Shown: positions 1 through 64,000, counted from the first letter of the stretch. The stretch: DNA of 64,000 nucleotides from Candidatus Spongiisociaceae bacterium (GCA_965202665.1 OZ241841.1:1735367-1799366); one strand, 5' to 3'. Numbers and translations: made by a program. Notes: a model not told the origin generated them from the sequence alone.

Positions 1-33
1 GAAGCGGTTTCCCTGTCCAGCCGCGTCCGGGAT

Positions 34-1140
34 TTGCCGGTGGAGGCCCGCCAGTCGCTGGAGATAGTGCGGGCCCTGGCCTCGCAAGCGAAGATTTTGC
101 TGTTGGACGAGCCCACCGCCCTGCTCACCCCGGCCGCCGCCGAATCCCTTTTTGAAAGGCTGCGCAACCTGCGGGACGAAGGGGTGACGGCCCTGGTGGT
201 GTTGCACAAGTTGCGGGAGGTGAAGGCGGTGGCGGACACGGTGAGCGTGCTGCGGGACGGAAAGTTGGTTCTGGGCCCGCTGGAAACATCCGCCGCCGAC
301 CAGGGCCGGCTGAGCGACGCCATCGTGGGGGCCGCTGAACGGGTCGCGGCCGGGACGGCGGCGATGGGCCAGACGGCGTCCCTTCCGGGCGGCGATGAGA
401 TTCGCCTGGAACTGACCGGGGCGTCGGCCAAAGGCTCCGCCCATGAAGTGGGACTGCGCGGGGTTGACATGCGGGTGGGGGCGGGGGAGATCGTGGGCGT
501 CGCCGGGGTGGAAGGAAACGGCCAGCGCAACCTGGTGTCGGCCATCGCCGGGCTGACCCGGTTGGAAAAAGGGGAAATCAGGTTGGGCGGGCGTTCCGTC
601 AACGACGACGACCCGGCCCGGAGGCGGCGCCGGGGCCTGCGGCTGGTGCCCTTCGACCGCCACACGGAAGGGGTTTCGTCCAGCGCCCCCCTGTGGTTGA
701 ACCAGTCGGCTTTGAAGTTGGCCGCCGGGGAGCGGCGCCGCCCGTTCGTCTCGGTGCGCCGCATGCGGGAGGAGGCCAAGTCGGCCATGGACAAATGGCG
801 GGTGCGTTACCAGGCGGTCGCCCAACCGGCCGGTTCTTTATCGGGGGGCAACATTCAGCGCTTGATTTTGTCCCGGGAGCTGGCCGACGGGGCGGAGATG
901 CTGATCGCCGCCCAGCCCACCCGCGGCCTGGATTTCGCAGCCACCGAATTCGTGCGGGCTTCCCTTTCCGGGATGCGGGATCTGGGGGCGGGGGTGCTGT
1001 TGGTGTCCTCCGATTTGGACGAGTTGTTTGAGCTGTCCGACCGCCTGCTGGTGATGCTGGGCGGCCGGATAACGGCCGAATTCGCGCCCCCCTACGACCG
1101 GCGGGCGGTGGGGGATGCGATGATCGGGGCGGTGCGGTGA
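34..1140 (+). CDS. ABC transporter ATP-binding protein with duplicated ATPase domains; 5' end lies outside the window
   Basis: ABC signature and Walker B regions LLLDEPTALLTP and LSGGNIQRLILSRELADGAEMLIAAQPTRGLD occur in two tandem ATPase halves. A second Walker A, GVEGNGQRN, is present. The ORF runs from the window start and is followed by two permease genes. Confidence 0.8.
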   Translation: MPVEARQSLEIVRALASQAKILLLDEPTALLTPAAAESLFERLRNLRDEGVTALVVLHKLREVKAVADTVSVLRDGKLVLGPLETSAADQGRLSDAIVGAAERVAAGTAAMGQTASLPGGDEIRLELTGASAKGSAHEVGLRGVDMRVGAGEIVGVAGVEGNGQRNLVSAIAGLTRLEKGEIRLGGRSVNDDDPARRRRRGLRLVPFDRHTEGVSSSAPLWLNQSALKLAAGERRRPFVSVRRMREEAKSAMDKWRVRYQAVAQPAGSLSGGNIQRLILSRELADGAEMLIAAQPTRGLDFAATEFVRASLSGMRDLGAGVLLVSSDLDELFELSDRLLVMLGGRITAEFAPPYDRRAVGDAMIGAVR

Positions 1141-2201
1141 CCGGACGTTTGGCCAAAGTTGCGTCCACCGCGGCCCTGGTGGCGGCCGCTTTCGCCATCA
1201 CCTCCCTGATTTTGTGGATCAGCGGATACAGCGTGGCCGAGGTTTTCTCCGGAACCGTCCAAGGGGCGATCACCGCCAAAGGGGCGGTGGCTTCCACCGT
1301 CCGCTGGACCATCCCCCTGTTGCTGATCGCCTGGGGGGTGACCATCGGGTTCCGGGCCGGTTTTTTCAACATCGGCGGGCAGGGCCAGTTCTACGTGGGG
1401 GCTTGCGCCTCCCTGGCGGTGGCTTTGGGGTGGCGGACCGGGCCCGCCTGGTTGGTGATCATCGTCGGAACGGCGGCGGCGGTGACGGCGGGGGCCGCCT
1501 GGTCGCTGATCCCCGGTTGGCTGCGGGTGCGGTTCGGGGCCGACGAGGTGCTGACCACGCTGATGATGAGTTTCATCGGTTCCCTGGTGCTGCAGTATTT
1601 GACTTCCGGTCCGATGCGCAACCCGCAGGGCACCGGTCAGACGGCGGCCAGCGAACGGATACCCGACGCCTTTCGCCTGACCGGCAGCTCCGGCGTGTCG
1701 CTGGTTTTGCTGGCGATCGTCGTCTTGACCGGGGCGGCGGTGTGGGTTTTGTTGGAGCGCACCCGGTTCGGGCTGTCCGTGGATTTGGCGGGCCGCAATC
1801 CGGTGATGGCCCGCTGGCAGGGAATCAACGTCCGCCGGGTGGGTTTGGCTTCTTTCGGTTTGGCGGGGGCGCTGGCCGGTTTGGCGGGGGCGATGGAACT
1901 GTTCGGGCCGGCGGCCCGTCTGATAACCGGTTTTTCACCGACGGTGGGGTTCAACGCGGTGGTGGTGGCTTTGGTGGGTTTGCTGAGCGTGCCCGGGGTG
2001 GCCCTGTCCGCCCTGTTCTTCGGCGGCTTGCAGTCGGCGATCCTGTTTCTGCCGATAGTGACCGATGTCCCGCCCCCCGCCCTGGTGGTCCTGAACGGGA
2101 TGGTGGCTTTGCTGGTAACCATCCGGTTCCGCGCCCGCCGTCGCCGCGTCGCATCCGGCCCCGCCGTTGCGGAGGGGGCCGACGGGGAGGCCGGCGGCTG
2201 A
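1137..2201 (+). CDS. ABC transporter permease (branched-chain/sugar-type BPD_transp_2 family)
   Basis: A 354 aa multi-TM protein with a permease-like motif (RFGLSVDLAGRNPVMARWQGINV). ATGA overlap with the upstream ATPase gene at 1137-1140. Confidence 0.8.
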   Translation: MTGRLAKVASTAALVAAAFAITSLILWISGYSVAEVFSGTVQGAITAKGAVASTVRWTIPLLLIAWGVTIGFRAGFFNIGGQGQFYVGACASLAVALGWRTGPAWLVIIVGTAAAVTAGAAWSLIPGWLRVRFGADEVLTTLMMSFIGSLVLQYLTSGPMRNPQGTGQTAASERIPDAFRLTGSSGVSLVLLAIVVLTGAAVWVLLERTRFGLSVDLAGRNPVMARWQGINVRRVGLASFGLAGALAGLAGAMELFGPAARLITGFSPTVGFNAVVVALVGLLSVPGVALSALFFGGLQSAILFLPIVTDVPPPALVVLNGMVALLVTIRFRARRRRVASGPAVAEGADGEAGG

Positions 2202-3118
2202 TGGAACAGGTCCTGGCCACCACCCTGCGGGCCGCCGCCCCGTTGATTTTGGCGGCCTTGGCGGGGGTGTTCGCCTGGAGGGCGGGCGTCTTCCACCTGG
2301 GCTTGGAGGGCCTGATGATCACCGGGGCTTTCTCGGCGGCGGCGGTGGGGCACGCCACCGGTTCGGTGTGGCTGGGAATTTTGTCGGGGGTGGCGGCCTG
2401 CTCGGTCCTGTCGTTTCTGTTCTGGTGGGTTATCGGCCCCCTGCGGGCCAATATGATCATCGCCGGGTTGGGGCTGACTTCCCTCGGTTTGGGGGGAACC
2501 GCCTACGCCCTGACCGCCGTTTTCGACACGCGGGGCACGATTTTCACCGAGGTGACCCTGCCCCGGCCGGTGCGGGGAGTGAACGAGGGGCTGGGGGTGA
2601 TAGTTTCCGAATCGTCCATTTTGGTGTGGCTGGCTCCGCTGTTCGTGTTGGCCTCCTGGGTGGTCCTGCGGCGCACCCGGTTCGGACTGCGCCTGACGGC
2701 GGTGGGGGAGTATCCGTTCGCGGCCCGTTCGGTGGGGGTGGACCCGTCCCGGATGCGGCTGTGGGCGTTGCTGATAGCGGGCGGGCTGAGCGCCCTGGCC
2801 GGCGCCGAACTGTCGGTGGGGGCGTTGCGCAATTTCACGGAGAACATGACCGCCGGGCGGGGTTTCATAGCCTTCGTGGCCGTCATTTTCGGGGCCTGGC
2901 ATCCGATCGGGGCGGCGGCCGCCGCCTTGTTTTTCGGTTTGGCGGACGCCATAGGGGCCCAGTCGCAGATCAACATCACCGAGTCGGTCCCCCGGGAGTT
3001 CGTGCTGATGATCCCCTACCTGCTGACCATCGTCGCCGTGTGGGTGGGCGGAATGCTGCGCCGCCGCCAAACGGAAGCTTCCGCCGGCTACGCCGAACTA
3101 AGAGAACCCGACGATTAG
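2201..3118 (+). CDS. ABC transporter permease (second subunit)
   Basis: Starts at an ATG at 2201 that overlaps the stop of the previous permease (the track ORF 1214..3118 is this frame, with a spurious upstream extension). Hydrophobic, with the permease motif RRTRFGLRLTAVGEYPFAARSVGV. Confidence 0.75.
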   Translation: MEQVLATTLRAAAPLILAALAGVFAWRAGVFHLGLEGLMITGAFSAAAVGHATGSVWLGILSGVAACSVLSFLFWWVIGPLRANMIIAGLGLTSLGLGGTAYALTAVFDTRGTIFTEVTLPRPVRGVNEGLGVIVSESSILVWLAPLFVLASWVVLRRTRFGLRLTAVGEYPFAARSVGVDPSRMRLWALLIAGGLSALAGAELSVGALRNFTENMTAGRGFIAFVAVIFGAWHPIGAAAAALFFGLADAIGAQSQINITESVPREFVLMIPYLLTIVAVWVGGMLRRRQTEASAGYAELREPDD

Positions 3119-3152
3119 CCGCCCGCCTGGAGAGGGACGGGAGGGGCGGCTG

Positions 3153-3971
3153 TCAGGACAGGAAGTCCAGGATGACGGCGATGGATTTCTCCGCCTGTTC
3201 CACGTAGTGGCCGTGGCCGCTCCCTTCGAAGACGGCCAAGCGTCCGTTGGGCAGATGTTCCGCCACGTAACGGGCGCAGGCCCCGGGCATCGGGGCGTCC
3301 ATGGGCGTCAAATTGTCCTCCGACCCCACCATCACCAGGGTGGGGCAGGCGATGTCCGCCAACAGGTGGGTCACGTCGGTGTCGATCATCGCCTGGCATC
3401 CGTCTATGAACACTTCGGTGGAGGCGTTGCGGGCCACCACTTCCATCGTGGACAGCAACAGGGCTTCGCCCCCGTCCGGCCCGTCCAGGTAGGAGCGGGA
3501 GAAGGCCTTGGTCAGCAGTTCTTCGGCCATTTCCCGGGAGGCCGCCCCGTAGGCCCGGGCGATGTTCTGCCAGGTGCGGAAAGCCAGTTTGCCCATCCGG
3601 TCGCATCGGGCCACCGCCCCCGCCCCCAACAGCAACCGCTCCACCCGTTGCGGATATTTGGCGGCGAAGGCGAGGGCGATGAAACTCCCCATGGATCCGC
3701 CGTGAATATGGGCCCGCTCGACATCCAAGGCTTCCATCAGCCCGGCCAGGTCATCGCACCACCCTTCAAACGTATAGGTCTGTTCAGGCCGGTCGCTCTT
3801 CCCGTAACCCCGGTGGTCGTAGTCCAACACCCGGTAACGCTCAGAAAGGCCGGGGGTGATAGTGGCGTAGCCTTCATGGGCGCTGACCGCCCCCCCGATC
3901 TGCACCACCGTCTCCCCTTCGCCCTCAAACCGATACCAAAGGTCGGCCCCATTAACTTCCACTTTAGGCAT
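3153..3971 (-). CDS. alpha/beta-fold hydrolase
   Basis: GxSxG nucleophile elbow (HGGSMGSF) and an alpha/beta hydrolase pattern. Probable start at MPKVEVNG (3971); the ORF could extend to 4001. High GC. Confidence 0.75.
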   Translation of the reverse strand: MPKVEVNGADLWYRFEGEGETVVQIGGAVSAHEGYATITPGLSERYRVLDYDHRGYGKSDRPEQTYTFEGWCDDLAGLMEALDVERAHIHGGSMGSFIALAFAAKYPQRVERLLLGAGAVARCDRMGKLAFRTWQNIARAYGAASREMAEELLTKAFSRSYLDGPDGGEALLLSTMEVVARNASTEVFIDGCQAMIDTDVTHLLADIACPTLVMVGSEDNLTPMDAPMPGACARYVAEHLPNGRLAVFEGSGHGHYVEQAEKSIAVILDFLS

Positions 3972-4021
3972 ATTCCGCTCCTCGCTCCAGGCCCAAAACA
4001 ATATGCTAGGCTCCGGGTAGT

Positions 4022-7000
4022 ATGAATGCTAAGGCTAACAGCAACCGGAACCACTCCTTCAAAGTAGGTGATTTCGTGCGATTGAAGGCCACAGGCGAGG
4101 TGGGGGTGGTTGTTGAGCTTATAGGAGACGACTTTGTAAAGGTCCAGTTCGCTGACGGCGCGAAGGTGGTAAATGCGGATGCTTTAGAACCCGCAGATAA
4201 GTCTCCAGTCGGCCCGGTCGGGTTGCTAGAAGGAGGCACACTCTCCGATAGTCGAGCTTTTGGTTTACGACTTCAGGCTGCTTACCTCCGACACGCTTAC
4301 CGATATGACCCTAAGTCTGGGCTGTCCAACGCCAGGGTGGAGCCCAAGCTACATCAAGTGTTCGCCGCCCATCGGGTAACCGGCAAGCTCTTTCCTCGGA
4401 TGATACTAGCTGATGAAGTTGGTTTAGGGAAAACTATAGAGGCTGGGCTCATTTTAAAAGAACTTCGGGCTCGCGAAGTCATTGATCGCGTTCTCGTGGT
4501 TTGCCCAGCCTCTTTGCAACGCCAGTGGCAATATGAGATGGAAACCAAATTCAATGAAGAGTTCGAAATATATAATAAAACCGCAGTTGATTTTCTCGGT
4601 AAGGACGGCAGTAATCCTTGGATGAAACGAAAGGGTGCCATAGCCTCCTATGAATTTGCCATCAAGCCAAGGAATATGGAACAAATTGTGGAAGCCGACT
4701 GGGATTTGATTATTTTTGATGAAGCACACCGGGTTAGAAGAACACGCGTCGGGAACAAATATAGAGAAACCAAGGCATACAAGATGGCTAAACTTCTACA
4801 AGATCGAGACTTTGGCTTATTATTGCTTACCGCTACTCCTATGCAATTACACCTATATGAGCTCTATTCCCTTATTGACTTGATTGATTCTAGCCTTCAT
4901 ATAGATTTTGCTGAATTTGAGGACAAGATGTTAGAAATACCTGATTTGAATGATGCGATGAAGGAACTACAAGAATGGCCGTCAGTTCATAAACATCAGA
5001 GGCTCAATGCCGTTGTACGTTGGGGTTTTAAAATGGGCTACTTGAGAAAAAAATCTGTTACCGATATTTTGAACGATGATGACAAGCGGGAGAAATTAAT
5101 TAACGACTTGGTCCAACGACATCCTGTGGCACAAGTTCTTATTCGCAATCGTAAGAGTACCATAGGTGGATTTAAAGGACGAATTGCCAATCGTATACCA
5201 GTAAAGTTAACAGATGAAGAATGGGAGTTGTATAATGAAATATCAGAATATATTCGGCTAGGTTATAACCGGGCTAACAAAGAGAAGAAGAGGGCGATTG
5301 GATTTACTATGACAATATATCAAAAACTCTTGACTAGTAGCTCGTACGCCCTCCGCGAAAGTTTCAGAAATCGGGTGACTAACCTAAAGAATCAAGATAA
5401 CGTAAGGCAAAAGGAAGCAATTACAGAAAATGGATTAAACGAATTACGTGAACTTGATGATATTTCTGAAGGATTAGATCATTTAGAACAGGACGACATA
5501 GATAATTCTGAACAGAAATCAGAAATACGGGAGCTAGAGGGATATATTGACCGCCTAAATCAGATAAGAGATTCGAAAGCGGACAAATTAATAAATGAAA
5601 TAGTATTGCCAATTCTGGATAAAAATTCCAGTGAGAAGATATTGATATTCACAGGTTTCGTCAATACACAGAAATTCCTGCAGAGAGTTCTTCAATCGAT
5701 TGGCTATGAGGTCACCATTTTCAATGGTCAGATGGACTTATCCGAGAAGGAGAAGTCGGTCCAGCGATTCAGACAACAAGCGCAGATTATGATTACAACA
5801 GAAGCAGGTGGCGAAGGTCGTAACTTTCAGTTTGCGCATATTATGGTAAACTATGATCTGCCGTGGAATCCGATGAAGGTTGAACAGCGGATCGGTCGTC
5901 TTGATCGAATTGGCCAAACTCGTAAAGTTCAGATATACAATCTTTATAGTGAGAGTACACTAGAACAGCGAATTTTAGATGTATTGGAATATCGTATTCA
6001 ACTCTTTACTCGGGCAGTAGGTTCATTGGATCCTATACTTGGCGAAGTAGAACGAGATTTAGAAAGAATTATTTTCGAGCATATGGACAATCTAGATGAG
6101 TATATGGAGAAATTCGAAAAAGATCTTGCGGAAAGAATCAAAGAAGCAAGGGAAACCGAAAAGTTATTGGGTGACTTTATTTTGGATCGTACTAGCTTGA
6201 GACAAGACGAGGCAAATATACTATTAGAACGATCTACGCTGGCTAGTTTTGATGACCTGCACCGATTTATTGAGGAAGCACTAAACTATTATGGAGGAAG
6301 ATTGAGTAAGCATAATAACGGAGGTGATTATTTAACATTGTCACCCAATCTAAGACACGATATTCAGGCTGACAGTACCAATGTTCGTGGAGTATTTGAT
6401 CCGAAGGAGGCACTGGAGTGGGAAGATTTAGATTTTTTCGCTTTCGGACACAAACATATTGACCGAATAGTAGACTATGTCTATAACCAAGATGCGAAGA
6501 CGGGGGTCCGTTTTTTACCAGATGCCCCCCCAGGAGTTACGATAGAGATAATATATGAGTACGAAAGTCGAAGACCCCTTCATACAAAGGGTCAAAGAGG
6601 ACCCTTTCATGCAAAAGGTCAAATGGTCCGACATCATATAGGACAAGACTTGCAAATCCATAGTGAAATGATTACAACCATACCTGCTGTGGGTCAGGCC
6701 TGTAACAGCAAAGTAGATGTACCAGAGTGGTTACCTAGTGCTTTGGAGATAAGCCAGCAGAGAGCTATCGAGGAATTGGAGCAGTTTCAAGAGAAGACAT
6801 ATAGGGAAGGATTACCAGAACGTAGAGGGATGGAAGAGCGTTACCGGCGGGTGTTTGCTCATCAGCGTAAACAGTTGAAAGCTAAGATAGAAAAAGCAAG
6901 GGCTTGGATAGATGAAAAAACACAAAGTGGCTCCGATGATGAAAAAAAGATTCTACCTGCCCAGCGAGCGAGGTTACGGCAAATGGAACAAGAACTTCAG

Positions 7001-7099
7001 AATCTAACCTCCGAGTTACAGCACAAAATTGAAGAATTGAATCGTCCGGCAGATATCATTCAGACGATTGTATCAGCAGGATTGGTAATGAGACAATGA
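4022..7099 (+). CDS. rapA: RapA/HepA-like SNF2-family ATPase (RNA polymerase-associated Swi2/Snf2 protein homolog) with N-terminal Tudor/KOW-like domain
   Basis: Motif I ILADEVGLGKTIEAGLIL, motif II IIFDEAHRV, motif III LLLTATPMQ and helicase-C EGRNFQFAHIMVNYDLPWNPMKVEQRIGRLDRIGQ closely resemble E. coli RapA. N-terminal KVGDFVRLKATGEVGVVVEL small beta-barrel. About 40% GC against a 70% flank. Confidence 0.8.
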   Translation: MNAKANSNRNHSFKVGDFVRLKATGEVGVVVELIGDDFVKVQFADGAKVVNADALEPADKSPVGPVGLLEGGTLSDSRAFGLRLQAAYLRHAYRYDPKSGLSNARVEPKLHQVFAAHRVTGKLFPRMILADEVGLGKTIEAGLILKELRAREVIDRVLVVCPASLQRQWQYEMETKFNEEFEIYNKTAVDFLGKDGSNPWMKRKGAIASYEFAIKPRNMEQIVEADWDLIIFDEAHRVRRTRVGNKYRETKAYKMAKLLQDRDFGLLLLTATPMQLHLYELYSLIDLIDSSLHIDFAEFEDKMLEIPDLNDAMKELQEWPSVHKHQRLNAVVRWGFKMGYLRKKSVTDILNDDDKREKLINDLVQRHPVAQVLIRNRKSTIGGFKGRIANRIPVKLTDEEWELYNEISEYIRLGYNRANKEKKRAIGFTMTIYQKLLTSSSYALRESFRNRVTNLKNQDNVRQKEAITENGLNELRELDDISEGLDHLEQDDIDNSEQKSEIRELEGYIDRLNQIRDSKADKLINEIVLPILDKNSSEKILIFTGFVNTQKFLQRVLQSIGYEVTIFNGQMDLSEKEKSVQRFRQQAQIMITTEAGGEGRNFQFAHIMVNYDLPWNPMKVEQRIGRLDRIGQTRKVQIYNLYSESTLEQRILDVLEYRIQLFTRAVGSLDPILGEVERDLERIIFEHMDNLDEYMEKFEKDLAERIKEARETEKLLGDFILDRTSLRQDEANILLERSTLASFDDLHRFIEEALNYYGGRLSKHNNGGDYLTLSPNLRHDIQADSTNVRGVFDPKEALEWEDLDFFAFGHKHIDRIVDYVYNQDAKTGVRFLPDAPPGVTIEIIYEYESRRPLHTKGQRGPFHAKGQMVRHHIGQDLQIHSEMITTIPAVGQACNSKVDVPEWLPSALEISQQRAIEELEQFQEKTYREGLPERRGMEERYRRVFAHQRKQLKAKIEKARAWIDEKTQSGSDDEKKILPAQRARLRQMEQELQNLTSELQHKIEELNRPADIIQTIVSAGLVMRQ

Positions 7100-8451
7100 G
7101 AAACGTACTTGCCTGTGGTATTGACTTTGGAACAACCAATAGCTCTGTATCGATCGCGTATGATAACGGCGATGTAGAGTTAGTTACTATTGACACTAGC
7201 ACGCCCATGCCCCGTAGCTTGTCATCCATTGCATATATAGATCGTGAAGATGCTAAGCAAGCAGGACAAGAAGCTGTTAAACAGTTTATGATTACCGGAC
7301 CTATTAGTACTTCTTGCGGTAATTGTGATTTAGTAGAGATAATCAAGTTTGGTGGTTTTGCACATTATGATACAGATTGTAAGCAACATCAGCCTGGGGG
7401 TAGGTGTCAGGACGCCCGTCTGGTTAGTGGAGTGAAAAGCTTACTAGCCCCCACTGAGAATGGTACTACCCATGCTTGGGCCAGGTATTTTGAATTGGAG
7501 GATTTTGTTGCGATCATAATAAAGGAGCTTAAGAAACGGGTTGATGATATAGCAGGTGCCAATATACGTAGAGTTGTTTTAGGATATCCAGTAACTTTCG
7601 TGGGTGCTGAAGGCTCAGATTATGAAAATCTACAGGAAGGGGCAGAGGGCAGACTACAACGAGCGGCAGAAAAGGCGGGGTTCACTGATATAGAATTATT
7701 TCCGGAACCAGCTGCTGTGTTGCTGGATCAATACTTGAAGGATGGATACATACTAGCGGTAGATTTTGGTGGTGGAACTTATGATGTGGCAGTCTTAGAG
7801 AACCAGGGAAGCGAGCCGGAGATCGTAGCACTTCAGGGTGCTACGATAGGTGGAGAAAAATTCGACGGTTTGTTGTTTGATAAAAAGGTGGCTGACGCTA
7901 TAGGTCTAAACCAGAAACCCAAAGGCAAAACTTTGCCCAAATGGATAAAGATTAATATGCGAACCTTGGCTGGCATCCCTATTTTACTCAAAAATCCGTT
8001 TCTTCTGTCCACCTTATTGAATTTTGAAAGTCTAGGAGCCAATATTGATGCCATTCGTGAGATTTTGTTTGGTGGTCATGCGTATAGTTTCTATACTGAA
8101 GTGGAGAGAGCTAAAATAGAATTATCCGAAAGCCAAGTAGCTCAGATTCGCTATCATGTGCAAGGCAGGATTGATGTATCAGCCACGGTATATCGGACTG
8201 ATTTCGATCGTTGGATAAGTTCATATCTTGACAGGGTTGATACCGCTACAATAACCGCCGTAAATGAGGCTGGTGTAGCACCTCAAGATGTCCATACCGT
8301 CTTACGAGCAGGAGGTTCATCAAAAATACCGCAATTTATTGACAGACTAGAATCTATATTTCCGAATGCGGAAATCAGGGAACGGGATGCGTTTACATCC
8401 GTGGCCTATGGCCTTGGTGTACATGCATTGGAGGTATGGGGTAATGTCTGA
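7096..8451 (+). CDS. Hsp70-family actin-fold ATPase, nucleotide-binding domain only (YegD-like), no substrate-binding domain
   Basis: Motifs GIDFGTTNSSV, VDFGGGTYDVAVLE and RAGGSSKIPQF match the Hsp70 NBD phosphate-1, phosphate-2 and adenosine motifs. The protein is 451 aa with no SBD. ATGA overlap with the helicase stop. Low GC. Confidence 0.75.
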   Translation: MRNVLACGIDFGTTNSSVSIAYDNGDVELVTIDTSTPMPRSLSSIAYIDREDAKQAGQEAVKQFMITGPISTSCGNCDLVEIIKFGGFAHYDTDCKQHQPGGRCQDARLVSGVKSLLAPTENGTTHAWARYFELEDFVAIIIKELKKRVDDIAGANIRRVVLGYPVTFVGAEGSDYENLQEGAEGRLQRAAEKAGFTDIELFPEPAAVLLDQYLKDGYILAVDFGGGTYDVAVLENQGSEPEIVALQGATIGGEKFDGLLFDKKVADAIGLNQKPKGKTLPKWIKINMRTLAGIPILLKNPFLLSTLLNFESLGANIDAIREILFGGHAYSFYTEVERAKIELSESQVAQIRYHVQGRIDVSATVYRTDFDRWISSYLDRVDTATITAVNEAGVAPQDVHTVLRAGGSSKIPQFIDRLESIFPNAEIRERDAFTSVAYGLGVHALEVWGNV

Positions 8452-9196
8452 TGACAAGCAAAAGCCTCGTGAGAGGATAAGGATTCCTACGCCCAAGGAG
8501 TTAGACGAGTCCGCTACCGGTGGACAGTCGGAACAGGATGAGCCTCAGGAGCAAAAGGGCGGTCGTGCCCGGTTCCGGCGGATCCGGATGCGGATGAGGG
8601 GAGGTGTGGGGCGGAACAAGAAAGTGCTAAAGGCTCCTCGACCTGATGTAGAGACAGTAGGGGAAGGTCCTCCGGATGGAAAAGACCCAGGAGATGTCGA
8701 GCCAGGTTTTATCGTCCCCTTATCTGAGCGGGTAATAGGGGATGAAGGTGGTCAGATACAAGAAGAGGCTGTTCTTCCGAGGCAGATACCGGGACGGATC
8801 CAGCCGTTCAAGGACGAGTTTAGCGAAGAGGATAAACAAGAGGATTCTTCTAGATCGCGTGTCCGTGCTGTCAAATTCTCACCTAAGATTAAGAAAAGGA
8901 AAGAGGAACCGGTTCCTGATGATGATGCAAAGAGGCCCAAGAGTCGTGAGGAGATAGCTCGGGATTTAGCTAGTCGTAATGCTCAAGAAAATGGTCATGA
9001 TATAGGTGACTTTTTCAAGCAGGTTCGCCCAGATCGCACTAAGCACTTTACAGCTACATGTAGAAAATGTGGTTTGGATATCATAGCTGTGGTGGAGCTT
9101 GATGATTATCAGGTAAAAGGACTTCCAGGAGTTATCGGGAAGGCTAAAAACAAAAGATGTACAGAAGAAGTTAAGAATAGAGGAGTCGGTCTTTAG
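8444..9196 (+). CDS. highly charged (K/R/E/D-rich) hypothetical protein with C-terminal Cys cluster (possible zinc ribbon)
   Basis: The start MSDDKQ at 8444 overlaps the Hsp70-like stop by 8 nt. About 250 aa of low-complexity charged sequence precede a C-terminal CRKCG...(26 aa)...C. Low GC. Last gene of the island. Confidence 0.5.
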   Translation: MSDDKQKPRERIRIPTPKELDESATGGQSEQDEPQEQKGGRARFRRIRMRMRGGVGRNKKVLKAPRPDVETVGEGPPDGKDPGDVEPGFIVPLSERVIGDEGGQIQEEAVLPRQIPGRIQPFKDEFSEEDKQEDSSRSRVRAVKFSPKIKKRKEEPVPDDDAKRPKSREEIARDLASRNAQENGHDIGDFFKQVRPDRTKHFTATCRKCGLDIIAVVELDDYQVKGLPGVIGKAKNKRCTEEVKNRGVGL

Positions 9197-9227
9197 GCGA
9201 TTCTTTGCGGACGTTTCGGGGGTTGGG

Positions 9228-10019
9228 TTATTCTTCGGGTACGTCGTAGAGTTGGGCGGCTAGGCCTCCGTCTACTACCAGGTTGACGCCGGATACGTAG
9301 CGGGCGTCGTCGGAGGCCAGATACAGGAACGCGCGGGCTATGTCGTCGGGGGCGGCTAGGCGGTTGGCGGGTACGGCCGGGAAACCCTGTTTGCGCCATT
9401 TGTCCATCAGTTCTTCGCCCACCAGGTCCACTGACTGCTGGGTGTCGGCCGGGCCGGGGGAGACGCAGTTGCATCGAATGCCGTAGGGGGCGCATTCCAC
9501 AGCGATGGCTTTGGCCAGGGCCGTCAGCCCCGCTTTGGACACGCAGTAGGGGGTGAAGTTGCGCCCATGGCCTAAAGCGGCGATGGAGGCGGTGAACAGG
9601 ATGACCCCGCCCCCGGTGTCTTTCATCGCCCGGGCGGCCCGTTGCGCCAGCACGAAGTAGGCGTCCAGGTTGACCGCCAGCACCCTCCTCCACCCTTCCT
9701 GGCTGACTTCCAGAAAAGGGTCGTCCACCCAGGCGGCGGCGTTGGAAATGAGCGCATCCAGCCGGGGATGAACTTCCAAGGCCCGTTCCATCGCCGAGGC
9801 GCAGGCCCCCATGTTCTCCAAGTCGGCGAGGATGGGGACGGGGGCGGCTCCCCGCTCCGCGACCGACTCGGCCGCTTTTTCCAAGCGGTCGGGGGCCCGG
9901 TCCACCAGATAGAGGTTGGCCGCCCCTTCTTCGGCGAACAATTGGGCGGTGCGCAACCCGATACCGCTTCCCGCCCCGGTTACCAGAACGTTTTTACCTG
10001 TGAACCGTCGCCCGCTCAT
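9228..10019 (-). CDS. SDR family NAD(P)-dependent oxidoreductase
   Basis: TGAGSGIG Rossmann motif near the N-terminus (true start MSGRRFTGKNVLVTGAGSGIG at 10019), NAA motif and catalytic YCVSK. Confidence 0.8.
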   Translation of the reverse strand: MSGRRFTGKNVLVTGAGSGIGLRTAQLFAEEGAANLYLVDRAPDRLEKAAESVAERGAAPVPILADLENMGACASAMERALEVHPRLDALISNAAAWVDDPFLEVSQEGWRRVLAVNLDAYFVLAQRAARAMKDTGGGVILFTASIAALGHGRNFTPYCVSKAGLTALAKAIAVECAPYGIRCNCVSPGPADTQQSVDLVGEELMDKWRKQGFPAVPANRLAAPDDIARAFLYLASDDARYVSGVNLVVDGGLAAQLYDVPEE

Positions 10020-10081
10020 CCGTCTTCTCCTATCCGGTTGCTGAGCAGATGCCCCCAGATTAGGCGACGGCGCGCCGGTTG

Positions 10082-10342
10082 TTATCCGCTCAGGACGGGA
10101 ATTTCCACTTCGATGGCTTTGGGGAGTATCCGCCCGCCCGGTTCCAGCGGCGGCCCGCTGTAGCGTTGGGGCGGCGGTATGGGTTGGTTGTGTTCGGTCA
10201 TGGCTTCCACGTAGAGGGCGGCGGCGTCCCCCAAGTCTTCCGTAACGTCGGCGATGGTAGCGCCGACGCCGTAGGCGGCCAGACCCACCACCCACCCGGA
10301 CCAGCCTTCCGGCGTGGGCTCAATCACCGCATCGTATTTCAT
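10082..10342 (-). CDS. HicB-like antitoxin-family protein (UPF0150/RNase-H-like fold), apparently orphan
   Basis: MKYDAVIEPTPEGWSGWVVGLAAYGVGATIADVTEDLGDAAALYVEAM is typical of the HicB N-terminal domain. No HicA-like partner is visible. Confidence 0.5.
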   Translation of the reverse strand: MKYDAVIEPTPEGWSGWVVGLAAYGVGATIADVTEDLGDAAALYVEAMTEHNQPIPPPQRYSGPPLEPGGRILPKAIEVEIPVLSG

Positions 10343-10394
10343 AGAAATCCTCCGTTCCCTTCCCGGCTAGGCAACCCAACCATCCCAACCAAGT

Positions 10395-11099
10395 TCACAC
10401 GACGCGCAGGGGCGGCGACGGTTGGGAAAAGTCGGGCGGGGGGGAGCCTATGGCTACGAACATCCGCTCGGCGGCGAACACGCCCACCCCGACGTCTTTT
10501 CCTTTAACCCGCACGGTGAGGGCCCCCTGCGGGTCTTTCTGCACCAACTCCACCAGGGCATGCGGCCGCAGGTTGCTTTCGTCCAGGTAGCGCATCATTT
10601 CCGCATCCAGTTCCAACTCTTCCGAAATGCGCTCCAAAGGGTAAACGTCCCCCGGTTCCATTTCCGCCATCGGTTTCATCCGGGGCGGTTTGTATCCGGC
10701 TCCGGGGATGGGGTTGCCGTGCGGACAGGTTTTCGGGTCGTCCATCACCGCCCACATGGCGGCCTCCACATCGTCGGAGATCATCGTCTCCCAAACTTCC
10801 GCCTCCTCATGCACTTTCGCCCAGGGCAGGCGCAGCACCTCCGACAGGAAACGTTCCGCCAGGCGGTGGCGGCGCACGATCACCGCCGCCATATGGCGCC
10901 CTTCCGGGGTGAGCCGTATTTCATCCCCGATCGCCACCAGGCCTTCCTGTTCCATCCGGTGCACCATTTCCGACACGCTGGCCCGGCTCACCCCCAGCCA
11001 GTCGGAGATGCGGGCCTGGATGACGGGAATGCCCGCTTCCTCAATCTCCCAGACGGCCTCGGCGTATTCCCGGTAACGAACGGGGTAGGTGGCGTCCAT
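10395..11099 (-). CDS. DtxR/IdeR/MntR-family metal-dependent transcriptional regulator with C-terminal SH3-like/FeoA domain
   Basis: Strong similarity pattern to DtxR: IYEIEEAG-like HTH, RRHRLAERFL, KVHEEAEVWEHVMSD-like metal site and CPHGNPIPG. Confidence 0.8.
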   Translation of the reverse strand: MDATYPVRYREYAEAVWEIEEAGIPVIQARISDWLGVSRASVSEMVHRMEQEGLVAIGDEIRLTPEGRHMAAVIVRRHRLAERFLSEVLRLPWAKVHEEAEVWETMISDDVEAAMWAVMDDPKTCPHGNPIPGAGYKPPRMKPMAEMEPGDVYPLERISEELELDAEMMRYLDESNLRPHALVELVQKDPQGALTVRVKGKDVGVGVFAAERMFVAIGSPPPDFSQPSPPLRVV

Positions 11100-11164
11100 G
11101 GGCCCATAGTAGCCGCCCCCGCCCCCCGACCGCCCCCAAAAGCCCGACGATAGGCCGCAGCCGA

Positions 11165-12457
11165 TCAGTCTTTGCCGGCCTCGTACATCCAGCGGTGACC
11201 GCCTTCAGCGGCCCGGAAGTTTGCGGTCCAGCCGCTGTCGGTCAGGAAGCGGTGGGCGGCCAGGGCGTAGATTTTGGCGGCCAGGGCGGGGCCGTCGGCG
11301 GACAGGTATTCGTTGGGGCTGTGCGCCCGGGGCAGCATTCCCGGCCCGAAGGCGGCCACGCACGGAATCCCGGCCGTCAACTGGAAATGGGGGGCGTCGG
11401 TGGCCCCCGGAAAGGCGTCCAGCCGGGGGGTTTCCCCCAGCACGTCCCGGGCGGCCGACAGCAAAGTCCCCACCACCGGATCCCCGGCGCTGATTTCGGT
11501 GGCGGGCACCATCCCCACCAGGGTCAGTTCGGCGTCCAACTCCGGGTCGTCGGCCTTCGCCGCCGCCAGAAACCGCTCAATGTCGGCCCGCATCTCCTCT
11601 TCGGTCATTCCGGGCAGGGTGCGGATGTCGCAGGCGAATTCCCCCCGCCCCGGATAAACCCCGAAGAAAACCCCCCCGGACACCATCACCCCCACGTTCA
11701 CGGTGGGGGCCGGGCACAGGGGATGCGGTTCGTAGGTCAGATAGGACAGCAATTCCCGGTCCATCCGTTGGATGAGCCCCGCCATTTTCACGGTGGCGTT
11801 CACCCCTTTGATGCGGTCGGAGATGGAAGAATGCATTTGCGTGCCCCGCACCGTCACTTTCAACAGGCACGCCCCCCGGGAAACCAGATGCAGGGACTCC
11901 CATTCTTTTTCCACCCCCGCCGGTTCGCCGATGATGGCCGCGTGGGCTTCCAACAACCCGTTTTCGGCCAGCCATTGCGCCCCCAGGGCCGACCCGGCTT
12001 CTTCGTCGGCGGTGAAAACCGCGGTGAGCCGCCCCGGACGGCCGGGGTGGGCGGCTATCGCCCCCATGGCGTACACGATCCCCGCCACCGCCGCTTTCAT
12101 ATCCCCCGATCCCAAGCCGATCAGGTCTTCGCCCCGCACCACCGGATCCCACGGGTCGGTTTCCCACGCTTCCATGTCCCCGGCCGGTTTGGTGTCGATG
12201 TGGCCGGACAGCATCAGGGTCGGCCCTTCCTCGTCCCCGTCCACCTGCGCGATCAGGTTGGGCCGTTTTTCTTCCGCCCCCGCCCGCCGCACTTCGGTCA
12301 CGCCCAAGTCGGCCAGCCGGGAGGCAACCAGTTCGGCCACCGCCCTTTCGTCCCCCGGCGGGTTGGGGGAGGGGACGGCGATCAGGTCGCGGGCGAACTG
12401 CAGGATTTCGCCTTCCCGTTCTTCCAGGTAGGCCAGCAGGTTGCGTTCGACGGTCAT
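11165..12457 (-). CDS. M20-family metallopeptidase (ArgE/DapE-like deacylase)
   Basis: LMLSGHIDTKPAG, GSGDMKAAVAG and M20 metal-ligand spacing; 430 aa. Confidence 0.8.
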   Translation of the reverse strand: MTVERNLLAYLEEREGEILQFARDLIAVPSPNPPGDERAVAELVASRLADLGVTEVRRAGAEEKRPNLIAQVDGDEEGPTLMLSGHIDTKPAGDMEAWETDPWDPVVRGEDLIGLGSGDMKAAVAGIVYAMGAIAAHPGRPGRLTAVFTADEEAGSALGAQWLAENGLLEAHAAIIGEPAGVEKEWESLHLVSRGACLLKVTVRGTQMHSSISDRIKGVNATVKMAGLIQRMDRELLSYLTYEPHPLCPAPTVNVGVMVSGGVFFGVYPGRGEFACDIRTLPGMTEEEMRADIERFLAAAKADDPELDAELTLVGMVPATEISAGDPVVGTLLSAARDVLGETPRLDAFPGATDAPHFQLTAGIPCVAAFGPGMLPRAHSPNEYLSADGPALAAKIYALAAHRFLTDSGWTANFRAAEGGHRWMYEAGKD

Positions 12458-12600
12458 GGGGCCTCCATTCCGGTCGCGGGCGGTGAAACAAGAATAGTAT
12501 CAGGCGGGGGGCGGGGCCCGTCCTCCGCCCAAAGGCCGGCCCCGAACCGTCGGCCCGGCCCCGGCCCGCATAGTTCCCGCCGTAGATTAAGGAGGCGACA

Positions 12601-14346
12601 ATGTCCGACGCGCCCGCTTTTTCCGTTGAAAAGATGCCCGGTTGGGAGGTAACCGTGCAACGGGACGTCCCGGCGGCGATGCGGGACGGAACCACCCTGC
12701 GGGCCGATGTCTACCGCCCGGCGGCCGACTCCGACCTGCCGGTGCTGCTGATGCGCACCATCTACGACAAACGTTCCGGCATTCCGGTGTTCGGCAGCGC
12801 CCATCCGGCCTGGTTCGCCGCCCGCGGATACGTGGTGGTGGTGCAGGACTGCCGGGGCCGCTTTTCTTCGGAAGGCAAGTTTTACCCTTATCAGCACGAG
12901 ATTGAGGACGGATACGATTCGGTGGAGTGGGCGGCCCGGTTGCCCGGTTCGGACGGCAAAGTGGGGATGATGGGGTTTTCCTACGTGGGGGCCACCCAAC
13001 TGCTGGCCGCCATCGCCCGCCCCCCGTCCCTGGCTTCCATCACCCCCGCTTTCACCGCCTCCCAGTATTACGACGGCTGGACCTACAACGGGGGCGCCCT
13101 TTCTTTGGCGTTCATCGGCTACTGGGCGACTTTGCTGGCTTTGGAGGAGGCCCGGCGGGCGGGCGATTTGGAGGGCCGCCTGCAGTTGGAGGCCGCTTTG
13201 GGCGGGGCTCCGGTCTGGTTCTGGTCGTTGCCGGTGGCCGGATATCCGCCTTTGCAGAGCCCCCACGCCGGTTTCTTCAAAGACTGGGTGGAGCATTGCG
13301 CTTACGACGACTACTGGCGGCGGTGGAGCATCGACGAGGATTACAGCCGGGTGGAGGTTCCCGCCCTGCATCTCGGCGGCTGGTACGACGTGTTCCTGTC
13401 GGGGACGGTGCGCAATTTCACCGGCGTGTCGCAGTCGGGGGGCGGCTCGGCCCGCGGCCGGCAGAAACTGCTGGTGGGCCCGTGGGCCCATATGCCGTGG
13501 ACGCCGGTGGGCCGCTTCGGCTCGGGGGACGGCCCGTCCACCCGGGAGATAGACGACTGGCTGATCCGCTGGTTCGACGCCACTTTGAAAGGGGCCGACA
13601 ACGGGGTGTTGGACAGCCCGGTCACCTTGTTCACTTTGGACGGGGGGCGGCGGGACTTCGACGCTTGGCCTCCGCCGGGGACGGTGATGGAAGACTGGTT
13701 CATCCATTCCGGCGGGCAGGCCAACTCCAAGTTCGGGGACGGAACTTTGGACCGCACCGCCCCCGGCGACGAACCGCCCGACTTGTACGTGCACGATCCG
13801 GGGGTGCCGGTTCCGTCGCAGGGGGGCCATTCCTGCTGTTTCGACCATATCACGCCGATGGGGCCCGCCGACCAGCATGCGGCGGAGGTGGGGCGGACGG
13901 TGCTGGTCTACACTTCCGAACCGCTGGAGGAGGACGTGGAACTGGCGGGGGAGGCCCATGTCACTTTGTTTGCGGCCACCACCGCGGCGGACACCGATTT
14001 CACCGCCCGTCTGTGCGTGGTGGATGCGGCGGGGCGGTCGGTGAACCTGCAGGAGGGGATTCTGCGGGCCCGCTACCGGGAGTCGCTGTCTTCGCCTTCT
14101 TTGCTGACTCCGGGGGAGGTCTATGAGTTGCGAATTGAGTTGGGGCCGCTGGGGGCGCGGGTGGAGGCCGGTTCCCGCCTGCGGTTGAACATCGCCTCCT
14201 CCGATTTCCCGCAGTGGGATCGCAATCTGAACACGGGGGCCGTTCCGCTGACGGACGGGACGTTCGACGCCGTTCCGGCCACGCAGACGGTGTTGCACAA
14301 CCGCTCCTATCCGACGCGGGTGACTTTGCCGGTGCTGCGCTCTTGA
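12601..14346 (+). CDS. CocE/NonD-family hydrolase (S15 X-Pro dipeptidyl-peptidase-like)
   Basis: N-terminal LRADVYRPA...PVLLMRTIYDK, and GYVVVVQDCRGRFSSEG with the GFSYVG serine motif. RBS AAGGAGG lies 7 nt upstream of the ATG at 12601. Confidence 0.8.
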   Translation: MSDAPAFSVEKMPGWEVTVQRDVPAAMRDGTTLRADVYRPAADSDLPVLLMRTIYDKRSGIPVFGSAHPAWFAARGYVVVVQDCRGRFSSEGKFYPYQHEIEDGYDSVEWAARLPGSDGKVGMMGFSYVGATQLLAAIARPPSLASITPAFTASQYYDGWTYNGGALSLAFIGYWATLLALEEARRAGDLEGRLQLEAALGGAPVWFWSLPVAGYPPLQSPHAGFFKDWVEHCAYDDYWRRWSIDEDYSRVEVPALHLGGWYDVFLSGTVRNFTGVSQSGGGSARGRQKLLVGPWAHMPWTPVGRFGSGDGPSTREIDDWLIRWFDATLKGADNGVLDSPVTLFTLDGGRRDFDAWPPPGTVMEDWFIHSGGQANSKFGDGTLDRTAPGDEPPDLYVHDPGVPVPSQGGHSCCFDHITPMGPADQHAAEVGRTVLVYTSEPLEEDVELAGEAHVTLFAATTAADTDFTARLCVVDAAGRSVNLQEGILRARYRESLSSPSLLTPGEVYELRIELGPLGARVEAGSRLRLNIASSDFPQWDRNLNTGAVPLTDGTFDAVPATQTVLHNRSYPTRVTLPVLRS

Positions 14347-14374
14347 ACGGGGGCTCCGTTGCGGAGGGGGGCGG

Positions 14375-15787
14375 ATGATTCCGGTTTTGACCGCCGGGCA
14401 GTCCCGCAGCCAAGATTCCGCGACGGCGGCGCCCCCGGAGATGTTGGTGGAACGGGCCGGGCGGGCGGCGGCTTTGGCGGCGGTGCGGCTGGGGGCCGGT
14501 TACGGGACGCGGACCGCGGTTCTGGCCGGGCCGGGCAACAACGGGGCGGACGGATACGTCGCGGCCGGGGTTTTGGCCCGCCGGGGGCTGTGGGTGGATG
14601 TTTACCCGTTTTTGGAACCGCGGAGCGCGGCGGCGGCACAGGCCGGGGAGCGGGCGGCGGCCGCCGGGGCGAAGTTTCGCCCCTGGGGGGTTTTCCGCCC
14701 CGCCGATACGGTGGTGGACGCCCTGTTCGGGGGCGGTTTCCGGGGGGAGGCGCCCGACCTGTCTTTCTGGCGGGCGGGGGGAGGGCGGCGGTTGGCGGTG
14801 GACGCCCCGTCCGGTTTGGATGTTTCCACCGGTTGCGCGGCGCCGGGGACTTTGCCCGCCGATGCGACCGTCACGTTCGGCGGCCTGCGGGTGGGGCATC
14901 TGATCGGGGACGGCCCCGGCCTGTGCGGGGAGGTTGCGGTGGCCGACATCGGGTTGGCGGAGGCGGAGCCGGAGTTTTGGCTGTGCGAGGAGGGGGACGC
15001 GCCTTTGCCGGCGCGGGAGCGGACGGCCCACAAGTGGTCGGCCGGTTCGGTGCTGGTGGTGGGCGGTTCGCGGGGTTTGGACGGGGCGGCCACTTTGACC
15101 GCTAGGGCCGCGTTGCGGGCCGGGGCGGGGGCGGTGATGATCGCCTGCCCGCCCGCGGTGGAGGAGAAGGTGCGGGCCCCGGAGATTATGACCCGGGCGG
15201 TGGGGCCGGGCCCTTTCCTGGGGGAGGGGTGCCTGCCGGAGGTTCTGGAGTTAGCGTCCCGGTTCGACGTGCTGGCCCTGGGTCCCGGCTTGGGTTTGGA
15301 TCCGTCGGCGGCCGGTTTCGCGGCCGGGCTGCTAAAGGAATGGGAGGGCCCGTTGCTGGTGGACGCCGACGGTTTGAACGTTTTGGACGGTCCGGCTTCG
15401 CTGCGGCGGACGGCCCCGACCGTCATCACCCCCCACGCCGGGGAGTTTCTAAGGCTGACCGGGACGGAGGCTGATTACCGGGCGGCGGCCGCTTTGGCGG
15501 AGAGCGCCGGGGCGGTGGTCCTGCTGAAAGGGTCCCCCACTTTCGTGATGGGGGAGGGCCGGTGGGCGGTGGCGGAAGGCGGCCCCGAGTTGGCCACTAT
15601 CGGATCCGGCGACATCCTGGCCGGAATGATCGCCGCTTTCTGGGCGGCTGGCCAAGACGCCGAAACCGCCGCCCGCTCCGCCGCCTTCTGGCACGCCCGT
15701 TCCGCCGCCGTTTTAGTCCAAACCCAAACCCCCACCGCCGACTCCCTGGTGAACCACCTACCCAAAGCTACCCGCCGCCCCACCTAG
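14375..15787 (+). CDS. nnr: bifunctional NAD(P)H-hydrate repair enzyme (YjeF-N epimerase + YjeF-C dehydratase)
   Basis: YjeF-N motif GPGNNGADGYVAA; YjeF-C motif HKWSAGSVLVVGGS...GDILAG. Confidence 0.85.
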   Translation: MIPVLTAGQSRSQDSATAAPPEMLVERAGRAAALAAVRLGAGYGTRTAVLAGPGNNGADGYVAAGVLARRGLWVDVYPFLEPRSAAAAQAGERAAAAGAKFRPWGVFRPADTVVDALFGGGFRGEAPDLSFWRAGGGRRLAVDAPSGLDVSTGCAAPGTLPADATVTFGGLRVGHLIGDGPGLCGEVAVADIGLAEAEPEFWLCEEGDAPLPARERTAHKWSAGSVLVVGGSRGLDGAATLTARAALRAGAGAVMIACPPAVEEKVRAPEIMTRAVGPGPFLGEGCLPEVLELASRFDVLALGPGLGLDPSAAGFAAGLLKEWEGPLLVDADGLNVLDGPASLRRTAPTVITPHAGEFLRLTGTEADYRAAAALAESAGAVVLLKGSPTFVMGEGRWAVAEGGPELATIGSGDILAGMIAAFWAAGQDAETAARSAAFWHARSAAVLVQTQTPTADSLVNHLPKATRRPT

Positions 15788-15794
15788 GCGCACT

Positions 15795-15850
15795 CGGCCG
15801 GGAGGGGGTCTCCGGGATGCATGGCAACGCAAGGTCGTCAGCGGGGGGTT
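15795..15850. mobile_element. short remnant resembling the left end and first codons of the IS481-family element found at 36.6 kb
   Basis: gggagggggtctccgggatgcatggcaacgcaaggtcgtc is about 85% identical to 36628-36670 (IS481 left end plus MHGNARSS). Homology stops after about 50 bp. Confidence 0.3.
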
Positions 15851-15882
15851 CGGTTTCTTCTCCGCCGAGTGTTCCGAGCAGG

Positions 15883-16311
15883 CTATCGGCGGGTAATCCG
15901 GGTTCCGGCGGAGCGGCGGCGTTCCCGCCCCGGAGGGTTCGGGTTTTCACCGGCCGGTTCCCCCGGTTGTCGGTTGTAGTAGATAGCGCGGAGGGCGTAT
16001 CCCCCGCCGGGGCGTATCAGGTCGGCGAGCCCTCCGGCGCGGATGGCGTCCGTCAGCCGTTCGGCGATAGGCGGCGGGAAACTATCCCAGGGTTCCGAAC
16101 CCTCCGGTTCGGCGACTAGCAGATAGTGGTCGGTTCCCCCGCAGTCCGCCGGCAGGCGGGTAACCATTACCGCCGAGCGGTCGGAGTCGCCGGGTAGCCT
16201 TCCCGCGGACGCAACCCAGGTCCCCGCCCGCAGGGGCGGAGGGGCGGGTAGTTCCGCGGTGTCCACCGGACGAGGCTCGGCTGGTTCCGCCGGTCGCAGT
16301 TCGGTCGACAT
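15883..16311 (-). CDS. hypothetical protein
   Basis: ORF only; lies in a scar region between the IS481 and ISL3 remnants. Codon-usage support is weak. Confidence 0.25.
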   Translation of the reverse strand: MSTELRPAEPAEPRPVDTAELPAPPPLRAGTWVASAGRLPGDSDRSAVMVTRLPADCGGTDHYLLVAEPEGSEPWDSFPPPIAERLTDAIRAGGLADLIRPGGGYALRAIYYNRQPGEPAGENPNPPGRERRRSAGTRITRR

Positions 16312-16387
16312 AAACCGTCCCTTCGTTTCTATCCGTCCCGGGGGTATTCCCGCCGGGGGTTCGTCCTCCGTTATCAGGTTACGCGAG

Positions 16388-16648
16388 TTAGTCCTCCTCC
16401 GGGCGTAACGCCGCTAACCACGCCGCCTGCCATTCCGTCCAACTCCGTCGTTCGTCCGCCGTTATCGTCCGGAGGTTATACGCCGAATGTACGAGTATCT
16501 GAGCCCACTCCGCCCGGAATATTCGTTCCGCTGTCCGAGCGTCCGTCCTTTCCCGGAGTTTGGTCAAGAACCATCGCTCCAACGCCGCCACATAATCGGC
16601 ATCAGTCCGCGCCGCCGCCGCGGCGGACGGGTCGTGGCGGTTCGTCAT
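16388..16648 (-). CDS. hypothetical protein (86 aa)
   Basis: ORF with plausible composition; no recognizable motif. Confidence 0.3.
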   Translation of the reverse strand: MTNRHDPSAAAAARTDADYVAALERWFLTKLRERTDARTAERIFRAEWAQILVHSAYNLRTITADERRSWTEWQAAWLAALRPEED

Positions 16649-16880
16649 CCGCTACCCCCTCCGTCTGAACGGGTTGGCCTACTAACCAGGAACGAGCAGG
16701 CAGTGGCGGAACAGACCCTGCCGTGAAACATATGCCACAAGCAAAAAGGGGCCTCTGACCTGCGATTACGCCCAAATACAGCACCGCAAAGGCCTAACGG
16801 ATTGGACAACCCAGATCAGCCTGTGTATAATTTGGACTGCGACCGAACGGATACGGATTAGGGAAAGGCAGACACAGACA

Positions 16881-17357
16881 ATGATGGCAATGATGGGCAG
16901 AACGGTTTCCTGCTTGTTGTCCAGTGTTATGTTCTGGACTGCTCTGTCTGTTCCTGGTGGACAGGACGCTGATGATCTGCCTGCCTGCGGACACCCAGAA
17001 TGTTATCCAACATTTTGTCAGGTGTTTAACGATCCTGATAATGTCCATGATAAGTTAAAAATGTTGTCTAATGAACATAAAATACAGATTATCAGTTTCC
17101 TGATAAGTGTCCGTAAATATAGGGATAAACTAAAACGCTATCCAATACAAAACTTGGAAAATATTCTGTATGAAATATTACGACAGTCAGTTGACGCAAA
17201 TAGCATATCTGCTTATATCAGACAACAGAATATTGGAAATGACAAAGTAACAAAAATACTGTGGTATACTATAGACTTACCAGGTGTCAGGTTGTCTATA
17301 ATAGATAACCCAACGGCTGAACAACTGATAATATTAGATATAGATTTGGATAATTAA
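16881..17357 (+). CDS. hypothetical protein, low-GC (about 38%) gene with hydrophobic N-terminus
   Basis: Clean ORF in an AT-rich patch that contrasts with the genome. Possible signal peptide MMAMMGRTVSCLLSSVMFWTALSVPG. Confidence 0.4.
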   Translation: MMAMMGRTVSCLLSSVMFWTALSVPGGQDADDLPACGHPECYPTFCQVFNDPDNVHDKLKMLSNEHKIQIISFLISVRKYRDKLKRYPIQNLENILYEILRQSVDANSISAYIRQQNIGNDKVTKILWYTIDLPGVRLSIIDNPTAEQLIILDIDLDN

Positions 17358-17382
17358 AACAACAGAGCAGAGGAGGAAAACA

Positions 17383-17616
17383 ATGGAAGATAATCCGTCT
17401 GCCGCTAGCACTATGGCAGATAACATCTATCAGGCCATCCAGGAACAGGTCAGTCAGGCTCTGGATGATGTCCTGGATAGGGTTATCCGGGATGCGGGCA
17501 CTGATGTGGAAATCAGGGCCGCCCGTCCTGCTGATGAATGTCCTGCCTGCCACAGGACATTAGACCCGGAAACCAGCAGGTCTGTTCTGACCAGTCAGGC
17601 TGATAACGCTGCCTGA
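17383..17616 (+). CDS. small acidic hypothetical protein (paralogous N-terminus to ORFs at 49960-50184 and 50368-50700)
   Basis: Shares the N-terminal pattern M-A/T-D/E-N/Q...Q/A-rich with two small ORFs in the second CAGG/CCTG-rich locus. Confidence 0.35.
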   Translation: MEDNPSAASTMADNIYQAIQEQVSQALDDVLDRVIRDAGTDVEIRAARPADECPACHRTLDPETSRSVLTSQADNAA

Positions 17617-17797
17617 CATTCCAGAGCCTGGTCTATCCAAGCCTGATATGCAGAAATGCTGACCTGTGGTCAAGAGCCTGCTGAAATCCAATCGGACAGG
17701 CACAGGCCTGCGGGCAGTGTTTCCAGGATAGCCTGGTGCCTGTCCAGGTCTGACCATTCCCGAGCTGCCGTCGCAGGTCTGCCAGAGCCTGTTTCCT

Positions 17798-18005
17798 GCT
17801 GTTTTTGGGGTGGGGTCCTCCATTATGGTTTTGGTGGGGTTGGATAGGGTTGAGGTGGTAGGGGCGGAGGAGACGGGCCGGGCGGTTGACGGGGGCGGGG
17901 GCGGGCGGCGGCGTTGTGGGGGATGGGGGCTTTGGTGGGACTATAATGGGCGTTAAGGCGCCGGATTTGGCGACGGCGGTGTTATTCTGCCGTTTCAACC
18001 CTCGG
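17798..18005. mobile_element. ISL3-like element remnant (left-end region only)
   Basis: ttggggtggggtcctccat...ggttgaggt.g...ggcggaggagacgggcc matches 51028-51165, immediately upstream of the ISL3 transposase fragment. Copy 1 carries internal deletions. Confidence 0.35.
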
Positions 18006-18039
18006 GGTGACGGGGGCGGGCCGCAAGTACGGAGGAAGC

Positions 18040-20457
18040 ATGCGGGACCAGGCACAAGTTGTCATCGTCGGCGGCGGGGCCATGGGGGTGGGGTTGCTCT
18101 ACTTTTTGGCCCACGAAGGGTGGACGGATGTCCTGCTGGTGGAAAAAGACGAGCTGACCTCCGGTTCCACTTGGCACGCGGCGGGCCTCACCCCGCATTT
18201 CATCGGAGACCTCAACTATTCCAAGGTGCACCGCGACACCATCGACCTGTACAAGGTGATCGAAGAGGAAACCGGCCTGCATTCCGGATGGCACGGTTGC
18301 GGGGCGGTGCGTTTGGCCCGCACCCGGGACGAGTCGGACTGGTTTCACTACGTCAAAGGCATTTTGGACTACAACGGGGTGGAATGCCATCTGCTGAGCC
18401 CCCGGGAAGTCACCGAGGTGGCCCCCCTGCTGGATGTGGAACCCGATGTGACCCTCGGTTTCTGGACTCCGGGCGACGGCTGGACCGACCCGTCGGCCGC
18501 CGCCAACGCCATGGCCGCCGGGGCCCGCAATTTGGGGGCGGAGATCAGCCGCCGCAACCGGGTGACCGACATGAACCAGCTGCCCGACGGAACCTGGGAG
18601 GTGATCACCGAAAAAGGCCGGGTGACGGCCGAACATGTGGTGAACGCCGCCGGATCCTACACCCCGCAACTGGGGGCGATGGTCGGTTTGGAGGTCCCCA
18701 TGGAGTCGGTCATCCACCAATACCTGGTCACGGAACGGATTGCGGAGGTGGCCGCCTTGGACAAGGAGCATCCGGTGGTGCGCGACCCCCGCTCCTCCTG
18801 TTATTACCGGCAGGAGCACGACGGGCTGATCATCGGCCCCTATGAACGGGAGGGGGCCAAAGAATACGGAACGGAGGGCATCGACTGGGATCTGACTTTC
18901 CATCTCACCCCGGTGGAGTTGGAGCGCCTGTTGCCCTGGCTGGAGTTGGCCGCCGCGCGCCTGCCCTGTTTCGCCGGGGCGGGGGTCAAACAGGTGGTGT
19001 CCGGCCCGATCACCCACACCCCGGACGCCGGCTTCCTGCTGGGCCCCGCCCCCGGGTTGCGCAACTACTGGTACTGCGCGGGGGCTTCCATCGGCATAAC
19101 CCAGGGGCCGGGGGCGGGCAAATACCTGGCGCAGTGGATGGTGCACGGCCAGACCGAAATCAACGTGGGGGGAATGGATCCCCGCCGTTTCGGCCCCTAC
19201 GCCCCGGGCCGCTACACCCACGAACGTTCCATCGACGAGTTCCACGAGATGTACCAGGTGCGGATGCCCAACGAGTACCGCCCGGCCGGGCGGCCCATGA
19301 AAACCACCCCCCTCTACGACGTCTTAGATAGCAAAGGGGCGCAGTGGCAGGAGGTGTGGGGATGGGAGCGGGCCATGTATTTCGCCCCCGAACCGGAGCA
19401 GTATTCTTTCCGCCGTTCCTCCGCCCATGATTTTACGGGCCGGGAGATCCGGGCCGTCCGCCGCAACGTAGGGGTGGCCGACCTGACCGCCTTCTCCAAG
19501 TTTGAAGTCACCGGTCCGGATGCGGCCGCCCTGCTGGACCGCTTGGCGGCCAACCGGCTCCCGGCCCGGGACGGCGGAATGCGCCTGGTGCATATGCTGA
19601 CCGACTTGGGCGGCATAGAAGCCGAAATGACCATCACCCGCTTGGGCGAGCAAAGGTTTTACCTCAATTCGGGCATCACCGGCCAGTGGCACGACTTCGA
19701 CTGGCTGGTTTCCCACATCCGCCCCGGCGAGCAAGCCCAAGTCACGGACGTGACCGACCGGCGGGGGATTTTGGCGGTCACCGGCCCCCGTTCCCGCGTT
19801 CTTCTCCAAAAGCTCACCGCCGCCGACCTGTCCAACGAGGTCTTCCCGTGGCTGACCGGCCGGGAGATGGAGGTGGCGGGCGCCCCCTGCCTGGGGTTGC
19901 GGGTTTCCTATGTGGGGGAGTTGGGATGGGAGCTGCACCTTCCCCTGGAGAACCTGGCCGACGTGTATCAGGCGGTGCAGGAGGCGGGCGCCCCGCTGGG
20001 TCTGGTCGATTTCGGGAGCCGGGCGATGAACATCATGCGCTTGGAGAAGGGATATAAGGCTTTCGGGGCCGAGCTGACCACCGAAATCACCCCGGTGGAG
20101 GCCCGGCTGGGGCGGTTCGTGGATTACGACAAGGATTTTCTGGGCAAACAGGCGACCGTCGCCCGCCGCGACCAAGCCGAGCCGTTGGACATGGTGCTGG
20201 TGTACGCCGAATTGGACGCATCCGACGCCGACTGCCTGGGCAATGAACCGGCCTACGACGGGGAGAGGATCATGGGCGTCACCACCAGCGGGGCCTGGGC
20301 CCATTCGGTGGACCGCAGCATCCTGTTCGCCTACGTCGATCCCCGATTCGAATCCCCCGGTTCCGCTTTTCAGGTGGGGGTGATGGGCGAACGGAGGGAG
20401 GCGGCCGTGTTGGCCGAACCGGTCTGGGATCCGCAAAACCTGCGGATCAGGGGCTGA
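18040..20457 (+). CDS. dimethylglycine/sarcosine dehydrogenase-family flavoprotein (FAD DAO domain + GcvT-like folate-binding domain)
   Basis: Start at MRDQAQVVIVGGGAMGVG (RBS GGAGGAAG). The DAO fold is followed by an aminomethyltransferase-like C-terminal region (RLEKGYKAFGAELTTEITPVEARLGRFV). 805 aa. Confidence 0.85.
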   Translation: MRDQAQVVIVGGGAMGVGLLYFLAHEGWTDVLLVEKDELTSGSTWHAAGLTPHFIGDLNYSKVHRDTIDLYKVIEEETGLHSGWHGCGAVRLARTRDESDWFHYVKGILDYNGVECHLLSPREVTEVAPLLDVEPDVTLGFWTPGDGWTDPSAAANAMAAGARNLGAEISRRNRVTDMNQLPDGTWEVITEKGRVTAEHVVNAAGSYTPQLGAMVGLEVPMESVIHQYLVTERIAEVAALDKEHPVVRDPRSSCYYRQEHDGLIIGPYEREGAKEYGTEGIDWDLTFHLTPVELERLLPWLELAAARLPCFAGAGVKQVVSGPITHTPDAGFLLGPAPGLRNYWYCAGASIGITQGPGAGKYLAQWMVHGQTEINVGGMDPRRFGPYAPGRYTHERSIDEFHEMYQVRMPNEYRPAGRPMKTTPLYDVLDSKGAQWQEVWGWERAMYFAPEPEQYSFRRSSAHDFTGREIRAVRRNVGVADLTAFSKFEVTGPDAAALLDRLAANRLPARDGGMRLVHMLTDLGGIEAEMTITRLGEQRFYLNSGITGQWHDFDWLVSHIRPGEQAQVTDVTDRRGILAVTGPRSRVLLQKLTAADLSNEVFPWLTGREMEVAGAPCLGLRVSYVGELGWELHLPLENLADVYQAVQEAGAPLGLVDFGSRAMNIMRLEKGYKAFGAELTTEITPVEARLGRFVDYDKDFLGKQATVARRDQAEPLDMVLVYAELDASDADCLGNEPAYDGERIMGVTTSGAWAHSVDRSILFAYVDPRFESPGSAFQVGVMGERREAAVLAEPVWDPQNLRIRG

Positions 20458-20458
20458 G

Positions 20459-22021
20459 ATGGCCGACCGCCGCCGCGCCGGGGGAAGGGCCGCCCGGATG
20501 GCCGCCCGGGCCGCCCCGCTGGCCGAAGAGGAACGCCCGGTTCGGCCCGGTTTGCCGGGCGGGGCTTTCAAGCCGCTGTCCGAATCCGACTGCCAACAGG
20601 TTTACGAGACGGCCCTGGTCCTGCTGGAGGAGGTGGGGGTGGCGGACCCGGTCCCCGAATTCATGGAAGCGGTCACCGGGGCGGGCGGATGGATGGACGA
20701 AGGGGGGCGGCTCCGCTACCCGCGGGGGGTGGTGGAAAAGGTCATCACCGAAACAGCCGCCCGGAGCTGGGTGTGGCACGGCTTGGACGAAGACCGCAGC
20801 ATAGAGGTTGGCGGCGACAAGGTCCATTTCGGCACTTCGGGGGCGGCCGTTTTGATGCTGGATTACGAAAACCGCTCTTTCCGCCCCACCACCACCGCCG
20901 ATTTGTACGACGCCGCCCGATTGGTGGACGTTTTGGAGCACATCCATTTTTTCGTCCGCACCGTGGTGACCAGGGATCTGGAAACCCCCCGGGAGGTGGA
21001 TCTGAACACGGCCTACGCGGTGATGATGGGCACTTCCAAACCGCAGGGCGTCTCTTTTTTCAAACCGGAGAACGTCTACGAGGCGGTGGCGATGTACGAC
21101 CACGTTTTAGGAGGGGAGGGGGAGTTTCGCCGCCGCCCGTTCGTCGCCGCCAACAACACCTTCGTGGTGCCGCCGTTGCGTTTCGCTTACGAGTCCACCG
21201 AATGCATGGTGGCCCAGATCGACGCCGGGATGCCCGTCAAACTGCTTTCCGCCGGGCAGGCGGGGGCCACTTCCCCGGCGGCCTTGGCCGGTTCGCTGGC
21301 GCAGGCCTTGGCCGAATGCCTGGCCGGCCTGACCAGCGTCAACCTGCTTTCCCCCGGTCATCCCTGCTCGTTGGACATGTGGCCGTTCGTGTCCGATCTG
21401 CGCACCGGGGCGATGAGCGGCGGGTCGGGGGAGGAGGCGGTGATGACCGCCGCCGCCGCCCAAATGGTGAACTGGCTGGATCTGCCGTCCGGGGTGGCGG
21501 CGGGGATGGCCGACTCCAAACTTCCCGACGGCCAGGCCGGATACGAGAAGGGGATCACCACCGTCCTGGCCGGGCAGGCGGGGGCCAATTTGATCAACGA
21601 GTCGGCGGGGATGCTGGGTTCCCTGCTGGTGTTTTCCCTGGAGTCGCTGGCGGTGGACAACGACATGCTGGGGGCGGCCAACCGCACCATCCGCGGCGTG
21701 GAAGTCAACCCGGATTCCCTGTCTTTGGAAACCATCAAAGAGGCCATCTTCGGCCCCGGCCATTTCCTGGGTTCCGAGCAGACCCTGCGCCTGATGCAAC
21801 GCGACTACGTGTACCCGCAGGTGGGGGATCGCAACAGCCCCGACGATTGGCGGGATCAGGGGGCGACCAACGTGGCGGAACGGGCGGGGGAGTACGTGCG
21901 CAAAGTGATGCGCACCCATTTCCCCGCCCACATCAGCCGGGAGCAGGACGCTTGGATTAGGGAGCGGATGCCCATCGCCCTGCCCGCGGACGAGGTGGTC
22001 GGCCTCGGAACCCGCTGGTAA
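20459..22021 (+). CDS. MttB-superfamily (non-pyrrolysine) methyltransferase, glycine betaine/trimethylamine:corrinoid methyltransferase-like
   Basis: About 500 aa. N-terminal LSESDCQQVYETALVLLEEVGV fits the MttB TIM-barrel family. No in-frame amber codon. Immediately downstream of the DMGDH-like gene, 1-nt gap. Confidence 0.65.
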   Translation: MADRRRAGGRAARMAARAAPLAEEERPVRPGLPGGAFKPLSESDCQQVYETALVLLEEVGVADPVPEFMEAVTGAGGWMDEGGRLRYPRGVVEKVITETAARSWVWHGLDEDRSIEVGGDKVHFGTSGAAVLMLDYENRSFRPTTTADLYDAARLVDVLEHIHFFVRTVVTRDLETPREVDLNTAYAVMMGTSKPQGVSFFKPENVYEAVAMYDHVLGGEGEFRRRPFVAANNTFVVPPLRFAYESTECMVAQIDAGMPVKLLSAGQAGATSPAALAGSLAQALAECLAGLTSVNLLSPGHPCSLDMWPFVSDLRTGAMSGGSGEEAVMTAAAAQMVNWLDLPSGVAAGMADSKLPDGQAGYEKGITTVLAGQAGANLINESAGMLGSLLVFSLESLAVDNDMLGAANRTIRGVEVNPDSLSLETIKEAIFGPGHFLGSEQTLRLMQRDYVYPQVGDRNSPDDWRDQGATNVAERAGEYVRKVMRTHFPAHISREQDAWIRERMPIALPADEVVGLGTRW

Positions 22022-22167
22022 GCCGAACAGAACATAAGGTAAGGGGGGTGTTGGGGTGGGGCTAGGGGCGATCGTACCGGGGGTGGGGGTGTTCAGCGTT
22101 TTAGGTAGGCGGTACCGGCGGCTGAACGGCGTCACTGAGCGCGTGCCCACCGGCTATAGCATGATGT

Positions 22168-22404
22168 ATGCTAAAAAGCGGAGGGCTGATGATGGATAAC
22201 CAAACCAGCAGGGCGGTGTTGCCGGTGGAGGCGGACGCGGGCGGGTGGCATCTGCAGGTGCCGTGGCCGGTGCTCCGCCGGTTGCGGATGAGCGGCCCGC
22301 CCGGTTTGCTCGTCGCTGTGGAAGACCGCTACCCGGATCGGGCGGCGGCGGAGACGGCGGCGGGACGGATAAACGAATGGAACACCGCAAGAAGGAGCGG
22401 ATGA
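22168..22404 (+). CDS. hypothetical small protein
   Basis: ORF only. Confidence 0.25.
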   Translation: MLKSGGLMMDNQTSRAVLPVEADAGGWHLQVPWPVLRRLRMSGPPGLLVAVEDRYPDRAAAETAAGRINEWNTARRSG

Positions 22405-22928
22405 TGGCCGACAACGCCGCCGGCGCCGACGCCGGAGCCGAAGCGCCGAGTTTGGAGCGGACATTACGAACCGCTGCCGAGGCGGGAATACGCGGCGCGC
22501 TGGCGGATCTGATCGCCGGAGACGCGTGGGACTCGGTGCGCTCCGAGTGGGGAGCGGATGACACCGGATCCGATAGCAGGTCAGGGTTGGCGCGGGTGCG
22601 TAAAAAGGTGCGGGAGGCGGTGCGGAAAGAACTAGCCGAGTTCGCCCGGAGAGCGGGTGGATGACGCGGCGGAGCATGCGGGGATTAGGCAGCGGAGGTT
22701 CCGTCTGGTGACATTTCTTGACCGCTGATTTCCAGTATCAGGACGTTTAAACATTTGGGTCAGGCGGGGGAGCAGCTGGGGCGGGAGCCGCGCGGGTTTC
22801 CCCGACCGGCGGTTGCGACGGGAAGTTCCAGCGTAGACGAGTTTCGTTACCAGGACTTCCGTCTGGTCGGTTACGATCCGCATGGGGCGTTGCGGGTTCC
22901 GATAGCGGTATGACCCGGCGGAACCCGG

Positions 22929-22941
22929 TGGAACCGGGGGG
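22929..22941. repeat. poly-G homopolymer immediately downstream of the SDR gene stop
   Basis: 13 consecutive G residues. Confidence 0.5.
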
Positions 22942-22948
22942 GGGGGGG

Positions 22949-23710
22949 TCAGCGGGGGGCCATGCGGATGCCGCCGTCCATGCGGATGGTTTCCCCGTTC
23001 ATATAGTCGTGGCGGATCAGAAACACCGCCAGCTCGGCGTATTCCTCCGGGGTTCCCAGCCGCTTGGGATGCAGCACCTGCTGCCCCAGCGACTCTTTGG
23101 CCGGTTCGGGCAGGCCCGCCAGCAACGGCGTGTCGATGATGCCGGGGGCGACGGTGTTGACCCGGATTCCCAAAGAGGACAGGTCGCGGGCGATGGGCAA
23201 AGTCATTCCCACTATCCCCCCTTTGGAGGCCGAGTAGGCGGCCTGCCCGATCTGCCCGTCGTAGGCGGCCACCGAGGCGGTGTTGACCATCGCCCCCCGG
23301 CTGTTGTGTTCGCCCGGCTGGTTTCCGGCCATGGCCGCGGCCGCCAAACGGATGGTGTTGAAAGTGCCGGTCAGATTAATGTCGATCACTTTTTGGAAAT
23401 GCCGCAGGGAATGGGGGGTTCCGTCCCGGTTGAGGGTGCGGGAGGGCGGGCCGATGCCGGCGCAGTTCACCACCGCCCGGATTTCCGCCATCTCCGCCGC
23501 CGCCGCCACCCCGGCCGCAACCTCTTCTTCGTCGGTGACATCGCAGTGCACGAACGCCCCGCCCGCCTCCGCCGCCGTCCGTTCCCCCAGTTCATCGTTC
23601 ACGTCCAAGACGGCCACTTTCATGCCCCGGGCCGCCAAAGCCCGCACCGCGGCCGCTCCCAGCCCGGAGGCCCCGCCGGTCACCACCGCCGCCGCTCCTT
23701 TGATTTCCAT
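22949..23710 (-). CDS. SDR-family 3-hydroxyacyl-CoA dehydrogenase (HSD17B10-like)
   Basis: TGGASGLG, NCAG and YSASK motifs; 253 aa; divergent from paaA. Confidence 0.8.
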   Translation of the reverse strand: MEIKGAAAVVTGGASGLGAAAVRALAARGMKVAVLDVNDELGERTAAEAGGAFVHCDVTDEEEVAAGVAAAAEMAEIRAVVNCAGIGPPSRTLNRDGTPHSLRHFQKVIDINLTGTFNTIRLAAAAMAGNQPGEHNSRGAMVNTASVAAYDGQIGQAAYSASKGGIVGMTLPIARDLSSLGIRVNTVAPGIIDTPLLAGLPEPAKESLGQQVLHPKRLGTPEEYAELAVFLIRHDYMNGETIRMDGGIRMAPR

Positions 23711-23783
23711 ATTCGGTTTCCTTTCCTCGCGCCCGGCGCCGCCGGGCCTCGCCCAATGTCCGCCCCTTACACTACCACCCCGT

Positions 23784-23812
23784 TTGCCTAACGAACGTTC
23801 GTTCGCTAAAAT
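23784..23812 (+). promoter_or_regulatory. paaA promoter with overlapping PaaR-type palindromic operator
   Basis: -35 TTGCCT (23784-89), 17-nt spacer containing the perfect palindrome AACGAACGTTCGTT (23790-23803), -10 TAAAAT (23807-12), and ATG at 23821 (near-leaderless). The palindrome fits the CNAACGNNCGTTNG-type TetR/PaaR boxes reported for Thermus. Confidence 0.5.
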
Positions 23813-23820
23813 AAGACCGT

Positions 23821-24792
23821 ATGACCACCGCGGTTAGTTCCGATCAACGGCGGGCGGAGGGCCCGGAAAGGTTCGCGGCCCTGCTGGCCGCCGACCGAAA
23901 AGTGGAGCCCAAGGACTGGATGCCGGAGGAATACCGGGGCACGCTCATCCGCCAGATGGCCCAGCACGCCCATTCGGAAGTGATCGGGATGCAACCGGAG
24001 GGCAACTGGATCACCCGCGCCCCGTCCCTGTTGCGCAAAGCCATCCTGATAGCCAAAGTGCAGGACGAGGCGGGCCACGGCCTCTACCTCTACGCGGCGG
24101 CCGAAACCTTGGGGATAACCCGCGATCAGATGATGGAAATGCTGCACGACGGCCGCCACAAATACTCCTCCATTTTCAACTACCCCACCCCCACCTGGGC
24201 CGACATAGGGGCCATCGGATGGCTGGTGGACGGGGCGGCCATCGTCAACCAGTTGATGCTCACCCGTTGCTCCTTCGGCCCCTATGCGCGGGCCATGATC
24301 CGCATCTGCACCGAAGAGTCTTTCCATCAGCGGCAGGGATTTCAGATAATGCTCGCCCTCAGCCGGGGAACCCCCGAACAGCGGGAGATGGCCCAAGACG
24401 CCCTGAACCGGTGGTGGTGGCCGTCGCTTCACATGTTCGGCCCGCACGACGCCGACTCCGTCCATTCGCAACAGTCCATGGCCTGGAACATCAAACGCCA
24501 GTCCAACGATGAACTGCGGCAGGCTTTCGTGGACATGACCGTTCCCCAAGCCGACTTTCTGGGCCTGCGCGTCCCCGATCCCGACCTGGCCTGGAACCCG
24601 GAGCGCGGACATTACGACTTCGGGGAGATCGACTGGGAGGAGTTCTGGGCGGTGGTGTCCGGCGACGGCCCGCTCAACCGGGAGCGAATCGCCCACAAGC
24701 GGGCCGCCTGGGAGGAGGGGGCCTGGGTGCGGGAGGCGGCCGCCGCCTACGCCGCCCGCAACGGGGAGGCCCGGCCGCCGCGGGCCGCCTGA
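23821..24792 (+). CDS. paaA: 1,2-phenylacetyl-CoA epoxidase subunit A
   Basis: Di-iron ferritin-like motifs [13 protein letters not shown] and ESFHQRQG with PaaA-like length and context. Confidence 0.9.
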
Positions 24793-25148
24793 TGGTCTAC
24801 GAAGTCCATTCCCGACCCGGCGCCCCCCCGCCGCAAGAACCCACGGAGCCCGCGGAGGGGCGGGGAGGGCTGGGTTGGCCGCTGTGGGAGGTGTTCGTGC
24901 GCCAGCGGCGGGGCCTCCACCATGTTCACGCCGGCAGCCTGCACGCCCCCGACGCCGAAACCGCCCTGCGCAGCGCCCGCGACGTGTACACCCGCCGGGT
25001 GGAGGGCGTTTCCATCTGGGTGGCCCCTTCGGCCCTGATTACCGCCTCGGACCCGGAGGCGGCCCCGGAATGGTTCGACCCGTCCGCCGACAAGCCCTAC
25101 CGCCACCCCACCTTCTACGACCTGCCCGACGAGGCGGGGCGCATCTGA
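24792..25148 (+). CDS. paaB: 1,2-phenylacetyl-CoA epoxidase subunit B
   Basis: PLWEVFVRQRRGLHHVHAGSLHAPDAE PaaB signature; ATGA overlap with paaA. Confidence 0.85.
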   Translation: MVYEVHSRPGAPPPQEPTEPAEGRGGLGWPLWEVFVRQRRGLHHVHAGSLHAPDAETALRSARDVYTRRVEGVSIWVAPSALITASDPEAAPEWFDPSADKPYRHPTFYDLPDEAGRI

Positions 25149-25897
25149 TGCCCGCCGCCTTCGAATACGTTTTGCGGTTCGGCGACGACAACCTGATCAT
25201 CGCCCAGCGGCTGTCGGAATGGTCTTCCCATGCGCACGACCTGGAGGAGGACATCGCCCTCTCCAACATCGCCTTGGACCATCTGGGCCAGGCCCGGGCC
25301 CTGCTGGCCTACGCCGGGGAACTGGAGGGGGCCGGGCGCTCCGAAGACCACCTGGCTTTCCATCGGGGGGAGCGGGATTTCGTCAACCTGCTGTTGGCGG
25401 AGCGCCCCAACCGGGATTTCGCCCACACCATCCTCCGGCAACTGCTTTTCTCCTTATACCAGGAACTGCTGTGGGAGGGGCTGGCCGCCTCCGCCGACCG
25501 CCGCCTGGCGGGCGTGGCGGGCAAAGCGGTAAAAGAGGCCCGCTACCACCGGGAGCACGCCGCCGCCTGGGCGGTCCGGCTGGGGGCCGGAACCGAAGAG
25601 TCGCACCGCCGGATGACCGAGGCCCTGGCCGCCCTGTGGCCGTTCACGGACGAGCCATTTGCGATGGACGTCCTGGACGGGGAGATGATCGCCGCCGGGA
25701 TGGGGCCGGACATGGCCGCCCGCCGCCCGGCCTGGGCGGAGCGGACGGGGGCCGTTCTGGCCGAAGCCGGTCTGGTGGAACCCCCCGACCCGTACCGCAA
25801 ATCCGGGGGGCGGCGGGGAATGCACGGCGAAGAGTTCGGTTTCCTGCTGGCGGAGATGCAGTTTCTGCCCCGGGCCATGCCGGAGGCGGTCTGGTGA
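25148..25897 (+). CDS. paaC: 1,2-phenylacetyl-CoA epoxidase subunit C
   Basis: MPAAFEYVLRFGDDNLIIAQRLSEW...LDHLGQAR PaaC pattern; overlap-coupled start at 25148. Confidence 0.85.
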   Translation: MPAAFEYVLRFGDDNLIIAQRLSEWSSHAHDLEEDIALSNIALDHLGQARALLAYAGELEGAGRSEDHLAFHRGERDFVNLLLAERPNRDFAHTILRQLLFSLYQELLWEGLAASADRRLAGVAGKAVKEARYHREHAAAWAVRLGAGTEESHRRMTEALAALWPFTDEPFAMDVLDGEMIAAGMGPDMAARRPAWAERTGAVLAEAGLVEPPDPYRKSGGRRGMHGEEFGFLLAEMQFLPRAMPEAVW

Positions 25898-26376
25898 GCG
25901 GCCCCCCGGCCGACCCGGCCCGGCGCATACGGGAGTTGCTGGCGGCCATCCCCGACCCGGAACTGCCCGCTTTGACCATCGGCGAGCTGGGTATTCTGCG
26001 GGAAGTCCGGCTGCGGGGGGACCGGGTGCGGGTGGTGGTAACCCCCACCTATTCAGGGTGCCCGGCTACCGAAGCCATCCGGGAGGACATCGCCCGGGCG
26101 GTACGGGAGCAGGGGCTGCAGCCGGAGGTGGAAACCGCTTTTTCCCCGGCTTGGACCACCGACTGGCTCACCGAAGAGGCCAAAGCCAAACTGCTGGCCG
26201 CCGGCATAGCCCCCCCGGCCGGCCGAACAGGCGATCCCGCCCCGCCTGCGGTGCGCTGCCCCCGGTGCGCGGGCGGGGAGACGAGGACGATCAGCCGGTT
26301 CGGCTCCACCGCCTGCAAGGCCCTGCTGGCCTGCCGGGAATGCGGGGAGCCGTTCGACTATTTCAAAGTCCACTGA
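25894..26376 (+). CDS. paaD: phenylacetate-CoA oxygenase subunit PaaD (SUF-like)
   Basis: DPELPALTIGELGILREV and C-terminal CPRCAGGETRTISRFGSTACKALLACRECGEPFDYFK; GTG start overlapping the paaC stop. Confidence 0.8.
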   Translation: MSGPPADPARRIRELLAAIPDPELPALTIGELGILREVRLRGDRVRVVVTPTYSGCPATEAIREDIARAVREQGLQPEVETAFSPAWTTDWLTEEAKAKLLAAGIAPPAGRTGDPAPPAVRCPRCAGGETRTISRFGSTACKALLACRECGEPFDYFKVH

Positions 26377-27443
26377 TGCCGGCCCCGGTTTTCCACCGGT
26401 TGCGGGTGGCGGAAGTGGAACCTTTGACCGAAGAGGCGGTGGCCGTCACTTTCGCCGTCCCCGATCATCTGGCCGAAGAGTTCGCCTACCTGCCGGGACA
26501 GCACCTGGTCATCCGGGCGGAAATCGACGGGCGGGACGTCCGCCGTTCCTATTCCATCTGCGCCAACGCCAACACCGGCCGCTTGCGGGTGGGGGTGAAA
26601 AAGTTGGCGGGCGGGGCGTTTTCCACCTGGGCCAACACCCGGTTGGCGGCCGGCCAAACCTTGCAGGTGGCCCCCCCGGTGGGGGAGTTCACCATCAAAC
26701 CCGACCCCGGCCGGGCCCGCCATTACCTGGCCGTCGCCGCCGGCAGCGGGGTGACCCCCGTTTTTTCCCATCTCGCCACCGTGTTGGATACCGAACCGGA
26801 CAGCCGTTTCACCCTCGTCTACGGCAATCGGGAAACCCGTTCCGTAATGTTTTTGGAAGAGCTGCAAGCATGCAAAGACAGGTTTCCGGATCGTTTCCAT
26901 CTCATCCATTTTTTCAGCCGGGAGCCGCAGCCGGTGGAACTTTTTTCGGGGCGCATCTCCCCCGACCGCCTGCAACGGCTGTTCAGCCGGGTGGTGGACG
27001 CCGATTCGGTGGACGCCTGGCTTCTGTGCGGCCCGCAACGAATGACCGCCGAAGTAGGGGCCTTCCTGCGGGAGCGGGGGATCCCCCCGGAGGACGTCCA
27101 CAGCGAACTGTTCTACGAGGGGGAGGCGGCCGTTTCCCCCCCGCCCCTTAAGAATAAGGAGGGGGCGGCCCGGGTGGAGTTCACTTTGGACGGGCGGGCC
27201 TCGGCGGTTTCGGTGGACCCGGACGGCCCTTCCATCCTGGACTACGCCTTGGCGGTGCGCCGGGAGCTGCCTTTCGCCTGCAAAGGCGGGGTGTGCGCCA
27301 CCTGCAAGGCCCGGGTGACGGAAGGGGAGGTGCGGATGGACAAAAACTGGGCCCTTATGGAAGCGGAGGTGGGGCGGGGCCTGGTCCTCACCTGCCAGTC
27401 CCATCCGGTCTCGGAGCGGGTCGTTTTGGACTACGACGTATGA
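26376..27443 (+). CDS. paaE: phenylacetate-CoA oxygenase reductase subunit PaaE (FNR-like + 2Fe-2S ferredoxin)
   Basis: RRSYSIC FAD-binding motif, NAD-binding domain and C-terminal CKGGVCATCKARV 2Fe-2S motif. Confidence 0.85.
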   Translation: MPAPVFHRLRVAEVEPLTEEAVAVTFAVPDHLAEEFAYLPGQHLVIRAEIDGRDVRRSYSICANANTGRLRVGVKKLAGGAFSTWANTRLAAGQTLQVAPPVGEFTIKPDPGRARHYLAVAAGSGVTPVFSHLATVLDTEPDSRFTLVYGNRETRSVMFLEELQACKDRFPDRFHLIHFFSREPQPVELFSGRISPDRLQRLFSRVVDADSVDAWLLCGPQRMTAEVGAFLRERGIPPEDVHSELFYEGEAAVSPPPLKNKEGAARVEFTLDGRASAVSVDPDGPSILDYALAVRRELPFACKGGVCATCKARVTEGEVRMDKNWALMEAEVGRGLVLTCQSHPVSERVVLDYDV

Positions 27444-27991
27444 ACACCCGGGAGGACGTGGTGGCGGCCGCCGGGCGGATGTTCGCCCGCTACGGCTACG
27501 AGGGCACTTCCATGCGGGATCTGGGGCGGGAGGTGGGGCTGCTGGTGTCTTCCCTCTATTCGCACATCGGTTCCAAGCAGGATCTGCTGCTGGAGGTGGT
27601 GGCCCGGGGGGAGGAACTTTTCGGGGCGTCGGCGGAGCGGGCCCCGGCGGGGGGCAACGGCCGGGAACGTCTGCGGGGGTTGGTGGCCGGGCACATCGAC
27701 GTGGCGCTGGACCACCGGGACGAGGTGCGTACTTTTCTAAACGAGGCCCGTTCGCTGGACGAAGAGCACCGGGCGCGGGTGGTGGAGGCCCGCAACCGCT
27801 ATGAGGAAATCTTCCGGGAGGCCATCCGGGCCGGGGCGGGGGACGGTTCCCTGCGGCCGGATACCGATGCGAAGCTGACCGCCATTTTCCTGCTGTCCGT
27901 TCTCAACGCCCTGGACCGCTGGTTTTCCGAGTCGGGCCGCCTTTCCCGGCGGGAGCTGGCCGATGCGATAATGTCGTTCGCGGTGCGATAG
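27440..27991 (+). CDS. paaR: TetR-family transcriptional regulator, likely paa operon repressor
   Basis: TetR HTH AAAGRMFARYGYEGTSMRDLGREVG; overlap-coupled to the paaE stop. The paaA upstream region carries a matching palindrome. Confidence 0.7.
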   Translation: MNTREDVVAAAGRMFARYGYEGTSMRDLGREVGLLVSSLYSHIGSKQDLLLEVVARGEELFGASAERAPAGGNGRERLRGLVAGHIDVALDHRDEVRTFLNEARSLDEEHRARVVEARNRYEEIFREAIRAGAGDGSLRPDTDAKLTAIFLLSVLNALDRWFSESGRLSRRELADAIMSFAVR

Positions 27992-28004
27992 CGGGAGTAG
28001 GGCG

Positions 28005-28493
28005 GTGCCGGAGGAGACGGCGGTTTACACGGACGGGGCCTGTTTGGGCAATCCGGGGCCGGGCGGCTGGGGATGGGTGGTGCCGGACGGCCCCTTTCGG
28101 AGCGGGGCGTGCCCGGACGCCACTAACCAGCGGATGGAGTTGGCCGCCGCCTTGGAGGCCTTGCGGGAGGTTCCCCGCCCGACGCTGGTCATCAGCGACT
28201 CCACATATTTGGTGAACTGCTTCCGGGACGGATGGTGGGAGGGGTGGTTGCGCCGGGGGTGGCGAAACGCCAACCGCCGTTCGGTGGCCAACCGGGACCT
28301 GTGGGAGCCGCTGGTCGGACTGTACCGGGAGGGGGGAGTGCGGTTTCAGTGGGTGAAGGGGCATGGGGGCGACCGCTGGAACGGGGTCGCCGACTGGCTG
28401 GCGTTTCGGGCGGCGGCCGACGGGCGGGGAATGGCGGGCGAGCAGTGGCCGCCGCCGCAGTTCAGGCGCCCGCCCGCCGGCGATCCTTTCTGA
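28005..28493 (+). CDS. rnhA: ribonuclease HI
   Basis: VYTDGACLGNPGPGGWG, MELAAALEAL and GHGGDRWNGVADWLA catalytic motifs. Confidence 0.85.
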   Translation: MPEETAVYTDGACLGNPGPGGWGWVVPDGPFRSGACPDATNQRMELAAALEALREVPRPTLVISDSTYLVNCFRDGWWEGWLRRGWRNANRRSVANRDLWEPLVGLYREGGVRFQWVKGHGGDRWNGVADWLAFRAAADGRGMAGEQWPPPQFRRPPAGDPF

Positions 28494-28578
28494 AGGCCGG
28501 GGGCGCGGCACAAGCGGCACAAAGAGAACGCCCGCGGTTTCCCGCGGGCGCTCTCCGGGCGGAGGAGGTTATGGGATG

Positions 28579-29565
28579 TTACGTCTCGGCGGCCTCGGAG
28601 TCGTCGTCTTCCGACCCCGCTTTTTCGTGTTCGAAGCCATCATAGTCCGGTTTGGTTTTTATGTGTCCGGAACCGTCGTCGTCCGACTTCATCTCTTCGT
28701 ACTGGGCGAACAGTTCGGTGATGGAGTCGGCCTGTTCCCGGGTGATGACCTCGTCTTCCACCATGTCCGCCAGCATTTCCGCCGGGTTTTTGAAACTTTC
28801 CGCCAAGTCGGTTCCCTGTTCCATAATCCAGGCGGTGATGGCCGGGAGTTGCCCTTCGGAGATGATCCCTTCCGCCGCCAGCTTGCCGAACAGCGTGTCC
28901 CCGCCCCGTCGGTGATGCTTGCCTTTTTCCTTCTCTTCGTATTGGGCGAGCAGTTCGGTGATGGAGTCGGCCTGTTCCCGGGTGATGACCTCGTCTTCCA
29001 CCATGTCCGCCAGCAACCCGGCCGGGTCTTCCAGCCCTTTCAGGGCGGCGGACTCCGTCTCCAGCCAGTCCAAGATGGCCGGAATCTGTTCTTGGGAGAT
29101 GAGTCCTTTCTCCGCCAGTTTCCCCAGTTCCCGCTCGGCTTCGGCTTCCATCCGGGCGGCGAGGGCGTCCGCCTGTTCCCGGGTCATCACCCCGTCGGCC
29201 ACTAATGCGTCCAGCAGTTCAGCCGGGGAATCATAGGAGGTGTTCCAGTCGGGCCCTTGGTCGGCGAACCAGTCTTTGACGGCCGACATCTGTTCCCGGG
29301 CCGCCCCGCCTTTCTTAACGAACCCCCACCGTTGGAACCCGGAGTCCCGCAGGCGATGACGGTCGCCCGCCTCATCGCCTTCATCATCGGCGTCGCCCTC
29401 ATCGCCTTCATCGTTGTCAGCGGCGACTACCGCCGCGCCGAATACGGCGGTGGCCGCAGTCCGGGCGCCGTCGCCGTCGCGGTCGCCGCTGCGGGCCACT
29501 GCCACCACCGCAAACAGGGCGATCACGGTCAGCAGGCCGACCGCCATAGTCAACATCTTTTTCAT
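28579..29565 (-). CDS. secreted/membrane-anchored acidic repeat protein (three ~70-aa internal repeats)
   Basis: Start probably at MKKMLTMAVGLLTVIALFAV (RBS AGGAAAA). Repeats LLADMVEDEVITREQADSITEL...ISEGQLPAI. A near-exact ~240-nt duplication (28700-28940 vs 28939-29179) is visible on the ORF track. Confidence 0.55.
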   Translation of the reverse strand: MKKMLTMAVGLLTVIALFAVVAVARSGDRDGDGARTAATAVFGAAVVAADNDEGDEGDADDEGDEAGDRHRLRDSGFQRWGFVKKGGAAREQMSAVKDWFADQGPDWNTSYDSPAELLDALVADGVMTREQADALAARMEAEAERELGKLAEKGLISQEQIPAILDWLETESAALKGLEDPAGLLADMVEDEVITREQADSITELLAQYEEKEKGKHHRRGGDTLFGKLAAEGIISEGQLPAITAWIMEQGTDLAESFKNPAEMLADMVEDEVITREQADSITELFAQYEEMKSDDDGSGHIKTKPDYDGFEHEKAGSEDDDSEAAET

Positions 29566-29734
29566 TCCGGTTTTCCTTTCCATCGCGCCGATCGAATTCC
29601 GATCGTGCGCCCAGCATCCTTCCCCAACCTTTTAATAATCTGAAAGGAATCTAAGAATAATCTAAGAAAAACCATACGCCGCCCACAGGCAACCCCCGCC
29701 GGGGTTAATTAGGAGAAGGCGGTAGGATGCGGAC

Positions 29735-30430
29735 ATGTCGCGGGCCGATGTGGAGCAGATTCTCGCCGCCGCCGAATCCCGGCTGGCGGACGACCCGGCC
29801 GCCGGTTTGGCGGGAACCGGTTTCTGGTCGGCCGTGTCGCAGGTCAAACGGGACCCGGAGCTGGCCGCCGCCTACGCCGACCGCATAGCGGCGGTGGACC
29901 GGGAGGCCTTCCAAAGGTGGGCTTTCCTGGTCATCCCTGTGGGCGCGGGCACGACACTGGCGGTTCTGGGCGCCCTGCTCGGCCTGGGCTTGACCGCCCT
30001 CGCTTATTACGCGGACGACCCGTGGAACGGATTATCGCTGTTGGCCGGCATGGGGGCCTTGCTGGTTTCCACCCACGGCCTGGCTCATCTGGCGACGGGC
30101 CGGGCGGCGGGCATCCGCTTCACCCACTGGTTCATCGGAACCCCGGGGCGGCCCCAACCGGGGGTGAAAACCGACTACGCCTCCTACCTGGCCGCCCCCG
30201 CCCGGCGCCGGGCCTGGATGCACGCCTCCGGGGCCATCGTCACCAAAATCATCCCTTTCGCCCTCATCCCGGCGGCGGCCGCGGCCGCAACCCCCGGCTG
30301 GACGATGTGGCTGCTGTTTCTCGCCGGAGCGGCCGGGGTTTTCACCGACGCGGTCTGGTCGGTTCGCATCTCCGACTGGAAGAAGTTCCGCCGGGAAATG
30401 TCCTACGCCCGCCGCCCCCAAGCGCCGTAG
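29735..30430 (+). CDS. hypothetical integral membrane protein
   Basis: 231 aa with several hydrophobic helices. Confidence 0.45.
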   Translation: MSRADVEQILAAAESRLADDPAAGLAGTGFWSAVSQVKRDPELAAAYADRIAAVDREAFQRWAFLVIPVGAGTTLAVLGALLGLGLTALAYYADDPWNGLSLLAGMGALLVSTHGLAHLATGRAAGIRFTHWFIGTPGRPQPGVKTDYASYLAAPARRRAWMHASGAIVTKIIPFALIPAAAAAATPGWTMWLLFLAGAAGVFTDAVWSVRISDWKKFRREMSYARRPQAP

Positions 30431-30440
30431 TCATACCGGG

Positions 30441-31838
30441 TCATACCGGCAGGGTGAAGCCCACTTCCGCTCCGCCCTCCGGATGGTTGCGGGCGTGCAC
30501 CCGGCCGCCGTGCCTTTCCGCCATGTCTTTCACGATGGCCAGGCCCAGCCCCGACCCGGGCAGGGATCGGGCTTCCACCGCCCGATGGAAACGGTCGAAA
30601 ACGTAGGGCAGGTCCCGGTCGGGAATGCCCGGCCCGCGATCCCGCACCACAAGTTTCCCGTCCGCAAGAATGATGTCCACCGGCTGCCCCGGCGGACCCC
30701 ATTTGAGGGCGTTGTCCACCAGATTTTCCACCGCCCGCTGCAACGCCCCCGGCCGGCCCGACAGGGCCGCCCCTTCGCCGGTCACCCGCACCGGCCGCTG
30801 CCCGCGCCGGGAGGCCCGTTCCGCTACCTGGACGGCGATGGTGCGCAGGGCCACCGGCGCGGTCGGTTCGTCCGCTTCCTGGGCGGACTGCTCGGAGGCC
30901 AAATCCACCAGTTCGGTCACCAGGGCGGCCAGCTCCCGTATTTCGTGATGCACATCGGACAGCAACCGTTGCCGCTCCGCCGGTTCCAGCTCGTCGACCC
31001 GTCCCAGCATTTCCACGTTGGTGCGCAGGCTGGTGAGGGGGGTGCGCAGTTCGTGGCTGGCGTCCTGCACCAACCGCCGCTGCTGGTCGCGGGAGTCGCG
31101 CAGGGCGGCGATCATGCTGTTGAAACTGTCGGCCAGCCGCCCCGCCTCCCCGGAGGCCCGGGCGTCGATCGGCTCCAGCAGCTCCCGGGTTTGCGCCACT
31201 TCTTCCGCCGCCCGGGTGAGGATTTCCATGGGCCGCGTCACCCGGCGGGCGATCAGCCACCCGCCCCCTCCGGCGGCGGCCGCGATGAGCAGGCCGATGA
31301 AAAAGATGCGGCCGCCCAGGATGGCCGCCACTTCCCGCTGTTCGCTCACATCCCGGGCGATTTGCACCACCGAATCCCCGGTGGCCAAGATGGTCAACAT
31401 CCGGTAGGGGACCTCGTCCGCCTCCACCCAGTCGAACCGATGCGGAACCGGATTGCTTCTGGTCGGCTTCTCCGGGTAGAGAATGGGCAGCTGGGGCGTC
31501 CCCCCCAGTATCACCAGGGGCTTGCCCGTTTTCAGATCCGACCAGCGGAACACCGCGTCCGGCCCGATCAAAATTTCGGCGATCCCCAAAAAGGGATCCT
31601 GGTCCCGGTCCCGCCCGTCCCGGATTTGGATTTCAACCGGGTTGTCCGCATCCACCAGTTCCAGCAGTTCGGCGAAGGAGAAGGCCACCGCCAGGGCGGC
31701 GGCCCGTTCCTGTAAGAAGGAGTCGGTTTCCGAATCCAAGGCGCGGCGGGTGGTCACGAAGGCGGCCGACGCCACCAGCAGGGTCGCCAGCGCCGCCCCG
31801 CCCGCGAACAGGAGAACGAATTTCCAGCGCAGGCTCAT
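30441..31838 (-). CDS. sensor histidine kinase (HAMP/HisKA/HATPase)
   Basis: [18 protein letters not shown]-box; C-terminal G-boxes; two N-terminal TM segments; overlaps the response-regulator stop. Confidence 0.85.
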
Positions 31839-32518
31839 CGGTCCCTCAACACGTAGCCCACGCCCCGCACGGTATGGATAAGGCGGGGCTCCCCTTCCCC
31901 TTCCACTTTGCGGCGCAGGTAGCCGATGTAAACATCCAGCGAGTTGGAGGTGGTTTCAAACCCGATGTCCCAGATGCGCTGGTAGATGAGGTCCCGGTCC
32001 AGCACCACCCCGGCGTTGGACATCAACAGCTCCAGCAGGTCGAATTCGGTTTTGGTGAGGTCGATGAGGCGCTCCCCGCGGCGGGCGCGGCGGCTTCTCA
32101 TGTCCAGTTCCAAATCCTGATAGCGCAAAACTTCGGCCAGGACGGAGTCGTCGCTGCGCCGCAACAGGGCCCGGATGCGGGCCAGCAGTTCGTCTAAGGC
32201 GAAGGGTTTGGTGAGATAGTCGTCCGCTCCGGCGTCCAGCCCCGCCACCCGGTCTCCCACTTCGTGGCGGGCGGTGAGCATCAACACCGGGGTGCGGTCG
32301 CCCCGGGAGCGCAAAGTCCGGCACACGGACAGGCCGTTCACATAGGGCATCAGCACATCCAGGATGATTAAGTCGACCCTGTTCCGATCCAAAGCGGTCA
32401 GCGCTTCGGAACCGTCGGCGGCCAAAGCCACCTCGTAGCCTTCCAGCCGCAACGCCCGCCGCAACGCATCCCGCACCGCCCGGTCGTCCTCCGCGATCAG
32501 AATTTTGGTGTTCAACAT
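31835..32518 (-). CDS. OmpR/PhoB-family response regulator
   Basis: Receiver domain ([10 protein letters not shown], phospho-accepting Asp) plus a winged-helix C-terminal domain. Confidence 0.9.
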
Positions 32519-32593
32519 GACGCCAGGTTACAACCCGACTCTAAGAACAAAATGAGAAACCCCGCCCCGCCCGCGGCCCCCGAAGCGGGGGTT

Positions 32594-35308
32594 TCAGGAG
32601 GACGGGGTTGCGTCTCCGCCCGCATCCGCATCCGGATCGGGGGAGTCCGGGGAGCGGGGGGCGGCGGGGGGAACCGGGGCGAAGTAGCCGACTACCAGCA
32701 ACAGCGCCCCCACCCCCAGGAAGGACACCACCCTGGTCAGGGCCCCGGTGTTGCCCAGGTCGATCAGGAAAAGTTTGACCACCACCACCCCCATCAGGGA
32801 CGCCCCGGCGATCCAGCCCGCCCGCTGCGCCTTCCACTTGCCGAAGATCATCCCCCCCAGCCCGGCCAGGCCCCACAGGATGGACAGGGCGGCCTGCAAG
32901 ATGGTGGAGCCGAACAGATCCCCGAAGGTGAACGGCGCCTCCCGCCAGTGGTGGACGGTGCGGGCCGCGGTCATGGTCAGCACGATCATCCCCATGGCGG
33001 CGGTCCATCCCAGCCAGTTCCGCCGCACCGCGGACAGGGCCGGGCCTTGATAGCGGCCGGTGCGTTTCCGCCACCAGAAGGCCGCCGCAACCAGCAACAC
33101 GCTCACCGCCTCCAAAGGATTAAGCAACGGAAGATAGGGCCACGGGGCGGGGTCGCCGTCCGAGAAAATATTGAGAACCACCGCCGCTACGGCCAGCCCG
33201 GCCAGTATCGCGCCCGACCCGGAAGCGAGGTAGATGCGCCGGCGGATCCCCAACGGCCAACCGTTTTCCCCGGCGCCGAGCAGGGGAAGGGCCGCCACCG
33301 CCAGCGCCGCCGCCAAAGAGGCCGCCGCCGGCCAGACGCCGCCGCCCGCCCGCCCGGCCAGCCAGTGAACCTCCGCCCCGATCAGCAACGCCAACCCCCA
33401 AAACCCGCCGCTGTGCAAAACGGCGAGCAATTTGGGAAACATTTCTTCCCGCAGCCGCAGGAACAGGTAGAGCGCCCCGAAGGCCAACGGCCAAGCCGCC
33501 CATCCGTAATCGTCCAACGGGTGGGAAAGATCAAATTCGCCCCCGCTCCGCACCGCCAAAGCCAGGAAGAGGAATATCGCTATCAAAGGAAGGAGCAGGG
33601 TTCCCAGAACGTTCAATTTGGGCCAGCGCACCGCCGGTGCCGCCAGGAATCCGGCCCCCAGCGCCGCGGCGACCACAGCCATCGAACCGTACAGTTCGGC
33701 GGAGCCCAGTTGGTTGACCGCTTCCATGACCAGGCCCCCCAGCAGCCAACCCGCGCCCCAGGACATTCCCAGCCAAGCCGCCTGCGACGCGGTTTCCGAT
33801 CGGTGGCGCCCCCGGTCCAGCAACCAGGCCGAGAACAGCCCGGCGGCGGCCAGCAACAGGGCCCCCGGCAGGTAGCGGTTGGCTACCGGGAGGGCGCCGT
33901 CCGGGTAGGGGAGTTGGCCGGCGAGGAACCACGCAAAAGAAATCCCGGCCAGGATTTGCAAGGCCCCTCCCCCCGCCGCCAGCCAGAACCGGTTGCGGCG
34001 CAGGTTGAGCCACACCATCGCCGCCCCCTGCGCCGCCCACGCCGCGGCCGTGTAATAGGCGTCGAAAGCCAGCGGGACGGCCAAGGCCAGAAAAACCGCG
34101 CCCAAACCGAGGTTGGATTCGCCCAGCGGACGGAGGTTCCGGCGGGGCGAGCGGGCGATCCGCCACAGCAGAAAGCAGAAGGCGGCCAGGCCCAGGGAGC
34201 TCCACGCCGGCCCGTAAGCGATGTGCCCCGCCAGCTGGTTCTGCAAGGCGAAGAAAACAAACGGGGTGCCGAAGGTCAAAGGCCCGTCGCTTATCCAGCG
34301 GCGGAAGGGGCCGTTTTCCGGACGGCGGGCGAGCAGCAGGGGGGCGGCCATGTAGGCGGCGGCGAACAGGGCGGGGAAGGGCCAAGCGGAGGCCAGCTGG
34401 TCGACCGTGTAGCGGAACAATATCCAATGGGCGCTGATCCCGAACGTGAACGCCCAACCCAGCAGGTTGAGCTCCGGCCACGTTTTGAACCAGGCGACGA
34501 ACAGGATGGCCAAGTTGAGGGCCGACAGGAAGCCGAACAGGATCAGGTGGGAGCCGTCGTCCGCCGAAATCAGGACGGGGGCCAGGAAACCGCCGATGAT
34601 GCCCAGCGTCGCCAACGAGCGGGAGTTTTGGACGATGGCCAGAACCCCCGCCGCGGCGGTGACGACCGCCACCGAAGCGAAGGCCGGCGGAGCCGCCAGA
34701 ACCTCATAGAGGACCAGCGAGGCGTACACGGCCAGGTACAGGACGGCCACGCCGCCTCCCTGCAGGCTGAGGGCGTAAACCAGGTTGCGGCCCCGCACCC
34801 ATAACCCGATGGCCAACATGGCCAGGCCGCACGCCGCCACTACCGCCAGCCGCATTTCCAGGGTGAGTGTGATCCATCCCCGGTTCAGGGCCGTCTGGAT
34901 CAGAAACCCCAGCCCGAGCAAGGACAGGATCACCCCCACCTTCACCGGAACGTTGCCGGTGGTGAACCATCTTTTGACCGCTCCCGCCGCCCGGCCGAAG
35001 GGAGACGGACCCGAGGCGCGCGGCGGAGGCGGTGGTGGTGGTGGCGGGGTCTTCGGCTCCGCCGGGGCCGCGGCCGGGACGGGGTCGGGTTCCCGAGGCG
35101 GCGGCGCGGGCGGAGGCTCCGCAACTTCCGGTTCCGGCGACGGCGGGGCGGCCGGGGTAGGGTAGGGGGGAGCAGGCCGGCCGGATTCCAAATGTTCCAC
35201 CCGACGGCGCAGGTTGGCCGTTTGGACCAACAGCACCACCAAGAGAACCGGCCCCGCAACCAGCACGATGAACAACAGAAAAGCCAGCAAACCTATCATC
35301 CCGGGCAC
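32594..35308 (-). CDS. large polytopic membrane protein (DUF2339-like) with Pro-rich N-terminal region
   Basis: 904 aa. N-terminal TM segment and coiled segment, a PPPPPPP-rich linker, then more than 20 predicted TM helices. Upstream of the two-component system on the same strand. Confidence 0.55.
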   Translation of the reverse strand: MPGMIGLLAFLLFIVLVAGPVLLVVLLVQTANLRRRVEHLESGRPAPPYPTPAAPPSPEPEVAEPPPAPPPREPDPVPAAAPAEPKTPPPPPPPPPRASGPSPFGRAAGAVKRWFTTGNVPVKVGVILSLLGLGFLIQTALNRGWITLTLEMRLAVVAACGLAMLAIGLWVRGRNLVYALSLQGGGVAVLYLAVYASLVLYEVLAAPPAFASVAVVTAAAGVLAIVQNSRSLATLGIIGGFLAPVLISADDGSHLILFGFLSALNLAILFVAWFKTWPELNLLGWAFTFGISAHWILFRYTVDQLASAWPFPALFAAAYMAAPLLLARRPENGPFRRWISDGPLTFGTPFVFFALQNQLAGHIAYGPAWSSLGLAAFCFLLWRIARSPRRNLRPLGESNLGLGAVFLALAVPLAFDAYYTAAAWAAQGAAMVWLNLRRNRFWLAAGGGALQILAGISFAWFLAGQLPYPDGALPVANRYLPGALLLAAAGLFSAWLLDRGRHRSETASQAAWLGMSWGAGWLLGGLVMEAVNQLGSAELYGSMAVVAAALGAGFLAAPAVRWPKLNVLGTLLLPLIAIFLFLALAVRSGGEFDLSHPLDDYGWAAWPLAFGALYLFLRLREEMFPKLLAVLHSGGFWGLALLIGAEVHWLAGRAGGGVWPAAASLAAALAVAALPLLGAGENGWPLGIRRRIYLASGSGAILAGLAVAAVVLNIFSDGDPAPWPYLPLLNPLEAVSVLLVAAAFWWRKRTGRYQGPALSAVRRNWLGWTAAMGMIVLTMTAARTVHHWREAPFTFGDLFGSTILQAALSILWGLAGLGGMIFGKWKAQRAGWIAGASLMGVVVVKLFLIDLGNTGALTRVVSFLGVGALLLVVGYFAPVPPAAPRSPDSPDPDADAGGDATPSS

Positions 35309-35339
35309 CTCCCGTCGCCGATGCTAGTCCCCGGAGACA

Positions 35340-35575
35340 GGTGCGGGGAGCGGCTTAGTCCGCAAAACCCGCCCCCGGAGCCGGGGAGTCCGGGGAGCGG
35401 GGGGAACCGGGGCGAAGTAGCCGACCACCGACAACAGCGCGCCCACCCCCGGGAAGGAAACCACCCTGGTCAGGGCCCCGGTGTTGCCCAGGTCCATCAG
35501 GAAAAGTTTGACCACCACCATCAGGGACGCCCCGGCGATCCAGCCCGCCCGTTGCCCTTTCGCCCGAGCCCGCCC
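35340..35575 (-). pseudogene. partial duplicate of the 3' end of the 32594-35308 membrane-protein gene
   Basis: 35380-35570 is about 90% identical to 32640-32830 and encodes ...AGWIAGASLM..KLFLMDLGNTGALTRVVSF... Confidence 0.5.
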
Positions 35576-35596
35576 CGATAAAAACGTTCCCCCGCC

Positions 35597-35630
35597 CCAA
35601 GCGCAACCCCCTAATCCCACGCGAAGAGCC
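35597..35630 (-). repeat. ISL3-type terminal-repeat-like motif (copy 1 of 5)
   Basis: The reverse complement gives GGCTCTTCGCGTGGGATTAGGGGGTTGCGCTTGG. It is similar to the motifs at 44398, 44957 (reverse), 50978 and 51679. Confidence 0.45.
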
Positions 35631-35636
35631 CTTAAC

Positions 35637-35673
35637 AGGAGGAGCCTCCCCCGCTCAGCGGGGGAGGCCTCCT
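35637..35673. other. conserved 3'-UTR hairpin of the surface-protein cassettes (copy 1 of 3)
   Basis: GGAGGAGCCTCCCCCGCTCAGCGGGGGAGGCCTCC has an 11-bp perfect stem. It recurs at 44353-44389 and 44965-45002, each 20-25 nt after a cassette stop codon. Confidence 0.5.
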
Positions 35674-35697
35674 GGCGTGTTGGGTTGCGTGAAAGGC

Positions 35698-36522
35698 TTA
35701 TCGGGTGATCTGGTAAACAGTCAGCAACCGAGGACTGCTCCCCATAGGCGCGTCGTCAACCGTGCCCTCTTCCCTTATACCGGAGTACAGGGCACCAGAT
35801 GTTTTGTCGTAGGTGGTCTGCCATCCCAGACGGGCGTTGACCCGGGGACCCAGGAACTCTTCGTCCGGGGTGCTGTCGGTAGCCCATCCGGTTGCGGGCT
35901 TCGTGAAGGTCACCACCGAACCCCGGAAGTCGCCTTCCTGTCGATAATGACGACCGGCCGCGATCTCCGAACCGTCGCTTTTGATGGCGACGTACTGGCC
36001 GAACACATCCTGATTTCTGGGAGATGATACGGTCAGATTAAATCCGGCGGTAGCCGCAATCGAATCAGCATGTTGGGCGTGTAAAACCCCCCAGCCGTCC
36101 GCATGGTCAGGCTTAACGTACACGCGCATCGAACCGGGCACGTTAGCCTGAGCCTGGAAGTGGTTGGAGATGACGAGGGTGTTTCCATCCTCGGAGAGGG
36201 CCACGTACTTGCCAAACTCATTGTAGGCGGGTTGCGCTAAGCGGTTAGCCCATTTGGCATGGCCATCTGCATGGGTGGCGTCACCGATATCCGTCCAACC
36301 ACCAGCGGGCTTGACATACAAGAATACCAATCCTAGACAGACACCGGAAGAAAGACTGCAGTGGGTGGAGGCGATCGTGTCCCCATCTCCGTCGATGGCA
36401 ATGGACCGCTCGTTGTTCCAACCAGTGCCGACAAACAACACATGAGTGTCGGCATCGGTGTGATCGTTATCGTCATCCCAATTACCGGCCGTGGGATTCG
36501 CGGGTTTTTCGTATACCAACAC
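35698..36522 (-). pseudogene. 3' (C-terminal FG-GAP/beta-propeller) portion of a surface-protein cassette, separated from its 5' part by the IS481 insertion
   Basis: Homologous to the C-termini of the 40750 and 45026 proteins (..SPRNQDVFGQYVAIKSDGSEIAAGRHYRQEGDFRGSVVTF..LTVYQITR). The ORF begins right at the IS481 left end. Confidence 0.6.
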
Positions 36523-36536
36523 TGCCCCGCTGCTAT

Positions 36537-37629
36537 CGCTAGCTGTACTTGGCCAGGACGTTGGTGACGGTTTGGTTGTTGCATAAGTGAAGACCTCCTG
36601 GTGTTATGGGGAGTGAAAGCACCCTATAGCACGGGAGGAGGTCTTCAGGGATGCATGGTAACGCGAGGTCGTCGCCTTTGGGACGTTTGGGGATGGTGTT
36701 GCGGGTGATAGAAGAAGGGGAACCGGTAGCGCGGGTGGCTCGGGGGATGGGCCTGTCCCGGCAGTGCGTGTCCAAGTGGGTGCGCCGCTACCGGGAAGAA
36801 GGCCAAGCCGGTTTGGAAGACCGGTCGTCTCGGCCGCGTTGTTCCCCTATGCGTACCAGCCCGGAGGTGGAAGAGCTGGTGCTGCGGGCGCGGCGGCGGT
36901 TGCGGGCGGGGCCCGCTCGGTTGTCGGCGTTTACGGGGGTGCCGGAGCGGACGATCAGCCGTATCCTCCGCCGCCATGGAGTGTTGCGTCTGTGGGAATG
37001 CGACCCGCTGACCGGCGAACCGCTCAAGTCCCCTCCCGGGCCGGTGGTGCGGTATGAACGGGACAGGCCTGGTGAGTTGCTGCATATGGATGTTAAGAAG
37101 CTTTCTTCCATACCGCCCGGCGGGGGATGGAAGGTACACGGCCGGGGCAACGCCCCCGCCAGCGGAGCGGGATGGACTTTTGTGCACTCTGTCGTGGACG
37201 ACTACACCCGCCTCGCCTACTCCGAAACGCTATCAGACGAGAAAGGAACCACCGTCGCCGCGTTCACCGCCCGCGCCCTCAACCACTTCCGCCAACTAGG
37301 CATAACCCACATCGCGGAGATCATGACCGACAACCACTGGAGCTACACCCGCAGCCGCCTATTCTCTTCCCTGCTCGCCCAGCACGACATCCGTCATATC
37401 ACGATCAGACCGTATCATCCCCAGCAGAACGGCAAAGTGGAACGATACAACCAAACCCTCAAACGAGAATGGGCCAACTCCCAATCCTGGCCCGACAACC
37501 AAACCCGAAACCAAGCCCTCCGCCACTGGCTCCACTACTACAATAACCACCGGCCCCACTACAGCCTCGGAGGCAAACCACCAACCTCCAGACTGTAACC
37601 AACCTATTGGCCATGTACAGCTAGCCGGT
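36537..37629 (+). mobile_element. intact IS481-family insertion sequence
   Basis: Imperfect terminal inverted repeats GCTAGCTGTACTTGGCCA / TGGCCATGTACAGCTAGC. Flanked by a 7-bp direct repeat GCTGCTA (36529-36535 and 37630-37636). One transposase ORF. Confidence 0.8.
36651..37598 (+). CDS. IS481-family transposase (DDE integrase core)
   Basis: N-terminal HTH (ARGMGLSRQCVSKWVRRYREEG) and rve-domain DDE core (HMDVKK...TDNHWSY...YHPQQNGKVERYNQT). Confidence 0.9.
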   Translation: MHGNARSSPLGRLGMVLRVIEEGEPVARVARGMGLSRQCVSKWVRRYREEGQAGLEDRSSRPRCSPMRTSPEVEELVLRARRRLRAGPARLSAFTGVPERTISRILRRHGVLRLWECDPLTGEPLKSPPGPVVRYERDRPGELLHMDVKKLSSIPPGGGWKVHGRGNAPASGAGWTFVHSVVDDYTRLAYSETLSDEKGTTVAAFTARALNHFRQLGITHIAEIMTDNHWSYTRSRLFSSLLAQHDIRHITIRPYHPQQNGKVERYNQTLKREWANSQSWPDNQTRNQALRHWLHYYNNHRPHYSLGGKPPTSRL

Positions 37630-37636
37630 GCTGCTA

Positions 37637-39715
37637 CTGCGATGGTGGAGCCGTCGGAGGATATGGCAACCCCCTCCCCGAAACCATGGTTGAAGGGGTT
37701 GGTAGCAGACGGTTCTAGGGTGGCGTCTAGCGACCAAGTGCCATTGCTTTGACGGGTGTAGACATAGACTTTTTTGAGTCCTTCTCGGCTTCCGACTACT
37801 ACCGTGTCGCCGCTGATGTCCACATCCCACCCGAAGTAACCATTTTGCATGATGGTTGGGGGGGTGAGTTTGACGATGGCGCTGGCGGCGGTGTTCATCC
37901 CGTTGGGGTAGATGTACACCATCCCCGCCCTAGTACGCGTCACGTCATCTGCAGCATCGTTGTTGCCCATGTCGTCTACAACGCTTTCGTAAGAGGCTCC
38001 GACGACTATTACTCCGTTGTCGGCTGCTACGGCTTGCCCGTAGCGGGCGATGGCCCCGGCCCTGGCCCCGTCGGGGTGGTTGAGGCTGGGCCATTCCTCC
38101 TGCAAAGCGAAGGTGCTGACTTTGCCCGCTTCGTCCTGGTAGGCGGTTACTTTCAGGTGAGCCCCCGCCGGGTCGGCGTCCTCCGCTAAGGGTTTCTCGA
38201 ACTCGGCCATCACGGTGGGTCCGTCGAAGTTGGAGAACTGGTCGTTGGCGTCGTATTTGACCAGCATCAGTTTCTCCTCAGCGGCTACTACCAGCTGGTC
38301 GTTGTCGGGGTCTTTCACCAGGATGCGGCCGGTGAACGGCGCCCCGTCCGGTTCCTCCACCCAGTAATGGTAGACACGAGCCTCATGGGAGTTCAGATCA
38401 ATGTCGACGCCGTCGTTTTCAGGCCGATCTTCGCTACCGTCCGCTACTCCCACCACCTCGCTGAAGGTGGCCCAGATGGTTTCGATGACGCTGTCGGTGC
38501 TGTCGTAGTTGTAACCGAGGTTGGCCCGGCCGTCCCGTCCGGTGGTCCGCGTATACCGGCCCGTACCCGACAGCGTACGCTTCCCGCCGGATGAGCCGAC
38601 GGTGATACCGGCGGGCGCGGTGGAACCCACCCCCAAAATAACGGAGCAATCCGCGTCCTCATCTTTGGCCTTGGTGCACAAAGAGTCGGAAAGGAAACTG
38701 ATCCGTTTGCCGCGTACTGGGTCGCCGAACTGGTCGGTCAGTGTGGCCGTGACCGTGTTGCCGGCCCCTTGGCCTTCGTCCGACGCCAGAACGAACTCGT
38801 TGCGGGATGTGACCGTCAGCGTGGCCGGCCTCGGCGCTTCGTCCGACCAGCTGTAGGTGTCGGAGGAGAAGTCGCTTCCGTCCTCGTTTTTGAACGGCAA
38901 CCCGGCCGGCGGGTTGGTCAACGTCAACGTCACCGTCGCGCTGTCGCCGGTGTTGGTGCTGGGATCGGTTTGGGTGAATTCCAAAACGATTTTCCCGTCG
39001 GCGTCGGTCGTCATGCTGTTGGTGGAGGACGTGGTGTTGTCCCCCACCGTAGTGCTCTGCGCGACGGTTACCCGTTTGCCTTTGTCGGCTACGGCTTTGT
39101 CGTCCGGGTCGGCGATTTGGATGGTGACGGTGACGGTTTCCCCGAACTTGGAGCGGGTCTGCCCTTCCTCCAAGTTGTCGGTCACCAAAGTTTGGGTGGC
39201 CGCTTTGGAGAACCCGACGGTCAGTTGGGCGCGGGTGGTGTCATCGGAGTCGAACTTGTCGCCCCGGTCGCCGGTCCAGGCCCACACCGTCGCGTCCGCG
39301 TCCGTGATCTGCAAGGACAAATCGGTGAGGTCCCCCGACGCGTCGGTGGTGCTGTCCCCCAAATCCACCTCGCACGCCGTCTGCCCCACTTGCCCCACCC
39401 GATTCACATTCGCCGTAACGCACGCCCCGTCGTCCCCGAACGCCTCATCCGCGTCAGCGGAACGGAACACGTCCACCGACGCGTCCTGCACCGGCTGGAA
39501 GTTCACATCCCGCACCGACACAATCAACGGCACGCCCTGCGCCCCCAGCACCATATCCTGCTCGCTCTGAATCGACACCCCCGCCGGACGGGCGATGGTA
39601 TGCGCAAACGCCCGGGTGATGAACGACGCCGAATACATCGGAGCGAAATCAATGTCCTCCTCCTTACCATGCGTCCCCACCGCACCCGGAGGAGAAACCC
39701 CCAACCGAACATCAA
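37637..39715 (-). pseudogene. surface-protein cassette fragment (Ig-like middle plus start of propeller); lacks signal peptide/SLH region and is 3'-truncated by IS481
   Basis: Near-identical to the 45026-48565 protein from GVSPPGAVGTHG through ...SLNHPDGA. The SLH-domain segment is deleted (MYSA|SFITRAFAHT). The far 5' end is fused to an IS481 fragment. Confidence 0.65.
38100..39700. repeat. about 1.6 kb near-exact repeat (direct copy at ~46358-47958; inverted copy within 40801-42415)
   Basis: Identical translated ORFs appear on the track: 38857-39570(+) = 47115-47828(+) = 41538-42251(-), and 38367-38594 = 46625-46852. Confidence 0.8.
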
Positions 39716-40060
39716 GCGGGCGCACCGCCACCGGCAGGAGAGGAAGACCGGTCTGGGAAGACCGGTCATCGCGGCCGCGCGTTCCCCGGGCGTGCGCCAC
39801 CCCAGCGACGGAAGAAGAACAGGTGTTACGCACGCGGCGGGCCTTCCCGAGCGGGTTGCCGACGTCGATGGGCAGCCGGGGAGCTGGCTATCAACCGCAT
39901 CCTCCGCCGCGATGGGAAACGCTACTCTGCAGGAATCCGATCAGCTGACCGGCGAGCCGCTCAGAACCAGTCCCGGGCGGATGGTGCGGCATGAGCGCGG
40001 CAGGCCGGGAAAGTCGCCGCACAGGAACGTTGACAACCGTCTTGTTTTGAACCCCTTCAC
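39715..40060 (+). mobile_element. 5'-truncated, degenerate IS481 transposase-gene fragment
   Basis: About 80% nucleotide identity to 36758-37100 of the intact IS481 (..CGCCGCTACCGGGAAGAAGG..). Frames are broken. Confidence 0.5.
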
Positions 40061-40632
40061 CGGCTCGCGGTGCCCGCGCTGAATGAAACCACCACCCGGA
40101 TTTGAAATCGACGAACAGATGGCGAGGCGGCGGACAGGCGGATAGCCGACTGTCGATGAAGCTGTCCTCCGTCCCCAACTGGAAAATGCCTACCGGAAGG
40201 CCGTTCGCATCCCAGCCCCTCGTCAGACCGCGCAAAGCCCGCTTCCGTCGTCATCCGCAGTTCGTCCAGTCGTCTGCCCCGCTTCGCCGCGGGGCGACGA
40301 GGCGGGTGAGAACTTGGCGGGAGTCTGGCCGCCCTCCTTAATACATGGGACCCGCTCTCCGCTCCGAAGTGCCGGCTCATCCATCTCGCAACTGAGCAAA
40401 CGCCCGCTCCCCGCTTGTTGGAACCGAAACGCGGCCGAGCGAACCTACCGCACCGTTCTTGGGCCGCCGATGTTTGCGCCGGGCGGCCGGCGGGCCGGCG
40501 GGAGGCGTCGGCGCCGGTTGGGATGGCGTTGGAGAGCCCGGCGCGGCGTGCGGTTTTGCCGTCCCGGCCAGCGGCCGCGACCGGCTTCTCGGGCCGGGCC
40601 GAAAATCGTTTTAAGAAATTTCCGATTTTGAC

Positions 40633-40660
40633 TTGACAAGTTTTTTGGGGACGCTAATGT
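40633..40660 (+). promoter_or_regulatory. candidate sigma-70-type promoter of the only intact surface-protein gene
   Basis: TTGACA (40633-38), 16-nt spacer, TAATGT (40655-60). RBS GGAAGGA lies 10 nt before the ATG at 40750. Confidence 0.4.
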
Positions 40661-40749
40661 ATCGCGTGTTGAGGCGTAGGCCCCGGTATTGCCCTCCGGT
40701 AGCCAGCGTGTTAGGCAAACGAAAAATGGGCTTGGAAGGAGTAGTCGTG

Positions 40750-43700
40750 ATGGCGAAAGTGTCGGGTCGGGTTTGGATGGTGGGTCTTTTAGTGTTGGGT
40801 TTGGTGGTGAGTTTGTTGGGGGTTTCTCCTCCGGGTGCGGTGGGGACGCATGGGGAGGAGGAGGACATTGATTTCGCTCCCATGTATTCGGCGTGCGTGG
40901 GGCGGGCGACGGATTCGGCCGGTTTTGAGGACACGGCGGGCATCGGCGCGGAGGAGGCGATTGATTGCTTGTTCCATTATGGGATCACGAAAGGCCGGTC
41001 GGAGACCATGTACGCTCCGTCGGAGTCGGTGCTGCGGTGGCAGATGGCCCTGTTTTTGGCCCGGGCGTCGATGGCGGCGGGGATCGTGTTGGACAACCCG
41101 GCTGAGGATCAGGGGTTCACGGACATCAGCGCGGTGTCGGAAGAGGCCCAAAACGCCATCAACGGTTTAGCCAAAGAAGGGATCATGCCCGGCACGTCCG
41201 CGACGACGTTCAGCCCGAATTCGTCAGTGAACCGGGGTTCCATGGCGATGCTGCTGGACGCGTTCCTTTCCAAGGCCACTCCGGGGACGGGGGCGTTCGG
41301 GGAAGCGACGGAGAAGTACGCGGATGTAAAAGCCGACAACTTCAACGTGTTCACGGATGTGAACACGGTGTCGCTGAACACCTACAACGCCATATACCGC
41401 ATTTACGAGCTGGGGGTCACGAAAGGGGTGGCGGAACATCAGTTCAACCCGGCCGGGCTGGTAACGCGGGGGCAGATGGCGTCGTTCATCACCCGGGCGT
41501 TTGCTCATACCATCGCCCGTCCGGCGGGGGTGTCGATTCAGAGCGAGCAGGATATGGTGCTGGGGGCGCAGGGCGTGCCGTTGATTGTGTCGGTGCGGGA
41601 TGTGAACTTCCAGCCGGTGCAGGACGCGTCGGTGGACGTGTTCCGTTCCGCTGACGCGGATGAGGCGTTCGGGGACGACGGGGCGTGCGTTACGGCGAAT
41701 GTGAATCGGGTGGGGCAAGTGGGGCAGACGGCGTGCGAGGTGGATTTGGGGGACAGCACCACCGACGCGTCGGGGGACCTCACCGATTTGTCCTTGCAGA
41801 TCACGGACGCGGACGCGACGGTGTGGGCCTGGACCGGCGACCGGGGCGACAAGTTCGACTCCGATGACACCACCCGCGCCCAACTGACCGTCGGGTTCTC
41901 CAAAGCGGCCACCCAAACTTTGGTGACCGACAACTTGGAGGAAGGGCAGACCCGCTCCAAGTTCGGGGAAACCGTCACCGTCACCATCCAAATCGCCGAC
42001 CCGGACGACAAAGCCGTAGCCGACAAAGGCAAACGGGTAACCGTCGCGCAGAGCACTACGGTGGGGGACAACACCACGTCCTCCACCAACAGCATGACGA
42101 CCGACGCCGACGGGAAAATCGTTTTGGAATTCACCCAAACCGATCCCAGCACCAACACCGGCGACAGCGCGACGGTGACGTTGACGTTGACCAACCCGCC
42201 GGCCGGGTTGCCGTTCAAAAACGAGGACGGAAGCGACTTCTCCTCCGACACCTACAGCTGGTCGGACGAAGCGCCGAGGCCGGCCACGCTGACGGTCACA
42301 TCCCGCAACGAGTTCGTTCTGGCGTCGGACGAAGGCCAAGGGGCCGGCAACACGGTCACGGCCACACTGACCGACCAGTTCGGCGACCCAGTACGCGGCA
42401 AACGGATCACGTTCACCTCCGACACTCTGTGCGTGAAGAAGCAACCGACTGACGCGGAGTGCGTCACGCACGGCGTGGGCGCCAACAACTACATGCGCAC
42501 CACCGGACGGGACGGCCGGGCCAACCTCGGTTACAACTACGACAACACGAACAGCGTCATCGAGGCCATCCGGGCCACCTACACCTACGTCGGCACCGAG
42601 GGAGTGCGGGGAGTGGTCGACACCACCGACCCCCTTCCCATGGGCGACCCGAAGGACGAGACCGTGTTGACGTCTGAGCCCGTTCACCATTACTGGGTGG
42701 AGGAACCGACCGGGGACCCGTTCACCGGGCGCATCTTGGTGAAAGACCCCGACAACGACCAGGTGGTGGTAGCCGCTGAAGAGAAACTGATGCTGGTCAA
42801 ATACGACGGGAACGACCAGTTCAACCTCGAGTCGGGAACCACCATCTTCTCCGAGTTCGAGAAACTGCTGGAAGAAAACGCCGACCCGGCGGGAGCCCAC
42901 CTGAAGGTAACCTCCTACGAAGACGCCGCCGCCGACGTTAGCGTCTTCACCGTACAAGAAGAATGGCCCGGCCTAGACCACCCCGCAGGCGCCAACGGCC
43001 GCTTCAACTACCCAATCGTGGTAGCCGACAACGGCATAATCGTCGTCGGGCATTACCTTGAGACGGTGACGTCGGGCGGCACCCAGATGCCACATGCGGG
43101 CGCAGTTTACATTTATCCGAACGGGATGGACACCGCCGCGAACAATATCGTGAAGCTGACCGCCCCCACTCCTTTCGCTTGCGGGTATTTCGGATATGAT
43201 GTGGACATCACCGACAACACGGTGGTAGTCGGCAACGCGTTCGTCGGCATCGACTCCGGTAGGTTGCGTCCGGTGGTGGGATTGGGCGAGGGTCAAACTT
43301 GCGCTATGTCCTCCTCCTATGAGAAAAAGGTCTACGTGTACACCCGCACAGATAGCGGATGGCCCATCGACGCCACATTTACCAGCGTCGATGCCCAGAA
43401 CAACACTGGTTTCGGGGAGGGGGTGGCTATCTCCTCCGATGGTTCCACCATCGCGGTGGTAGGACCCGGCTCGAATAATAATGGGGCCGTGTTCGTGTTC
43501 GAGAAGCCCCAAACCGGAGGCTGGGTGGACAACACCACCGCCGGTCAAGGCCGTCTGAGGGGCGGTGGCGGCGATGGGGTCGGATGGATTCGAACCGAAC
43601 GGTCTGTCGCTATCTCCGGGGACGGTTCGGTAATCGCCGCTGGCGGTTGCAACAACGAAGGCAGCACCGGCACGTGCGGAGGGTGGCTGTATGTGTACGA

Positions 43701-44328
43701 GAAGGACCCCACCGCCAGCTGGGACGGGGTCACCAAAGCCGATGGCGACGCCCGCTTCCTGGCCTATGAGGGAACGGGTGATCCTAATGTCGCTACCGAT
43801 TACGGTCAAGGGCGGCAATCTAGACATGAGTTCGCCAAGTACGTGGCGCTCTCCGACGACGGAACCGTGTTGGTCGCCTCCGGGCACTACCGAGCTGAGG
43901 CTGAAAAGCCGGGGGAAGTGTACGTGTGGAACAAACCGGAAACAGGCGGCTGGAGAGTGCATCACATCGATCGGCGGCTACCCGGCATGACCCCCAACGT
44001 TGGCTTCAAGTTGAAGGTCTCGTCTCCCCGTAACAGCGACGTGTTCGGACAATACATCGCCGTAACCGGCGACGGTTCGGAGATAGCCGCTTCCCGCCAC
44101 TACCGGCAGGAAGGCACCTTCCGGGGTTCGGTGGTGACCTTCAAGCGTCCCGCCGACGGCGCCTGGGCAAACGACAGCACACCCGACGACGAGTACTTGG
44201 GTCCCTATGTCCGAGCCCACCTGGGGTGGCAGACCACCTACGACAAATCCAACAGTGATCTATACACCGCGGTGTCCGCGGCCAATGATATGGAAAGCCC
44301 GCTTTCCATCTTCAAGATCACCCGATAA
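40750..44328 (+). CDS. large S-layer-homology (3x SLH) domain surface protein with bacterial Ig-like (Big) domains and C-terminal FG-GAP beta-propeller repeats; intact expression copy
   Basis: Signal peptide MAKVSGRVWMVGLLVLGLVV. Three SLH repeats (FxD...AIxxL...GIxxG...F.P...V.RGQMA.FL.RA). Ig-like T/V-rich domains. FGEGVAISSDGSTIAV-type FG-GAP repeats. 1192 aa. Confidence 0.8.
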   Translation: MAKVSGRVWMVGLLVLGLVVSLLGVSPPGAVGTHGEEEDIDFAPMYSACVGRATDSAGFEDTAGIGAEEAIDCLFHYGITKGRSETMYAPSESVLRWQMALFLARASMAAGIVLDNPAEDQGFTDISAVSEEAQNAINGLAKEGIMPGTSATTFSPNSSVNRGSMAMLLDAFLSKATPGTGAFGEATEKYADVKADNFNVFTDVNTVSLNTYNAIYRIYELGVTKGVAEHQFNPAGLVTRGQMASFITRAFAHTIARPAGVSIQSEQDMVLGAQGVPLIVSVRDVNFQPVQDASVDVFRSADADEAFGDDGACVTANVNRVGQVGQTACEVDLGDSTTDASGDLTDLSLQITDADATVWAWTGDRGDKFDSDDTTRAQLTVGFSKAATQTLVTDNLEEGQTRSKFGETVTVTIQIADPDDKAVADKGKRVTVAQSTTVGDNTTSSTNSMTTDADGKIVLEFTQTDPSTNTGDSATVTLTLTNPPAGLPFKNEDGSDFSSDTYSWSDEAPRPATLTVTSRNEFVLASDEGQGAGNTVTATLTDQFGDPVRGKRITFTSDTLCVKKQPTDAECVTHGVGANNYMRTTGRDGRANLGYNYDNTNSVIEAIRATYTYVGTEGVRGVVDTTDPLPMGDPKDETVLTSEPVHHYWVEEPTGDPFTGRILVKDPDNDQVVVAAEEKLMLVKYDGNDQFNLESGTTIFSEFEKLLEENADPAGAHLKVTSYEDAAADVSVFTVQEEWPGLDHPAGANGRFNYPIVVADNGIIVVGHYLETVTSGGTQMPHAGAVYIYPNGMDTAANNIVKLTAPTPFACGYFGYDVDITDNTVVVGNAFVGIDSGRLRPVVGLGEGQTCAMSSSYEKKVYVYTRTDSGWPIDATFTSVDAQNNTGFGEGVAISSDGSTIAVVGPGSNNNGAVFVFEKPQTGGWVDNTTAGQGRLRGGGGDGVGWIRTERSVAISGDGSVIAAGGCNNEGSTGTCGGWLYVYEKDPTASWDGVTKADGDARFLAYEGTGDPNVATDYGQGRQSRHEFAKYVALSDDGTVLVASGHYRAEAEKPGEVYVWNKPETGGWRVHHIDRRLPGMTPNVGFKLKVSSPRNSDVFGQYIAVTGDGSEIAASRHYRQEGTFRGSVVTFKRPADGAWANDSTPDDEYLGPYVRAHLGWQTTYDKSNSDLYTAVSAANDMESPLSIFKITR
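40801..42415. repeat. about 1.6 kb segment identical, in inverted orientation, to 46954-48568 (5' conserved region of the surface-protein genes)
   Basis: Track ORFs 40835-41170(+) = 48196-48531(-) and 41109-41381(-) = 47985-48257(+) are identical at the amino-acid level. Confidence 0.8.
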
Positions 44329-44352
44329 GCCTTTCACGCAACCCAACACGCC

Positions 44353-44389
44353 AGGAGGCCTCCCCCGCTTAGCGGGGGAGGCTCCTCCT
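44353..44389. other. conserved cassette 3'-UTR hairpin (copy 2, inverted)
   Basis: AGGAGGCCTCCCCCGCTTAGCGGGGGAGGCTCCTCCT. Confidence 0.5.
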
Positions 44390-44397
44390 GTTAAAGC

Positions 44398-44957
44398 GGC
44401 TCTTGTTTTAGGGGGGAGTTAGAGGTTAAGGGGGTTGCGTTTGGGGCGGGGGGCGAGCGTTTTATTGGGGCGGGGTGGGGCGGCGGCCGGTCAGCTAACG
44501 TTCATAGCCGTGCCGGACGGTCGCCCCGGAGCCGTCCAGCCTTTCCAGCGACGGAACTGCGTATTTGCGGGTCAGCCCCATCGCGTCCCGGAAGGCGGCC
44601 ACCGTGAACCGCTCCGGCAAGTCGCCCAAGCGGGCCAGAAGTTCTTCAATCTGTTCGGGCAGATAGACCAGATGGTCGGAGATCCGCACCAGCCGGCCTT
44701 CCCGCACCAGGATGTGCACCGGGTTCCGGGTCCGCCCGCAGTTCCGCCACCCGGGGGGCTTGCAGCCCTGCCCCCCGCAACTCCCGCTGTATGCGTTCCC
44801 GCTTGGCGTTTTCCCCCTCTCGGAAGGCGAGGGCGAAACCGGCCTCCGCCACCGCCGAACCCCTTGCTGAAGATCGTCCCTCGTATTTAGAGGCGATGAC
44901 AGCCAGTAGCGACCCCCGCCCTAAACCAGCGCAACCCCCTAATCCCACGCGGAGAGC
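44398..44957. mobile_element. inverted-repeat-flanked segment carrying a duplicated selB 3' fragment (MITE-like/ISL3-derived)
   Basis: IR-like GGCTCTTGTTTTAGGGGGGAGTTAGAGGTTAAGGGGGTTGCGTTTGG at 44398-44444, with its inverted counterpart at 44911-44957. The interior 44440-44860 is about 90% identical to 51690-52140 (selB C-terminus plus downstream). Confidence 0.55.
44495..44900 (-). pseudogene. selB C-terminal fragment (duplicate)
   Basis: Encodes ..HILVREGRLVRISDHLVYLPEQIEELLARLGDLPERFTVAAFRDAMGLTRKYAVP.LE.LDGSGATVRHG.ER, matching the winged-helix C-terminus of the full selB at 51745. Confidence 0.7.
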
Positions 44958-44964
44958 CCTTAAC

Positions 44965-45002
44965 AGGAGGAGCCTCCCCCGCTGAGCGGGGGAGGCCTCC
45001 TG
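44965..45002. other. conserved cassette 3'-UTR hairpin (copy 3)
   Basis: AGGAGGAGCCTCCCCCGCTGAGCGGGGGAGGCCTCC, 24 nt downstream of the stop of the 45026 gene. Confidence 0.5.
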
Positions 45003-45025
45003 GCGTGTTGGGTTGCGTGAAAGGC

Positions 45026-48000
45026 TTATCGGGTGATCTGGTAAACAGTCAGCAACGTGCCGGCTTCGACAGACTCTCGTATCCCGGAGTACAGGGTGCC
45101 GGAGGTCTTGTCGTAGGTGGTCGCCCATCCCATACGGGCGTTAACCCGGGGACCCAAGAACTCTTCGTCCGGTGTGCTGTCGGAGGCCCATCCAGTAGCG
45201 GGCTTCGTGAATGTCACCACCGAACCCCGGAAGTCGCCTTCCTGCCGATAATGACGACCGGACGCGATCTCCGAACCGTCGCCTTTGATGGCAATGTACT
45301 GGCCGAACACATCCTGGTTTCTGGGGGACGACACGGTCAGATCAAATCCTGTTGTCGCTTCCTCCGAATCCGCTTGAGTGTCAACGTGCCAACTTTCCCA
45401 GCTCGTGCCGGGCCTGACGTACACACGTATCGTCCCGGGCACATTTCTAGGACTAGTCTGACCCTGGTAGTGGTTGGAGACGACCAGGGTTGTCCCGTCA
45501 TCGGTGAGAGCCAAGTACTTGGCAAACTGAGTTCCGCTACCACCCATTCCGCGATTGCGGATGCGAGCACCGTCGGTTCCTGAACCTCCGTCGGACTGGT
45601 CCGCCCAGCCGCCAGCAGGCTTCTTATACACGTATATCCATCCTCCGGTATTGCCAGCGGCGATCGTCTCCCCATCCCCGGAGATAGCAATGGCCCGTTC
45701 GTTGCTATAGCCATTCCCGATTCTCAGTTCAGGTTCATCAGCGTGAGTGGCATCGGCAGCCCAGCCCGTGCCGGGCTCTTCATATACCACTATCCTTCCT
45801 TCGTTGCCCTGGTCGTCAGCCCCGATCACCGCAATGGTGGAACCGTCGTCGGATATGGCAACTCCCTCTCCGAACCCCTGGCCGAAATCGGCATTCTCAG
45901 TACTCGGATTCGGGGACAATATCTTAGTAGTGGTGGTCGGCCAACCAGCACTCTCCTTTTCATAAATGTAGACCTTCCGCAACCCTCTTTGCCCCGCGGG
46001 CAACTGATGGTGGTATCGGGTTCCGACGACGATGGTGTCGCCTGCGATGTCCACGTCGTGTCCGAAGAAGCCGTTGGCTACGATATCCGTGGCTGGGGGG
46101 GTAAGTTTGACGATGTTGCCGGCGGCGGTGTTCATCCCGTTGGGGTAGATGTACACCATCCCCGCGTTAGTACGCGTCACGTCATCAGTTTCCATGCAAG
46201 TGGCCAGAGCGTCGCGGCAGGAGCCCATTTGCACCACAATGGTTTCTCTGGGGGCTCCGACGACTATTACTCCGTTGTCGGCTGCTACCGCCTCCCCAAA
46301 TCTGGCGGCGGCTCCGTCTTCTGCCCCGTCGGGGTGGTTGAGGCTGGGCCATTCCTCCTGCAAAGCGAAGGTGCTGACTTTGCCCGCTTCGTCCTGGTAG
46401 GCGGTTACTTTCAGGTGAGCCCCCGCCGGGTCGGCGTCCTCCGCTAAGGGTTTCTCGAACTCGGCCATCACGGTGGGTCCGTCGAAGTTGGAGAACTGGT
46501 CGTTGGCGTCGTATTTGACCAGCATCAGTTTCTCCTCAGCGGCTACTACCAGCTGGTCGTTGTCGGGGTCTTTCACCAGGATGCGGCCGGTGAACGGCGC
46601 CCCGTCCGGTTCCTCCACCCAGTAATGGTAGACACGAGCCTCATGGGAGTTCAGATCAATGTCGACGCCGTCGTTTTCAGGCCGATCTTCGCTACCGTCC
46701 GCTACTCCCACCACCTCGCTGAAGGTGGCCCAGATGGTTTCGATGACGCTGTCGGTGCTGTCGTAGTTGTAACCGAGGTTGGCCCGGCCGTCCCGTCCGG
46801 TGGTCCGCGTATACCGGCCCGTACCCGACAGCGTACGCTTCCCGCCGGATGAGCCGACGGTGATACCGGCGGGCGCGGTGGAACCCACCCCCAAAATAAC
46901 GGAGCAATCCGCGTCCTCATCTTTGGCCTTGGTGCACAAAGAGTCGGAAAGGAAACTGATCCGTTTGCCGCGTACTGGGTCGCCGAACTGGTCGGTCAGT
47001 GTGGCCGTGACCGTGTTGCCGGCCCCTTGGCCTTCGTCCGACGCCAGAACGAACTCGTTGCGGGATGTGACCGTCAGCGTGGCCGGCCTCGGCGCTTCGT
47101 CCGACCAGCTGTAGGTGTCGGAGGAGAAGTCGCTTCCGTCCTCGTTTTTGAACGGCAACCCGGCCGGCGGGTTGGTCAACGTCAACGTCACCGTCGCGCT
47201 GTCGCCGGTGTTGGTGCTGGGATCGGTTTGGGTGAATTCCAAAACGATTTTCCCGTCGGCGTCGGTCGTCATGCTGTTGGTGGAGGACGTGGTGTTGTCC
47301 CCCACCGTAGTGCTCTGCGCGACGGTTACCCGTTTGCCTTTGTCGGCTACGGCTTTGTCGTCCGGGTCGGCGATTTGGATGGTGACGGTGACGGTTTCCC
47401 CGAACTTGGAGCGGGTCTGCCCTTCCTCCAAGTTGTCGGTCACCAAAGTTTGGGTGGCCGCTTTGGAGAACCCGACGGTCAGTTGGGCGCGGGTGGTGTC
47501 ATCGGAGTCGAACTTGTCGCCCCGGTCGCCGGTCCAGGCCCACACCGTCGCGTCCGCGTCCGTGATCTGCAAGGACAAATCGGTGAGGTCCCCCGACGCG
47601 TCGGTGGTGCTGTCCCCCAAATCCACCTCGCACGCCGTCTGCCCCACTTGCCCCACCCGATTCACATTCGCCGTAACGCACGCCCCGTCGTCCCCGAACG
47701 CCTCATCCGCGTCAGCGGAACGGAACACGTCCACCGACGCGTCCTGCACCGGCTGGAAGTTCACATCCCGCACCGACACAATCAACGGCACGCCCTGCGC
47801 CCCCAGCACCATATCCTGCTCGCTCTGAATCGACACCCCCGCCGGACGGGCGATGGTATGAGCAAACGCCCGGGTGATGAACGACGCCATCTGCCCCCGC
47901 GTTACCAGCCCGGCCGGGTTGAACTGATGTTCCGCCACCCCTTTCGTGACCCCCAGCTCGTAAATGCGGTATATGGCGTTGTAGGTGTTCAGCGACACCG

Positions 48001-48570
48001 TGTTCACATCCGTGAACACGTTGAAGTTGTCGGCTTTTACATCCGCGTACTTCTCCGTCGCTTCCCCGAACGCCCCCGTCCCCGGAGTGGCCTTGGAAAG
48101 GAACGCGTCCAGCAGCATCGCCATGGAACCCCGGTTCACTGACGAATTCGGGCTGAACGTCGTCGCGGACGTGCCGGGCATGATCCCTTCTTTGGCTAAA
48201 CCGTTGATGGCGTTTTGGGCCTCTTCCGACACCGCGCTGATGTCCGTGAACCCCTGATCCTCAGCCGGGTTGTCCAACACGATCCCCGCCGCCATCGACG
48301 CCCGGGCCAAAAACAGGGCCATCTGCCACCGCAGCACCGACTCCGACGGAGCGTACATGGTCTCCGACCGGCCTTTCGTGATCCCATAATGGAACAAGCA
48401 ATCAATCGCCTCCTCCGCGCCGATGCCCGCCGTGTCCTCAAAACCGGCCGAATCCGTCGCCCGCCCCACGCACGCCGAATACATGGGAGCGAAATCAATG
48501 TCCTCCTCCTCCCCATGCGTCCCCACCGCACCCGGAGGAGAAACCCCCAACAAACTCACCACCAAACCGG
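45026..48570 (-). CDS. SLH-domain surface-protein paralog with a distinct C-terminal propeller variant; 5' end (signal peptide/start) disrupted by a poly-G tract and IS481 fragment
   Basis: Identical to the 40750 protein from VVSLLGVSPPGAVGTHG through ..PVRGKRI, then divergent. Ends ..LLTVYQITR. There is no start codon, RBS or promoter; the sequence runs into GGGGGGGGGGGGGCGGCGGGGGGGGGGGGG at 48571-48601. Confidence 0.65.
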
Positions 48571-48601
48571 GGGGGGGGGGGGCGGCGGGGGGGGGGGGGG
48601 G
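48571..48601. repeat. poly-G homopolymer tract (probable sequencing/assembly artefact)
   Basis: A run of 14 G, then CGGC, then 13 G. It sits exactly at the junction between the surface-protein 5' region and the IS481 fragment. Confidence 0.7.
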
Positions 48602-49210
48602 CCGCTACCGGGAGGAAGGTGAGGCTGGTTTGGGGAAGACCCGTCGTCGCGGCCGCGTGCCCCCGGCCGCGCGCCACCCCAGCGGTAGAAGAAGAACAAC
48701 AGGCGTTACGCGCGCGGCGGGCGTTCCGGACGGCCAGGCCGGTTATCCGACGTTGATAGGGCGCCGGGAAGACGGCTATCAACCGCACCCTCCGCCGCTA
48801 TAGGAACATTGCTCAGTAGGAACGCCATCAGCCGACCAGCAAGCCGCTCAGAACCAGTCCCAGACGGGTGATGCTGCACGAACGCAGCAAGTCGGGAAAA
48901 TCGCCGCTGGACCCGTTGGAGCCAGTGGCGGAGGGCTTGGTTTCGGGTTTGGTTGTATCGCTCTACTTTGCCGTTCTGCTGGGGATGATAGGGTTTGATC
49001 GTGATATGACGGATGCCGTGCTGGGAGAGCAGGGAAGCGAATGCTCGGCTGCGGGTGTAGCTCCAGTGGTTGTCGGTCATGATCTCCGCGATGTGGGTTT
49101 ATGCCTAGTTGGTGGAAGTGGTGGAGGGCGCGGGCGGTGAACGCGGCGACGGTGGTTCCTTTCCCGTCCGGCAACGGCTCGGAGTAGGCGAGGCGGGTGT
49201 AGTCGTCCAC
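48601..49210. mobile_element. rearranged degenerate IS481 copy (5'-truncated N-terminal part on + strand, C-terminal part inverted)
   Basis: 48601-48900 is about 80% identical to IS481 36773-37070. Minus-strand ORFs encode MDDYTRLAYSE...GTTVAAFTARAL and MTDNHWSYTRSR...YHPQQNGKVERYNQT. Confidence 0.55.
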
Positions 49211-49420
49211 AGTCCCAGCCTGAATTAGGATGTCCAGGTTTCCAGGCCATCAGCAGGCACCATCATCCAGGCTGTATATGACCTCTGGTTCAGCCTGTGC
49301 CTGGTCAGGCTGATAGTGGTCTGTGGCATACACAGGCAACAGGTATCTGACCTGCTGTTTGTTGGATGTAGCAGGTTTCTGCTGTGGATGGCCGCAATGA
49401 GGGGGGCTAGGCTCTGCTGG

Positions 49421-49912
49421 TTAGCATCGTGTCATAAAAGCAGTATCGCTTGTTCTTATGTTAAAAATATATGGGTCAGATAGGCCAGTGGGGGATATTT
49501 CTAGAGCAGCATCTGACGCTGCTAGCGTATCAAAGTTTTGGTCTCCATCGGGTATAAAATCTAAACGCATCCAACGGCATCGATAACTACCTGTTCGATA
49601 TCGTCCAGGTTCAATATAACGGATATGTGTCTGATTATCATACCAAATCTCACCATTTGAATTGCGTATATTCTGAATATTATCACCGCCAGGGTTAGCC
49701 CTTACAAAAAAGATTTGGGTTCCACTTTGAAAATCAAATTGAACATAACCTGGTATTTGTTGTTTCACCCTTTGTCGCCATTGGTTCCCTGCGACTATGA
49801 ATGAGGCGAATTCAGCTCTGGTTATTCCATCATCAAACGCCCTTTGTAGTACTTTCAATAGACCATCTATCCTGCTCCTGGATGGCCTGCTGGATGGCCC
49901 GCACGGTGGCAA
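49421..49912 (-). CDS. hypothetical protein in low-GC patch
   Basis: ORF in a roughly 35% GC segment. Confidence 0.3.
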   Translation of the reverse strand: MPPCGPSSRPSRSRIDGLLKVLQRAFDDGITRAEFASFIVAGNQWRQRVKQQIPGYVQFDFQSGTQIFFVRANPGGDNIQNIRNSNGEIWYDNQTHIRYIEPGRYRTGSYRCRWMRLDFIPDGDQNFDTLAASDAALEISPTGLSDPYIFNIRTSDTAFMTRC

Positions 49913-49959
49913 ACTGGATTGCCATTTGGATGTTCTGCTGGTCAGACATCAGGCCTGTC

Positions 49960-50184
49960 CTATTCTGCTATCAGAGCATTCTGGATAGTCAGGATGACGG
50001 CAGGGAAACCGCAATCCTGGATGGACTGGTTGGCCTGCTGAACATCAGGTTCTGCCTGCTGGATACCTGGATGGTCTGACAGAGCCTGGACAGCATCATC
50101 CAAATCCTGGACTGACCATTTCAGTTTGTAATACAGAGCATCCAGTTGTTTTTGAATACCAGTGTCAGGGTTCTGTTCTGCCAT
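49960..50184 (-). CDS. small acidic hypothetical protein
   Basis: MAEQNPDTGIQKQLDALYYKL...; its N-terminus resembles the ORFs at 50368-50700 and 17383-17616. Confidence 0.3.
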   Translation of the reverse strand: MAEQNPDTGIQKQLDALYYKLKWSVQDLDDAVQALSDHPGIQQAEPDVQQANQSIQDCGFPAVILTIQNALIAE

Positions 50185-50367
50185 CAGCCTATCCTGATTA
50201 TCTGCTCTGCCTGGTTCTGCGTCAGGCCTGTGCGGTCAGTGCTATCAGTCCATCATCAGGCAGGACAGGAATAGTCAGGCAATTACCTGACATCCGAACC
50301 TGACGGAGCAGACCCTTGGTCTGGTCAGAGCCTGATAGATGTGGCCTGACAGACTGGTCTGGCGCCA

Positions 50368-50700
50368 TCAGGCAGGCTCCATCCAGGCAGGGTCAGATTT
50401 CACCATTGCCACTACAGCGTTCCAGGCCATCAGGACAGACACTATTTCATCCCTGACTTCCAGCAGATTTTCAAATGCCTGATCGACAGATTTCCATTGG
50501 TTATGGAACATCAGGGCAGTGTCTGTGTCCAGACCAGCAGGCAGGACAGGAAATGGCAGAACAGGCTCGGGTTCATCAGTCAGGCCTGCCTTCTGTATGA
50601 CCTGTCTCATAACCTTGTCCAGACTGGCACCTGCCACAATGGACTGGATGATGTCCAGCAGGTCTGCCCTGACCTGCTCCGCCGTGTTCTGCTCTGTCAT
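50368..50700 (-). CDS. small acidic hypothetical protein
   Basis: MTEQNTAEQVRADLLDIIQSIV...; paralog-like to the neighbouring small ORF. Confidence 0.3.
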   Translation of the reverse strand: MTEQNTAEQVRADLLDIIQSIVAGASLDKVMRQVIQKAGLTDEPEPVLPFPVLPAGLDTDTALMFHNQWKSVDQAFENLLEVRDEIVSVLMAWNAVVAMVKSDPAWMEPA

Positions 50701-50977
50701 TGTTCCCTTCCATCTCGGGTGCTTACCCTATTTATACATCAGGCTGATATGATTTGTCCAGTCCATCAGGCTCTGGTGGTGCCGTAAATTGGCATAACCG
50801 CAGGTCATAGGCGGTTTCTGCTAACGGCAAATGTTTCACGGCAGGGTCTGTTCTGCCGCTTACCACAGGTCTGTCAGGTCAGGTTCCAGGCAGATGTCAT
50901 CAGGCCTGGACATTCAGCAGTCTGCCATTCCAGGCTGGATGTGGTCAGTCCGTTCCTGTCAGGTCTGGTGGAATAGT

Positions 50978-51678
50978 GGCTCTTCGGATTTGAGGGGGGA
51001 GTAGGGGGTTAGGGGGGTTGCGTTGGTTTTGGGGTGGGGTCCTCCATAATCGGGGTTGTAAACCTATTCCCGAGGGTTAGGAGGACCCCTGTGGTGACCG
51101 ATTATAAGCGGGTGTGTAGGGTTTTGGCGGGGGTTGGAGGTTGAGGTAGTGGGGGCCGGAGGAGACGACCGGGGGCCTGGCGGTGGGGGTGCGGTTGGTG
51201 GGGAGGCCGCGGTGCGGGGTGTTGAGCAAGGGTTGGAGGAGGGCTCGGTTGGCGGATCAGCCCTGTTTCGGCCGGGCGGTGATTTTGGAATGGTCCAAAC
51301 GGCGGCGGCGGTGTCCTGATGCGGGGTGCGGGGTGGGGTCGTTTGCGGAGCAGGACCCGCGGATAGCCCCGGTGCGGGCCCGGTTGACTTCTCGGGCGGC
51401 TAGGTGGGCGACGCAGCAGGTGGGCCGGGGGCGGACGGCGGCGGGGGTGGCGGAGGAGATTGGTTGCGACTGGCGTACCGTAGCGAAGGAGGTGAACCGG
51501 TGGGGGGAAGCCCTGCTGGAAGCCGACCGGGATCGGGCGGGGATAGTGGAGGCTTAGGGTTGGACGAGACCCTGTTCCTCCGTCAGGGCCCTTGGCGGCG
51601 GAGGATGTGGATAACCGCGGCGGTGGACATCCGCAACCGTCGGCTGATCGACGTTTTCCCAGGTAAAGACGCTAAAGG
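50978..51678 (+). mobile_element. ISL3-family element remnant (left terminal repeat + frameshifted N-terminal half of transposase)
   Basis: Terminal motif GGCTCTTCGGATTTGAGGGGGG at 50978. Transposase fragments encode C..C zinc-ribbon CPDAGCGV, RTVAKEVNRW and LGLDETLFLRQGPWRRRMWITAAVDIRNRRLIDVFPGKDA, the ISL3 signature region. Interrupted at 51679 by another copy of the terminal motif. Confidence 0.6.
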
Positions 51679-51694
51679 GGTTCTTCGCGTTTGA
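51183..51694 (+). pseudogene. ISL3-family transposase, N-terminal ~190 residues, frameshifted and truncated
   Basis: Two overlapping frames (51183-51557 and 51404-51694) together reconstruct an ISL3 transposase N-terminus. Confidence 0.6.
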
Positions 51695-51731
51695 GGGGGG
51701 AGTTGGAGGTAAGGGGGTGACGCTGGTTTGG
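51679..51731 (+). repeat. ISL3-type terminal-repeat-like motif (copy 5), abutting the selB 3' end
   Basis: GGTTCTTCGCGTTTGAGGGGGGAGTTGGAGGTAAGGGGGTGACGCTGGTTTGG. Confidence 0.45.
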
Positions 51732-51744
51732 GGCGGGGGCGCGT

Positions 51745-53553
51745 TTATCGGGGCGGGGCGGGGCGGCGGCCGGTCAGCGAACGTTCATCGCCGTGCCGGA
51801 CGGTCGCCCCGGAGCCGTCCAGCCATTCCAGCAACGGAACCGCGTATTTGCGGGTCAGCCCCATCGCGTCCCGGAAGGCGGCCACCGTGAACCGCTCCGG
51901 CAGGTCGCCCAAGCGGGCCAGAAGTTCTTCAATCTGTTCGGGCAGGTAGACCAGATGGTCGGAGATCCGCACCAGCCGGCCCTCCCGCACCAGGATGTGA
52001 ACCAGTTCCGGGTCCGCCCGCAGTTCCGCCACCCGGGGGGCTTGCAGCCCCGCCTCCCGCAGCTCCCGCCGGATGCGCTCCCATTCGGCGTTTTCCCCCT
52101 CTTGGAAGGCGGGGGCGAAACCGGCTTCCGCCACCGCCGAGCCCTTTTCCTCCAGGCGGGGTTCCAAAGACAGAAGCGCGGACAGGGCCTCGGCCTCCAC
52201 CCCCAGCCGGCTGGCCAAGCTGGCTTTGGGAATGCCCGGACGCAACGGGTTTTCCCGGTGGTAGGAGGCGACCGTCCGCCGGGCCCGCTCGGCCAGCCGG
52301 GCGGCCCGTTCCCCGGCTAAAAACATTTCGCCCGCCTCCAGGCCGTTTGCCGGCCGCCCGCCTCCCGAATGGGCGGCCAGCACCCGGGACTTTTCCATCC
52401 CCCGCCCCTCCAGCAACGCATCGGCCCGTTGGCCGGGGGAGCCGTCCAACGCCCCCCGCAGCCGGGCGGCCAAACCGGCCCGCACTTTCGCCTGCGGGGG
52501 GGCGAACGGCTCCAACACCCGTCCGCCGCCCGCGATCAGGCGGCGTCCCGAATCCCGCACAACGAACCGGTCGCCCATCCGCACCGGGGCCGGGCGGTCC
52601 AGTTCCAACACCGCCAGCTGCTCGCCGGTTTCCGTTTCCGATACGGGACGCAGGCGAATCGTCCATGTCCCGCTGCCCAAATGCATCTGATAGGCCCCCC
52701 GCCCGGTGAAAGGCCGCTCCCGGTAGCGGGCGCGGCGCAACAGGGCCAACAGGCGGCGGGAGGGGACCCATTCCCCGGGGCGGCCCAGCATCGCCCCCCG
52801 CTCCGTCTTCTCCCGTTCCAAACCGGCCAGCCCCACCGCCGTTCTGCAACCCGGCCCCACCGTTCGCCGTTCGGCTTCGTGCGACTGCAGGGAACGGATG
52901 CGGCTTTTCCATCCACCGGGGTGAAACTCCACCGGATCCCCTATCGCCAGCGGGCCGCCCACCAGCGTCCCGGTGGCCACCGTGCCCGTTCCGGCGACGG
53001 TGAAAGAACGATCCACCCACAGGCGGGGGCGCCCTTCGTCCCGCACCGGACAGCCGTCGGCCATTTGCGCCAGACGCTCCCGCAGCCGCTCCATCCCCTC
53101 CCCGGTGACCGCCGACACCGGGACGATCGGCGACCCGTCCAGCGAAGTTCCCGCCAGGCGCTCCGAAACTTCCAAAGCGGCCAACTCGGCCAAATCTTCG
53201 TCCACCCGGTCCGCTTTGGTGAGGGCGATCACCCCCCGGCGGACGTCCAGCGCGTCCAGCGCCGCCAAATGCTCCTCCGACTGCGGCATCCAGCCTTCGT
53301 CGGCGGCCACCGCCATCAGGGCGGCGTCGAAGCCTTCCGTTCCGGCCAGCATGTTTTTGATGAAACGTTCATGGCCGGGGACGTCCACGAACGAAACCTC
53401 CCCCCGCCCCAGACGGGTCCAGGCGAAACCCAGGTCGATGGTGAGGCCCCGTTCTTTCTCCTCCCGCCAGCGGTCCGGGTCGCGGCCGGTGAGGGCCGCC
53501 ACCAGGGTGGATTTGCCGTGGTCGACGTGGCCGGCGGTTCCTATGACCGGCAT
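51745..53553 (-). CDS. selB: selenocysteine-specific translation elongation factor
   Basis: MPVIGTAGHVDHGKSTLVAALTG G1 motif, DVPGHE G3 motif, and winged-helix C-terminal domains for SECIS binding; 602 aa. Confidence 0.9.
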   Translation of the reverse strand: MPVIGTAGHVDHGKSTLVAALTGRDPDRWREEKERGLTIDLGFAWTRLGRGEVSFVDVPGHERFIKNMLAGTEGFDAALMAVAADEGWMPQSEEHLAALDALDVRRGVIALTKADRVDEDLAELAALEVSERLAGTSLDGSPIVPVSAVTGEGMERLRERLAQMADGCPVRDEGRPRLWVDRSFTVAGTGTVATGTLVGGPLAIGDPVEFHPGGWKSRIRSLQSHEAERRTVGPGCRTAVGLAGLEREKTERGAMLGRPGEWVPSRRLLALLRRARYRERPFTGRGAYQMHLGSGTWTIRLRPVSETETGEQLAVLELDRPAPVRMGDRFVVRDSGRRLIAGGGRVLEPFAPPQAKVRAGLAARLRGALDGSPGQRADALLEGRGMEKSRVLAAHSGGGRPANGLEAGEMFLAGERAARLAERARRTVASYHRENPLRPGIPKASLASRLGVEAEALSALLSLEPRLEEKGSAVAEAGFAPAFQEGENAEWERIRRELREAGLQAPRVAELRADPELVHILVREGRLVRISDHLVYLPEQIEELLARLGDLPERFTVAAFRDAMGLTRKYAVPLLEWLDGSGATVRHGDERSLTGRRPAPPR

Positions 53554-54899
53554 ACGGTGCGCAGGGCGGCCGCCACCCGGGGGTCGTCATCGGGATGAAC
53601 CGCCCGCAAATCAAGCAACAGGTCGCCGCCGCTCCGGCGGGCCGCCACCGCCGGGTCGGTTCGCAGCAGGGCCCCCCACAGGCGCTCCCCCTCCCCGGCC
53701 AAGGCCAAAACCGGGGAGGGCACGGTCATTCCCGGAACGGAACCGGCCCCCGCCGCCGCCTCCGACTCCCGCAGAACGGGGGCTGTCCCGGCCGCCCCGG
53801 CCACCGCCCGCAACCGTTCCCCCAGGGCCTCCACCGGTGTGGCGGCCATCGCCCAGAAAGGTATTTCCCCGGCCCGCCCGGAGGCGTACAGTTCGGCGGT
53901 GACGGTGAGCCCGGCGATGGTCGGGCCGTCCAGCCGCAGGGCCCGGGCCAGCGGGTTGCGCCGCAGCCGGGACACCAACTCTTCCCGTCCGGCGATGATT
54001 CCCGCCTGGCATCCCCCGAACAGTTTGTCCCCCGAAAACATGGCCAGATCGGCTCCCCGTTGCAAGGTTTGGCGCACCCCCGGTTCGTCGGCCAGCCAAG
54101 CGGGGGGAGGGCCCGCCGCCCAGGGAACGGTTTCGTCCAGCAGGCCGCTCCCCAGGTCGTAGGCCGCCGGCAAACCCCGCTCGGCCCCCAGATGCGCCAA
54201 CTCCGAGATCCCGGTGTGTTCTTCGAACCCGGCGATGCGGAAGTTGGAAGGATGCACTTTGAGCAACAGGGCGGAGTCGTCGCCCAAGGCCCGTTGGTAG
54301 TCGGACAGGCGGGTGCGGTTGGTGGTTCCCACTTCCACCAGCCGCGCCCCGGAGGCGGCCATCAAATCCGGCAGGCGGTAGGAGCCCCCGATTTCGATTA
54401 ACTCCCCGCGGGAGACCGGAACCTCCCGCCCGGCGGCCAAAGTGTGCAAAACCAGAAACAGGGCGGCGGCGTTGTTGTTCACCGCCAAAACCGCCTCCGC
54501 CCCGGTCAGGCGGGCCAGCAGGCCCTCCAAATAGGCGCCCCGGGAGCCCCTCCCCCCCCGGTTCAGGTCGAACTCCAGGTTGCCGTAGCCGACGGCCGCC
54601 GCCCGGGCTTCTTCGGCGGCCGCCCGATGGAGGGGGGCGCGGCCCAGGTTGGTGTGCAGGAGCACCCCGGTGGCGTTGATCACCGGGCGGTGCCGCAGAA
54701 AGCGCAGGCGGCGAATTTCCCGCCGGGCCCGTTCCTCCGGGTCGGCTTCCCGCCCGGCCATCCGGTCGGCGCGGGCGGAATCGATGGCGGCCCTCGCCGC
54801 TTCCACCACCAGGGCCCCGGGCAGGCCGTAATCCTCCCCGGAGGCGGCCAACCGGCCGACTAGGGCGTCAACGGCGGGCAGGCCGCGCAGGTTAGTCAT
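53541..54899 (-). CDS. selA: L-seryl-tRNA(Sec) selenium transferase
   Basis: PVINATGVLLHTNLGRAPL, NNNAAALFL, SRGELIEIGGSYRLPD (PLP lysine region) and VGTTNRT are all strongly SelA-like. 13-nt overlap with the selB start. Confidence 0.9.
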   Translation of the reverse strand: MTNLRGLPAVDALVGRLAASGEDYGLPGALVVEAARAAIDSARADRMAGREADPEERARREIRRLRFLRHRPVINATGVLLHTNLGRAPLHRAAAEEARAAAVGYGNLEFDLNRGGRGSRGAYLEGLLARLTGAEAVLAVNNNAAALFLVLHTLAAGREVPVSRGELIEIGGSYRLPDLMAASGARLVEVGTTNRTRLSDYQRALGDDSALLLKVHPSNFRIAGFEEHTGISELAHLGAERGLPAAYDLGSGLLDETVPWAAGPPPAWLADEPGVRQTLQRGADLAMFSGDKLFGGCQAGIIAGREELVSRLRRNPLARALRLDGPTIAGLTVTAELYASGRAGEIPFWAMAATPVEALGERLRAVAGAAGTAPVLRESEAAAGAGSVPGMTVPSPVLALAGEGERLWGALLRTDPAVAARRSGGDLLLDLRAVHPDDDPRVAAALRTVCRS

Positions 54900-54933
54900 C
54901 GGCTAAGAATAACGATAGCGTAAAATAGGGGGC

Positions 54934-55305
54934 ATGGGGTGGTTGCTTCGCCTGGCTTTCTTTCTGGTCCCGGCCGCGGAACTGGGGCTGTTCGCGGTCG
55001 TGTGGAGCCGCATCGGGCTGGGATGGGCCCTTTTGGCGGTGGCGGCCACCGCCCTGATCGGGGCGGCCCTGGTGCGCCGTCAAGGGCTGGCCGTTTGGGA
55101 GAAGATGCGGGAAGACCTGGCCGCGGGCGGAACCCCGGCCCGGCATTTGGCGCACGGCGTCCTGTTGCTGGTGGGCGGCGCGCTGTTGCTGACCCCCGGG
55201 TTTTTGACCGACGGGGCCGGGTTCGCCCTGATGATCCCCCCGGTGCGGGAGGCTTTGTACAATGCGGGCGTCCGCCGCTTGCGCCGCCGCGCCGTCAACA
55301 TTTGA
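54934..55305 (+). CDS. fxsA: FxsA-family cytoplasmic membrane protein
   Basis: LVRRQGLAVWEKMREDLAAGGTPA...LLLTPGFLTDGAGFALMIPPVRE parallels E. coli FxsA LVRNQGF...LLLPGFFTD...LLLPP. Confidence 0.75.
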   Translation: MGWLLRLAFFLVPAAELGLFAVVWSRIGLGWALLAVAATALIGAALVRRQGLAVWEKMREDLAAGGTPARHLAHGVLLLVGGALLLTPGFLTDGAGFALMIPPVREALYNAGVRRLRRRAVNI

Positions 55306-55979
55306 TGACCCCCCGGCCCGCTTCCACCCTGGTTCTGTTGCGTACGGCGGGGGGGCGGATGGAGACGTTGATGATTAAACGGCAGGCGGCCCTGTTCGGG
55401 GCCGGATGGTGGGTGTTCCCCGGCGGGTCGCTGGAACCCGCCGACCGGCTCCCCGAAAACCGGGAGTTGGTGGCCGGGGCGGGGCGGGAAGAAGACATCC
55501 CCTGGATAGCGGCCGCTTTGCGGGAAACCGCCGAAGAAGTCGGGTTGTGCCCGACCCGGCCCGACCGGTTGGCGGAACGGCCCGACCCGGCGGACGTGTA
55601 CGGGTGGCTGCGCCGGTCGGGGGTCCGGATGGACGGGGGCGGGTTGGCTTTGCTGTCCAACTGGGTCACGCCCGCCGGGGTGCGCAAACGTTTCGACACC
55701 CGCTTCTACGTAGCTCAGTGGGGCGGCCCGGGGGAACCCCGTCCGGATCGGGCGGAAGTGGCGGAGGCGGAATGGGTGGCCCCGGAGGCGATGCTGGGGC
55801 GGGAACGCCGGGAATATCCGCTAATCCAACCCACCTATGAGACTTTGGAACTGTTGGCCCGGTTTGACTCCCCGCAGGCGGTGGTTGATTTCGCACGCGG
55901 GCGGGAAGTGGTTCCCATTCATCCTCCGCTGGAATGGGCGCCGCCGGAAAGCGGGCGGGCCGCGGGGGCGGGGGGGTAG
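55305..55979 (+). CDS. NUDIX hydrolase
   Basis: Nudix box GGSLEPADRLPENRELVAGAGREEDIPWIAAALRETAEEVGL (the ordinary 23-residue box has an insertion here). ATGA-coupled to fxsA. Confidence 0.7.
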   Translation: MTPRPASTLVLLRTAGGRMETLMIKRQAALFGAGWWVFPGGSLEPADRLPENRELVAGAGREEDIPWIAAALRETAEEVGLCPTRPDRLAERPDPADVYGWLRRSGVRMDGGGLALLSNWVTPAGVRKRFDTRFYVAQWGGPGEPRPDRAEVAEAEWVAPEAMLGRERREYPLIQPTYETLELLARFDSPQAVVDFARGREVVPIHPPLEWAPPESGRAAGAGG

Positions 55980-55982
55980 CGG

Positions 55983-56807
55983 ATGTTTTCGACGGTGCGC
56001 ATCCTGGCCCCCAACCCCGGCGTTTTCACCGGGCCGGGCACCAACACCTATGTCGCGGTTTCCGGCGGTGAATGTGTGATAATCGACCCGGGGCCGGTGG
56101 AAGAATCCCATCGGCGGGCGATTCTGGGAGCGGTGGATGGCTTGCAGCCCAGGGCGGTGCTGGTTACGCACACCCACCCCGACCATGCGCCGCTGGCCAA
56201 TCCGCTGGCGGAGCGGCTGGGCGTCGCCGCCTACGGCTTTGCGCCCGGCCCCGAATTCGCGCCCGATCGGCGGTTGCGGGACGGCGACCGCCTGCGTTTC
56301 GGAGAGGAGGTTCTGGAGGTGTTGCACACCCCCGGCCATTCCGACGATCATCTGTGTTTCCGGCTGGGAGGCGCGGTGTTCACCGGCGACCACATCATGG
56401 GGGGCTCCACGGTGATAGTGGAGGACATGGCCCTTTATCTCCGCTCCCTGGAAAGGCTTCGCGGATGGGAGATGACCCGCCTGCTGCCCGGCCACGGGGA
56501 GCCGATGGACCGCCCCTATCAGACGGTGGACGACTATTTGGCCCACCGTCTGATGCGGGAAAGGCAGATTACGGCGGCCCTGGAAGGGGGAGCGGCGCGG
56601 GTGGGGGAGATAGTGGAGGCGGTCTACCGCGATGTGGATCGGGTGTTGCATCCTTTGGCGGCCCGTTCCGTTTTGGCCCACCTGGTAAAACTGGAAGCGG
56701 AAGGAAAAGTGGAGTTGCCGCCGCTGGCGTCGGGCGGGGACGGGGGCGGGGACGCCGGGCGGTGGGAGCGGAGGGCGGTTCTTGTGACGGGGCGGGAGGG
56801 GCGATGA
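55983..56807 (+). CDS. MBL-fold metallo-hydrolase
   Basis: HTHPDH metal-binding motif, HTPGHSDDH and LLPGHG. Confidence 0.8.
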   Translation: MFSTVRILAPNPGVFTGPGTNTYVAVSGGECVIIDPGPVEESHRRAILGAVDGLQPRAVLVTHTHPDHAPLANPLAERLGVAAYGFAPGPEFAPDRRLRDGDRLRFGEEVLEVLHTPGHSDDHLCFRLGGAVFTGDHIMGGSTVIVEDMALYLRSLERLRGWEMTRLLPGHGEPMDRPYQTVDDYLAHRLMRERQITAALEGGAARVGEIVEAVYRDVDRVLHPLAARSVLAHLVKLEAEGKVELPPLASGGDGGGDAGRWERRAVLVTGREGR

Positions 56808-58228
56808 GGTTGCGCAGGTGGGCGCTGGCGATGCTGGCCGTTTTAGCGGTCGCTTCCCCGGCGTCGGCCCAAACCGAACCGGACATCGCCGACGCGGCCG
56901 TGCGGGAAGCCCAGGCGGAACTGGACCGGTTGCACGCCGAAGCCCAAGAGTTGGCCGACCGCTATCAGCAGGTTTGGGGCGAAGAGGCCTCCCTGTCGGA
57001 TGAGATTTCCAGCATTGAGGCCTCCTTAGCCGACCGGCGGGTTGACTTGGAGAAGTTGCGGGCCGCGGCCGGCCAGCGGGCGGTGGAATTGTATATGGAC
57101 GCCGCCTCGGGGGTGCTGTCCGATGTGTTTTTATCGGTTTCCCCCTCCGAGATGGACACCCGGGTGGCGTATTTGAGCGAGGTTCGGGAACGCGACCAGC
57201 AGTTGTTCGAAGAGTTGCGGGTGGAGACCCGTTTGCTGGCGGAAGAAGGCAATCGCCTGCGACGGCAACAGGAGCGCAGCCTGGAGGTTTTAGCCGAGTT
57301 CGAACAGGTGGGATCCGACCTGAACCAGCGCCTGGAGCAGGCCCAAGCCTCCTTCGAGGCCTTACGGGAAGCCGAAGCCCAAGCCGCAGCCGCAGCCGCA
57401 ACGACCACCACCGTCCCGCCCCCGGAAACCCCGTCCCCAACGACTGCGCCGACCCCTTCCCCCACCACCACCGTTCCCGTCACGACCATTCCCGCAACCG
57501 TCGATTCTTCCACCACCACCACCACCGTCCCAACCACCACGACTACCACTGTCCCCGCCGCGACCACCACCACCATTCCGACAACGACTACCACATCCAC
57601 GACCACCACGACCGCTCCCCCCACTACCACCACGACTACGACCACCACCACTATTCCAACAACGACCACCACCACGACCACGACGACCACCACGATTCCC
57701 CCCACCACGACCACCGCCGCCGTAGTAACCCTCCCCCCGGCGGACGGGCCGGACGAGGCCGACCCGCCGGAGGATGGGGGGGAGGTGGGTCAGCGGCCGG
57801 AGGGGGAGGAGATGGCGGAAAGGCCGTCCACCCATTGTCCGGTGGACGGGTACATGGTTTTCTCCGACACGTGGGGGGCGCCCCGTTCCGGCGGCCGCCG
57901 CCACGAAGGGGTTGATTTCCTAGCCGCCCGGGGAACCCCGGTGGTGGCGGTGGAAGACGGAACCATCAGGCGGATGCGCAACGGCGGCTTGGGAGGCATC
58001 ACGGTGTGGCTGGCCGGCGAAAGCGGCCACCATTACTACTACGCCCACCTAAACGAATGGGCGCCGGGCTTGGCGGTGGGCCAGACGGTGGCCGCCGGAG
58101 CCCTGCTGGGAACGGTGGGAACCACCGGCAATTCCCCGGCCCACATCCCCCATCTGCACTGGGAATATCACCCCAACGGCGGCTCGGCCGTAAACCCCAC
58201 TCCACTGGCCCGCCAACTCTGCAACTAG
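56804..58228 (+). CDS. secreted M23-family peptidoglycan endopeptidase with coiled-coil N-terminal region and Thr/Pro-rich linker
   Basis: Signal peptide MRLRRWALAMLAVLAVASPASA. Coiled-coil region. TTTTVPTTTT low-complexity linker (57400-57720). M23 motifs HEGVDF, HYYYAHL, PHLHWEY. Confidence 0.8.
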   Translation: MRLRRWALAMLAVLAVASPASAQTEPDIADAAVREAQAELDRLHAEAQELADRYQQVWGEEASLSDEISSIEASLADRRVDLEKLRAAAGQRAVELYMDAASGVLSDVFLSVSPSEMDTRVAYLSEVRERDQQLFEELRVETRLLAEEGNRLRRQQERSLEVLAEFEQVGSDLNQRLEQAQASFEALREAEAQAAAAAATTTTVPPPETPSPTTAPTPSPTTTVPVTTIPATVDSSTTTTTVPTTTTTTVPAATTTTIPTTTTTSTTTTTAPPTTTTTTTTTTIPTTTTTTTTTTTTIPPTTTTAAVVTLPPADGPDEADPPEDGGEVGQRPEGEEMAERPSTHCPVDGYMVFSDTWGAPRSGGRRHEGVDFLAARGTPVVAVEDGTIRRMRNGGLGGITVWLAGESGHHYYYAHLNEWAPGLAVGQTVAAGALLGTVGTTGNSPAHIPHLHWEYHPNGGSAVNPTPLARQLCN

Positions 58229-58283
58229 CGGCTGTTGCGTTGGCAACGCCGGTTTCCGACTCACCGTAATCCGGTTATCCTAC

Positions 58284-58312
58284 AAGCCTTGTATAATGCT
58301 ATTAAGCAACGT
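58284..58312 (+). promoter_or_regulatory. candidate promoter (extended -10 TGTATAAT) for the 58327 gene
   Basis: cttGTATAATgct at ~58288-58296; RBS GGAAGGGA before the ATG at 58327. Confidence 0.3.
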
Positions 58313-58326
58313 GAGCGGAAGGGACG

Positions 58327-59067
58327 ATGATGAATTCGGTCGCTGAAAGGTTGGCGCCGTTTTTGCCCGGTCCGGATGAGTTCTATCCGCCGGGCGGCTG
58401 GCGGCGCGTGGCATGGACCTGGTGCTGGAATCAGGGGAAACAGGTGGAGTTCCCGCAGTTGGAACCACAGACGGAGACGTTGCGCCGCGATTTACAGGCG
58501 CACCTGGTAGGGCTGGGTTCATCGGAAAAACGGGCGATGGCGGTTACCAAGTGGGCGATCTTCGAGTACATGAAAGATCGGCGGGGCATGTGGGAACACC
58601 GGCACGAGCCTCCGCCCGTCAACCCCATGCGTCCCTATCCTGTTTTCTTAGTCACCGATTTACCTCATCTGATGCGGAAGCCAAACGGGCGGGGCCGCTA
58701 TCGATCGCTAGTCCAATTTTCCAAAGACTGGGCCGTATATCCTCTGCGACGGAAAGAAATGATGGCCGACCCTCCACCGCCGGACACCGAATTCGGGATA
58801 GCGGTCAGCATAGCCGCCGTGGTACACGCCTTATGCGACCTAGACGGCCTCCCCCCGCCGAACTGGGTGTTCGCCCACCGCTCCCCGGAACCAATGAAAC
58901 CATGGGGAGTATCACCATCTCTTAAACCGGAGTTCACCAGTAAAACTCCTCCAGCTTGCCTCTATCACAACGTTTACTTCGATTACCACTTTATCGAAGG
59001 CCCCCTGTGGATCAGCCTCCCCCCAACCGCTTGTCGAAACAACCCAGAGGAGGCCCTAAGCCGATGA
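58327..59067 (+). CDS. hypothetical protein (first gene of lower-GC island)
   Basis: 246 aa; GC about 55%, against a 70% flank; translationally coupled to the next gene. Confidence 0.4.
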   Translation: MMNSVAERLAPFLPGPDEFYPPGGWRRVAWTWCWNQGKQVEFPQLEPQTETLRRDLQAHLVGLGSSEKRAMAVTKWAIFEYMKDRRGMWEHRHEPPPVNPMRPYPVFLVTDLPHLMRKPNGRGRYRSLVQFSKDWAVYPLRRKEMMADPPPPDTEFGIAVSIAAVVHALCDLDGLPPPNWVFAHRSPEPMKPWGVSPSLKPEFTSKTPPACLYHNVYFDYHFIEGPLWISLPPTACRNNPEEALSR

Positions 59068-59720
59068 CCAGCAATCAAAAAGAACTAAACGGCCCGCTCA
59101 TATGGCGCCTACTGGAAAAGGTGGACTCCAACCTACGAGGCCACTTCACCGAGGTGCTTATTGTCGGTGGCGCCGCACTGTCGATACATTGGATGATACA
59201 ACAGACGCATGAGAGAGGAACCTTCGACGTTGATGTGGTGCATCTCCTACCTCAACCTTCCGAACGCACTACCCGATCCGTTGACTCATTAACTATCCCG
59301 CTTCCCTATCATCTTGACCAAGCTGTACAAGCAGTAGCCCGCCGAGAGGATTTGGGCGTAAGATGGCTCAACAATGATGCCAGAGGTTCCATACCACCTA
59401 TCTCCGATCTGCAACAAGAGATGCTATTTCGAGGAAAAAATCTTCATGTATACCGGCCGAGCCTACCAGTCTTGTTGGCTATGAAATTGACTGCCCACCG
59501 CCTAGATAAAGACTTAGAAGATACAATAAAACTAGCAATAGAAACAGGTATCACCGAAAAAGATGAAATGCTTAAACTACTTGAAGATACATATGGACCA
59601 GGACACATAAATTCTGATATTAGAGAGTTTATAAACAAAGCAACCAACCGTATACCTTCCCGATATAAACCAGAAAATCAAATCTCTTCCCGCGGAGACA
59701 ATAGCGACCTAGATCTATAA
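59064..59720 (+). CDS. putative nucleotidyltransferase of the AbiEii/MNT-like family
   Basis: VLIVGGAALSIHWMIQQTHERGTFDVDVV fits the GG.AL...R.T.D.D minimal-nucleotidyltransferase pattern of AbiEii/DUF1814 proteins. ATGA overlap with the upstream gene. Lower GC. Confidence 0.35.
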   Translation: MTSNQKELNGPLIWRLLEKVDSNLRGHFTEVLIVGGAALSIHWMIQQTHERGTFDVDVVHLLPQPSERTTRSVDSLTIPLPYHLDQAVQAVARREDLGVRWLNNDARGSIPPISDLQQEMLFRGKNLHVYRPSLPVLLAMKLTAHRLDKDLEDTIKLAIETGITEKDEMLKLLEDTYGPGHINSDIREFINKATNRIPSRYKPENQISSRGDNSDLDL

Positions 59721-59901
59721 ACCTTCTTTAACTCTTCAATGCGACGACCGATGTTCTGTCTGTCTGGTCAGCAGGAACAGGCAAAACCAGGTGTCCGTAC
59801 AGGCTCATACAGGCCTGTTTCTGATGGTGCCCTGAACTGGACACTAGGGAAATCGGAGACTGACAGGCAAAATCCAGGCCTGGACAGGCCTGTTCCAGCC
59901 C

Positions 59902-60108
59902 CTATCCGTCAGGTCGCCCTTCCCCGGCCAAACGGGCCAAGTGAGATCTGTACACCTGCTCCATATTGGCCCAAAGCCGGGCGGGTATGTCCGTGGCGCG
60001 TTCCAACCTGATAGCGGTTTCCGCGTTTATAGGATCCTCCCCGTTTATTAGTTGGCTTATATGTTTTTCGGACAGTCCGGTATGGCGAGCCAAGTCCGCC
60101 CGGCTCAT
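59902..60108 (-). CDS. XRE/HigA-family HTH antitoxin-like protein
   Basis: LARHTGLSEKHISQLINGEDPINAETAIRLERATDIPARLWANMEQVY is typical of the HigA/VapI HTH_XRE domain. Probable start at MSRADL (60108). Confidence 0.55.
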   Translation of the reverse strand: MSRADLARHTGLSEKHISQLINGEDPINAETAIRLERATDIPARLWANMEQVYRSHLARLAGEGRPDG

Positions 60109-60329
60109 AGAGCGCTCTTCGAGGGGACAACCTGAGCCCAATCAATCACCTTCCCAAAATAAAAAGGGCAAAACTGCTGGCGGTGGCGCGGGTTTGAGGA
60201 GTTTTTTTCGGCGCGAACAACCAGGGAGAAAGAGCACTGCCCGGCCCCGTTCCCCGACTTGCTTCCGCAACCGCCTTTTACCGCCCGCCCCGCACTTTCG
60301 GCTCCGCCGTCCAGTGTTTGGCGAACCAC
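60105..60329 (-). CDS. hypothetical small protein translationally coupled upstream of the HigA-like gene (candidate toxin partner)
   Basis: Its stop overlaps the HigA-like ATG. No recognizable RelE/HigB motifs, so the call is weak. Confidence 0.25.
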   Translation of the reverse strand: MVRQTLDGGAESAGRAVKGGCGSKSGNGAGQCSFSLVVRAEKNSSNPRHRQQFCPFYFGKVIDWAQVVPSKSAL

Positions 60330-63195
60330 GCCGCGGTCTTCTCCCGGTGCTTGGCGGGGACGCCCAGGATGTCGGCGGCGGCCAGATCCAGTTTCCTCCG
60401 GTTGTCGTCGCAGTCCGCGTAAACCGCTGGCTCCAACTCCATCCCGAACAGATCGTCGCGCCGCTCCAAGTAGGGTTCAGCGCGTGCGGCGAGTTTGGGG
60501 TCCGTGAAGTTGGGGCAGGGGATGCGGCGTATGTCTCCAATCTGTGTCCGGGTGCGTCCGGTGTGCTGACGGGAGCCCACCGCCCAGTGGTTGACGAACC
60601 CGAAGATGCTGTTCGCCCACACCGCAAACGCGAAGCGGGTTATCTCCGACCCGCCCCGCAACGGTGCCCAGACACTGCCCCCCAGCACCGGCTCGGCGGT
60701 AACGGCGGTCAAGATTTTTTGAGATGTCCAAGACATGTTTCGCTGATAGAACAGGTCGGTCTTGCGGGCGATTTCCCGCGCAGTCTTGTCCCTCCGATAA
60801 ATCTCCCCATAGTGTGTGGGTTCGGTCAGGATAGTTACCTTGCCGCCGCCGTCGGCGGCCCACAAAGAGAGATGGGTCGTTTCCCTGCCCAACTGTCCGG
60901 GGATTCTTTCATGTATGGTAAAAGCCCCGATGGGCTCGCGGCCAACTAGATGTCCAATGAGGTGGTGAGTGGGCCCGACCTCTTCGAACAACTCTCCGAT
61001 GGTCGTCATAGGAAACGCAACCAGACGTATCCCTTCCTTACTCACGACACCCGTTATCAGGTTGTGAGCGTCCGGGTAAAACCCCATCAAACTCTCCATC
61101 CCCACCCCATACCAAGGGGAACCCGGAGAGGCTGGAGGAGCGGCGTAAAAAGAACCTACCTGGTCCTCGCCGACTATCAGCGGGCCGAAGTCCCCGGGCT
61201 TCGCTTTATCCAGCACACCTACCATCGCCCGCGCTATCTCAGCGCCCGCGTTGGCGGAGGCAAGTGGGGCGTCTATATGAACGTATCCGACGCCTTCCCG
61301 CCCAGAGTTTCCCTTACGGGCGAACAATGTCATCTCCCCCATGTTGGTGTCGGCGCTTATAGACCCATCCCCTCCGAAAGCGGCGGCTATCACATCCCGG
61401 TAACACTCCTCGAACATTGCCCGCATCTTTCTGAACGACCCTGCCGCGGCGGCGGTAAGCGGGAGTATCAGCCCCACCTTTCCCCCGTCTTTTATTTTGC
61501 GGTCGGCTATGGCCGCGAACGCGGTGCTCATGCCCGCCTTCTTGTCCCGGCAGGTTCCTTTGCTGAGACGGGCGTCCCGCTTTAGCAACAGCATTCTGTC
61601 CGAAACAGTTATACCCGGTAGGTCGTAGGCCTTATGCCCACCTCTAGTTCCTGAATAGGGGGGGTTCATCAGCACCGCGTCGAAAGATTTATCTTCGGCG
61701 CTCACCCTGTTTATATCCCCGCCCTCAACGGGCTGGGAACCTCTGAGCTGGGAGAAGTCGTAGGTGAGCAGATGCTGTTGGGAGGAGTCTTTGTCGAGCA
61801 GTTCTATGGAACCGCAACGCACATCGTCCGTACCCGCCGGGGCGGTTTTAGTCTTTCCCAGTTTCATCCCGCCGATGTTGGTGTCGTGGTAGGCGGTTTC
61901 CGGTTGCAGGCCGACTATCCCGGCGGCGGTGAGGTGGACGGCTATCGGGTTGATGTCCAACCCGCACAACCCGCTCTCCATCATCCGCCGGTGGAACTCC
62001 CCCATGTCCGGGGGGGGGGGGGGGGCTCGGCGTCGGCGAGCTTTCTCAGCCGCCGATATCCGGCGCGGAGGAGTGCCCCCGTCCCGCAAGCGAAGTCGGC
62101 TATCCGCCACCGCCCGGGGTCGGAGGGGAGCCCGGCGCGGTCGGGGAGGACGGCGTGCGCCAAAAACTCGGCGTTCTCCGGTCTCGTGTAAAAAGCCGCC
62201 GATTTTTTCCGCTCGCCGCCGTCCATCACCCTGGCGAACACCTCCCCTCCGATGTTGGCGGTCTTCCCCAGCAACTCGCCCTCCACCGCGGCAACCGCTT
62301 TATCCAGGTTGGCGAAGACGCCCCGGTAGTCGGGGGAGGACATCACCTGCGGATAGCATTCTACGGCCACATCGAAGATGGAGCGGTAGTTCTCCTCCAA
62401 CACTAACTTCCAGGCCTCCTTCACTTTGCGGCCGTCCAGTCCCCCCTGGGTGCGGCAGGCGTCGACCGACTTGTAGGGTTTCCCGGCACGGGACAACTCG
62501 TTGAGGATGAGTAGCGAATCGAACCAGACGACGCACGCCACCCGCAGCCCCGCCTCCGGGTTGCCCGGATAGCCCATCCTCGCGGAGATGCGCTCCACCT
62601 CTCCGGGGTGTTTGCGGAGTGCCCCTCTCAGCGCGGCGGCGGCGGCCGAAACGTGGAACGCCACCGCCACCCCCGCCTTGGTTATTACCGAAACATCGGC
62701 GGAGGAGTTCTCCACGCTGGACGCAAAGTCGGAGATCGTTCCGGTCAGGTAACCGGCCTTCGGCCAAACTACCGTCCCCCCGCCCCTGGCTTTGGTGATG
62801 AACTTCCATCTGACCTCAGCGCCCTTCAAAAACTCGGCTTCCATTTCGCTCCGAGGCCAATCTTTGGCCTCCTGGGGGTAGCGCACCGCAATCCCCTTGC
62901 GGACATACTCGCCGTTGCTCCGGCTCGGCTTATCAGAAAGCGGTGCCACCCCCAGTTTCTTCTTGGCGTCCTCCACCGGGTCGTCGGCGACGTCGCTCTC
63001 CTTGCACTCCACCAGCATCGGCGGGTGGGCGGGGAGCGTCAGCAGCACATCCGGTTTTATCTGCCTCCCTTCGAACATGTCGCCAGCTTTGCGGTCGTCC
63101 GCCACGACATCGGCGGGATCCCACCCGGACACCCGGAGCAGGGCGTCTCGGAAGCTGACGTTGATGTACGTCTCGGCGGCCATCAGGAAGAGCAC
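60278..63195 (-). CDS. MmeI-like Type IIG/IIL restriction-modification enzyme (N-terminal PD-ExK endonuclease fused to N6-adenine methyltransferase and TRD); apparent frameshift at poly-G tract
   Basis: N-terminal D...PDVLLTLPAHPPMLVECKE (D-x-ExK nuclease motif). Methyltransferase motif X AAFYTRPE, motif I DFACGTGALL and motif IV VLMNPPY. The two ORFs (61981-63195 and 60278-62110) are joined by a run of Pro codons spanning the 62011-62026 C/G homopolymer. Confidence 0.65.
62011..62026. repeat. poly-G homopolymer (probable sequencing artefact causing apparent frameshift)
   Basis: 16 consecutive G residues inside the methyltransferase gene. Confidence 0.65.
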
Positions 63196-64000
63196 TGGGG
63201 GTCGGGGAGTTGCGCGGCCAGGTTGTGGAGTGACTGAGCCGCCTCATTGTCGCCCCTGCCTCTCGGCGGCGCGGATGTTGGCCTCGATGGCATGCTGGGT
63301 AGATACCTGCTCGTAGCCTCGGCCGCTCTCGCGTCCGATGCGCATCCCATCCTTAAGGCCGCTCCGGTAGCCCGCCCGTAGTCCTGGGCGGGGGGCGGTT
63401 TCCGGTTGTCTAACGGCGGCCTGGGCGGGTTGTCCGCTACTGGACGGGGGTCGTCCTCCGGTTCGTATTCGACGACCGGGAGTACGGCGGGGGTTACCCG
63501 AACGGCGGCGGTTAGGGGGAGAATAGTCCGGGAGTCGTAGAACCGAATCCAGACGCGGCGGGGATTTCCCGTTATCCGCAGTCCTCCGTTCAGCCGCCCG
63601 CCAAAGGCGGCGGGGGGTTCGTCCTGGGCGGCCTGTTCGGTAGCGACCGGAGTCGTCCGGGCGGGAGTCGCAGTCGCCATCGTTCGTCCTTTCCACCGGG
63701 GGCTATCCGGTGCGGGTTCGGCGACGGAGGGCTATCCCGCCGTCCGTTATCGCAGAACATTAGCCGATTCGGCGGCGGGGCGTAAAGTCGGCGTGGTTCG
63801 TCCGGAGTTGTCCGGGCTCGTAACACCGCCGCAGTCCGCCGATGCGGGCGGTTACCGGTTTCGTCCTATAACCCACCGAGTTCCCGCCGTCCGTTTTCTC
63901 GGGTTCGTTATTCGCCGCGGTATGTATATACCGGATTACAAGGCCGTTTGTACCGGGGTATCCAGTTGTCGTATTCGTCGGTGACGTAGGCGGCCGCGTC

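Follow-up and report, generated by a model that had tools for sequence, protein, structure and literature searches.

Does a bacterial locus in which one complete surface-protein gene lies among truncated copies of itself serve to vary the cell surface, or is it a cluster of paralogs in decay? Most known cases of bacteria that switch their surface coat by recombination come from a small number of cultured pathogens and lactobacilli. We examined such a locus in a DNA stretch of 64,000 nucleotides (the window) from an uncultured Acidimicrobiia bacterium (Actinomycetota) that is related to sponge symbionts. The locus comprises one complete, promoter-bearing surface-protein gene (C) and two start-less cassettes (D and BA), three genes in total, and the kilobase-scale exact identity of their repeats cannot have arisen by chance. 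The reading we favor, with a probability of roughly 0.58, is one expression site with two cassettes, in which homologous recombination of the RecA type swaps propeller heads behind the anchor and stalk of C.

Layout of the locus

A sequence-only reading of the window had counted four gene copies, three of them silent cassettes. The repeats it described are real, but it missed the IS remnants, a duplicated selB 3′ fragment and a double poly-C tract, and there are three genes instead of four. Its pieces A and B are halves of one gene (BA) split by an IS481-family element, which cut off A, taken as a separate propeller-only copy; the silent cassettes are two, one of them now IS-broken. Cutting out 36544-37625 restores an uninterrupted BA reading frame of 1017 codons, which can be aligned with C and D from one end to the other. 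The element has imperfect inverted ends of 44 nt (80% identity) and a 6-bp target duplication, GCTAGC, at 36538-36543 and 37620-37625. Its DDE transposase scores 312 bits against the NCBIfam model transpos_IS481 (cut-off 224) and matches Pfam rve and LZ_Tnp_IS481. The site is empty in two relatives (L001 and L002), consistent with IS481-family membership, and the same insertion is present in an independent contig, L088. The part of BA downstream of the element equals database protein P0122.

The exact run shared by C and D covers 1612 nt (40798-42409 vs 48568-46957) and begins at codon 17, within the C signal peptide. Cassette D, which equals P0134/P0003, is open over 1179 codons with no frameshift or stop, and it has a head of its own, of which the last 432 residues are at most 60% identical to any other sequence retrieved. 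D had been described as an inverted copy of the first ~1.6 kb of C with a different head and no usable start, and the exact run bears this out. Along 1566 nt (38065-39630 vs 46323-47888) the BA stalk departs from D at a single position, and it matches C at 38699-39630; its SLH region is missing through an in-frame deletion of about 582 nt (junction 39626-39630), which agrees with the earlier view of B as a direct repeat of D over ~1.6 kb without the SLH segment. Translation in three frames of the DNA upstream of D and BA revealed neither a start nor a signal peptide.

The arms of C, D and BA are thus a conserved 5′ part, identical or nearly so over 0.93-1.6 kb, followed by a sharp step to divergent heads with 40-60% amino acid identity (dS about 1.0 for C vs D). 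The variable 3′ ends had been said to finish in a common stop context and 3′-UTR hairpin; all three genes indeed carry an 80-nt block, 99% identical, which spans the last codons, the stop and the 3′-UTR, and the hairpin folds with -38.3 kcal/mol (z -4.36). BA (-) and C (+) are divergent with inverted arms of 955 nt, and C (+) and D (-) are convergent with arms of 1612 nt. The selB fragment between C and D, whose source is the 3′ end of the real selB (window 51689-52144; 6008-6482 in L001), also lies between cassettes in L002, L003 and L004.

The tract at the 5′ boundary of D reads C15-GCCG-C14 toward D, and its lengths vary between assemblies (14/13 in L003, 12/13 in L001, a single C12 in L004). 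Other loci of the same protein family are ordinary complete genes with repeats of 90-95% identity; therefore, exact identity and truncations are specific to the C/D/BA locus.

Table 1 Features of the locus, in window coordinates.
Feature	Position	Strand	Basis or remark
Gene C, sole complete gene of the locus	40750-44328 (ATG to stop)	+	ORF and translation
Candidate promoter of C: -35 TTGACA 40633-40638, 16-nt spacer, -10 TAATGT 40655-40660	40633-40660	+	Read from sequence
Ribosome-binding site of C, GGAAGGAG, 8 nt before ATG 40750	40734-40741	+	Sequence
C conserved arm (SLH and stalk coding), exactly equal to D arm	40798-42409	+	Exact 1612-nt run
C-type variable head module	42410-44314	+	Protein alignment of C, D and BA
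C shared 3′ block: last codons, stop, 3′-UTR hairpin (about 44352-44390)	44315-44394	+	
Predicted invertible element, promoter-bearing segment	39631-41477	between BA and C arms	Repeat geometry
BA / C inverted arms, 955 nt	38676-39630 / 41478-42432	inverted	Repeat scan
Duplicated selB 3′ fragment between convergent C and D	44392-44865	-	90% identical to real selB 3′ end
Cassette D	45026-48568	-	Lacks start codon and first 16 signal-peptide codons; SLH and stalk equal C
D conserved arm	46957-48568	-	Inverted vs C arm, direct vs BA arm
D shared 3′ block	44960-45039	-	
Double homopolymer tract at D 5′ boundary	48569-48601	.	G14-CGGC-G15 on + strand
Promoterless region upstream of D: IS481-like transposase fragments, both orientations	48602-49210	.	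Self-BLAST vs IS 36544-37619
BA 5′ part (B)	37626-39705	-	No start, no signal peptide; in-frame loss of SLH region
BA 3′ part (A), end of BA-type propeller head	35698-36543	-	Restored ORF continuous
BA shared 3′ block	35632-35711	-	
IS481-family insertion sequence splitting BA	36544-37619	+	Transposase 36651-37598
IS481-like transposase fragment upstream of BA truncated 5′ end	39880-40020	+	Homologous to region upstream of D

Gene C and its predicted product

The only place in the locus with a promoter and a start, at the level of sequence, is gene C, which has the promoter motif, a ribosome-binding site, an ATG and a signal peptide. A ACTTGACAA -35 box followed 15-16 nt downstream by a TAnnnT -10 box is found ~100 nt upstream of the ATG in three complete paralogs in a sister genome, and the GGAAGGAG ribosome-binding site is also present in paralogs. 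The exact motif of C occurs once in the window, and a generic sigma-70 scan did not flag it. Gene C is presumably transcribed from this candidate promoter. The spacer of this promoter, AGTTTTTTGGGGACGC, contains no long homopolymer tract.

The C protein equals database protein P0133, encoded on a contig of 2,768,541 bp. It contains a Sec signal peptide (MAKVSGRVWMVGLLVLGLVVSLLGVSPPGAVG, residues 1-32), a helical SLH anchor (~45-255), a β-sandwich stalk (~260-620) and an FG-GAP propeller head (~750-1192). Pfam supports the anchor (SLH, E=1.4e-21) and the propeller (FG-GAP_2, E=3.8e-11); together with the reading frame at 40750-44328, this agrees with the earlier description of C as complete, with signal peptide, ribosome-binding site and candidate promoter. 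FG-GAP_2 is also matched in D, B and A. In the AlphaFold model (mean pLDDT 78), the helical region at residues ~50-255 fits three SLH repeats, consistent with a triple SLH module behind the signal peptide, and the C-terminal ~440 residues are all-β. Foldseek searches with the model returned arrays of Ig/MG domains and the integrin alpha5 chain (TM 0.45 on target, 534 columns), and these matches may be allotted between stalk and head. Pfam, Foldseek and the predicted structure all point to FG-GAP repeats that form a propeller. Apart from the orthologue in L002 (98%), no head in the database exceeds ~49% identity to that of C. We describe the product as a predicted SLH-anchored surface protein and do not claim the label of S-layer protein for it.

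Predicted recombination, related strains and competing readings

If the favored reading is correct, C supplies the sole promoter, ribosome-binding site, signal peptide and start codon, and the DNA for its SLH anchor and Ig-like stalk would be available again in the promoterless D and BA (in BA without the SLH part), each followed by a very different head. A crossover between C and BA in the 955-nt arms would flip the 1.85-kb promoter segment and place anchor and stalk before the BA head. A crossover between C and D in the 1612-nt arms would flip a 4.5-kb segment with both heads and bring the D head behind the promoter. The direct repeats of D and BA would instead permit a deletion of 8.3 kb that includes the expression site, and non-reciprocal conversion via the 5′ arm and the 80-nt 3′ block could copy heads or homogenize arms. 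The exposed head would change while the anchor is kept, which may alter recognition by phages, host or ligands. No serine or tyrosine recombinase gene was found within about 15 kb on either side or in the gene tables of the relatives, and general homologous recombination is therefore the likely mechanism, presumably dependent on RecA. Switching within populations, along with its rate and any benefit to the cell, is inferred.

A dedicated recombinase acting on short sites inside the repeats, in the manner of a shufflon or of Hin/Fim-like inversion, would be compatible with the inverted-repeat geometry and with the poly-G/C tracts and IS-derived sequence at the boundaries. However, the only genes of this general sort within that 15-kb range are IS transposases and fragments, and the repeats consist of coding sequence of kilobase length, not of short sites. 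The deletion between D and BA described below, and the unequal end-points of identity (42409 for C/D, 38065 for BA/D), fit homology-driven exchange. We consider site-specific inversion very improbable.

Related strains carry arrangements close to those predicted by homologous exchange. On scaffold L002, protein P0123 joins the signal peptide, SLH anchor and stalk of C to the BA head, and P0001 joins the truncated, SLH-less 5′ end of BA to the C head. This scaffold is colinear with the window over 14.1 kb after the segment 39631-41477 is flipped in silico and the IS element is removed, which is suggestive of the predicted promoter-flip isomer, with the 1.85-kb segment turned onto the BA head. 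We note that L002 is, judged from its naming, apparently a short-read metagenome scaffold in which identical inverted repeats of 955 nt probably could not be phased, and its orientation could therefore be the choice of the assembler. On the 2.76-Mb long-read contig L001, P0002 joins the 5′ end of D to the BA head and is the deletion product of recombination between the direct repeats of D and BA. The comparison with related strains proposed by the sequence-only reading has thus yielded a deletion product and a candidate promoter-flip isomer. The inversion geometry it proposed is sound and extends to the B/C pair, which it had not considered, but the isomer of the C/D inversion, which it had stressed, was not detected in the few assemblies that represent this species.

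Exact repeats of kilobase length are notorious for causing misassembly, and the homopolymer tract lengths vary between assemblies, so we considered whether the cassettes had been created by an assembler that collapsed or duplicated repeats. Contig L003, from a different sample, links the D flank, the whole 1.6-kb arm, the D head, the spacer and the C head at 99.97% identity over 7.4 kb, and L088 reproduces the IS insertion; assembly collapse or expansion, named earlier as a possible refutation, is therefore unlikely. Related strains also carry the same cassettes with strain-specific substitutions, and N runs are absent. An artefact of this kind is scarcely credible.

The arms of the locus are also kept alike. 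Copies of the 932-nt shared arm within the window genome differ at 0-1 positions; against the L001 and L002 strains the count is 10-15, and for L004 it is 36-42. Arms that are alike within a genome yet 1-4% apart between strains indicate concerted evolution, in line with the earlier proposal of ongoing homogenization by gene conversion. The two L002 arm copies are mutually identical, although repeats collapsed during short-read assembly could account for this. The layout with three cassettes and the selB fragment are common to the window and the PANK22-1 scaffolds, and homogenization therefore post-dates the duplication.

The same data bear on the possibility that the locus is a paralog cluster in decay that does not serve variation. 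By this account the family was segmentally duplicated and then truncated and scrambled by IS481, IS110 and ISL3 elements, D and BA are outgoing pseudogenes, the arm identity is a by-product of occasional gene conversion, and the differences between strains are incidental rearrangements. BA does contain an IS481 insertion, and IS fragments lie at the truncated 5′ ends of both D and BA. L001 has an IS110-family element inside the poly-C tract as well as ISL3 and IS481 fragments, and it keeps only the promoterless hybrid, its expression site having been lost. Moreover, L003 and L088, independent long-read-type contigs that come from another sample, have the window arrangement only, and several intact family paralogs elsewhere could cover the function. 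Against decay, D has no frameshift or stop in its 1179 codons, nor does BA in its 1017, save for the recent IS. Between strains, dN/dS is 0.18-0.36 for heads that lack a promoter in the strains compared, among them the BA-type head of the window and L001 (0.30), which is promoterless in both; these silent heads stay open and under purifying selection. We note that this selection could date from expression before a recent silencing. The same truncated 5′ ends are conserved in strains 2-6% apart, and the SLH-less one is among them, being kept in L002 (P0001). The sharp edge between exact and 40-60% identity resembles a cassette system. Finally, gene conversion between the arms is already recombination between cassettes, and crossovers with inversion are therefore mechanistically expected. 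Decay is a real possibility, though we hold it the less probable reading, and we retain the expression site with two switchable cassettes.

A restriction-modification gene in this genome is frameshifted. Family paralogs in the sister genome and in a relative have G11-G12 tracts exactly in the -35/-10 spacer, and the family therefore appears to be under contingency-type regulation. The poly-G promoters and the frameshifted gene together suggest that contingency loci may be general in this genome, which would bear on how stable symbiont populations stay diverse. In a more ambitious form of the favored reading, programmed, high-frequency nested inversion and gene conversion would swap the integrin-like head of the main SLH-anchored protein of this non-pathogenic sponge-associated symbiont within a host population, as part of a wider contingency strategy of poly-G promoter spacers and a poly-C-switched restriction-modification enzyme. 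The G-rich double tract at the edge of the silent cassette D might then affect the points at which recombination begins or ends. We regard this form as unlikely.

Such a switching design in this uncultured lineage would suggest that obligate or long-term animal symbionts, too, have to vary what they expose at the surface. The pressures at work might be phages, phagocytosis or recognition by the host, and the need to bind different matrix ligands via the integrin-like head. The locus is a testable target, as it has three defined junction types that can be counted in long-read metagenomes of sponge tissue.

Comparison with known systems

The class of site-specific invertases (shufflon, Hin/Gin, Fim, Bacteroides invertible promoters) was rejected as a model, as no dedicated recombinase gene was found in the window flanks or in the gene tables of the relatives and the repeats consist of coding sequence 1-1.6 kb long instead of short recognition sites. 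In Neisseria porA and opc, slipped-strand phase variation occurs at homopolymer tracts in surface-protein promoters. The C promoter, unlike these, has no long tract, and any variation at this locus would arise via recombination rather than slippage.

Neisseria pilE/pilS, Borrelia vlsE and Anaplasma msp2 combine one expression site with promoterless, 5′-truncated donor cassettes. Our locus resembles them in that the variable part is bracketed by conserved 5′ and 3′ blocks and in the concerted evolution of the conserved parts. It differs in its donors, of which there are just two, each supplying an entire domain of ~600 codons, where those systems draw on many short mosaic segments; mosaic heads are not in evidence, and the inverted geometry would favor reciprocal inversion. 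The G-rich tract beside the D boundary bears a superficial likeness to the pilE G4 element, but it lies at a silent cassette and not at the expression site.

In Lactobacillus acidophilus, slpA and slpB are reportedly opposite genes, one silent and promoterless, that are swapped by inversion of a few kilobases. Both systems involve Gram-positive surface genes in opposite orientation and inversion via homology in a shared region. Here, however, the protein family and its anchoring are different, a third cassette serves as partner for direct-repeat deletion, IS elements are present, and the inversion is predicted.

The closest parallel is the Campylobacter fetus sap locus, which carries sapA homologs and a single promoter on an invertible segment. 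The Sap proteins are type-I-secreted and LPS-bound, with about 8 silent cassettes and arms of about 0.6 kb. Our locus encodes an unrelated Sec-secreted SLH protein with an Ig-like stalk and an FG-GAP propeller, and belongs to an Acidimicrobiia bacterium of Gram-positive type with relatives among sponge symbionts, whereas C. fetus is a proteobacterial pathogen. It has two silent cassettes instead of about 8 and longer arms (1-1.6 kb), its silent copies are physically 5′-truncated, one of them anchor-less, and switching that depends on RecA is a prediction here, as any S-layer lattice would be. In both loci, paralogous coat genes share a conserved 5′ region that encodes the anchor and diverge at the 3′ end, one promoter is present, and genes on opposite strands flank the promoter segment with no dedicated invertase. 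In both, nested inversions of different sizes are geometrically possible, and the expressed variant would change through homologous exchange within the conserved 5′ parts. We therefore regard the locus as a probable cassette system of the sap type, in a phylum and a habitat that are new for such systems.

Anatomy of the surface-protein locus

The region at 35.6-49.2 kb has a G+C content of ~62%, compared with ~66% for the window, and contains a family of long open reading frames (ORFs) that bear the marks of SLH, Ig-like, and FG-GAP domains. The sequence-only reading had counted four copies of this family (A to D). We find three genes instead: the complete gene C and two start-less cassettes, D and BA, the latter being copies A and B, which are the two halves of one gene split by an IS481-family element. 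The transposase of this element scores 312 bits with NCBIfam transpos_IS481 (cut-off 224) and matches LZ_Tnp_IS481 and rve of Pfam, and the element ends in 44-nt imperfect inverted repeats with a 6-bp target duplication, GCTAGC. When 36544-37625 is removed in silico, the two halves join into one continuous ORF of 1017 codons, which can be aligned with C and D over its whole length. The insertion site is empty in two related assemblies, and the same insertion is found in the low-coverage contig L088, which comes independently from a different sample. The restored ORF, the empty sites, and the insertion evidence together indicate that the locus holds three genes, and A, once a candidate for an independent propeller-only cassette, forms the 3′ end of B. 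Database proteins from a single NCBI/ENA contig are equal to the products of A, B, and C, and that contig also carries P0134, with which D clusters.

Features of the locus and of the rest of the window
Feature	Position	Strand	Remarks
SNF2/ResIII-type helicase	4022-7099		1025 aa; in island at ~4000-8500
Hsp70-like ATPase	7096-8451		Follows the helicase
PYLIS_3 match (Rfam)	21506-21605	+	60.9 bits, gathering score 38
G13 tract	22936-22948
A, 3′ part of BA	35698-36522
IS481-family element between A and B	36544-37619		Transposase 36651-37598
C -35 box	40633-40638		TTGACA
C -10 box	40655-40660		TAATGT, 16-nt spacer after the -35 box
C ribosome-binding site	40734-40741		GGAAGGAG
Gene C, complete	ATG 40750, stop 44328	+	ORF and domain matches
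selB 3′ fragment, duplicate	44392-44865		Counterpart in the real gene 51689-52144
Cassette D	45026-48565	-	Start codon and first 16 codons absent
Double homopolymer tract at D 5′ boundary	48569-48601		C15-GCCG-C14 read toward D; G14-CGGC-G15 on +
Stretch missing from L001	49211-50975 and 51183-51557		163-aa ORF at 49421-49912
Eco57I-like gene	60278-63195	-	Overlapping ORFs 61981-63195 and 60278-62110; C16 tract 62010-62025

The arms, that is, the conserved SLH and stalk DNA, of C and D are exactly identical over 1612 nt (40798-42409 vs 48568-46957), and because this identity begins at codon 17 of the C signal peptide, D is truncated at its 5′ end. B differs from D by one mismatch in 1566 nt (38065-39630 vs 46323-47888), its match with C spans 932 nt, and its entire SLH region is deleted in frame. 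The identity end-points are unequal between pairs (42409 for C/D, 38065 for BA/D). The variable part sets in at aa 555 for C vs D/BA and at ~aa 747 for D vs BA, and an 80-nt block with a strong hairpin, the last codons, and the stop is common to the three 3′ ends. The earlier description of a complete C, of ~1.6-kb matches of D with C and of B with D, of an SLH segment missing from B, and of a shared stop context with a hairpin is thus borne out. Between C and D lies a duplicated selB 3′ fragment of ~470 nt, 90% identical to the real gene and kept in this position in related strains, which is a footprint of cassette-array construction.

The AlphaFold model of C (44 homologs, mean pLDDT 78, pTM 0.62) contains a signal peptide, a helical SLH part (~aa 50-255), a beta-sandwich chain (~260-620), and an all-beta C-terminal region. 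Foldseek matched the model to, among others, Ig/macroglobulin-domain arrays, which we assign to the predicted stalk, and the integrin alpha5 chain, which we assign to the predicted C-terminal head. The anchor and the larger part of the stalk fall within the conserved arms, and the outer end of the stalk, together with the propeller head, falls within the variable part. Among the other proteins retrieved, none exceeds 60% identity with the D head or, apart from the C orthologue in scaffold L002 (98%), 50% identity with the C head. The family has 664 detectable members, with several paralogs per genome. Our claim is a putative SLH-anchored surface protein and does not extend to an S-layer lattice. 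By SelA (66-67% amino-acid identity), the nearest named genomes are MAGs labelled Candidatus Spongiisocius/Spongiisociaceae in the class Acidimicrobiia, sponge-associated by their name.

One flank of the locus carries DUF2339, a two-component system, RNase H, and TetR, and the other carries an ISL3 fragment, SelB, SelA, FxsA, and NUDIX. Two neighboring stretches with a G+C content of 57-60% are missing from the related contig L001, which has other IS copies there; they hold an ORF that matches no known family and a piece of the N-terminal part of an ISL3-type transposase. Elsewhere in the window, an island of ~43% G+C (66% in the genome), encoding a helicase and an Hsp70-like ATPase, was probably acquired horizontally and is possibly a defence module. 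We also note a match to PYLIS_3, the mttB pyrrolysine insertion element, which suggests a pyrrolysine-containing trimethylamine methyltransferase in the genome.

Expression signals and homopolymer tracts

A generic sigma-70 promoter scan found no site upstream of any copy, C included. The candidate promoter of C is called instead from paralog conservation: in a sister genome, each of three complete paralogs is preceded at a distance of ~100 nt by the same ACTTGACAA box, with a TAnnnT box 15-16 nt downstream of it. The exact C promoter motif occurs once within the window, and P0123, a protein encoded on L002, has the same 200 nt upstream of it as C. For D and BA, neither a start codon nor a signal peptide was found upstream in the three frames or in those reachable by poly-C slippage. 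These upstream sequences are homologous to each other (78%) and partly consist of IS481-like transposase fragments. Judged from these signals, C alone appears to be equipped for expression, which agrees at the sequence level with the sequence-only reading of one promoter-bearing gene among silent ones.

The double tract at the D boundary is conserved, and its lengths vary by assembly (15/14, 14/13, 12/13, and a single 12). In L001, where the tract lies at 8442-8454 and 9930-9958, it is interrupted by an IS110-family element. Its + strand could form a G-quadruplex. G/C tracts of 13-16 nt occur four times in the 64 kb, compared with ~0.07 expected by a rough estimate from base composition. One of them is the G13 tract at 22936-22948, and a C16 tract splits an Eco57I-like (type IIG) restriction-modification/methylase gene into two overlapping ORFs; changing this tract by +1 or -2 gives a single ORF of 971-972 codons, so the gene may be a candidate phase-variable enzyme or reflect a homopolymer sequencing error. 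G11-G12 tracts are also found in the 15-16-nt spacers between the -35 (TTGACA) and -10 (TAGCGT) boxes of paralogs in L085 (5828-5838, 9892-9902, 13909-13919) and L087 (9767-9777, 9842-9853), which are complete genes in a sister genome and a relative. A poly-G tract in this spacer is a classic design for slipped-strand phase variation of a promoter.

Probable recombination between the copies

The 932-nt arm shared by the three copies shows 0-1 nt differences within the window, whereas it differs from those of other strains by 10-11 (L001), 14-15 (L002), and 41-42 nt (L004). The two arm copies in L002 are mutually identical, which short-read repeat collapse could also yield. Since the three-cassette layout, with the selB fragment between C and D, is common to the window, L002, and L004 strains, the duplication is older than the split between the strains, and homogenisation of the arms came after it, in line with the gene conversion proposed earlier. 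The sister genome has three tandem complete paralogs with 5′ regions 90-92% identical. A more distant relative has three complete paralogs at a non-syntenic site in the same -/+/- geometry (L087 6068-19513), where an inverted repeat of 2.7 kb and 95% identity, starting ~100 nt upstream of the ATG, is common to genes b and c, and gene b keeps the -10 box and has no -35 box. Inverted multi-copy loci may thus be a recurrent theme of the family; the L086 paralog locus of another genome is a lone copy with no cassette layout. As the other paralog loci are complete, with repeats of 90-95% identity, exact identity and 5′ truncation are special to the present locus.

L002 and L004 carry the three-cassette layout, and L001 carries one hybrid gene only. 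L001 is a 2.76-Mb contig and, to judge by its name with 383x coverage and 'ctg..x_l', probably a long-read assembly. Its gene, P0002, adjoins DUF2339 and joins the poly-C-bounded 5′ end of D and the SLH/stalk to the BA head, as expected of the deletion product of D x BA direct-repeat recombination. An ancestral single-copy state is less likely, because this D-type 5′ end is truncated and start-less and the more distant PANK22-1 scaffolds L002 and L004 also have the three-cassette layout.

In L002, P0123 combines the signal peptide, SLH, and stalk of C with the BA head, and P0001 combines the truncated, SLH-less 5′ end of BA with the C head. Once the IS is taken out and 39631-41477 is flipped, the window is colinear with L002 over 14.1 kb; in its native order the comparison breaks into pieces with the middle reversed. 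L002 is therefore a candidate promoter-flip isomer. This evidence is suggestive and not proof, because L002 and L004 are taken from their 'PANK22-1 ... METAG-scaffold' prefix to be short-read scaffolds, and a short-read assembly may orient a segment between 955-nt identical inverted repeats either way. L002, which is without N runs, ends ~60 nt into the arm of the third copy, so repeats limited that assembly. The C/D inversion isomer, with C-5′/D-head and D-5′/C-head hybrids, was not found among the cluster members from the handful of assemblies of the species, and scans of two large collections (genome contigs and metagenome contigs) with protein C found no further relatives. An assembly artefact in the window is unlikely, since L003 and L088, independent long-read-type contigs, agree with its arrangement; L088 ends at window 38494, short of the arm, and is silent on the promoter-segment orientation.

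The chief alternative is that the locus is a cluster of decaying paralogs, riddled with IS sequences, where conversion happens incidentally, and we regard this as a serious minority possibility. BA is indeed broken by an IS in the window strain. Against decay, D has no internal stops or frameshifts, nor has BA once the IS is taken out. Compared between strains, the heads have dN/dS values of 0.18-0.36, close to those of the flanking genes (0.11-0.35). The BA head lacks a promoter in the window as well as in L001, and its dN/dS is 0.30 (26.5 synonymous vs 26.5 non-synonymous changes), where we estimate ~13 vs 40 from site counts for an unconstrained sequence. The arm has dN/dS of 0.02-0.03. These values suggest that the silent D and BA heads are maintained.

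No serine/tyrosine recombinase or invertase gene was found in the window flanks or the gene tables of relatives. As the flanks hold no such gene and the repeats are kilobase-long coding sequence, site-specific inversion is unlikely, and these points, with the unequal identity end-points, make general homologous recombination the most likely agent. A reciprocal C x BA exchange would flip the 1.85-kb promoter segment, a reciprocal C x D exchange would flip a 4.5-kb segment carrying both heads, and a D x BA exchange would delete 8.3 kb. Non-crossover conversion would homogenise the arms and could copy heads, the 80-nt 3′ block serving as second homology. The anchor and stalk would stay constant and the head would be changeable. 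Since the IS at present interrupts BA in the window strain, flipping the promoter there would give a truncated product.

Comparison with known inversion systems

Altogether, we consider the locus a well-supported candidate for a surface-variation system in an uncultured relative of sponge symbionts, and it offers concrete junctions for testing surface switching. A literature search on the nearest named genus gave no match. The closest known design is the sap surface-coat locus of Campylobacter fetus, where a single promoter lies on an invertible segment between opposed homologs with conserved 5′ regions. Inversion at sap is largely RecA-dependent, and the slpA/slpB inversion of Lactobacillus acidophilus is also a close design. 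PMC3887049 mentions both the sap locus and its promoter and lists Tu et al. 2003 as its reference 46. The sapA-like geometry proposed by the sequence-only reading is recovered here, with paralogs sharing conserved 5′ regions, a single candidate promoter, and opposed orientation. As for the coexisting isomers of sap-type systems, the probable short-read scaffold L002 is colinear with the flip isomer, and L003 and L088 are in the window state. The proposed mechanism is already known and its logic is common to both loci, whereas the proteins, phylum, and habitat differ from those of sap.

Follow-up and report, generated by a model that had tools for sequence, protein, structure and literature searches.

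A candidate cassette-inversion locus for SLH-anchored surface proteins in a sponge-associated acidimicrobial bacterium resembles the sap locus of Campylobacter fetus

In the sap locus of Campylobacter fetus, according to published descriptions, about 8 cassettes of paralogous surface-layer genes share a conserved 5′ region, which encodes the N-terminal anchoring part of the protein, and differ in their 3′ parts, which encode the exposed part. A single promoter is located on an invertible segment that separates cassettes of opposite orientation; nested inversions allow one cassette or another to be presented, the repeats involved are long and homologous rather than short recombinase sites, the silent cassettes are complete promoterless ORFs, and anchoring is by LPS binding. 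In Neisseria, the silent pilS copies have neither a promoter nor the 5′ end of the coding sequence and contribute only through recombination with the pilE expression locus; the mechanism is non-reciprocal gene conversion, for which a G4-forming sequence acts as initiator, and the segments that they share evolve in concert. In Lactobacillus acidophilus, an active and a silent gene (slpA and slpB) face in opposite directions, and a chromosomal inversion swaps the occupant of the single expression site (Boot et al.).

A locus of comparable organization was found in the genome of an uncultured sponge-associated member of the Acidimicrobiia (Actinomycetota), within the window (the whole stretch of 64,000 nucleotides that was analysed). 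It consists of three paralogous surface-protein gene cassettes, A/B, C and D, in the orientations minus, plus and minus, with the 5′ region conserved and the 3′ region variable, the outer two being inverted relative to C and paired with it through two inverted repeats (955 and 1636 bp, >99% identity). The features of the locus are as follows:

35701-36543, minus strand: 3′ third of cassette A/B (originally 'A'; by tblastn, residues 921-1179 of D at 36534-35701)
36544-37619, plus strand: intact IS481-family insertion sequence, 1076 bp, transposase ORF 36651-37598 (315 aa)
37620-39705, minus strand: 5′ two-thirds of cassette A/B (originally 'B'; by tblastn, residues 227-913 of D at 39629-37635)
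38676-39630, minus strand: left arm of the 955-bp inverted repeat, paired with 41478-42432 (99.2% identity, self-BLAST)
39626-39630, minus strand: junction of the SLH deletion in B, with GGCGT microhomology
39631-41477, no strand: putative invertible segment, 1.85 kb, flanked by the 955-bp inverted repeats
39713-40034, plus strand: capB, decayed internal IS481-family fragment, transposase codons ~41-148
40633-40660, plus strand: candidate promoter TTGACA-16 nt-TAATGT (−35 box 40633-40638, −10 box 40655-40660)
40734-40741, plus strand: ribosome-binding site GGAAGGAG, 8 nt before the ATG at 40750, conserved across species
40750-44328, plus strand: cassette C, 1192 aa, the sole complete gene of the three
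40798-42432, plus strand: C arm of the 1636-bp C/D inverted repeat, paired with 48568-46934 (99.57% identity, self-BLAST)
44351-44390, plus strand: terminator-like GC-rich hairpin 3′ of C, within a conserved 3′ block and repeated after A/B and D
44405-44862, minus strand: duplicated fragment of the selB 3′ end
45029-48568, minus strand: cassette D, unbroken frame of ~1180 codons including SLH
48569-48601, no strand: G14-CGGC-G15 tract at the 5′ junction of D, variable among strains
48602-48915, plus strand: capD, decayed internal IS481-family fragment, transposase codons ~46-148
48917-49213, minus strand: piece of a further, younger IS481 copy in inverted orientation (transposase residues 181-294), adjoining capD

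The product of cassette C combines three SLH domains (Pfam SLH, E 1.4e-21), an Ig-like region and an FG-GAP-like C-terminal part that varies, and in alignments its residues 59-252 span the entire SLH domain of SbsB (4AQ1) and of Sap (3PYW); an N-terminal signal peptide, recognised by inspection only, followed by the three SLH motifs is the arrangement expected of an SLH-anchored protein. Cassette D is missing its first 16 codons along with the leader and promoter. B begins inside the signal-peptide h-region (…LGVSPPGAVG) and, by its translation, has no start codon, n-region or SLH domains; in all, the start codon and 16-22 signal-peptide codons are missing from B and D, and B is additionally devoid of SLH. 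Each cassette is a mosaic in which the 5′ region and the 3′ end, terminator included, are conserved and the C-terminal part between them varies: the three are ~100% identical over 41478-42432, where the 955-bp repeat covers the conserved Ig-like region of A/B and C, and then drop to 40-75% in the C-terminal half. The 3′ third of A/B accounts for the variable FG-GAP-like region at the C-terminus, whose last residues are ...LLTVYQITR, with the stop codon at 35698-35700.

B had originally been taken for a cassette in its own right, which it is not, the remaining third lying at 35701-36543, beyond the intact IS481. 'A' and 'B' are contiguous in two relatives, the metagenome scaffold L002 and the closed long-read genome L001, and with the IS481 removed A/B has 1017 codons and no stop codons in the joined frame; the two parts are one cassette, split by the insertion. 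The transposase scores 312 bits with the NCBIfam IS481 model NF033577 (cut-off 224) and contains the Pfam domains rve, rve_3 and LZ_Tnp_IS481, and the terminal inverted repeats, TGTAC(T/A)TGGCCA..., match at 20/25 positions. The IS481 of Bordetella pertussis generates a 6-bp NCTAGN target duplication, and the copy studied here, with its DDE transposase, terminal inverted repeats and length close to the ~1.05 kb of the family, is likewise flanked by GCTAGC at 36538-36543 and 37620-37625, whereas L002 has the empty site, with one GCTAGC and no IS. In this genome A/B is currently a broken donor, following the recent insertion of a live IS481 copy.

The original prediction that B and D run at their 5′ ends into IS481 fragments was borne out. 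The two caps, both on the plus strand and head-to-head with the minus-strand cassettes, match the transposase far above shuffled sequences (alignment scores of 90-152 compared with shuffle maxima of <=13; tblastn E 7e-7 for capB), with nucleotide identities to codons 41-148 of the intact copy of 75% for capB and 71.5% for capD. Unlike that live copy, from which they have diverged by ~25-28%, the caps are internal fragments full of frameshifts and stops, with neither terminal repeats nor an open frame, and are remnants rather than functional elements. They were also predicted to start at the same internal position in the same orientation, which holds for the strand and for the distal ends, coincident at ~codon 148 within 1-3 nt; both caps are truncated at both ends, and the cassette-side junctions differ. 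On the D side, there are 17 nt more of signal-peptide coding sequence (GLVVSL), and the G tract separates the cassette from recognisable IS sequence, whereas B has no such tract and its IS part begins ~14 nt earlier. At the tract site, L084 has C12, and in L001 the tract is interrupted by an IS110-family element.

Alignment of these junctions had been set beforehand as a test of common origin, and in detail they are not the same; common descent is still favoured by the distal end that the caps share. This boundary and the 80% identity of the caps to each other (242/302; BLAST E 5e-47), compared with 72-75% to the intact IS, suggest that one ancestral junction of IS fragment and cassette 5′ end was probably duplicated. 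The duplication, predicted in essence, appears to be old rather than recent, the caps being ~20% different compared with about 2-3% between strains (97% identity between capD and its L001 orthologue). The expected B-D offset of ~8.26 kb fits the cassette bodies (8,237-8,258 bp) and not the N-terminal stub (8,846 bp) or the caps (8,877 bp), because of a 588-bp deletion in B and the G tracts.

The sequence upstream of C is unique, as anticipated, in that self-BLAST finds no second copy of 40035-40797, promoter and leader included, in the window; upstream of B or D, promoters of another type may exist. The anticipated TTGACA-16-TAATGT and ribosome-binding site are present as sequence, and an A/T-rich block (40593-40632) precedes the former. 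In a related species the −35 box, the spacing, the −10 pattern and the leader are conserved: a paralogue there is preceded by TTTTGACTTGACAAG, the spacing is again 16 nt, and the −10 box has the form TAnTnT. A generic sigma-70 scan omits this promoter because TAATGT matches TATAAT at only 3/6 positions, which is weak by the E. coli consensus. Paralogue promoter spacers in L087 contain G11/G12 tracts.

From left to right, the putative invertible segment comprises the stub, capB, a unique spacer, the promoter, the leader, the signal peptide and the triple SLH, so that its 'off' end carries the IS cap with the SLH-less stub, and its 'on' end the promoter, signal peptide and SLH. In L002, positions 7440-9749 correspond to window 42432-40124 and positions 9747-11158 to window 40087-38676, both reversed between collinear flanks; this conspecific short-read metagenome scaffold is the sole example of the inverted state, and its orientation may be arbitrary, k-mers being unable to orient the segment within a 955-bp identical inverted repeat. 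There, the A/B body has the promoter, the signal peptide (MAKVSG...), SLH and the rest (P0123, 1195 aa), and the C body has the cap-derived N-terminus, with the junction FAPMYSA/SFITRAF (P0001, 1017 aa). In L001, the cap and SLH of D are joined to the B/A body, and C and the promoter copy are gone altogether; this arrangement is exactly what a deletion by recombination between the direct repeats D and B should yield. The flanks in the relatives are 97-98% identical to the window, and related species possess similar inverted paralogue arrays, including one SLH-less cassette.

The predicted precise, in-frame loss of SLH from B amounts to exactly 588 bp, or 196 aa (C49-A244 of C), with endpoints in C at GGCGT microhomologies (40890-40894 and 41478-41482), and what is deleted corresponds in alignment to the complete triple-SLH domain of SbsB (4AQ1 residues 4-169) and Sap. 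The accompanying argument, that a silent donor such as B needs no anchor, was right in spirit; the anchor would travel with the promoter module, and because in L002 the same cap and SLH-less stub sit on the C body, the deletion appears to belong to the 'off' end of the segment and not to cassette B.

Over the 930-bp core of the cassette 5′ region, the three copies of the window differ at 1-2 positions and the two of L002 at none, compared with 11-16 differences between genomes. Because these regions differ less within genomes than between them, their near-identity comes from ongoing gene conversion and not from recent duplication. For orthologous cassettes, dN/dS is 0.24-0.33, whichever strain has them silent, and the D-type capped genes are intact in three strains, which points to purifying selection on the cassette ORFs. 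Conversion from paralogues that are expressed could be part of the reason why dN/dS is below 1.

We consider it reasonably probable that this is a three-cassette locus for SLH-anchored surface proteins, with a single expression site, that is switched by homologous recombination in the manner of C. fetus sap. An expression module (promoter, leader, signal peptide and triple-SLH anchor) would occupy one end of 39631-41477, and the other end would be a dead end made up of an old IS481 fragment and a headless signal-peptide stub devoid of SLH. Recombination within the 955-bp repeats would flip the segment, with the module driving the C body (window state) or the A/B body (L002 state), and D, through its 1636-bp inverted repeat with C, could reach the expression site by inversion of 42433-46933. 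Because inversions could bring each body to the module, the silent copies may be donors or alternates rather than simple pseudogenes. The donor role was part of the original prediction, and it agrees with B and D being promoterless, 5′-truncated, inverted relative to C and recombined in relatives, B itself now being broken by the IS. Both caps would go back to a single ancient 5′ junction, truncated by an IS, of which a second copy arose when a cassette was duplicated along with it, and would since have drifted ~20% apart while gene conversion kept the cassette 5′ regions nearly identical. Beyond the anatomy, repeats, concerted evolution, purifying selection and rearranged relatives documented here, such a switch implies that inversion would occur at a useful frequency by a RecA-type route, that only the promoter-linked copy would be made, and that the purpose would be to vary the surface, for instance to counter phage or host recognition.

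A less probable but serious alternative is a decaying paralogue cluster with no switch, in which duplications and IS rearrangements gave three copies, B and D are pseudogenes that an old IS481 insertion has cut, the loss of SLH is another lesion, gene conversion is incidental, and the orientation of L002 is an assembly choice or a one-off rearrangement. The IS debris on the D side, the intact IS within A/B, the loss of the start codon and signal-peptide n-region from B and D, and the disappearance of C and the promoter from L001 all fit decay, several other paralogues in the genome could supply the function, and L002 is a short-read scaffold. Yet the promoterless D-type 5′ junction, although older than the strain divergence, heads intact frames of ~1150-1180 codons in three strains, dN/dS is low even for cassettes silent in one or both of the strains compared, the alternating orientation permits inversion rather than deletion, and the 5′ regions are only 0.1-0.2% divergent next to caps that differ by ~20%.

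Two further explanations fare worse. A promoter-bearing segment between inverted repeats, found in two orientations, is also what would be seen if a tyrosine or serine recombinase flipped it at short sites inside the repeats, as in inverton systems of the fim, hin, Bacteroides and Mycoplasma type. This is very improbable: no recombinase domain or gene was detected in the ORFs tested at the locus or in the rest of the window, where the only DDE enzymes among these ORFs are IS transposases, the repeats are 955-1636 bp of coding sequence and not short sites, and the L001 deletion product and concerted evolution fit general homologous recombination. That mis-joining or repeat collapse produced the repeated cassettes, caps and G tracts is hardly credible, even though errors are frequent at homopolymer runs and in long, nearly identical repeats. 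Over 41850-49232, a region that includes the C/D arrangement, capD and the G tract, a contig obtained independently from another sample has 99.97% identity, and another independent contig has the IS-in-A/B junction; the capD junction with its C/G tract recurs in L001 and L084, and the junction of capB and the stub recurs in L002. An assembly artefact is largely refuted by this recurrence, and homopolymer lengths could still change.

The sap-like switch favoured here is, by analogy, best read as a further example of the known cassette-inversion kind, and its arrangement resembles the DNA-inversion switches by which pathogens alter their surface coat. With sap the locus shares the conserved anchoring part, the variable exposed part, the long homologous repeats and, potentially, one promoter on an invertible segment and nested inversions. 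Compared with sap, it has 3 cassettes instead of about 8, belongs to a sponge associate among the Acidimicrobiia and not to a pathogen of the Campylobacterota, and has a triple-SLH anchor in place of LPS binding. One end of its invertible segment is an SLH-deleted dead end, and its silent copies are signal-peptide-truncated and IS481-capped, not complete promoterless ORFs; their missing start codons, unlike the sap homologues, count against a switch. As in slpA/slpB, an inversion would change the occupant of a single expression site, but the exchanged unit here would be a promoter/signal-peptide/anchor module with ~1-kb repeats, and there are a third cassette and IS caps. The silent copies resemble pilS in their missing 5′ ends and concerted evolution, whereas the geometry favours reciprocal inversion and the protein families are unrelated.

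A broader reading, programmed surface-coat variation in sponge-associated Acidimicrobiia (relatives of Ca. Spongiisociaceae) with a mobile module, an SLH-less state and homopolymer control, is unlikely. If true, nested inversions would shuffle the promoter/signal-peptide/SLH-anchor module among variable FG-GAP-type bodies, recombination in an 84-bp N-terminal homology (39623-39705 vs 40815-40898) would yield a secreted, unanchored form, and slipped-strand on/off control would be added by the G/C homopolymers at the 5′ ends of cassettes and within the promoter spacers of paralogues. Within the literature searched, a surface-coat variation system of this kind is undescribed for Actinomycetota.

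The selB fragment, labelled from the SelB domains identified, lies between the convergent C and D and is 92% identical to 51689-52144. The inverted IS481 fragment next to capD is 92% identical at the nucleotide level to 37194-37458 of the intact copy, with 100% identity over 40 nt, and tblastn agrees.

The window has a GC content of ~67%, comes from a closed 2.77 Mb genome and encodes three paralogues, each of ~1190 aa, in which an N-terminal signal peptide is followed by a triple-SLH anchor, an Ig-like region and a C-terminal FG-GAP-type region. The complete SLH domains of SbsB (4AQ1) and of Sap align with residues 59-252; the variable C-terminal half had no match in a PDB sequence search. 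The protein family has many members, several of them in each genome. Species-representative genomes scanned with C alone yielded no relatives at first, and an alignment-based scan found distant ones only (<=37% identity), the nearest being in Candidatus Spongiisociaceae and related MAGs, that is, sponge-associated Acidimicrobiia. The array and its internal repeats, mapped by self-BLAST of the window, are listed below.

Cassettes, caps and repeats of the array
35701-39705, minus strand: cassette A/B, split by an IS481-family element
39713-40034: capB, decayed IS481-family fragment at the 5' end of B
40750-44328, plus strand: cassette C, the only one linked to the candidate promoter
45029-48568, minus strand: cassette D
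48602-48915: capD, decayed IS481-family fragment at the 5' end of D
40798-42432 (C) and 48568-46934 (D): inverted repeat, 99.6% identity over 1636 bp
38676-39630 (B) and 42432-41478 (C): inverted repeat, 99.2% over 955 bp
37853-39630 (B) and 46090-47888 (D): direct repeat, 96.7%
39623-39705: 84-bp stub in B, also found in C and D, 95%
39725-40020 (capB) and 48602-48907 (capD): direct repeat, 78%

The cassettes are mosaics. From 41478 to 42432, all three are identical; after 42432 and up to ~43000, D is the same as A/B and both are unlike C; the C-terminal regions have diverged to 40-55% identity, the 3' end is conserved, and a strong terminator-like hairpin follows the stop codon in all three. 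The window holds two copies of the 3' end of selB (44405-44862 and 51689-52144, 92% identity), and the extra one lies between the convergent C and D cassettes; this fragment, also found in L002, a conspecific metagenome scaffold, and L084, a further strain, is a relic of the rearrangement from which the array arose.

A and B are a single cassette. In a tblastn search with D, residues 227-913 match 39629-37635 and residues 921-1179 match 36534-35701, and the two parts are separated by a complete IS481-family element (36544-37619) with terminal repeats matching at 20/25 positions, a GCTAGC target duplication and a transposase that passes the curated IS481 model. L002 has the empty site for this element. 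Removal of the IS and one duplicate from A/B leaves an uninterrupted frame of 1017 codons, so that the insertion must be recent.

The original prediction held that B and D are capped by the same 5'-truncated IS481 fragment and that B has cleanly lost its SLH region in frame. The loss is exact, 588 bp or 196 aa (C49-A244), bounded by two GGCGT pentamers. The caps are indeed IS481 fragments in the same (plus-strand) orientation, matching the 5' third of the intact transposase gene at 36651-37598. They span transposase codons ~41/46 to 148, with many frameshifts and stops; in global alignments, identity is 80% between capB and capD, 75% between capB and the IS and 71.5% between capD and the IS, all far above shuffled controls. 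The claim that both caps share one IS boundary stands for the distal ends, which coincide at about codon 148, and fails for the cassette-side junctions: D has kept an additional 17 nt of signal-peptide coding sequence compared with B, followed by G14-CGGC-G15 (48569-48601), and B has no G tract and an IS part that starts ~14 nt earlier than in D. Independent IS insertions were rejected as the source of the caps because the distal ends coincide and because capB and capD resemble each other more than they do the live IS; the caps are old shared scars.

The D-junction tract varies among strains, with C15-GCCG-C14 in the window (48569-48601) and C12 in L084 (400-412). In L001, a closed long-read relative, the tract contains a ~1.5-kb IS110-family element (8440-9960) that encodes a 339-aa DEDD transposase and carries an outward TTGACA at its end.

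The flanks of L001 and L002 are 97-98% identical to the window, and both genomes carry rearranged arrays. In L002, a short-read scaffold, the flanks are collinear with the window and the stretch between the B/C repeats is reversed (L002 7440-9749 corresponds to window 42432-40124 and L002 9747-11158 to window 40087-38676), a 36-bp indel being the sole other change. Consequently, the A/B body is there a complete gene of 1195 aa (P0123), starting with MAKVSG and equipped with SLH and the candidate promoter, and the C body (P0001), 99% identical to that of the window, begins with a cap-derived read-through followed by FAPMYSA|SFITRAF. Given this arrangement, the IS cap and the SLH-less stub are assigned not to cassette B but to the 'off' end of a putative 1.85-kb invertible segment (39631-41477), the silent end of which would be marked by the SLH deletion. 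A single short-read scaffold shows the inversion, which is given moderate weight because an assembler cannot orient a segment between 955-bp identical inverted repeats from k-mers alone. L001 has neither C nor the promoter and carries a single gene in which the cap, SLH and 5' region of D are fused to the B/A body, the product expected from direct-repeat recombination between D and B. An assembly artefact in the window itself is ruled out by independent contigs from another sample, which show its C/D arrangement at 99.97% identity and also reproduce the junction of the IS within A/B.

The promoter elements proposed upstream of C are in place: TTGACA (40633), a 16-nt spacer, TAATGT (40655), GGAAGGAG (40734) and the ATG at 40750. 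The sequence there is unique as well, with no part of 40035-40797 repeated elsewhere in the window by self-BLAST. A generic sigma-70 scan, the hits of which cluster in a low-GC insert at 49.6-50.2 kb, does not list this candidate because TAATGT matches TATAAT at 3/6 positions only; the typical -10 box of actinobacteria has the pattern TANNNT, which TAATGT fits. Cross-species conservation was therefore used in place of the scan as support for the candidate promoter. In L086 and L087, from a related species with ~80% coding identity, a paralogue is preceded by TTTTGACTTGACAAG, a 16-nt spacer and TAGTAT, with the same leader blocks and GGAAGGAG as before C and unalignable sequence further upstream; the -35 part is missing from the inverted paralogue next to it. 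At L087 17640-17760 (the same as L086 5700-5870), the tandem promoter-like motifs TTGACA-TTTTA-G12-TAGCGT and TTGACA-TTTTA-G11-TAGCGT lie ahead of one paralogue, and in them the homopolymer determines a -35/-10 spacing of 17 or 16 nt, the classic layout of slipped-strand phase variation. A relationship between these spacers and the G tracts at the D junction was considered and rejected as unsupported, given that polarity and flanking sequence differ.

The shared 5' regions evolve in concert: in their 930-bp core, the three window copies show 1-2 site differences and the two L002 copies none, compared with 11-16 sites between copies from different genomes and ~20% divergence of the adjoining caps. 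Judging from substitution rates, the cassettes are under purifying selection. The dN/dS is 0.25 for the C body, putatively expressed in the window and silent in L002, and 0.33 for A/B, for which the putative states are the reverse; for A/B against L001, putatively silent in both, it is 0.24. The capD junction is common to the window, L001 and L084, with an intact frame of ~1150-1180 codons behind each. A decaying locus rather than a switch is a serious, if distinctly less probable, reading, favored by the IS graveyard at the locus, the broken A/B cassette and the loss of the promoter in L001.

Most likely, the locus is a cassette switch of the sap-like, homology-driven kind that acts on an SLH-anchored surface protein, in an unusual host. 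The observations behind the original prediction are largely correct, and its interpretation is partly supported and sharpened. The ORFs tested, both at the locus and in other parts of the window, include no recombinase gene. The repeats consist of ~1-1.6 kb of coding DNA, and general homologous recombination between them would yield inversion, deletion and conversion, the products observed. Single-promoter, invertible-segment S-layer systems operate in Campylobacter fetus and Lactobacillus acidophilus, and the geometry matches theirs; unlike in C. fetus, the putatively silent copies have no head, in which they are closer to Neisseria pilS, and there is an IS-capped, anchor-less dead end. For sponge Acidimicrobiia, the literature search yielded no account of switching of SLH proteins or S-layers, and no report of antigenic-variation-style envelope switching in this phylum.

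If real, the system would mean that an uncultivated animal symbiont switches one of its major envelope proteins in this way, and would imply strong diversifying pressure on the symbiont surface, exerted by phage or by phagocytosis or recognition on the part of the host. The switch predicts orientation isoforms at defined coordinates in long-read metagenomes; JGI metagenomes scanned with the promoter 30-mer and with the C protein gave no match and no additional same-species isoforms. The locus also exemplifies what an IS can do to a switch: its remnants can serve to mark and insulate the silent cassettes, and a live copy that breaks one of the alternatives can lock it. In annotation, 'A', 'B' and 'D' should be called neither ordinary genes nor ordinary pseudogenes. 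In L088, a more distant relative (46% aa identity), a cassette at 10001-16363 starts just after the SLH domain, with neither SLH nor signal peptide; it is convergent with another cassette, with inverted repeats of 81-87% and no IS481 cap, and cassettes of this headless kind may be widespread in the family.

Rfam and tRNA scans detected nothing at the cassette locus. The array always adjoins genes (30441-35308) for a 900-aa DUF2339 membrane protein and an OmpR-type response regulator and histidine kinase pair, with selB and selA on the opposite side, a neighbourhood kept in the window, L001 and L002. On the D side, a ~1.76-kb low-GC (~50%) insert (49214-50975) between IS remnants holds most of the sigma-70-like matches of the region and small ORFs without family matches; L001 lacks it and has the rest of an IS481 copy instead. 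Additional IS debris on this side includes an ISL3-family transposase fragment (zinc ribbon and HTH only; 51183-51557) adjoining selB.

Elsewhere in the window, G runs of at least 13 nt occur four times in 64 kb, counting those at 48.6 and 62.0 kb. One (G13, 22936-22948) lies directly past the stop of a minus-strand short-chain dehydrogenase gene (22949-23710); another (G16, 62010-62025; C16 on the coding strand) is at the overlap of the minus-strand ORFs 60278-62110, with an Eco57I-type restriction-modification methylase domain, and 61981-63195, and is either the mark of a phase-variable type IIG enzyme or a sequencing error in the homopolymer. The genome carries selA and selB, and an Rfam PYLIS_3 match (21506-21605, 60.9 bits) falls within an uninterrupted 520-aa MttB-family methyltransferase ORF (20459-22021), which is probably a non-pyrrolysine homologue because no in-frame stop is evident. 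A low-GC island (4022-9196; 39-48% against ~67%) encodes a 1025-aa SNF2 helicase scoring best against the BREX BrxHI and DISARM DrmD defence models, an Hsp70-like 451-aa protein and a 276-aa ORF of no assigned family, and may be an acquired defence module.

What the first reader, a model, noticed from the sequence alone, without database searches (positions are those of the whole stretch)
58300..64000. Lower-GC defense island: AbiEii-like nucleotidyltransferase pair, HigA-like antitoxin module and MmeI-like Type IIG restriction-modification enzyme
Downstream of the M23 peptidase, GC falls to about 55%. The genes are arranged as follows.
- A translationally coupled pair (58327-59067 and 59064-59720) in which the second gene has a minimal-nucleotidyltransferase signature (GGAALS...RGTFDVD), like AbiEii toxins.
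- An XRE/HigA-type HTH gene (59902-60108) coupled to an unannotated small upstream ORF.
- A roughly 970-aa MmeI-family enzyme with a PD-ExK head (PDVLL...LVECKE), methyltransferase motifs X, I and IV (NPPY), and a C-terminal target-recognition domain.
A CAGG/CCTG-rich patch at 59735-59900 lies inside the island. Clustering of TA and RM functions is typical of a defense island. The single-polypeptide MmeI-like enzyme also resembles BREX PglX, but BREX partners (brxA/B/C/L) are absent here, and the nuclease motif favours a stand-alone Type IIL enzyme.
Basis: partly seen in the sequence, partly recalled or inferred. Interest (0 to 1): 0.5.

Follow-up and report, generated by a model that had tools for sequence, protein, structure and literature searches.

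The report
Phase-variable restriction enzyme gene, switched off
The large "restriction-modification" gene here is real, but a run of 16 C's breaks its reading frame; sister strains carry 11, 12 or 13 C's in an otherwise intact gene, so it looks like a slippage-driven on/off switch, a trick known from pathogens, here in what appears to be a sponge symbiont.

Summary
The labels need correcting, and the main feature was missed.

**Restriction-modification (RM) gene, 60278-63195, minus strand**
- It is not one ~970-aa ORF. It is split into 404-aa and 610-aa frames at a C16 run (G16 on the + strand, 62010-62025).
- Four sister-strain alleles have C11 (intact, 966 aa), C13, C12 and C4-A-C11 (all out of frame).
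- Each allele becomes one intact ORF once the run is reset. dN/dS is 0.24-0.32. The window differs from the C13 strain by a single substitution in 2901 nt.
- This fits a hypermutable contingency tract, not a pseudogene.
- The protein has a Type IIG architecture: PD..ExK head, gamma-class N6-adenine methyltransferase, and recognition domain.
- It belongs to an uncharacterised family that is abundant in sponge-symbiont genomes. It is not a member of the MmeI or PglX families.

**Gene pair, 58327-59720**
- It is a conserved, mobile cassette of a DUF6036-type nucleotidyltransferase and a novel partner.
- No AbiEii or AbiEi membership was shown.

**HTH gene**
- It is a solitary HigA-like gene with no toxin partner.

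**Extent**
- The islet is about 5.4 kb and is flanked by core genes.

The parts
60278..63195 (-). Type IIG-like restriction-modification gene: PD..ExK nuclease head, helical connector, gamma-class N6-adenine methyltransferase, recognition domain and conserved C-terminus. In this allele it is frameshifted (OFF).
62010..62025 (-). Homopolymer tract, C16 on the coding strand. It encodes a poly-Pro loop between methyltransferase motif I and the next helix. It is in frame only when n = 2 mod 3 (11, 14, 17).
   Evidence: Alleles are C11 ON (L086/L087), C13 OFF (L088), C12 OFF (L093/L094) and C4-A-C11 OFF (L095/L096). More distant homologues have EALPPD/EPHPPD at this position. In the model it is the loop between H370-384 and H392-403.
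61981..63195 (-). 5' reading frame (404 aa; 400 aa from the ATG at 63183). It covers the nuclease head (D49, E63, K65 in the 972-aa numbering), the helical domain, FYTRP and DFACGTG, and ends 10 codons after the tract.
   Evidence: P0125. Invariant D/E columns in 53-91 homologues.
60278..62110 (-). 3' reading frame (610-aa open frame; annotated elsewhere as 568 aa from MMESGL). It covers NPPY, the rest of the methyltransferase, the recognition domain and the C-terminus.
   Evidence: P0004, 100% identity, NCBI contig of 2,768,541 bp.
59902..60141 (-). Solitary XRE/HigA-like helix-turn-helix gene (79 aa from TTG, 68 aa from the ATG at 60108), 137 nt downstream of the RM gene on the same strand.
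   Evidence: Pfam HTH_3 1.8e-9. TIGR02607 HigA scores 40.6 bits, below the 47.7 cut-off. It is not next to RM homologues in other loci. Its 3' end differs in L086.
59735..59900 (.). Variable convergent intergenic spacer with three CAGGCCTG palindromes and a terminator-like hairpin (59892-59875, minus strand) just after the HTH stop.
   Evidence: Replaced by unrelated sequence in L086. Expanded with extra small ORFs and a second HTH_3 gene in L093/L095. No significant RNA fold.
59064..59720 (+). 218-aa minimal nucleotidyltransferase of the DUF6036 type (hGG..DxD motif, KL..R..KDL helix). It is the candidate toxin or effector of a two-gene cassette.
   Evidence: DUF6036 E 2e-4, 21.6 bits against a 23.6 cut-off. 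All 3 family members hit it. It is 42% identical (1e-50) to the L092 212-aa protein, which carries an unmarked (E<=1e-5) DUF6036 hit. Only 3 clusters were found in 5.8 billion proteins.
58327..59067 (+). 246-aa partner gene, translationally coupled to the nucleotidyltransferase by an ATGA overlap. It has no known family. Its C-terminal ~120-aa domain is a widespread unnamed family.
   Evidence: No Pfam, PADLOC or NCBIfam hit. 113 homologues by phmmer, 17 of them full-length. The pair is conserved in L089, L092, L004, L006 and L090. Natural fusions are P0222 and P0279. The AF2 model has pLDDT 67, is all-helical and has no PDB match.
63183..63680 (-). Doubtful 165-aa ORF that overlaps the RM start. 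It is probably not a partner gene.
   Evidence: No family hit. Weak codon-position GC bias. Found only in the same species. L088 has a 44-codon in-frame deletion.

Best explanation
The core of the finding is a stand-alone, single-polypeptide Type IIG-like restriction-modification gene. Its expression is governed by a hypermutable poly-C tract inside the coding sequence.

**What is shown**
- The tract lies in a tolerant surface loop of the methyltransferase domain.
- Its length differs between near-identical strains: 11, 12, 13 and 16, plus an interrupted C4-A-C11 form.
- Only lengths of 2 mod 3 give the full ~970-aa enzyme.
- The window carries an out-of-frame C16 allele.
- Everything else in the gene is intact and under purifying selection.

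**What is inferred**
- Slipped-strand mispairing during replication changes the run length at high frequency.
- The symbiont population is therefore a mixture of ON cells and OFF cells.
  - ON cells methylate their own DNA at an unknown asymmetric site and cut unmodified incoming DNA.
  - OFF cells make neither activity.
- Loss of both activities together would be harmless (not tested), because nuclease, methylase and recognition domain are one chain.
- The mixture would trade phage and plasmid defence against self-restriction cost and DNA uptake. It may also shift the methylome, as a phasevarion does.

**Neighbouring genes**
- The 246-aa + 218-aa cassette is a separately mobile, translationally coupled pair.
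- It consists of a DUF6036-type minimal nucleotidyltransferase and a novel partner.
- It most likely works like a toxin-antitoxin or abortive-infection pair. That is inferred from architecture only.
- The HTH gene is a lone XRE/HigA-like regulator.
For: **Frameshift and tract**
- The frameshift sits at C16, and the reading-frame arithmetic was checked.
- There are five alleles with the same or nearly the same flanks. The four sister alleles were each seen in both an ENA and a Logan assembly.
  - C16: OFF (window)
  - C11: ON, 966 aa
  - C13: OFF
  - C12: OFF
  - C4-A-C11: OFF
- Window against the C13 strain shows 1 substitution in 2901 nt. Window against the C11 strain shows 6.
- All five alleles become intact 966-970-aa ORFs when only the tract is reset. 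dN/dS is 0.24-0.32 at dS 0.095-0.18.
- More distant homologues have EALPPD or EPHPPD at this position. The run therefore grew out of a Pro-rich linker.
- Long G/C runs are about 50-fold over expectation in the window.
- In related genomes the Type ISP gene next to the RM homologue has a run at a homologous site. It is G12 and intact (1604 aa) in L006, and G13 and split in L004.

**Enzyme class**
- Motifs are conserved.
- Pfam Eco57I is hit.
- The AF2 model is confident.
- Fold matches are to BpuSI, DrdV, PglX, CamA and MmeI.
- Homologues stand alone in unrelated neighbourhoods.

**Precedent**
- Poly-G phase variation of the Type IIG enzyme Cj0031 in C. jejuni (PMC4889913).
Against: - No read-level data are available. 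Within-population heterogeneity and reversibility are not shown.
- Four of five consensus alleles are OFF. That is what neutral drift of the run would give (2/3 expected OFF), so selection for switching itself is unproven.
- The window assembly may miscount a 16-nt homopolymer. Its sequencing platform is unknown to me.
- The ENA and Logan assemblies of an allele may come from the same reads.
- Nuclease activity is inferred. The head domain has no sequence match in PDB or Pfam. The Lys of ExK is not conserved across the wider family, and the head was not searched as a separate fold.
- The recognition site is unknown.
Confidence: 0.72

Rival explanations
1. Homopolymer miscount. The window genome really has an in-frame run (for example C17 or C14), and the split is a sequencing or assembly error at a long homopolymer.
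For: Long homopolymers are error-prone on several platforms (general knowledge). One extra C restores a 972-aa ORF. NCBI annotated the two halves separately (P0004, P0125).
Against: Even if the window count is wrong, four other alleles in independent sponge metagenomes differ by 1-5 nt with identical flanks. Each is reproduced in a second assembly. Consensus errors of that size in 11-13-nt runs are unlikely. The tract is therefore polymorphic whatever its true length here.
Confidence: 0.12
2. Decaying pseudogene. The RM gene was inactivated by a slippage mutation and is on its way out, and the run is merely where it broke.
For: Four of five consensus alleles are out of frame. The GC-poor islet is accessory DNA.
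Against: No allele has any second lesion in 2.9 kb. dN/dS is 0.24-0.32 between alleles that are up to dS 0.18 apart. One allele is intact (P0122). The OFF alleles are out of frame at three different run lengths (16, 13, 12) plus an interrupted C4-A-C11 form, so they are not one inherited lesion.
Confidence: 0.06
3. The run is a tolerated slippery tract, not a switch. RNA-polymerase slippage or ribosomal frameshifting on the long run yields some full-length enzyme whatever the DNA length, so expression is constitutive but reduced.
For: Transcriptional slippage on long homopolymers rescues frameshifted genes in insect endosymbionts (general knowledge, not tested here). Purifying selection persists although most alleles are nominally OFF.
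Against: There is no transcript or protein evidence. Slippage at the DNA level demonstrably occurs, since five lengths are seen. The two mechanisms do not exclude each other.
Confidence: 0.08
4. The protein is a methyltransferase component of a larger defence system (BREX PglX-like or MADS mad2-like), or an orphan methylase, rather than a restriction enzyme.
Against: No PglX model was hit in PADLOC. No Brx or Mad partner genes appear in the window or in 10-kb flanks of syntenic and non-syntenic homologues. The N-terminal head has invariant D and E in an alpha-beta-beta-beta-alpha-beta core.
Confidence: 0.05

Closest known systems
Cj0031 (CjeNII-type), the phase-variable Type IIG RM enzyme of Campylobacter jejuni NCTC11168 (PMC4889913)
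   Same: Nuclease and methyltransferase lie in one gene, and an intragenic G/C homopolymer puts the ORF in or out of frame. Both activities are therefore switched together. In Cj0031 phage restriction follows the phase.
   Different: Here the enzyme family is different, with only the Eco57I methylase core in common by Pfam. The run is longer (11-16 nt). The genome is 63-69% GC, where G/C runs are less exceptional in composition. The organism is probably a sponge-associated Acidimicrobiia rather than a low-GC pathogen. Switching and methylation have not been measured here.
BpuSI / Eco57I-type Type IIG enzymes (PDB 3S1S, PMC3185434)
   Same: The order of domains is the same: PD-x(n)-ExK head, helical connector, gamma-class N6-adenine methyltransferase, then a C-terminal recognition domain. 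It is the top Foldseek match (2e-16 over about 1095 columns). Pfam Eco57I is hit.
MmeI / DrdV Type IIL enzymes (PDB 5HR4, 7LO5)
   Different: No MmeI_N, hel, Mtase, TRD or C Pfam domains were hit. MmeI is absent from PDB sequence hits. CamA, Type I M subunits and PglX score higher. The similarity is in how it works, not in family membership.
AbiE (AbiEi/AbiEii) and MenAT nucleotidyltransferase toxin-antitoxin systems
   Same: Two overlapping genes, with the second encoding a minimal nucleotidyltransferase that has G[GS]..DxD and a KL..R..D helix. The cassette is mobile and turns up in different contexts.
   Different: The family hit is DUF6036, not AbiEii (PF08843). The upstream protein has no AbiEi domain and no demonstrable winged helix. 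Nothing is published on DUF6036 in the searched library. Toxicity has not been tested.

Membership tests
Type IIG (single-chain) restriction-modification enzymes | N-terminal PD-(D/E)xK nuclease domain in the same polypeptide | tested here: inconclusive
   P-D..x13..E-C-K is present. D and E are invariant in 91 homologues. The AF2 topology is alpha-beta-beta-beta-alpha-beta. However, K is not conserved family-wide, the head has no PDB or Pfam sequence match, and the head was not searched as a separate fold.
Type IIG (single-chain) restriction-modification enzymes | Gamma-class N6-adenine methyltransferase motifs (FYTP, xxGxG, NPP[YF]) | tested here: met
Type IIG (single-chain) restriction-modification enzymes | One continuous ORF that includes the recognition domain, with no separate R, M or S partner | tested here: met
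   Met for the family and for the sister allele P0122 (966 aa): homologues are single ORFs in unrelated contexts. In the window allele itself the ORF is split by the C16 tract.
Type IIG (single-chain) restriction-modification enzymes | Site-specific methylation and cleavage at a fixed distance | not testable with these tools
   This needs SMRT or nanopore methylome data, or the purified enzyme.
MmeI family (Type IIL) | MmeI-specific domains (Pfam MmeI_N, MmeI_hel, MmeI_Mtase, MmeI_TRD, MmeI_C) | tested here: not met
BREX PglX/BrxX | PglX family profile and brxA/B/C/L (or pglZ) neighbours | tested here: not met
   There is no PglX model hit in PADLOC. No Brx genes appear in the window or in the flanks of L001-L005 and L086. 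Only local motif-I similarity to BrxX was found.
Simple-sequence-repeat contingency locus (phase-variable gene) | Long homopolymer inside the ORF whose length sets the frame | tested here: met
   The C16 tract lies at 62010-62025 and is ON only at n = 2 mod 3.
Simple-sequence-repeat contingency locus (phase-variable gene) | Tract-length polymorphism, with ON and OFF states, among otherwise near-identical strains | tested here: met
   Lengths are C11 (ON) and C12, C13, C16 and C4-A-C11 (OFF). Only 1-6 substitutions per 2901 nt separate the closest alleles.
Simple-sequence-repeat contingency locus (phase-variable gene) | Gene otherwise intact and under purifying selection | tested here: met
   All five alleles have the tract as their single lesion. 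dN/dS is 0.24-0.32.
Simple-sequence-repeat contingency locus (phase-variable gene) | Reversible high-frequency switching within a clonal population | not testable with these tools
   This needs read-level tract-length spectra or culture, and no reads are available.
AbiE type IV toxin-antitoxin (AbiEi + AbiEii) | Toxin belongs to AbiEii/DUF1814 (PF08843) | tested here: not met
   Only DUF6036 is hit (2e-4, below threshold, in all 3 members; the L092 orthologue hits it strongly). There is no AbiEii, PADLOC or NCBIfam hit.
AbiE type IV toxin-antitoxin (AbiEi + AbiEii) | Upstream antitoxin with an N-terminal winged helix-turn-helix (AbiEi) | tested here: inconclusive
   There is no family hit. The AF2 model is of low confidence (pLDDT 67), is all-helical and has no PDB match with E<1.
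AbiE type IV toxin-antitoxin (AbiEi + AbiEii) | Overlapping bicistronic pair that moves as a unit | tested here: met
   The genes overlap by ATGA. The pair recurs in L089, L092, L004, L006 and L090 in different contexts. Fusion proteins P0222 and P0279 exist.
HigBA toxin-antitoxin | HigA-family HTH antitoxin | tested here: inconclusive
   TIGR02607 scores 40.6 bits against a 47.7 cut-off. Pfam HTH_3 is clear.
HigBA toxin-antitoxin | Adjacent HigB/RelE-type toxin gene | tested here: not met
   Only 137 nt lie between the RM stop and the HTH start. The overlapping 74-codon ORF has no family hit. Downstream there is only the spacer.

The most novel reading that the evidence does not exclude
Long G/C homopolymer tracts could be a general contingency mechanism in sponge symbionts. 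Unrelated symbiont phyla would use them to switch defence genes (this Type IIG family, Type ISP enzymes, a STAND-like ATPase) and surface genes (an inverse autotransporter, Big-domain and S-layer-type proteins) on and off. That would make phase variation, so far studied in animal pathogens, a routine feature of an ancient mutualistic microbiome. The ~970-aa enzyme family would then be a sponge-symbiont-centred expansion of a new Type IIG lineage.
Probability: 0.35. Interest if true: 0.65.

Novelty: new member of a known kind. Interest (0 to 1): 0.5.

Why it matters
- **Annotation.** Phase-variable RM systems are known almost only from host-adapted pathogens such as Campylobacter, Helicobacter, Neisseria and Haemophilus. 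Here the same logic appears in a high-GC, uncultured, probably sponge-associated actinobacterium, in an enzyme family with no characterised member. Annotation pipelines record such genes as two fragments or as pseudogenes, so the defence repertoires of symbiont MAGs may be systematically miscounted.
- **Testability.** The ON/OFF alleles in public sponge metagenomes give a direct, culture-free test. The m6A motif should be present in the C11 population and absent in the C13 and C16 populations. That would also reveal the recognition site of a new Type IIG family.
- **Gene pair.** The DUF6036 pair adds a candidate toxin-antitoxin or abortive-infection module for a domain of unknown function.

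Tried and rejected
- **MmeI membership:** rejected.
- **BREX or MADS component:** rejected for lack of partner genes and because the hits are only local.
- **Conserved partner genes of the RM enzyme:** the 165-aa upstream ORF is species-restricted, has a 44-codon indel and is unrelated to the upstream ORFs of L001/L002. The HTH is not found beside other homologues.
- **HigB toxin upstream of the HTH:** there is no room and no family hit.
- **Structured RNA or repeat element in the CAGG/CCTG patch:** not significant (z -1.05). There is no Rfam hit in the window apart from PYLIS_3 elsewhere, and no tRNA or integrase marks the islet.
- **Winged helix in the 246-aa protein:** the AF2 model is too weak and has no fold match.
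- **Sequence detection of the nuclease head:** PDB and Pfam profile searches were empty or marginal.
- **Fetching the source genome beyond the window:** P0004 is not on record in the contig index, and the source genome was not among the genome-contig loci. Syntenic sister strains L086, L088, L093 and L095 were used instead.
- **Literature on DUF6036, or on phase variation in sponge symbionts:** nothing was found.

Full report
**1. What is in the sequence**

GC falls from 0.69 in the core flank (51000-58228) to 0.52 over the gene pair, 0.58 over the HTH and 0.63 over the large gene. The finding region as a whole is 0.598.
- 58327-59067 (+)
- 59064-59720 (+), overlapping the first by ATGA
- an HTH gene at 59902-60141 (-), with an alternative ATG at 60108
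- a large minus-strand gene

The large gene is not one ORF. It consists of frame A, 63195..61981 (404 aa, ending ...ADAEPPPPPRTWGSSTGG*), and frame B, 62110..60278 (610 aa). The two frames overlap at a run of 16 C on the coding strand (G16 at 62010-62025 on the + strand). One more C, or two fewer, gives a continuous 972-aa protein. Runs of 13 or more G occur at 10 positions in the window against 0.21 expected from shuffles.

**2. The tract is polymorphic and the gene is otherwise intact**

The 90%-identity cluster of the 3' half contains an intact 966-aa protein (P0122) as well as split versions from other assemblies. The DNA was fetched for four syntenic sister-strain loci. Each allele is seen in an ENA assembly and a Logan assembly.

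| Source | Tract | State |
|---|---|---|
| Window | C16 | OFF |
| L086 / L087 | C11 | ON (966 aa) |
| L088 | C13 | OFF |
| L093 / L094 | C12, flank AGAAATG | OFF |
| L095 / L096 | CCCC-A-C11, flank AGACATG | OFF |

- For the window-type flank the gene is in frame only when n = 2 mod 3.
- The window coding sequence differs from L088 by 1 substitution in 2901 nt, and from L086 by 6 (4 synonymous, 2 not).
- When only the tract is reset, all five alleles translate as single 966-970-aa ORFs with no other stop or frameshift.
- Between the more distant alleles dS is 0.095-0.18 and dN/dS is 0.24-0.32.
- The tract therefore mutates orders of magnitude faster than the rest of the gene, and the full-length protein has stayed under purifying selection. 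That combination is the signature of a contingency locus. It argues against a pseudogene.
- More distant homologues (52-68% identical) read EALPPD, EPHPPD or DGTPLD at this point. L095 still has the interrupting A. The run therefore arose by homogenisation and expansion of a Pro-rich linker.
- In the structure model the tract forms the loop between helices 370-384 and 392-403, just after motif I.

**3. What the protein is**

Sequence searches
- The reconstructed protein has at least 167 homologues, almost all single ORFs of 950-1010 aa.
- Invariant or near-invariant columns in 53-91 sequences give P-D (D49), E63 (E-C-K in this clade), FYT(R)P, DFACGTG, NPP(Y/F) and a conserved C-terminus. D49 and E63 are numbered on the 972-aa reconstruction; they are D45 and E59 in the 966-aa protein P0122.
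- Pfam finds only the Eco57I methylase core (8e-8) and none of the MmeI domain families.
- PADLOC gives only local, weak hits: mad2 at 2e-6, and Type IIG models at E>0.008.
- NCBIfam gives nothing useful.
- A profile search of PDB sequences finds BrxX/PglX (1e-6, motif I only), DrdV, LlaBIII, CamA and TaqI, but not MmeI.

Structure
- An AlphaFold2 model of the intact sister allele with a 91-sequence alignment is confident (pLDDT 89.5, pTM 0.91).
- Foldseek ranks the Type IIG enzyme BpuSI first (2e-16, about 1095 alignment columns), then BrxX/PglX, CamA and DrdV.
- The first ~100 residues are predicted as alpha-beta-beta-beta-alpha-beta. D sits ahead of strand 2 and E-x-K in strand 3, which is the PD-(D/E)xK core.

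Caveats
- The head has no sequence match in PDB or Pfam.
- The Lys is replaced by E, S or A in distant members.
- I could not search the head alone by fold.

Genomic context
- Homologues sit alone in unrelated neighbourhoods (L001, L003, L004, L005).

Conclusion for this section: the protein has a single-chain Type IIG-like architecture and belongs to an uncharacterised family. It works like BpuSI, MmeI and DrdV, but it is not a member of the MmeI family and is not a BREX methylase.

**4. Where the family lives**

A scan of one genome per species found 561 relatives. The best 80 are almost all MAGs with names typical of sponge symbionts:
- Candidatus Spongiisociaceae (56% identity)
- Candidatus Poriferisodalis
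- Poribacteria
- many Dehalococcoidia and Chloroflexota
- Acidimicrobiia and Gammaproteobacteria

Some genomes carry two copies. Spongiisociaceae belongs to the Acidimicrobiia. The sister-strain contigs come from the PANK22 set of metagenome assemblies. The source organism is therefore probably a sponge-associated actinobacterium. This is inferred; the source record itself was not retrieved.

**5. The gene pair at 58327-59720**

The 218-aa protein
- It has the minimal nucleotidyltransferase pattern (VGGAAL...RGTFDVDVV, then LLAMKLTAHRLDKDL).
- It hits only Pfam DUF6036 (E 2e-4, 21.6 bits against a 23.6 cut-off), as do both other family members.
- It is 42% identical (1e-50) to a 212-aa protein of a Spongiisociaceae chromosome. 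That protein has a solid DUF6036 hit and is preceded by a 262-aa homologue of the 246-aa protein.
- It is very rare: 3 clusters among 5.8 billion proteins.
- There are no AbiEii, PADLOC, NCBIfam or PDB sequence hits.

The 246-aa protein
- It has no family hit.
- Exhaustive phmmer finds 113 relatives. Most are 120-170-aa proteins that match only its C-terminal domain (residues ~100-225). None of the ten scanned has a Pfam domain over that region.

The pair as a unit
- It recurs in other contexts. In L089 it follows obg and proB.
- In L004 and L006 it appears as two tandem partner genes plus the nucleotidyltransferase, 3.4 kb from their RM homologue.
- In L090 a C-domain-only partner is followed by an uncalled nucleotidyltransferase homologue.
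- Fusions exist: P0222 (partner domain + DUF6036) and P0279.

Partner structure
- The AF2 model of the partner is weak (pLDDT 67) and all-helical.
- It has no PDB match (best E 1.2), so a winged helix is not shown.

Reading: this is a conserved, mobile, translationally coupled two-gene module built around a DUF6036 nucleotidyltransferase. It plausibly acts as a toxin-antitoxin or abortive-infection pair by analogy with AbiE and MenAT. Membership of those families was not demonstrated, and toxicity is untested.

**6. The HTH and the spacer**

The HTH
- It is a clear HTH_3 protein (1.8e-9). It resembles HigA but scores below the NCBIfam cut-off (40.6 against 47.7 bits).
- It lies 137 nt downstream of the RM stop on the same strand.
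- The only ORF ending at its ATG begins inside the RM gene and has no family hit. There is therefore no HigB.
- It is absent from the vicinity of RM homologues outside this species.

The spacer, 59735-59900
- It lies between convergent genes.
- It carries three CAGGCCTG palindromes. That motif has 10 sites in the window against 1.5 expected, and four of the others lie in the second low-GC patch at 49950-50908.
- One terminator-like hairpin lies right after the HTH stop.
- It does not fold better than shuffles.
- It is replaced by unrelated DNA in L086.
- In L093 and L095 it is expanded to about 1.3 kb, with small ORFs and a second HTH_3 gene.

**7. Extent of the 'island'**

- In the syntenic strains the RM gene is preceded only by the doubtful 165-aa ORF. 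After that come Mrp/ApbC, an Fe-S assembly protein, RidA, an aldehyde dehydrogenase, a small methyltransferase and a glutamine-synthetase-like gene.
- The left side is the M23 peptidase, an MBL-fold protein, NUDIX, FxsA and SelA/SelB.
- The window contains no tRNA gene, and no integrase was seen in or beside the islet.
- The accessory segment is thus about 5.4 kb (58300-63700), inserted between core genes, with an internally variable middle.
- The recurrence of the nucleotidyltransferase cassette, the RM homologue and a Type ISP enzyme within a few kb in L004 and L006 gives some support to a local defence hot spot.

**8. Mechanism, rivals and novelty**

Best explanation (confidence about 0.7): slipped-strand mispairing at the poly-C run switches the single-chain RM enzyme between ON (n = 2 mod 3) and OFF. 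The window shows an OFF allele.
- Shown: tract polymorphism, frame arithmetic, intactness, purifying selection, and enzyme architecture.
- Inferred: reversibility within a population, actual restriction and methylation, and the ecological pay-off.

Rivals:
- A homopolymer miscount in this assembly. This is possible for the exact number, but it does not remove the polymorphism.
- Pseudogenisation. dN/dS and the absence of second lesions argue against it.
- Constitutive leaky expression by transcriptional or translational slippage. This is untested and compatible with the main reading.
- A non-restricting methylase of a larger system. No partner genes were found.

Precedent and literature:
- I found no report of it for sponge symbionts.
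- I found nothing on DUF6036.

Verdict: a new member of a known kind, of moderate interest. A broader and more novel possibility is widespread G/C-tract contingency loci in sponge symbionts. It rests on side observations and needs a proper census.

Noticed in passing
window 37359-48604: Three paralogous large surface-protein genes carry SLH, FG-GAP and Ig-like domains: 37359..39833 (-), 40633..44328 (+, 1231 aa, intact signal peptide) and 45026..48565 (-, 1179 aa, signal peptide missing). They share a 1635-nt, 100%-identical inverted repeat over their 5' parts (40798-42432 / 46934-48568) and a 955-nt, 99% repeat with the third copy. The layout resembles cassette switching by inversion, as in Campylobacter fetus S-layer (sap) variation. 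Only one copy has a promoter-proximal start.
   Followed up: partly
window 48569-48601: A double tract, G14-CGGC-G15, begins exactly where the perfect 1635-nt repeat arm ends. It replaces the first half of the signal peptide of the 45026..48565 copy. Just upstream lies a fragment of an IS481-type (rve) transposase, and a full copy sits at 36651-37598. Whether this is a junction scar, a switch or an assembly problem is unexplained.
   Followed up: partly
window 22936-22948: A G13 run lies immediately after the stop codon (minus strand) of a short-chain dehydrogenase gene (22949..23833). All four long runs in the window are G on the + strand.
   Followed up: no
L004 11797-11809 and 15183-15195; L006 16997-17008: The Type ISP restriction enzyme next to the RM homologue has a homopolymer at a homologous site. 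It is G12 and one intact 1604-aa ORF in L006. It is G13 and frameshifted in L004, which has a second G13 that splits the gene again into 291 + 1160 + 210 aa. This is a second RM gene of the lineage with an ON/OFF tract.
   Followed up: yes
L023 4523-4536; L007 2179-2192; L008 1820-1832; L016 5936-5954; L012 13465-14990: G/C runs of 11-19 nt recur in the fetched symbiont MAG loci from other phyla (Gammaproteobacteria, Dehalococcoidia, Longimicrobiales). One splits an inverse-autotransporter gene (L023, G14). One lies near the 5' end of a Big_12 surface-protein gene (L007). A C19 run sits at the start of an AAA/STAND-like ATPase gene (L016). In a 2-Mb gammaproteobacterium (L012), runs lie inside the open frames of GshA and UbiE.
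   Followed up: partly
L001 10992-11003; L002 3514-3525; L021 10667-10678: A 12-nt G/C run flanked by AT-rich sequence sits about 100 nt downstream of the stop of the RM homologue in unrelated loci. Its role is unknown.
   Followed up: no
window 49250-51100: A second low-GC patch (0.44-0.54) has only short minus-strand ORFs (163, 74 and 110 aa). It is rich in CTGG/CAGG words and holds four of the window's ten CAGGCCTG palindromes. It lies between the IS481 fragment and the next core genes.
   Followed up: partly
window 21506-21605: Rfam PYLIS_3 (the pyrrolysine insertion element of mttB) scores 60.9 bits inside an open reading frame on the same strand (20384-22021) that I did not characterise. 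This may be an MttB-superfamily paralogue rather than true pyrrolysine use.
   Followed up: no
window 63472-63604: L088 has a 132-nt (44-codon) in-frame deletion inside the doubtful 165-aa ORF upstream of the RM gene.
   Followed up: yes
L093 9072-10548; L095 7878-9612: In two sister strains the spacer between the HTH and the nucleotidyltransferase pair is about 1.3 kb. It carries extra small ORFs and a second HTH_3 gene, so the middle of the islet is a hot spot for small-gene turnover.
   Followed up: no
L090 5383-6462: A separate pair of a 192-aa protein and an AbiEii-type (weak hit) protein lies 2 kb from the C-domain-only partner P0163. Bona fide AbiE-like pairs therefore coexist with the DUF6036 pairs in these genomes.
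   Followed up: no
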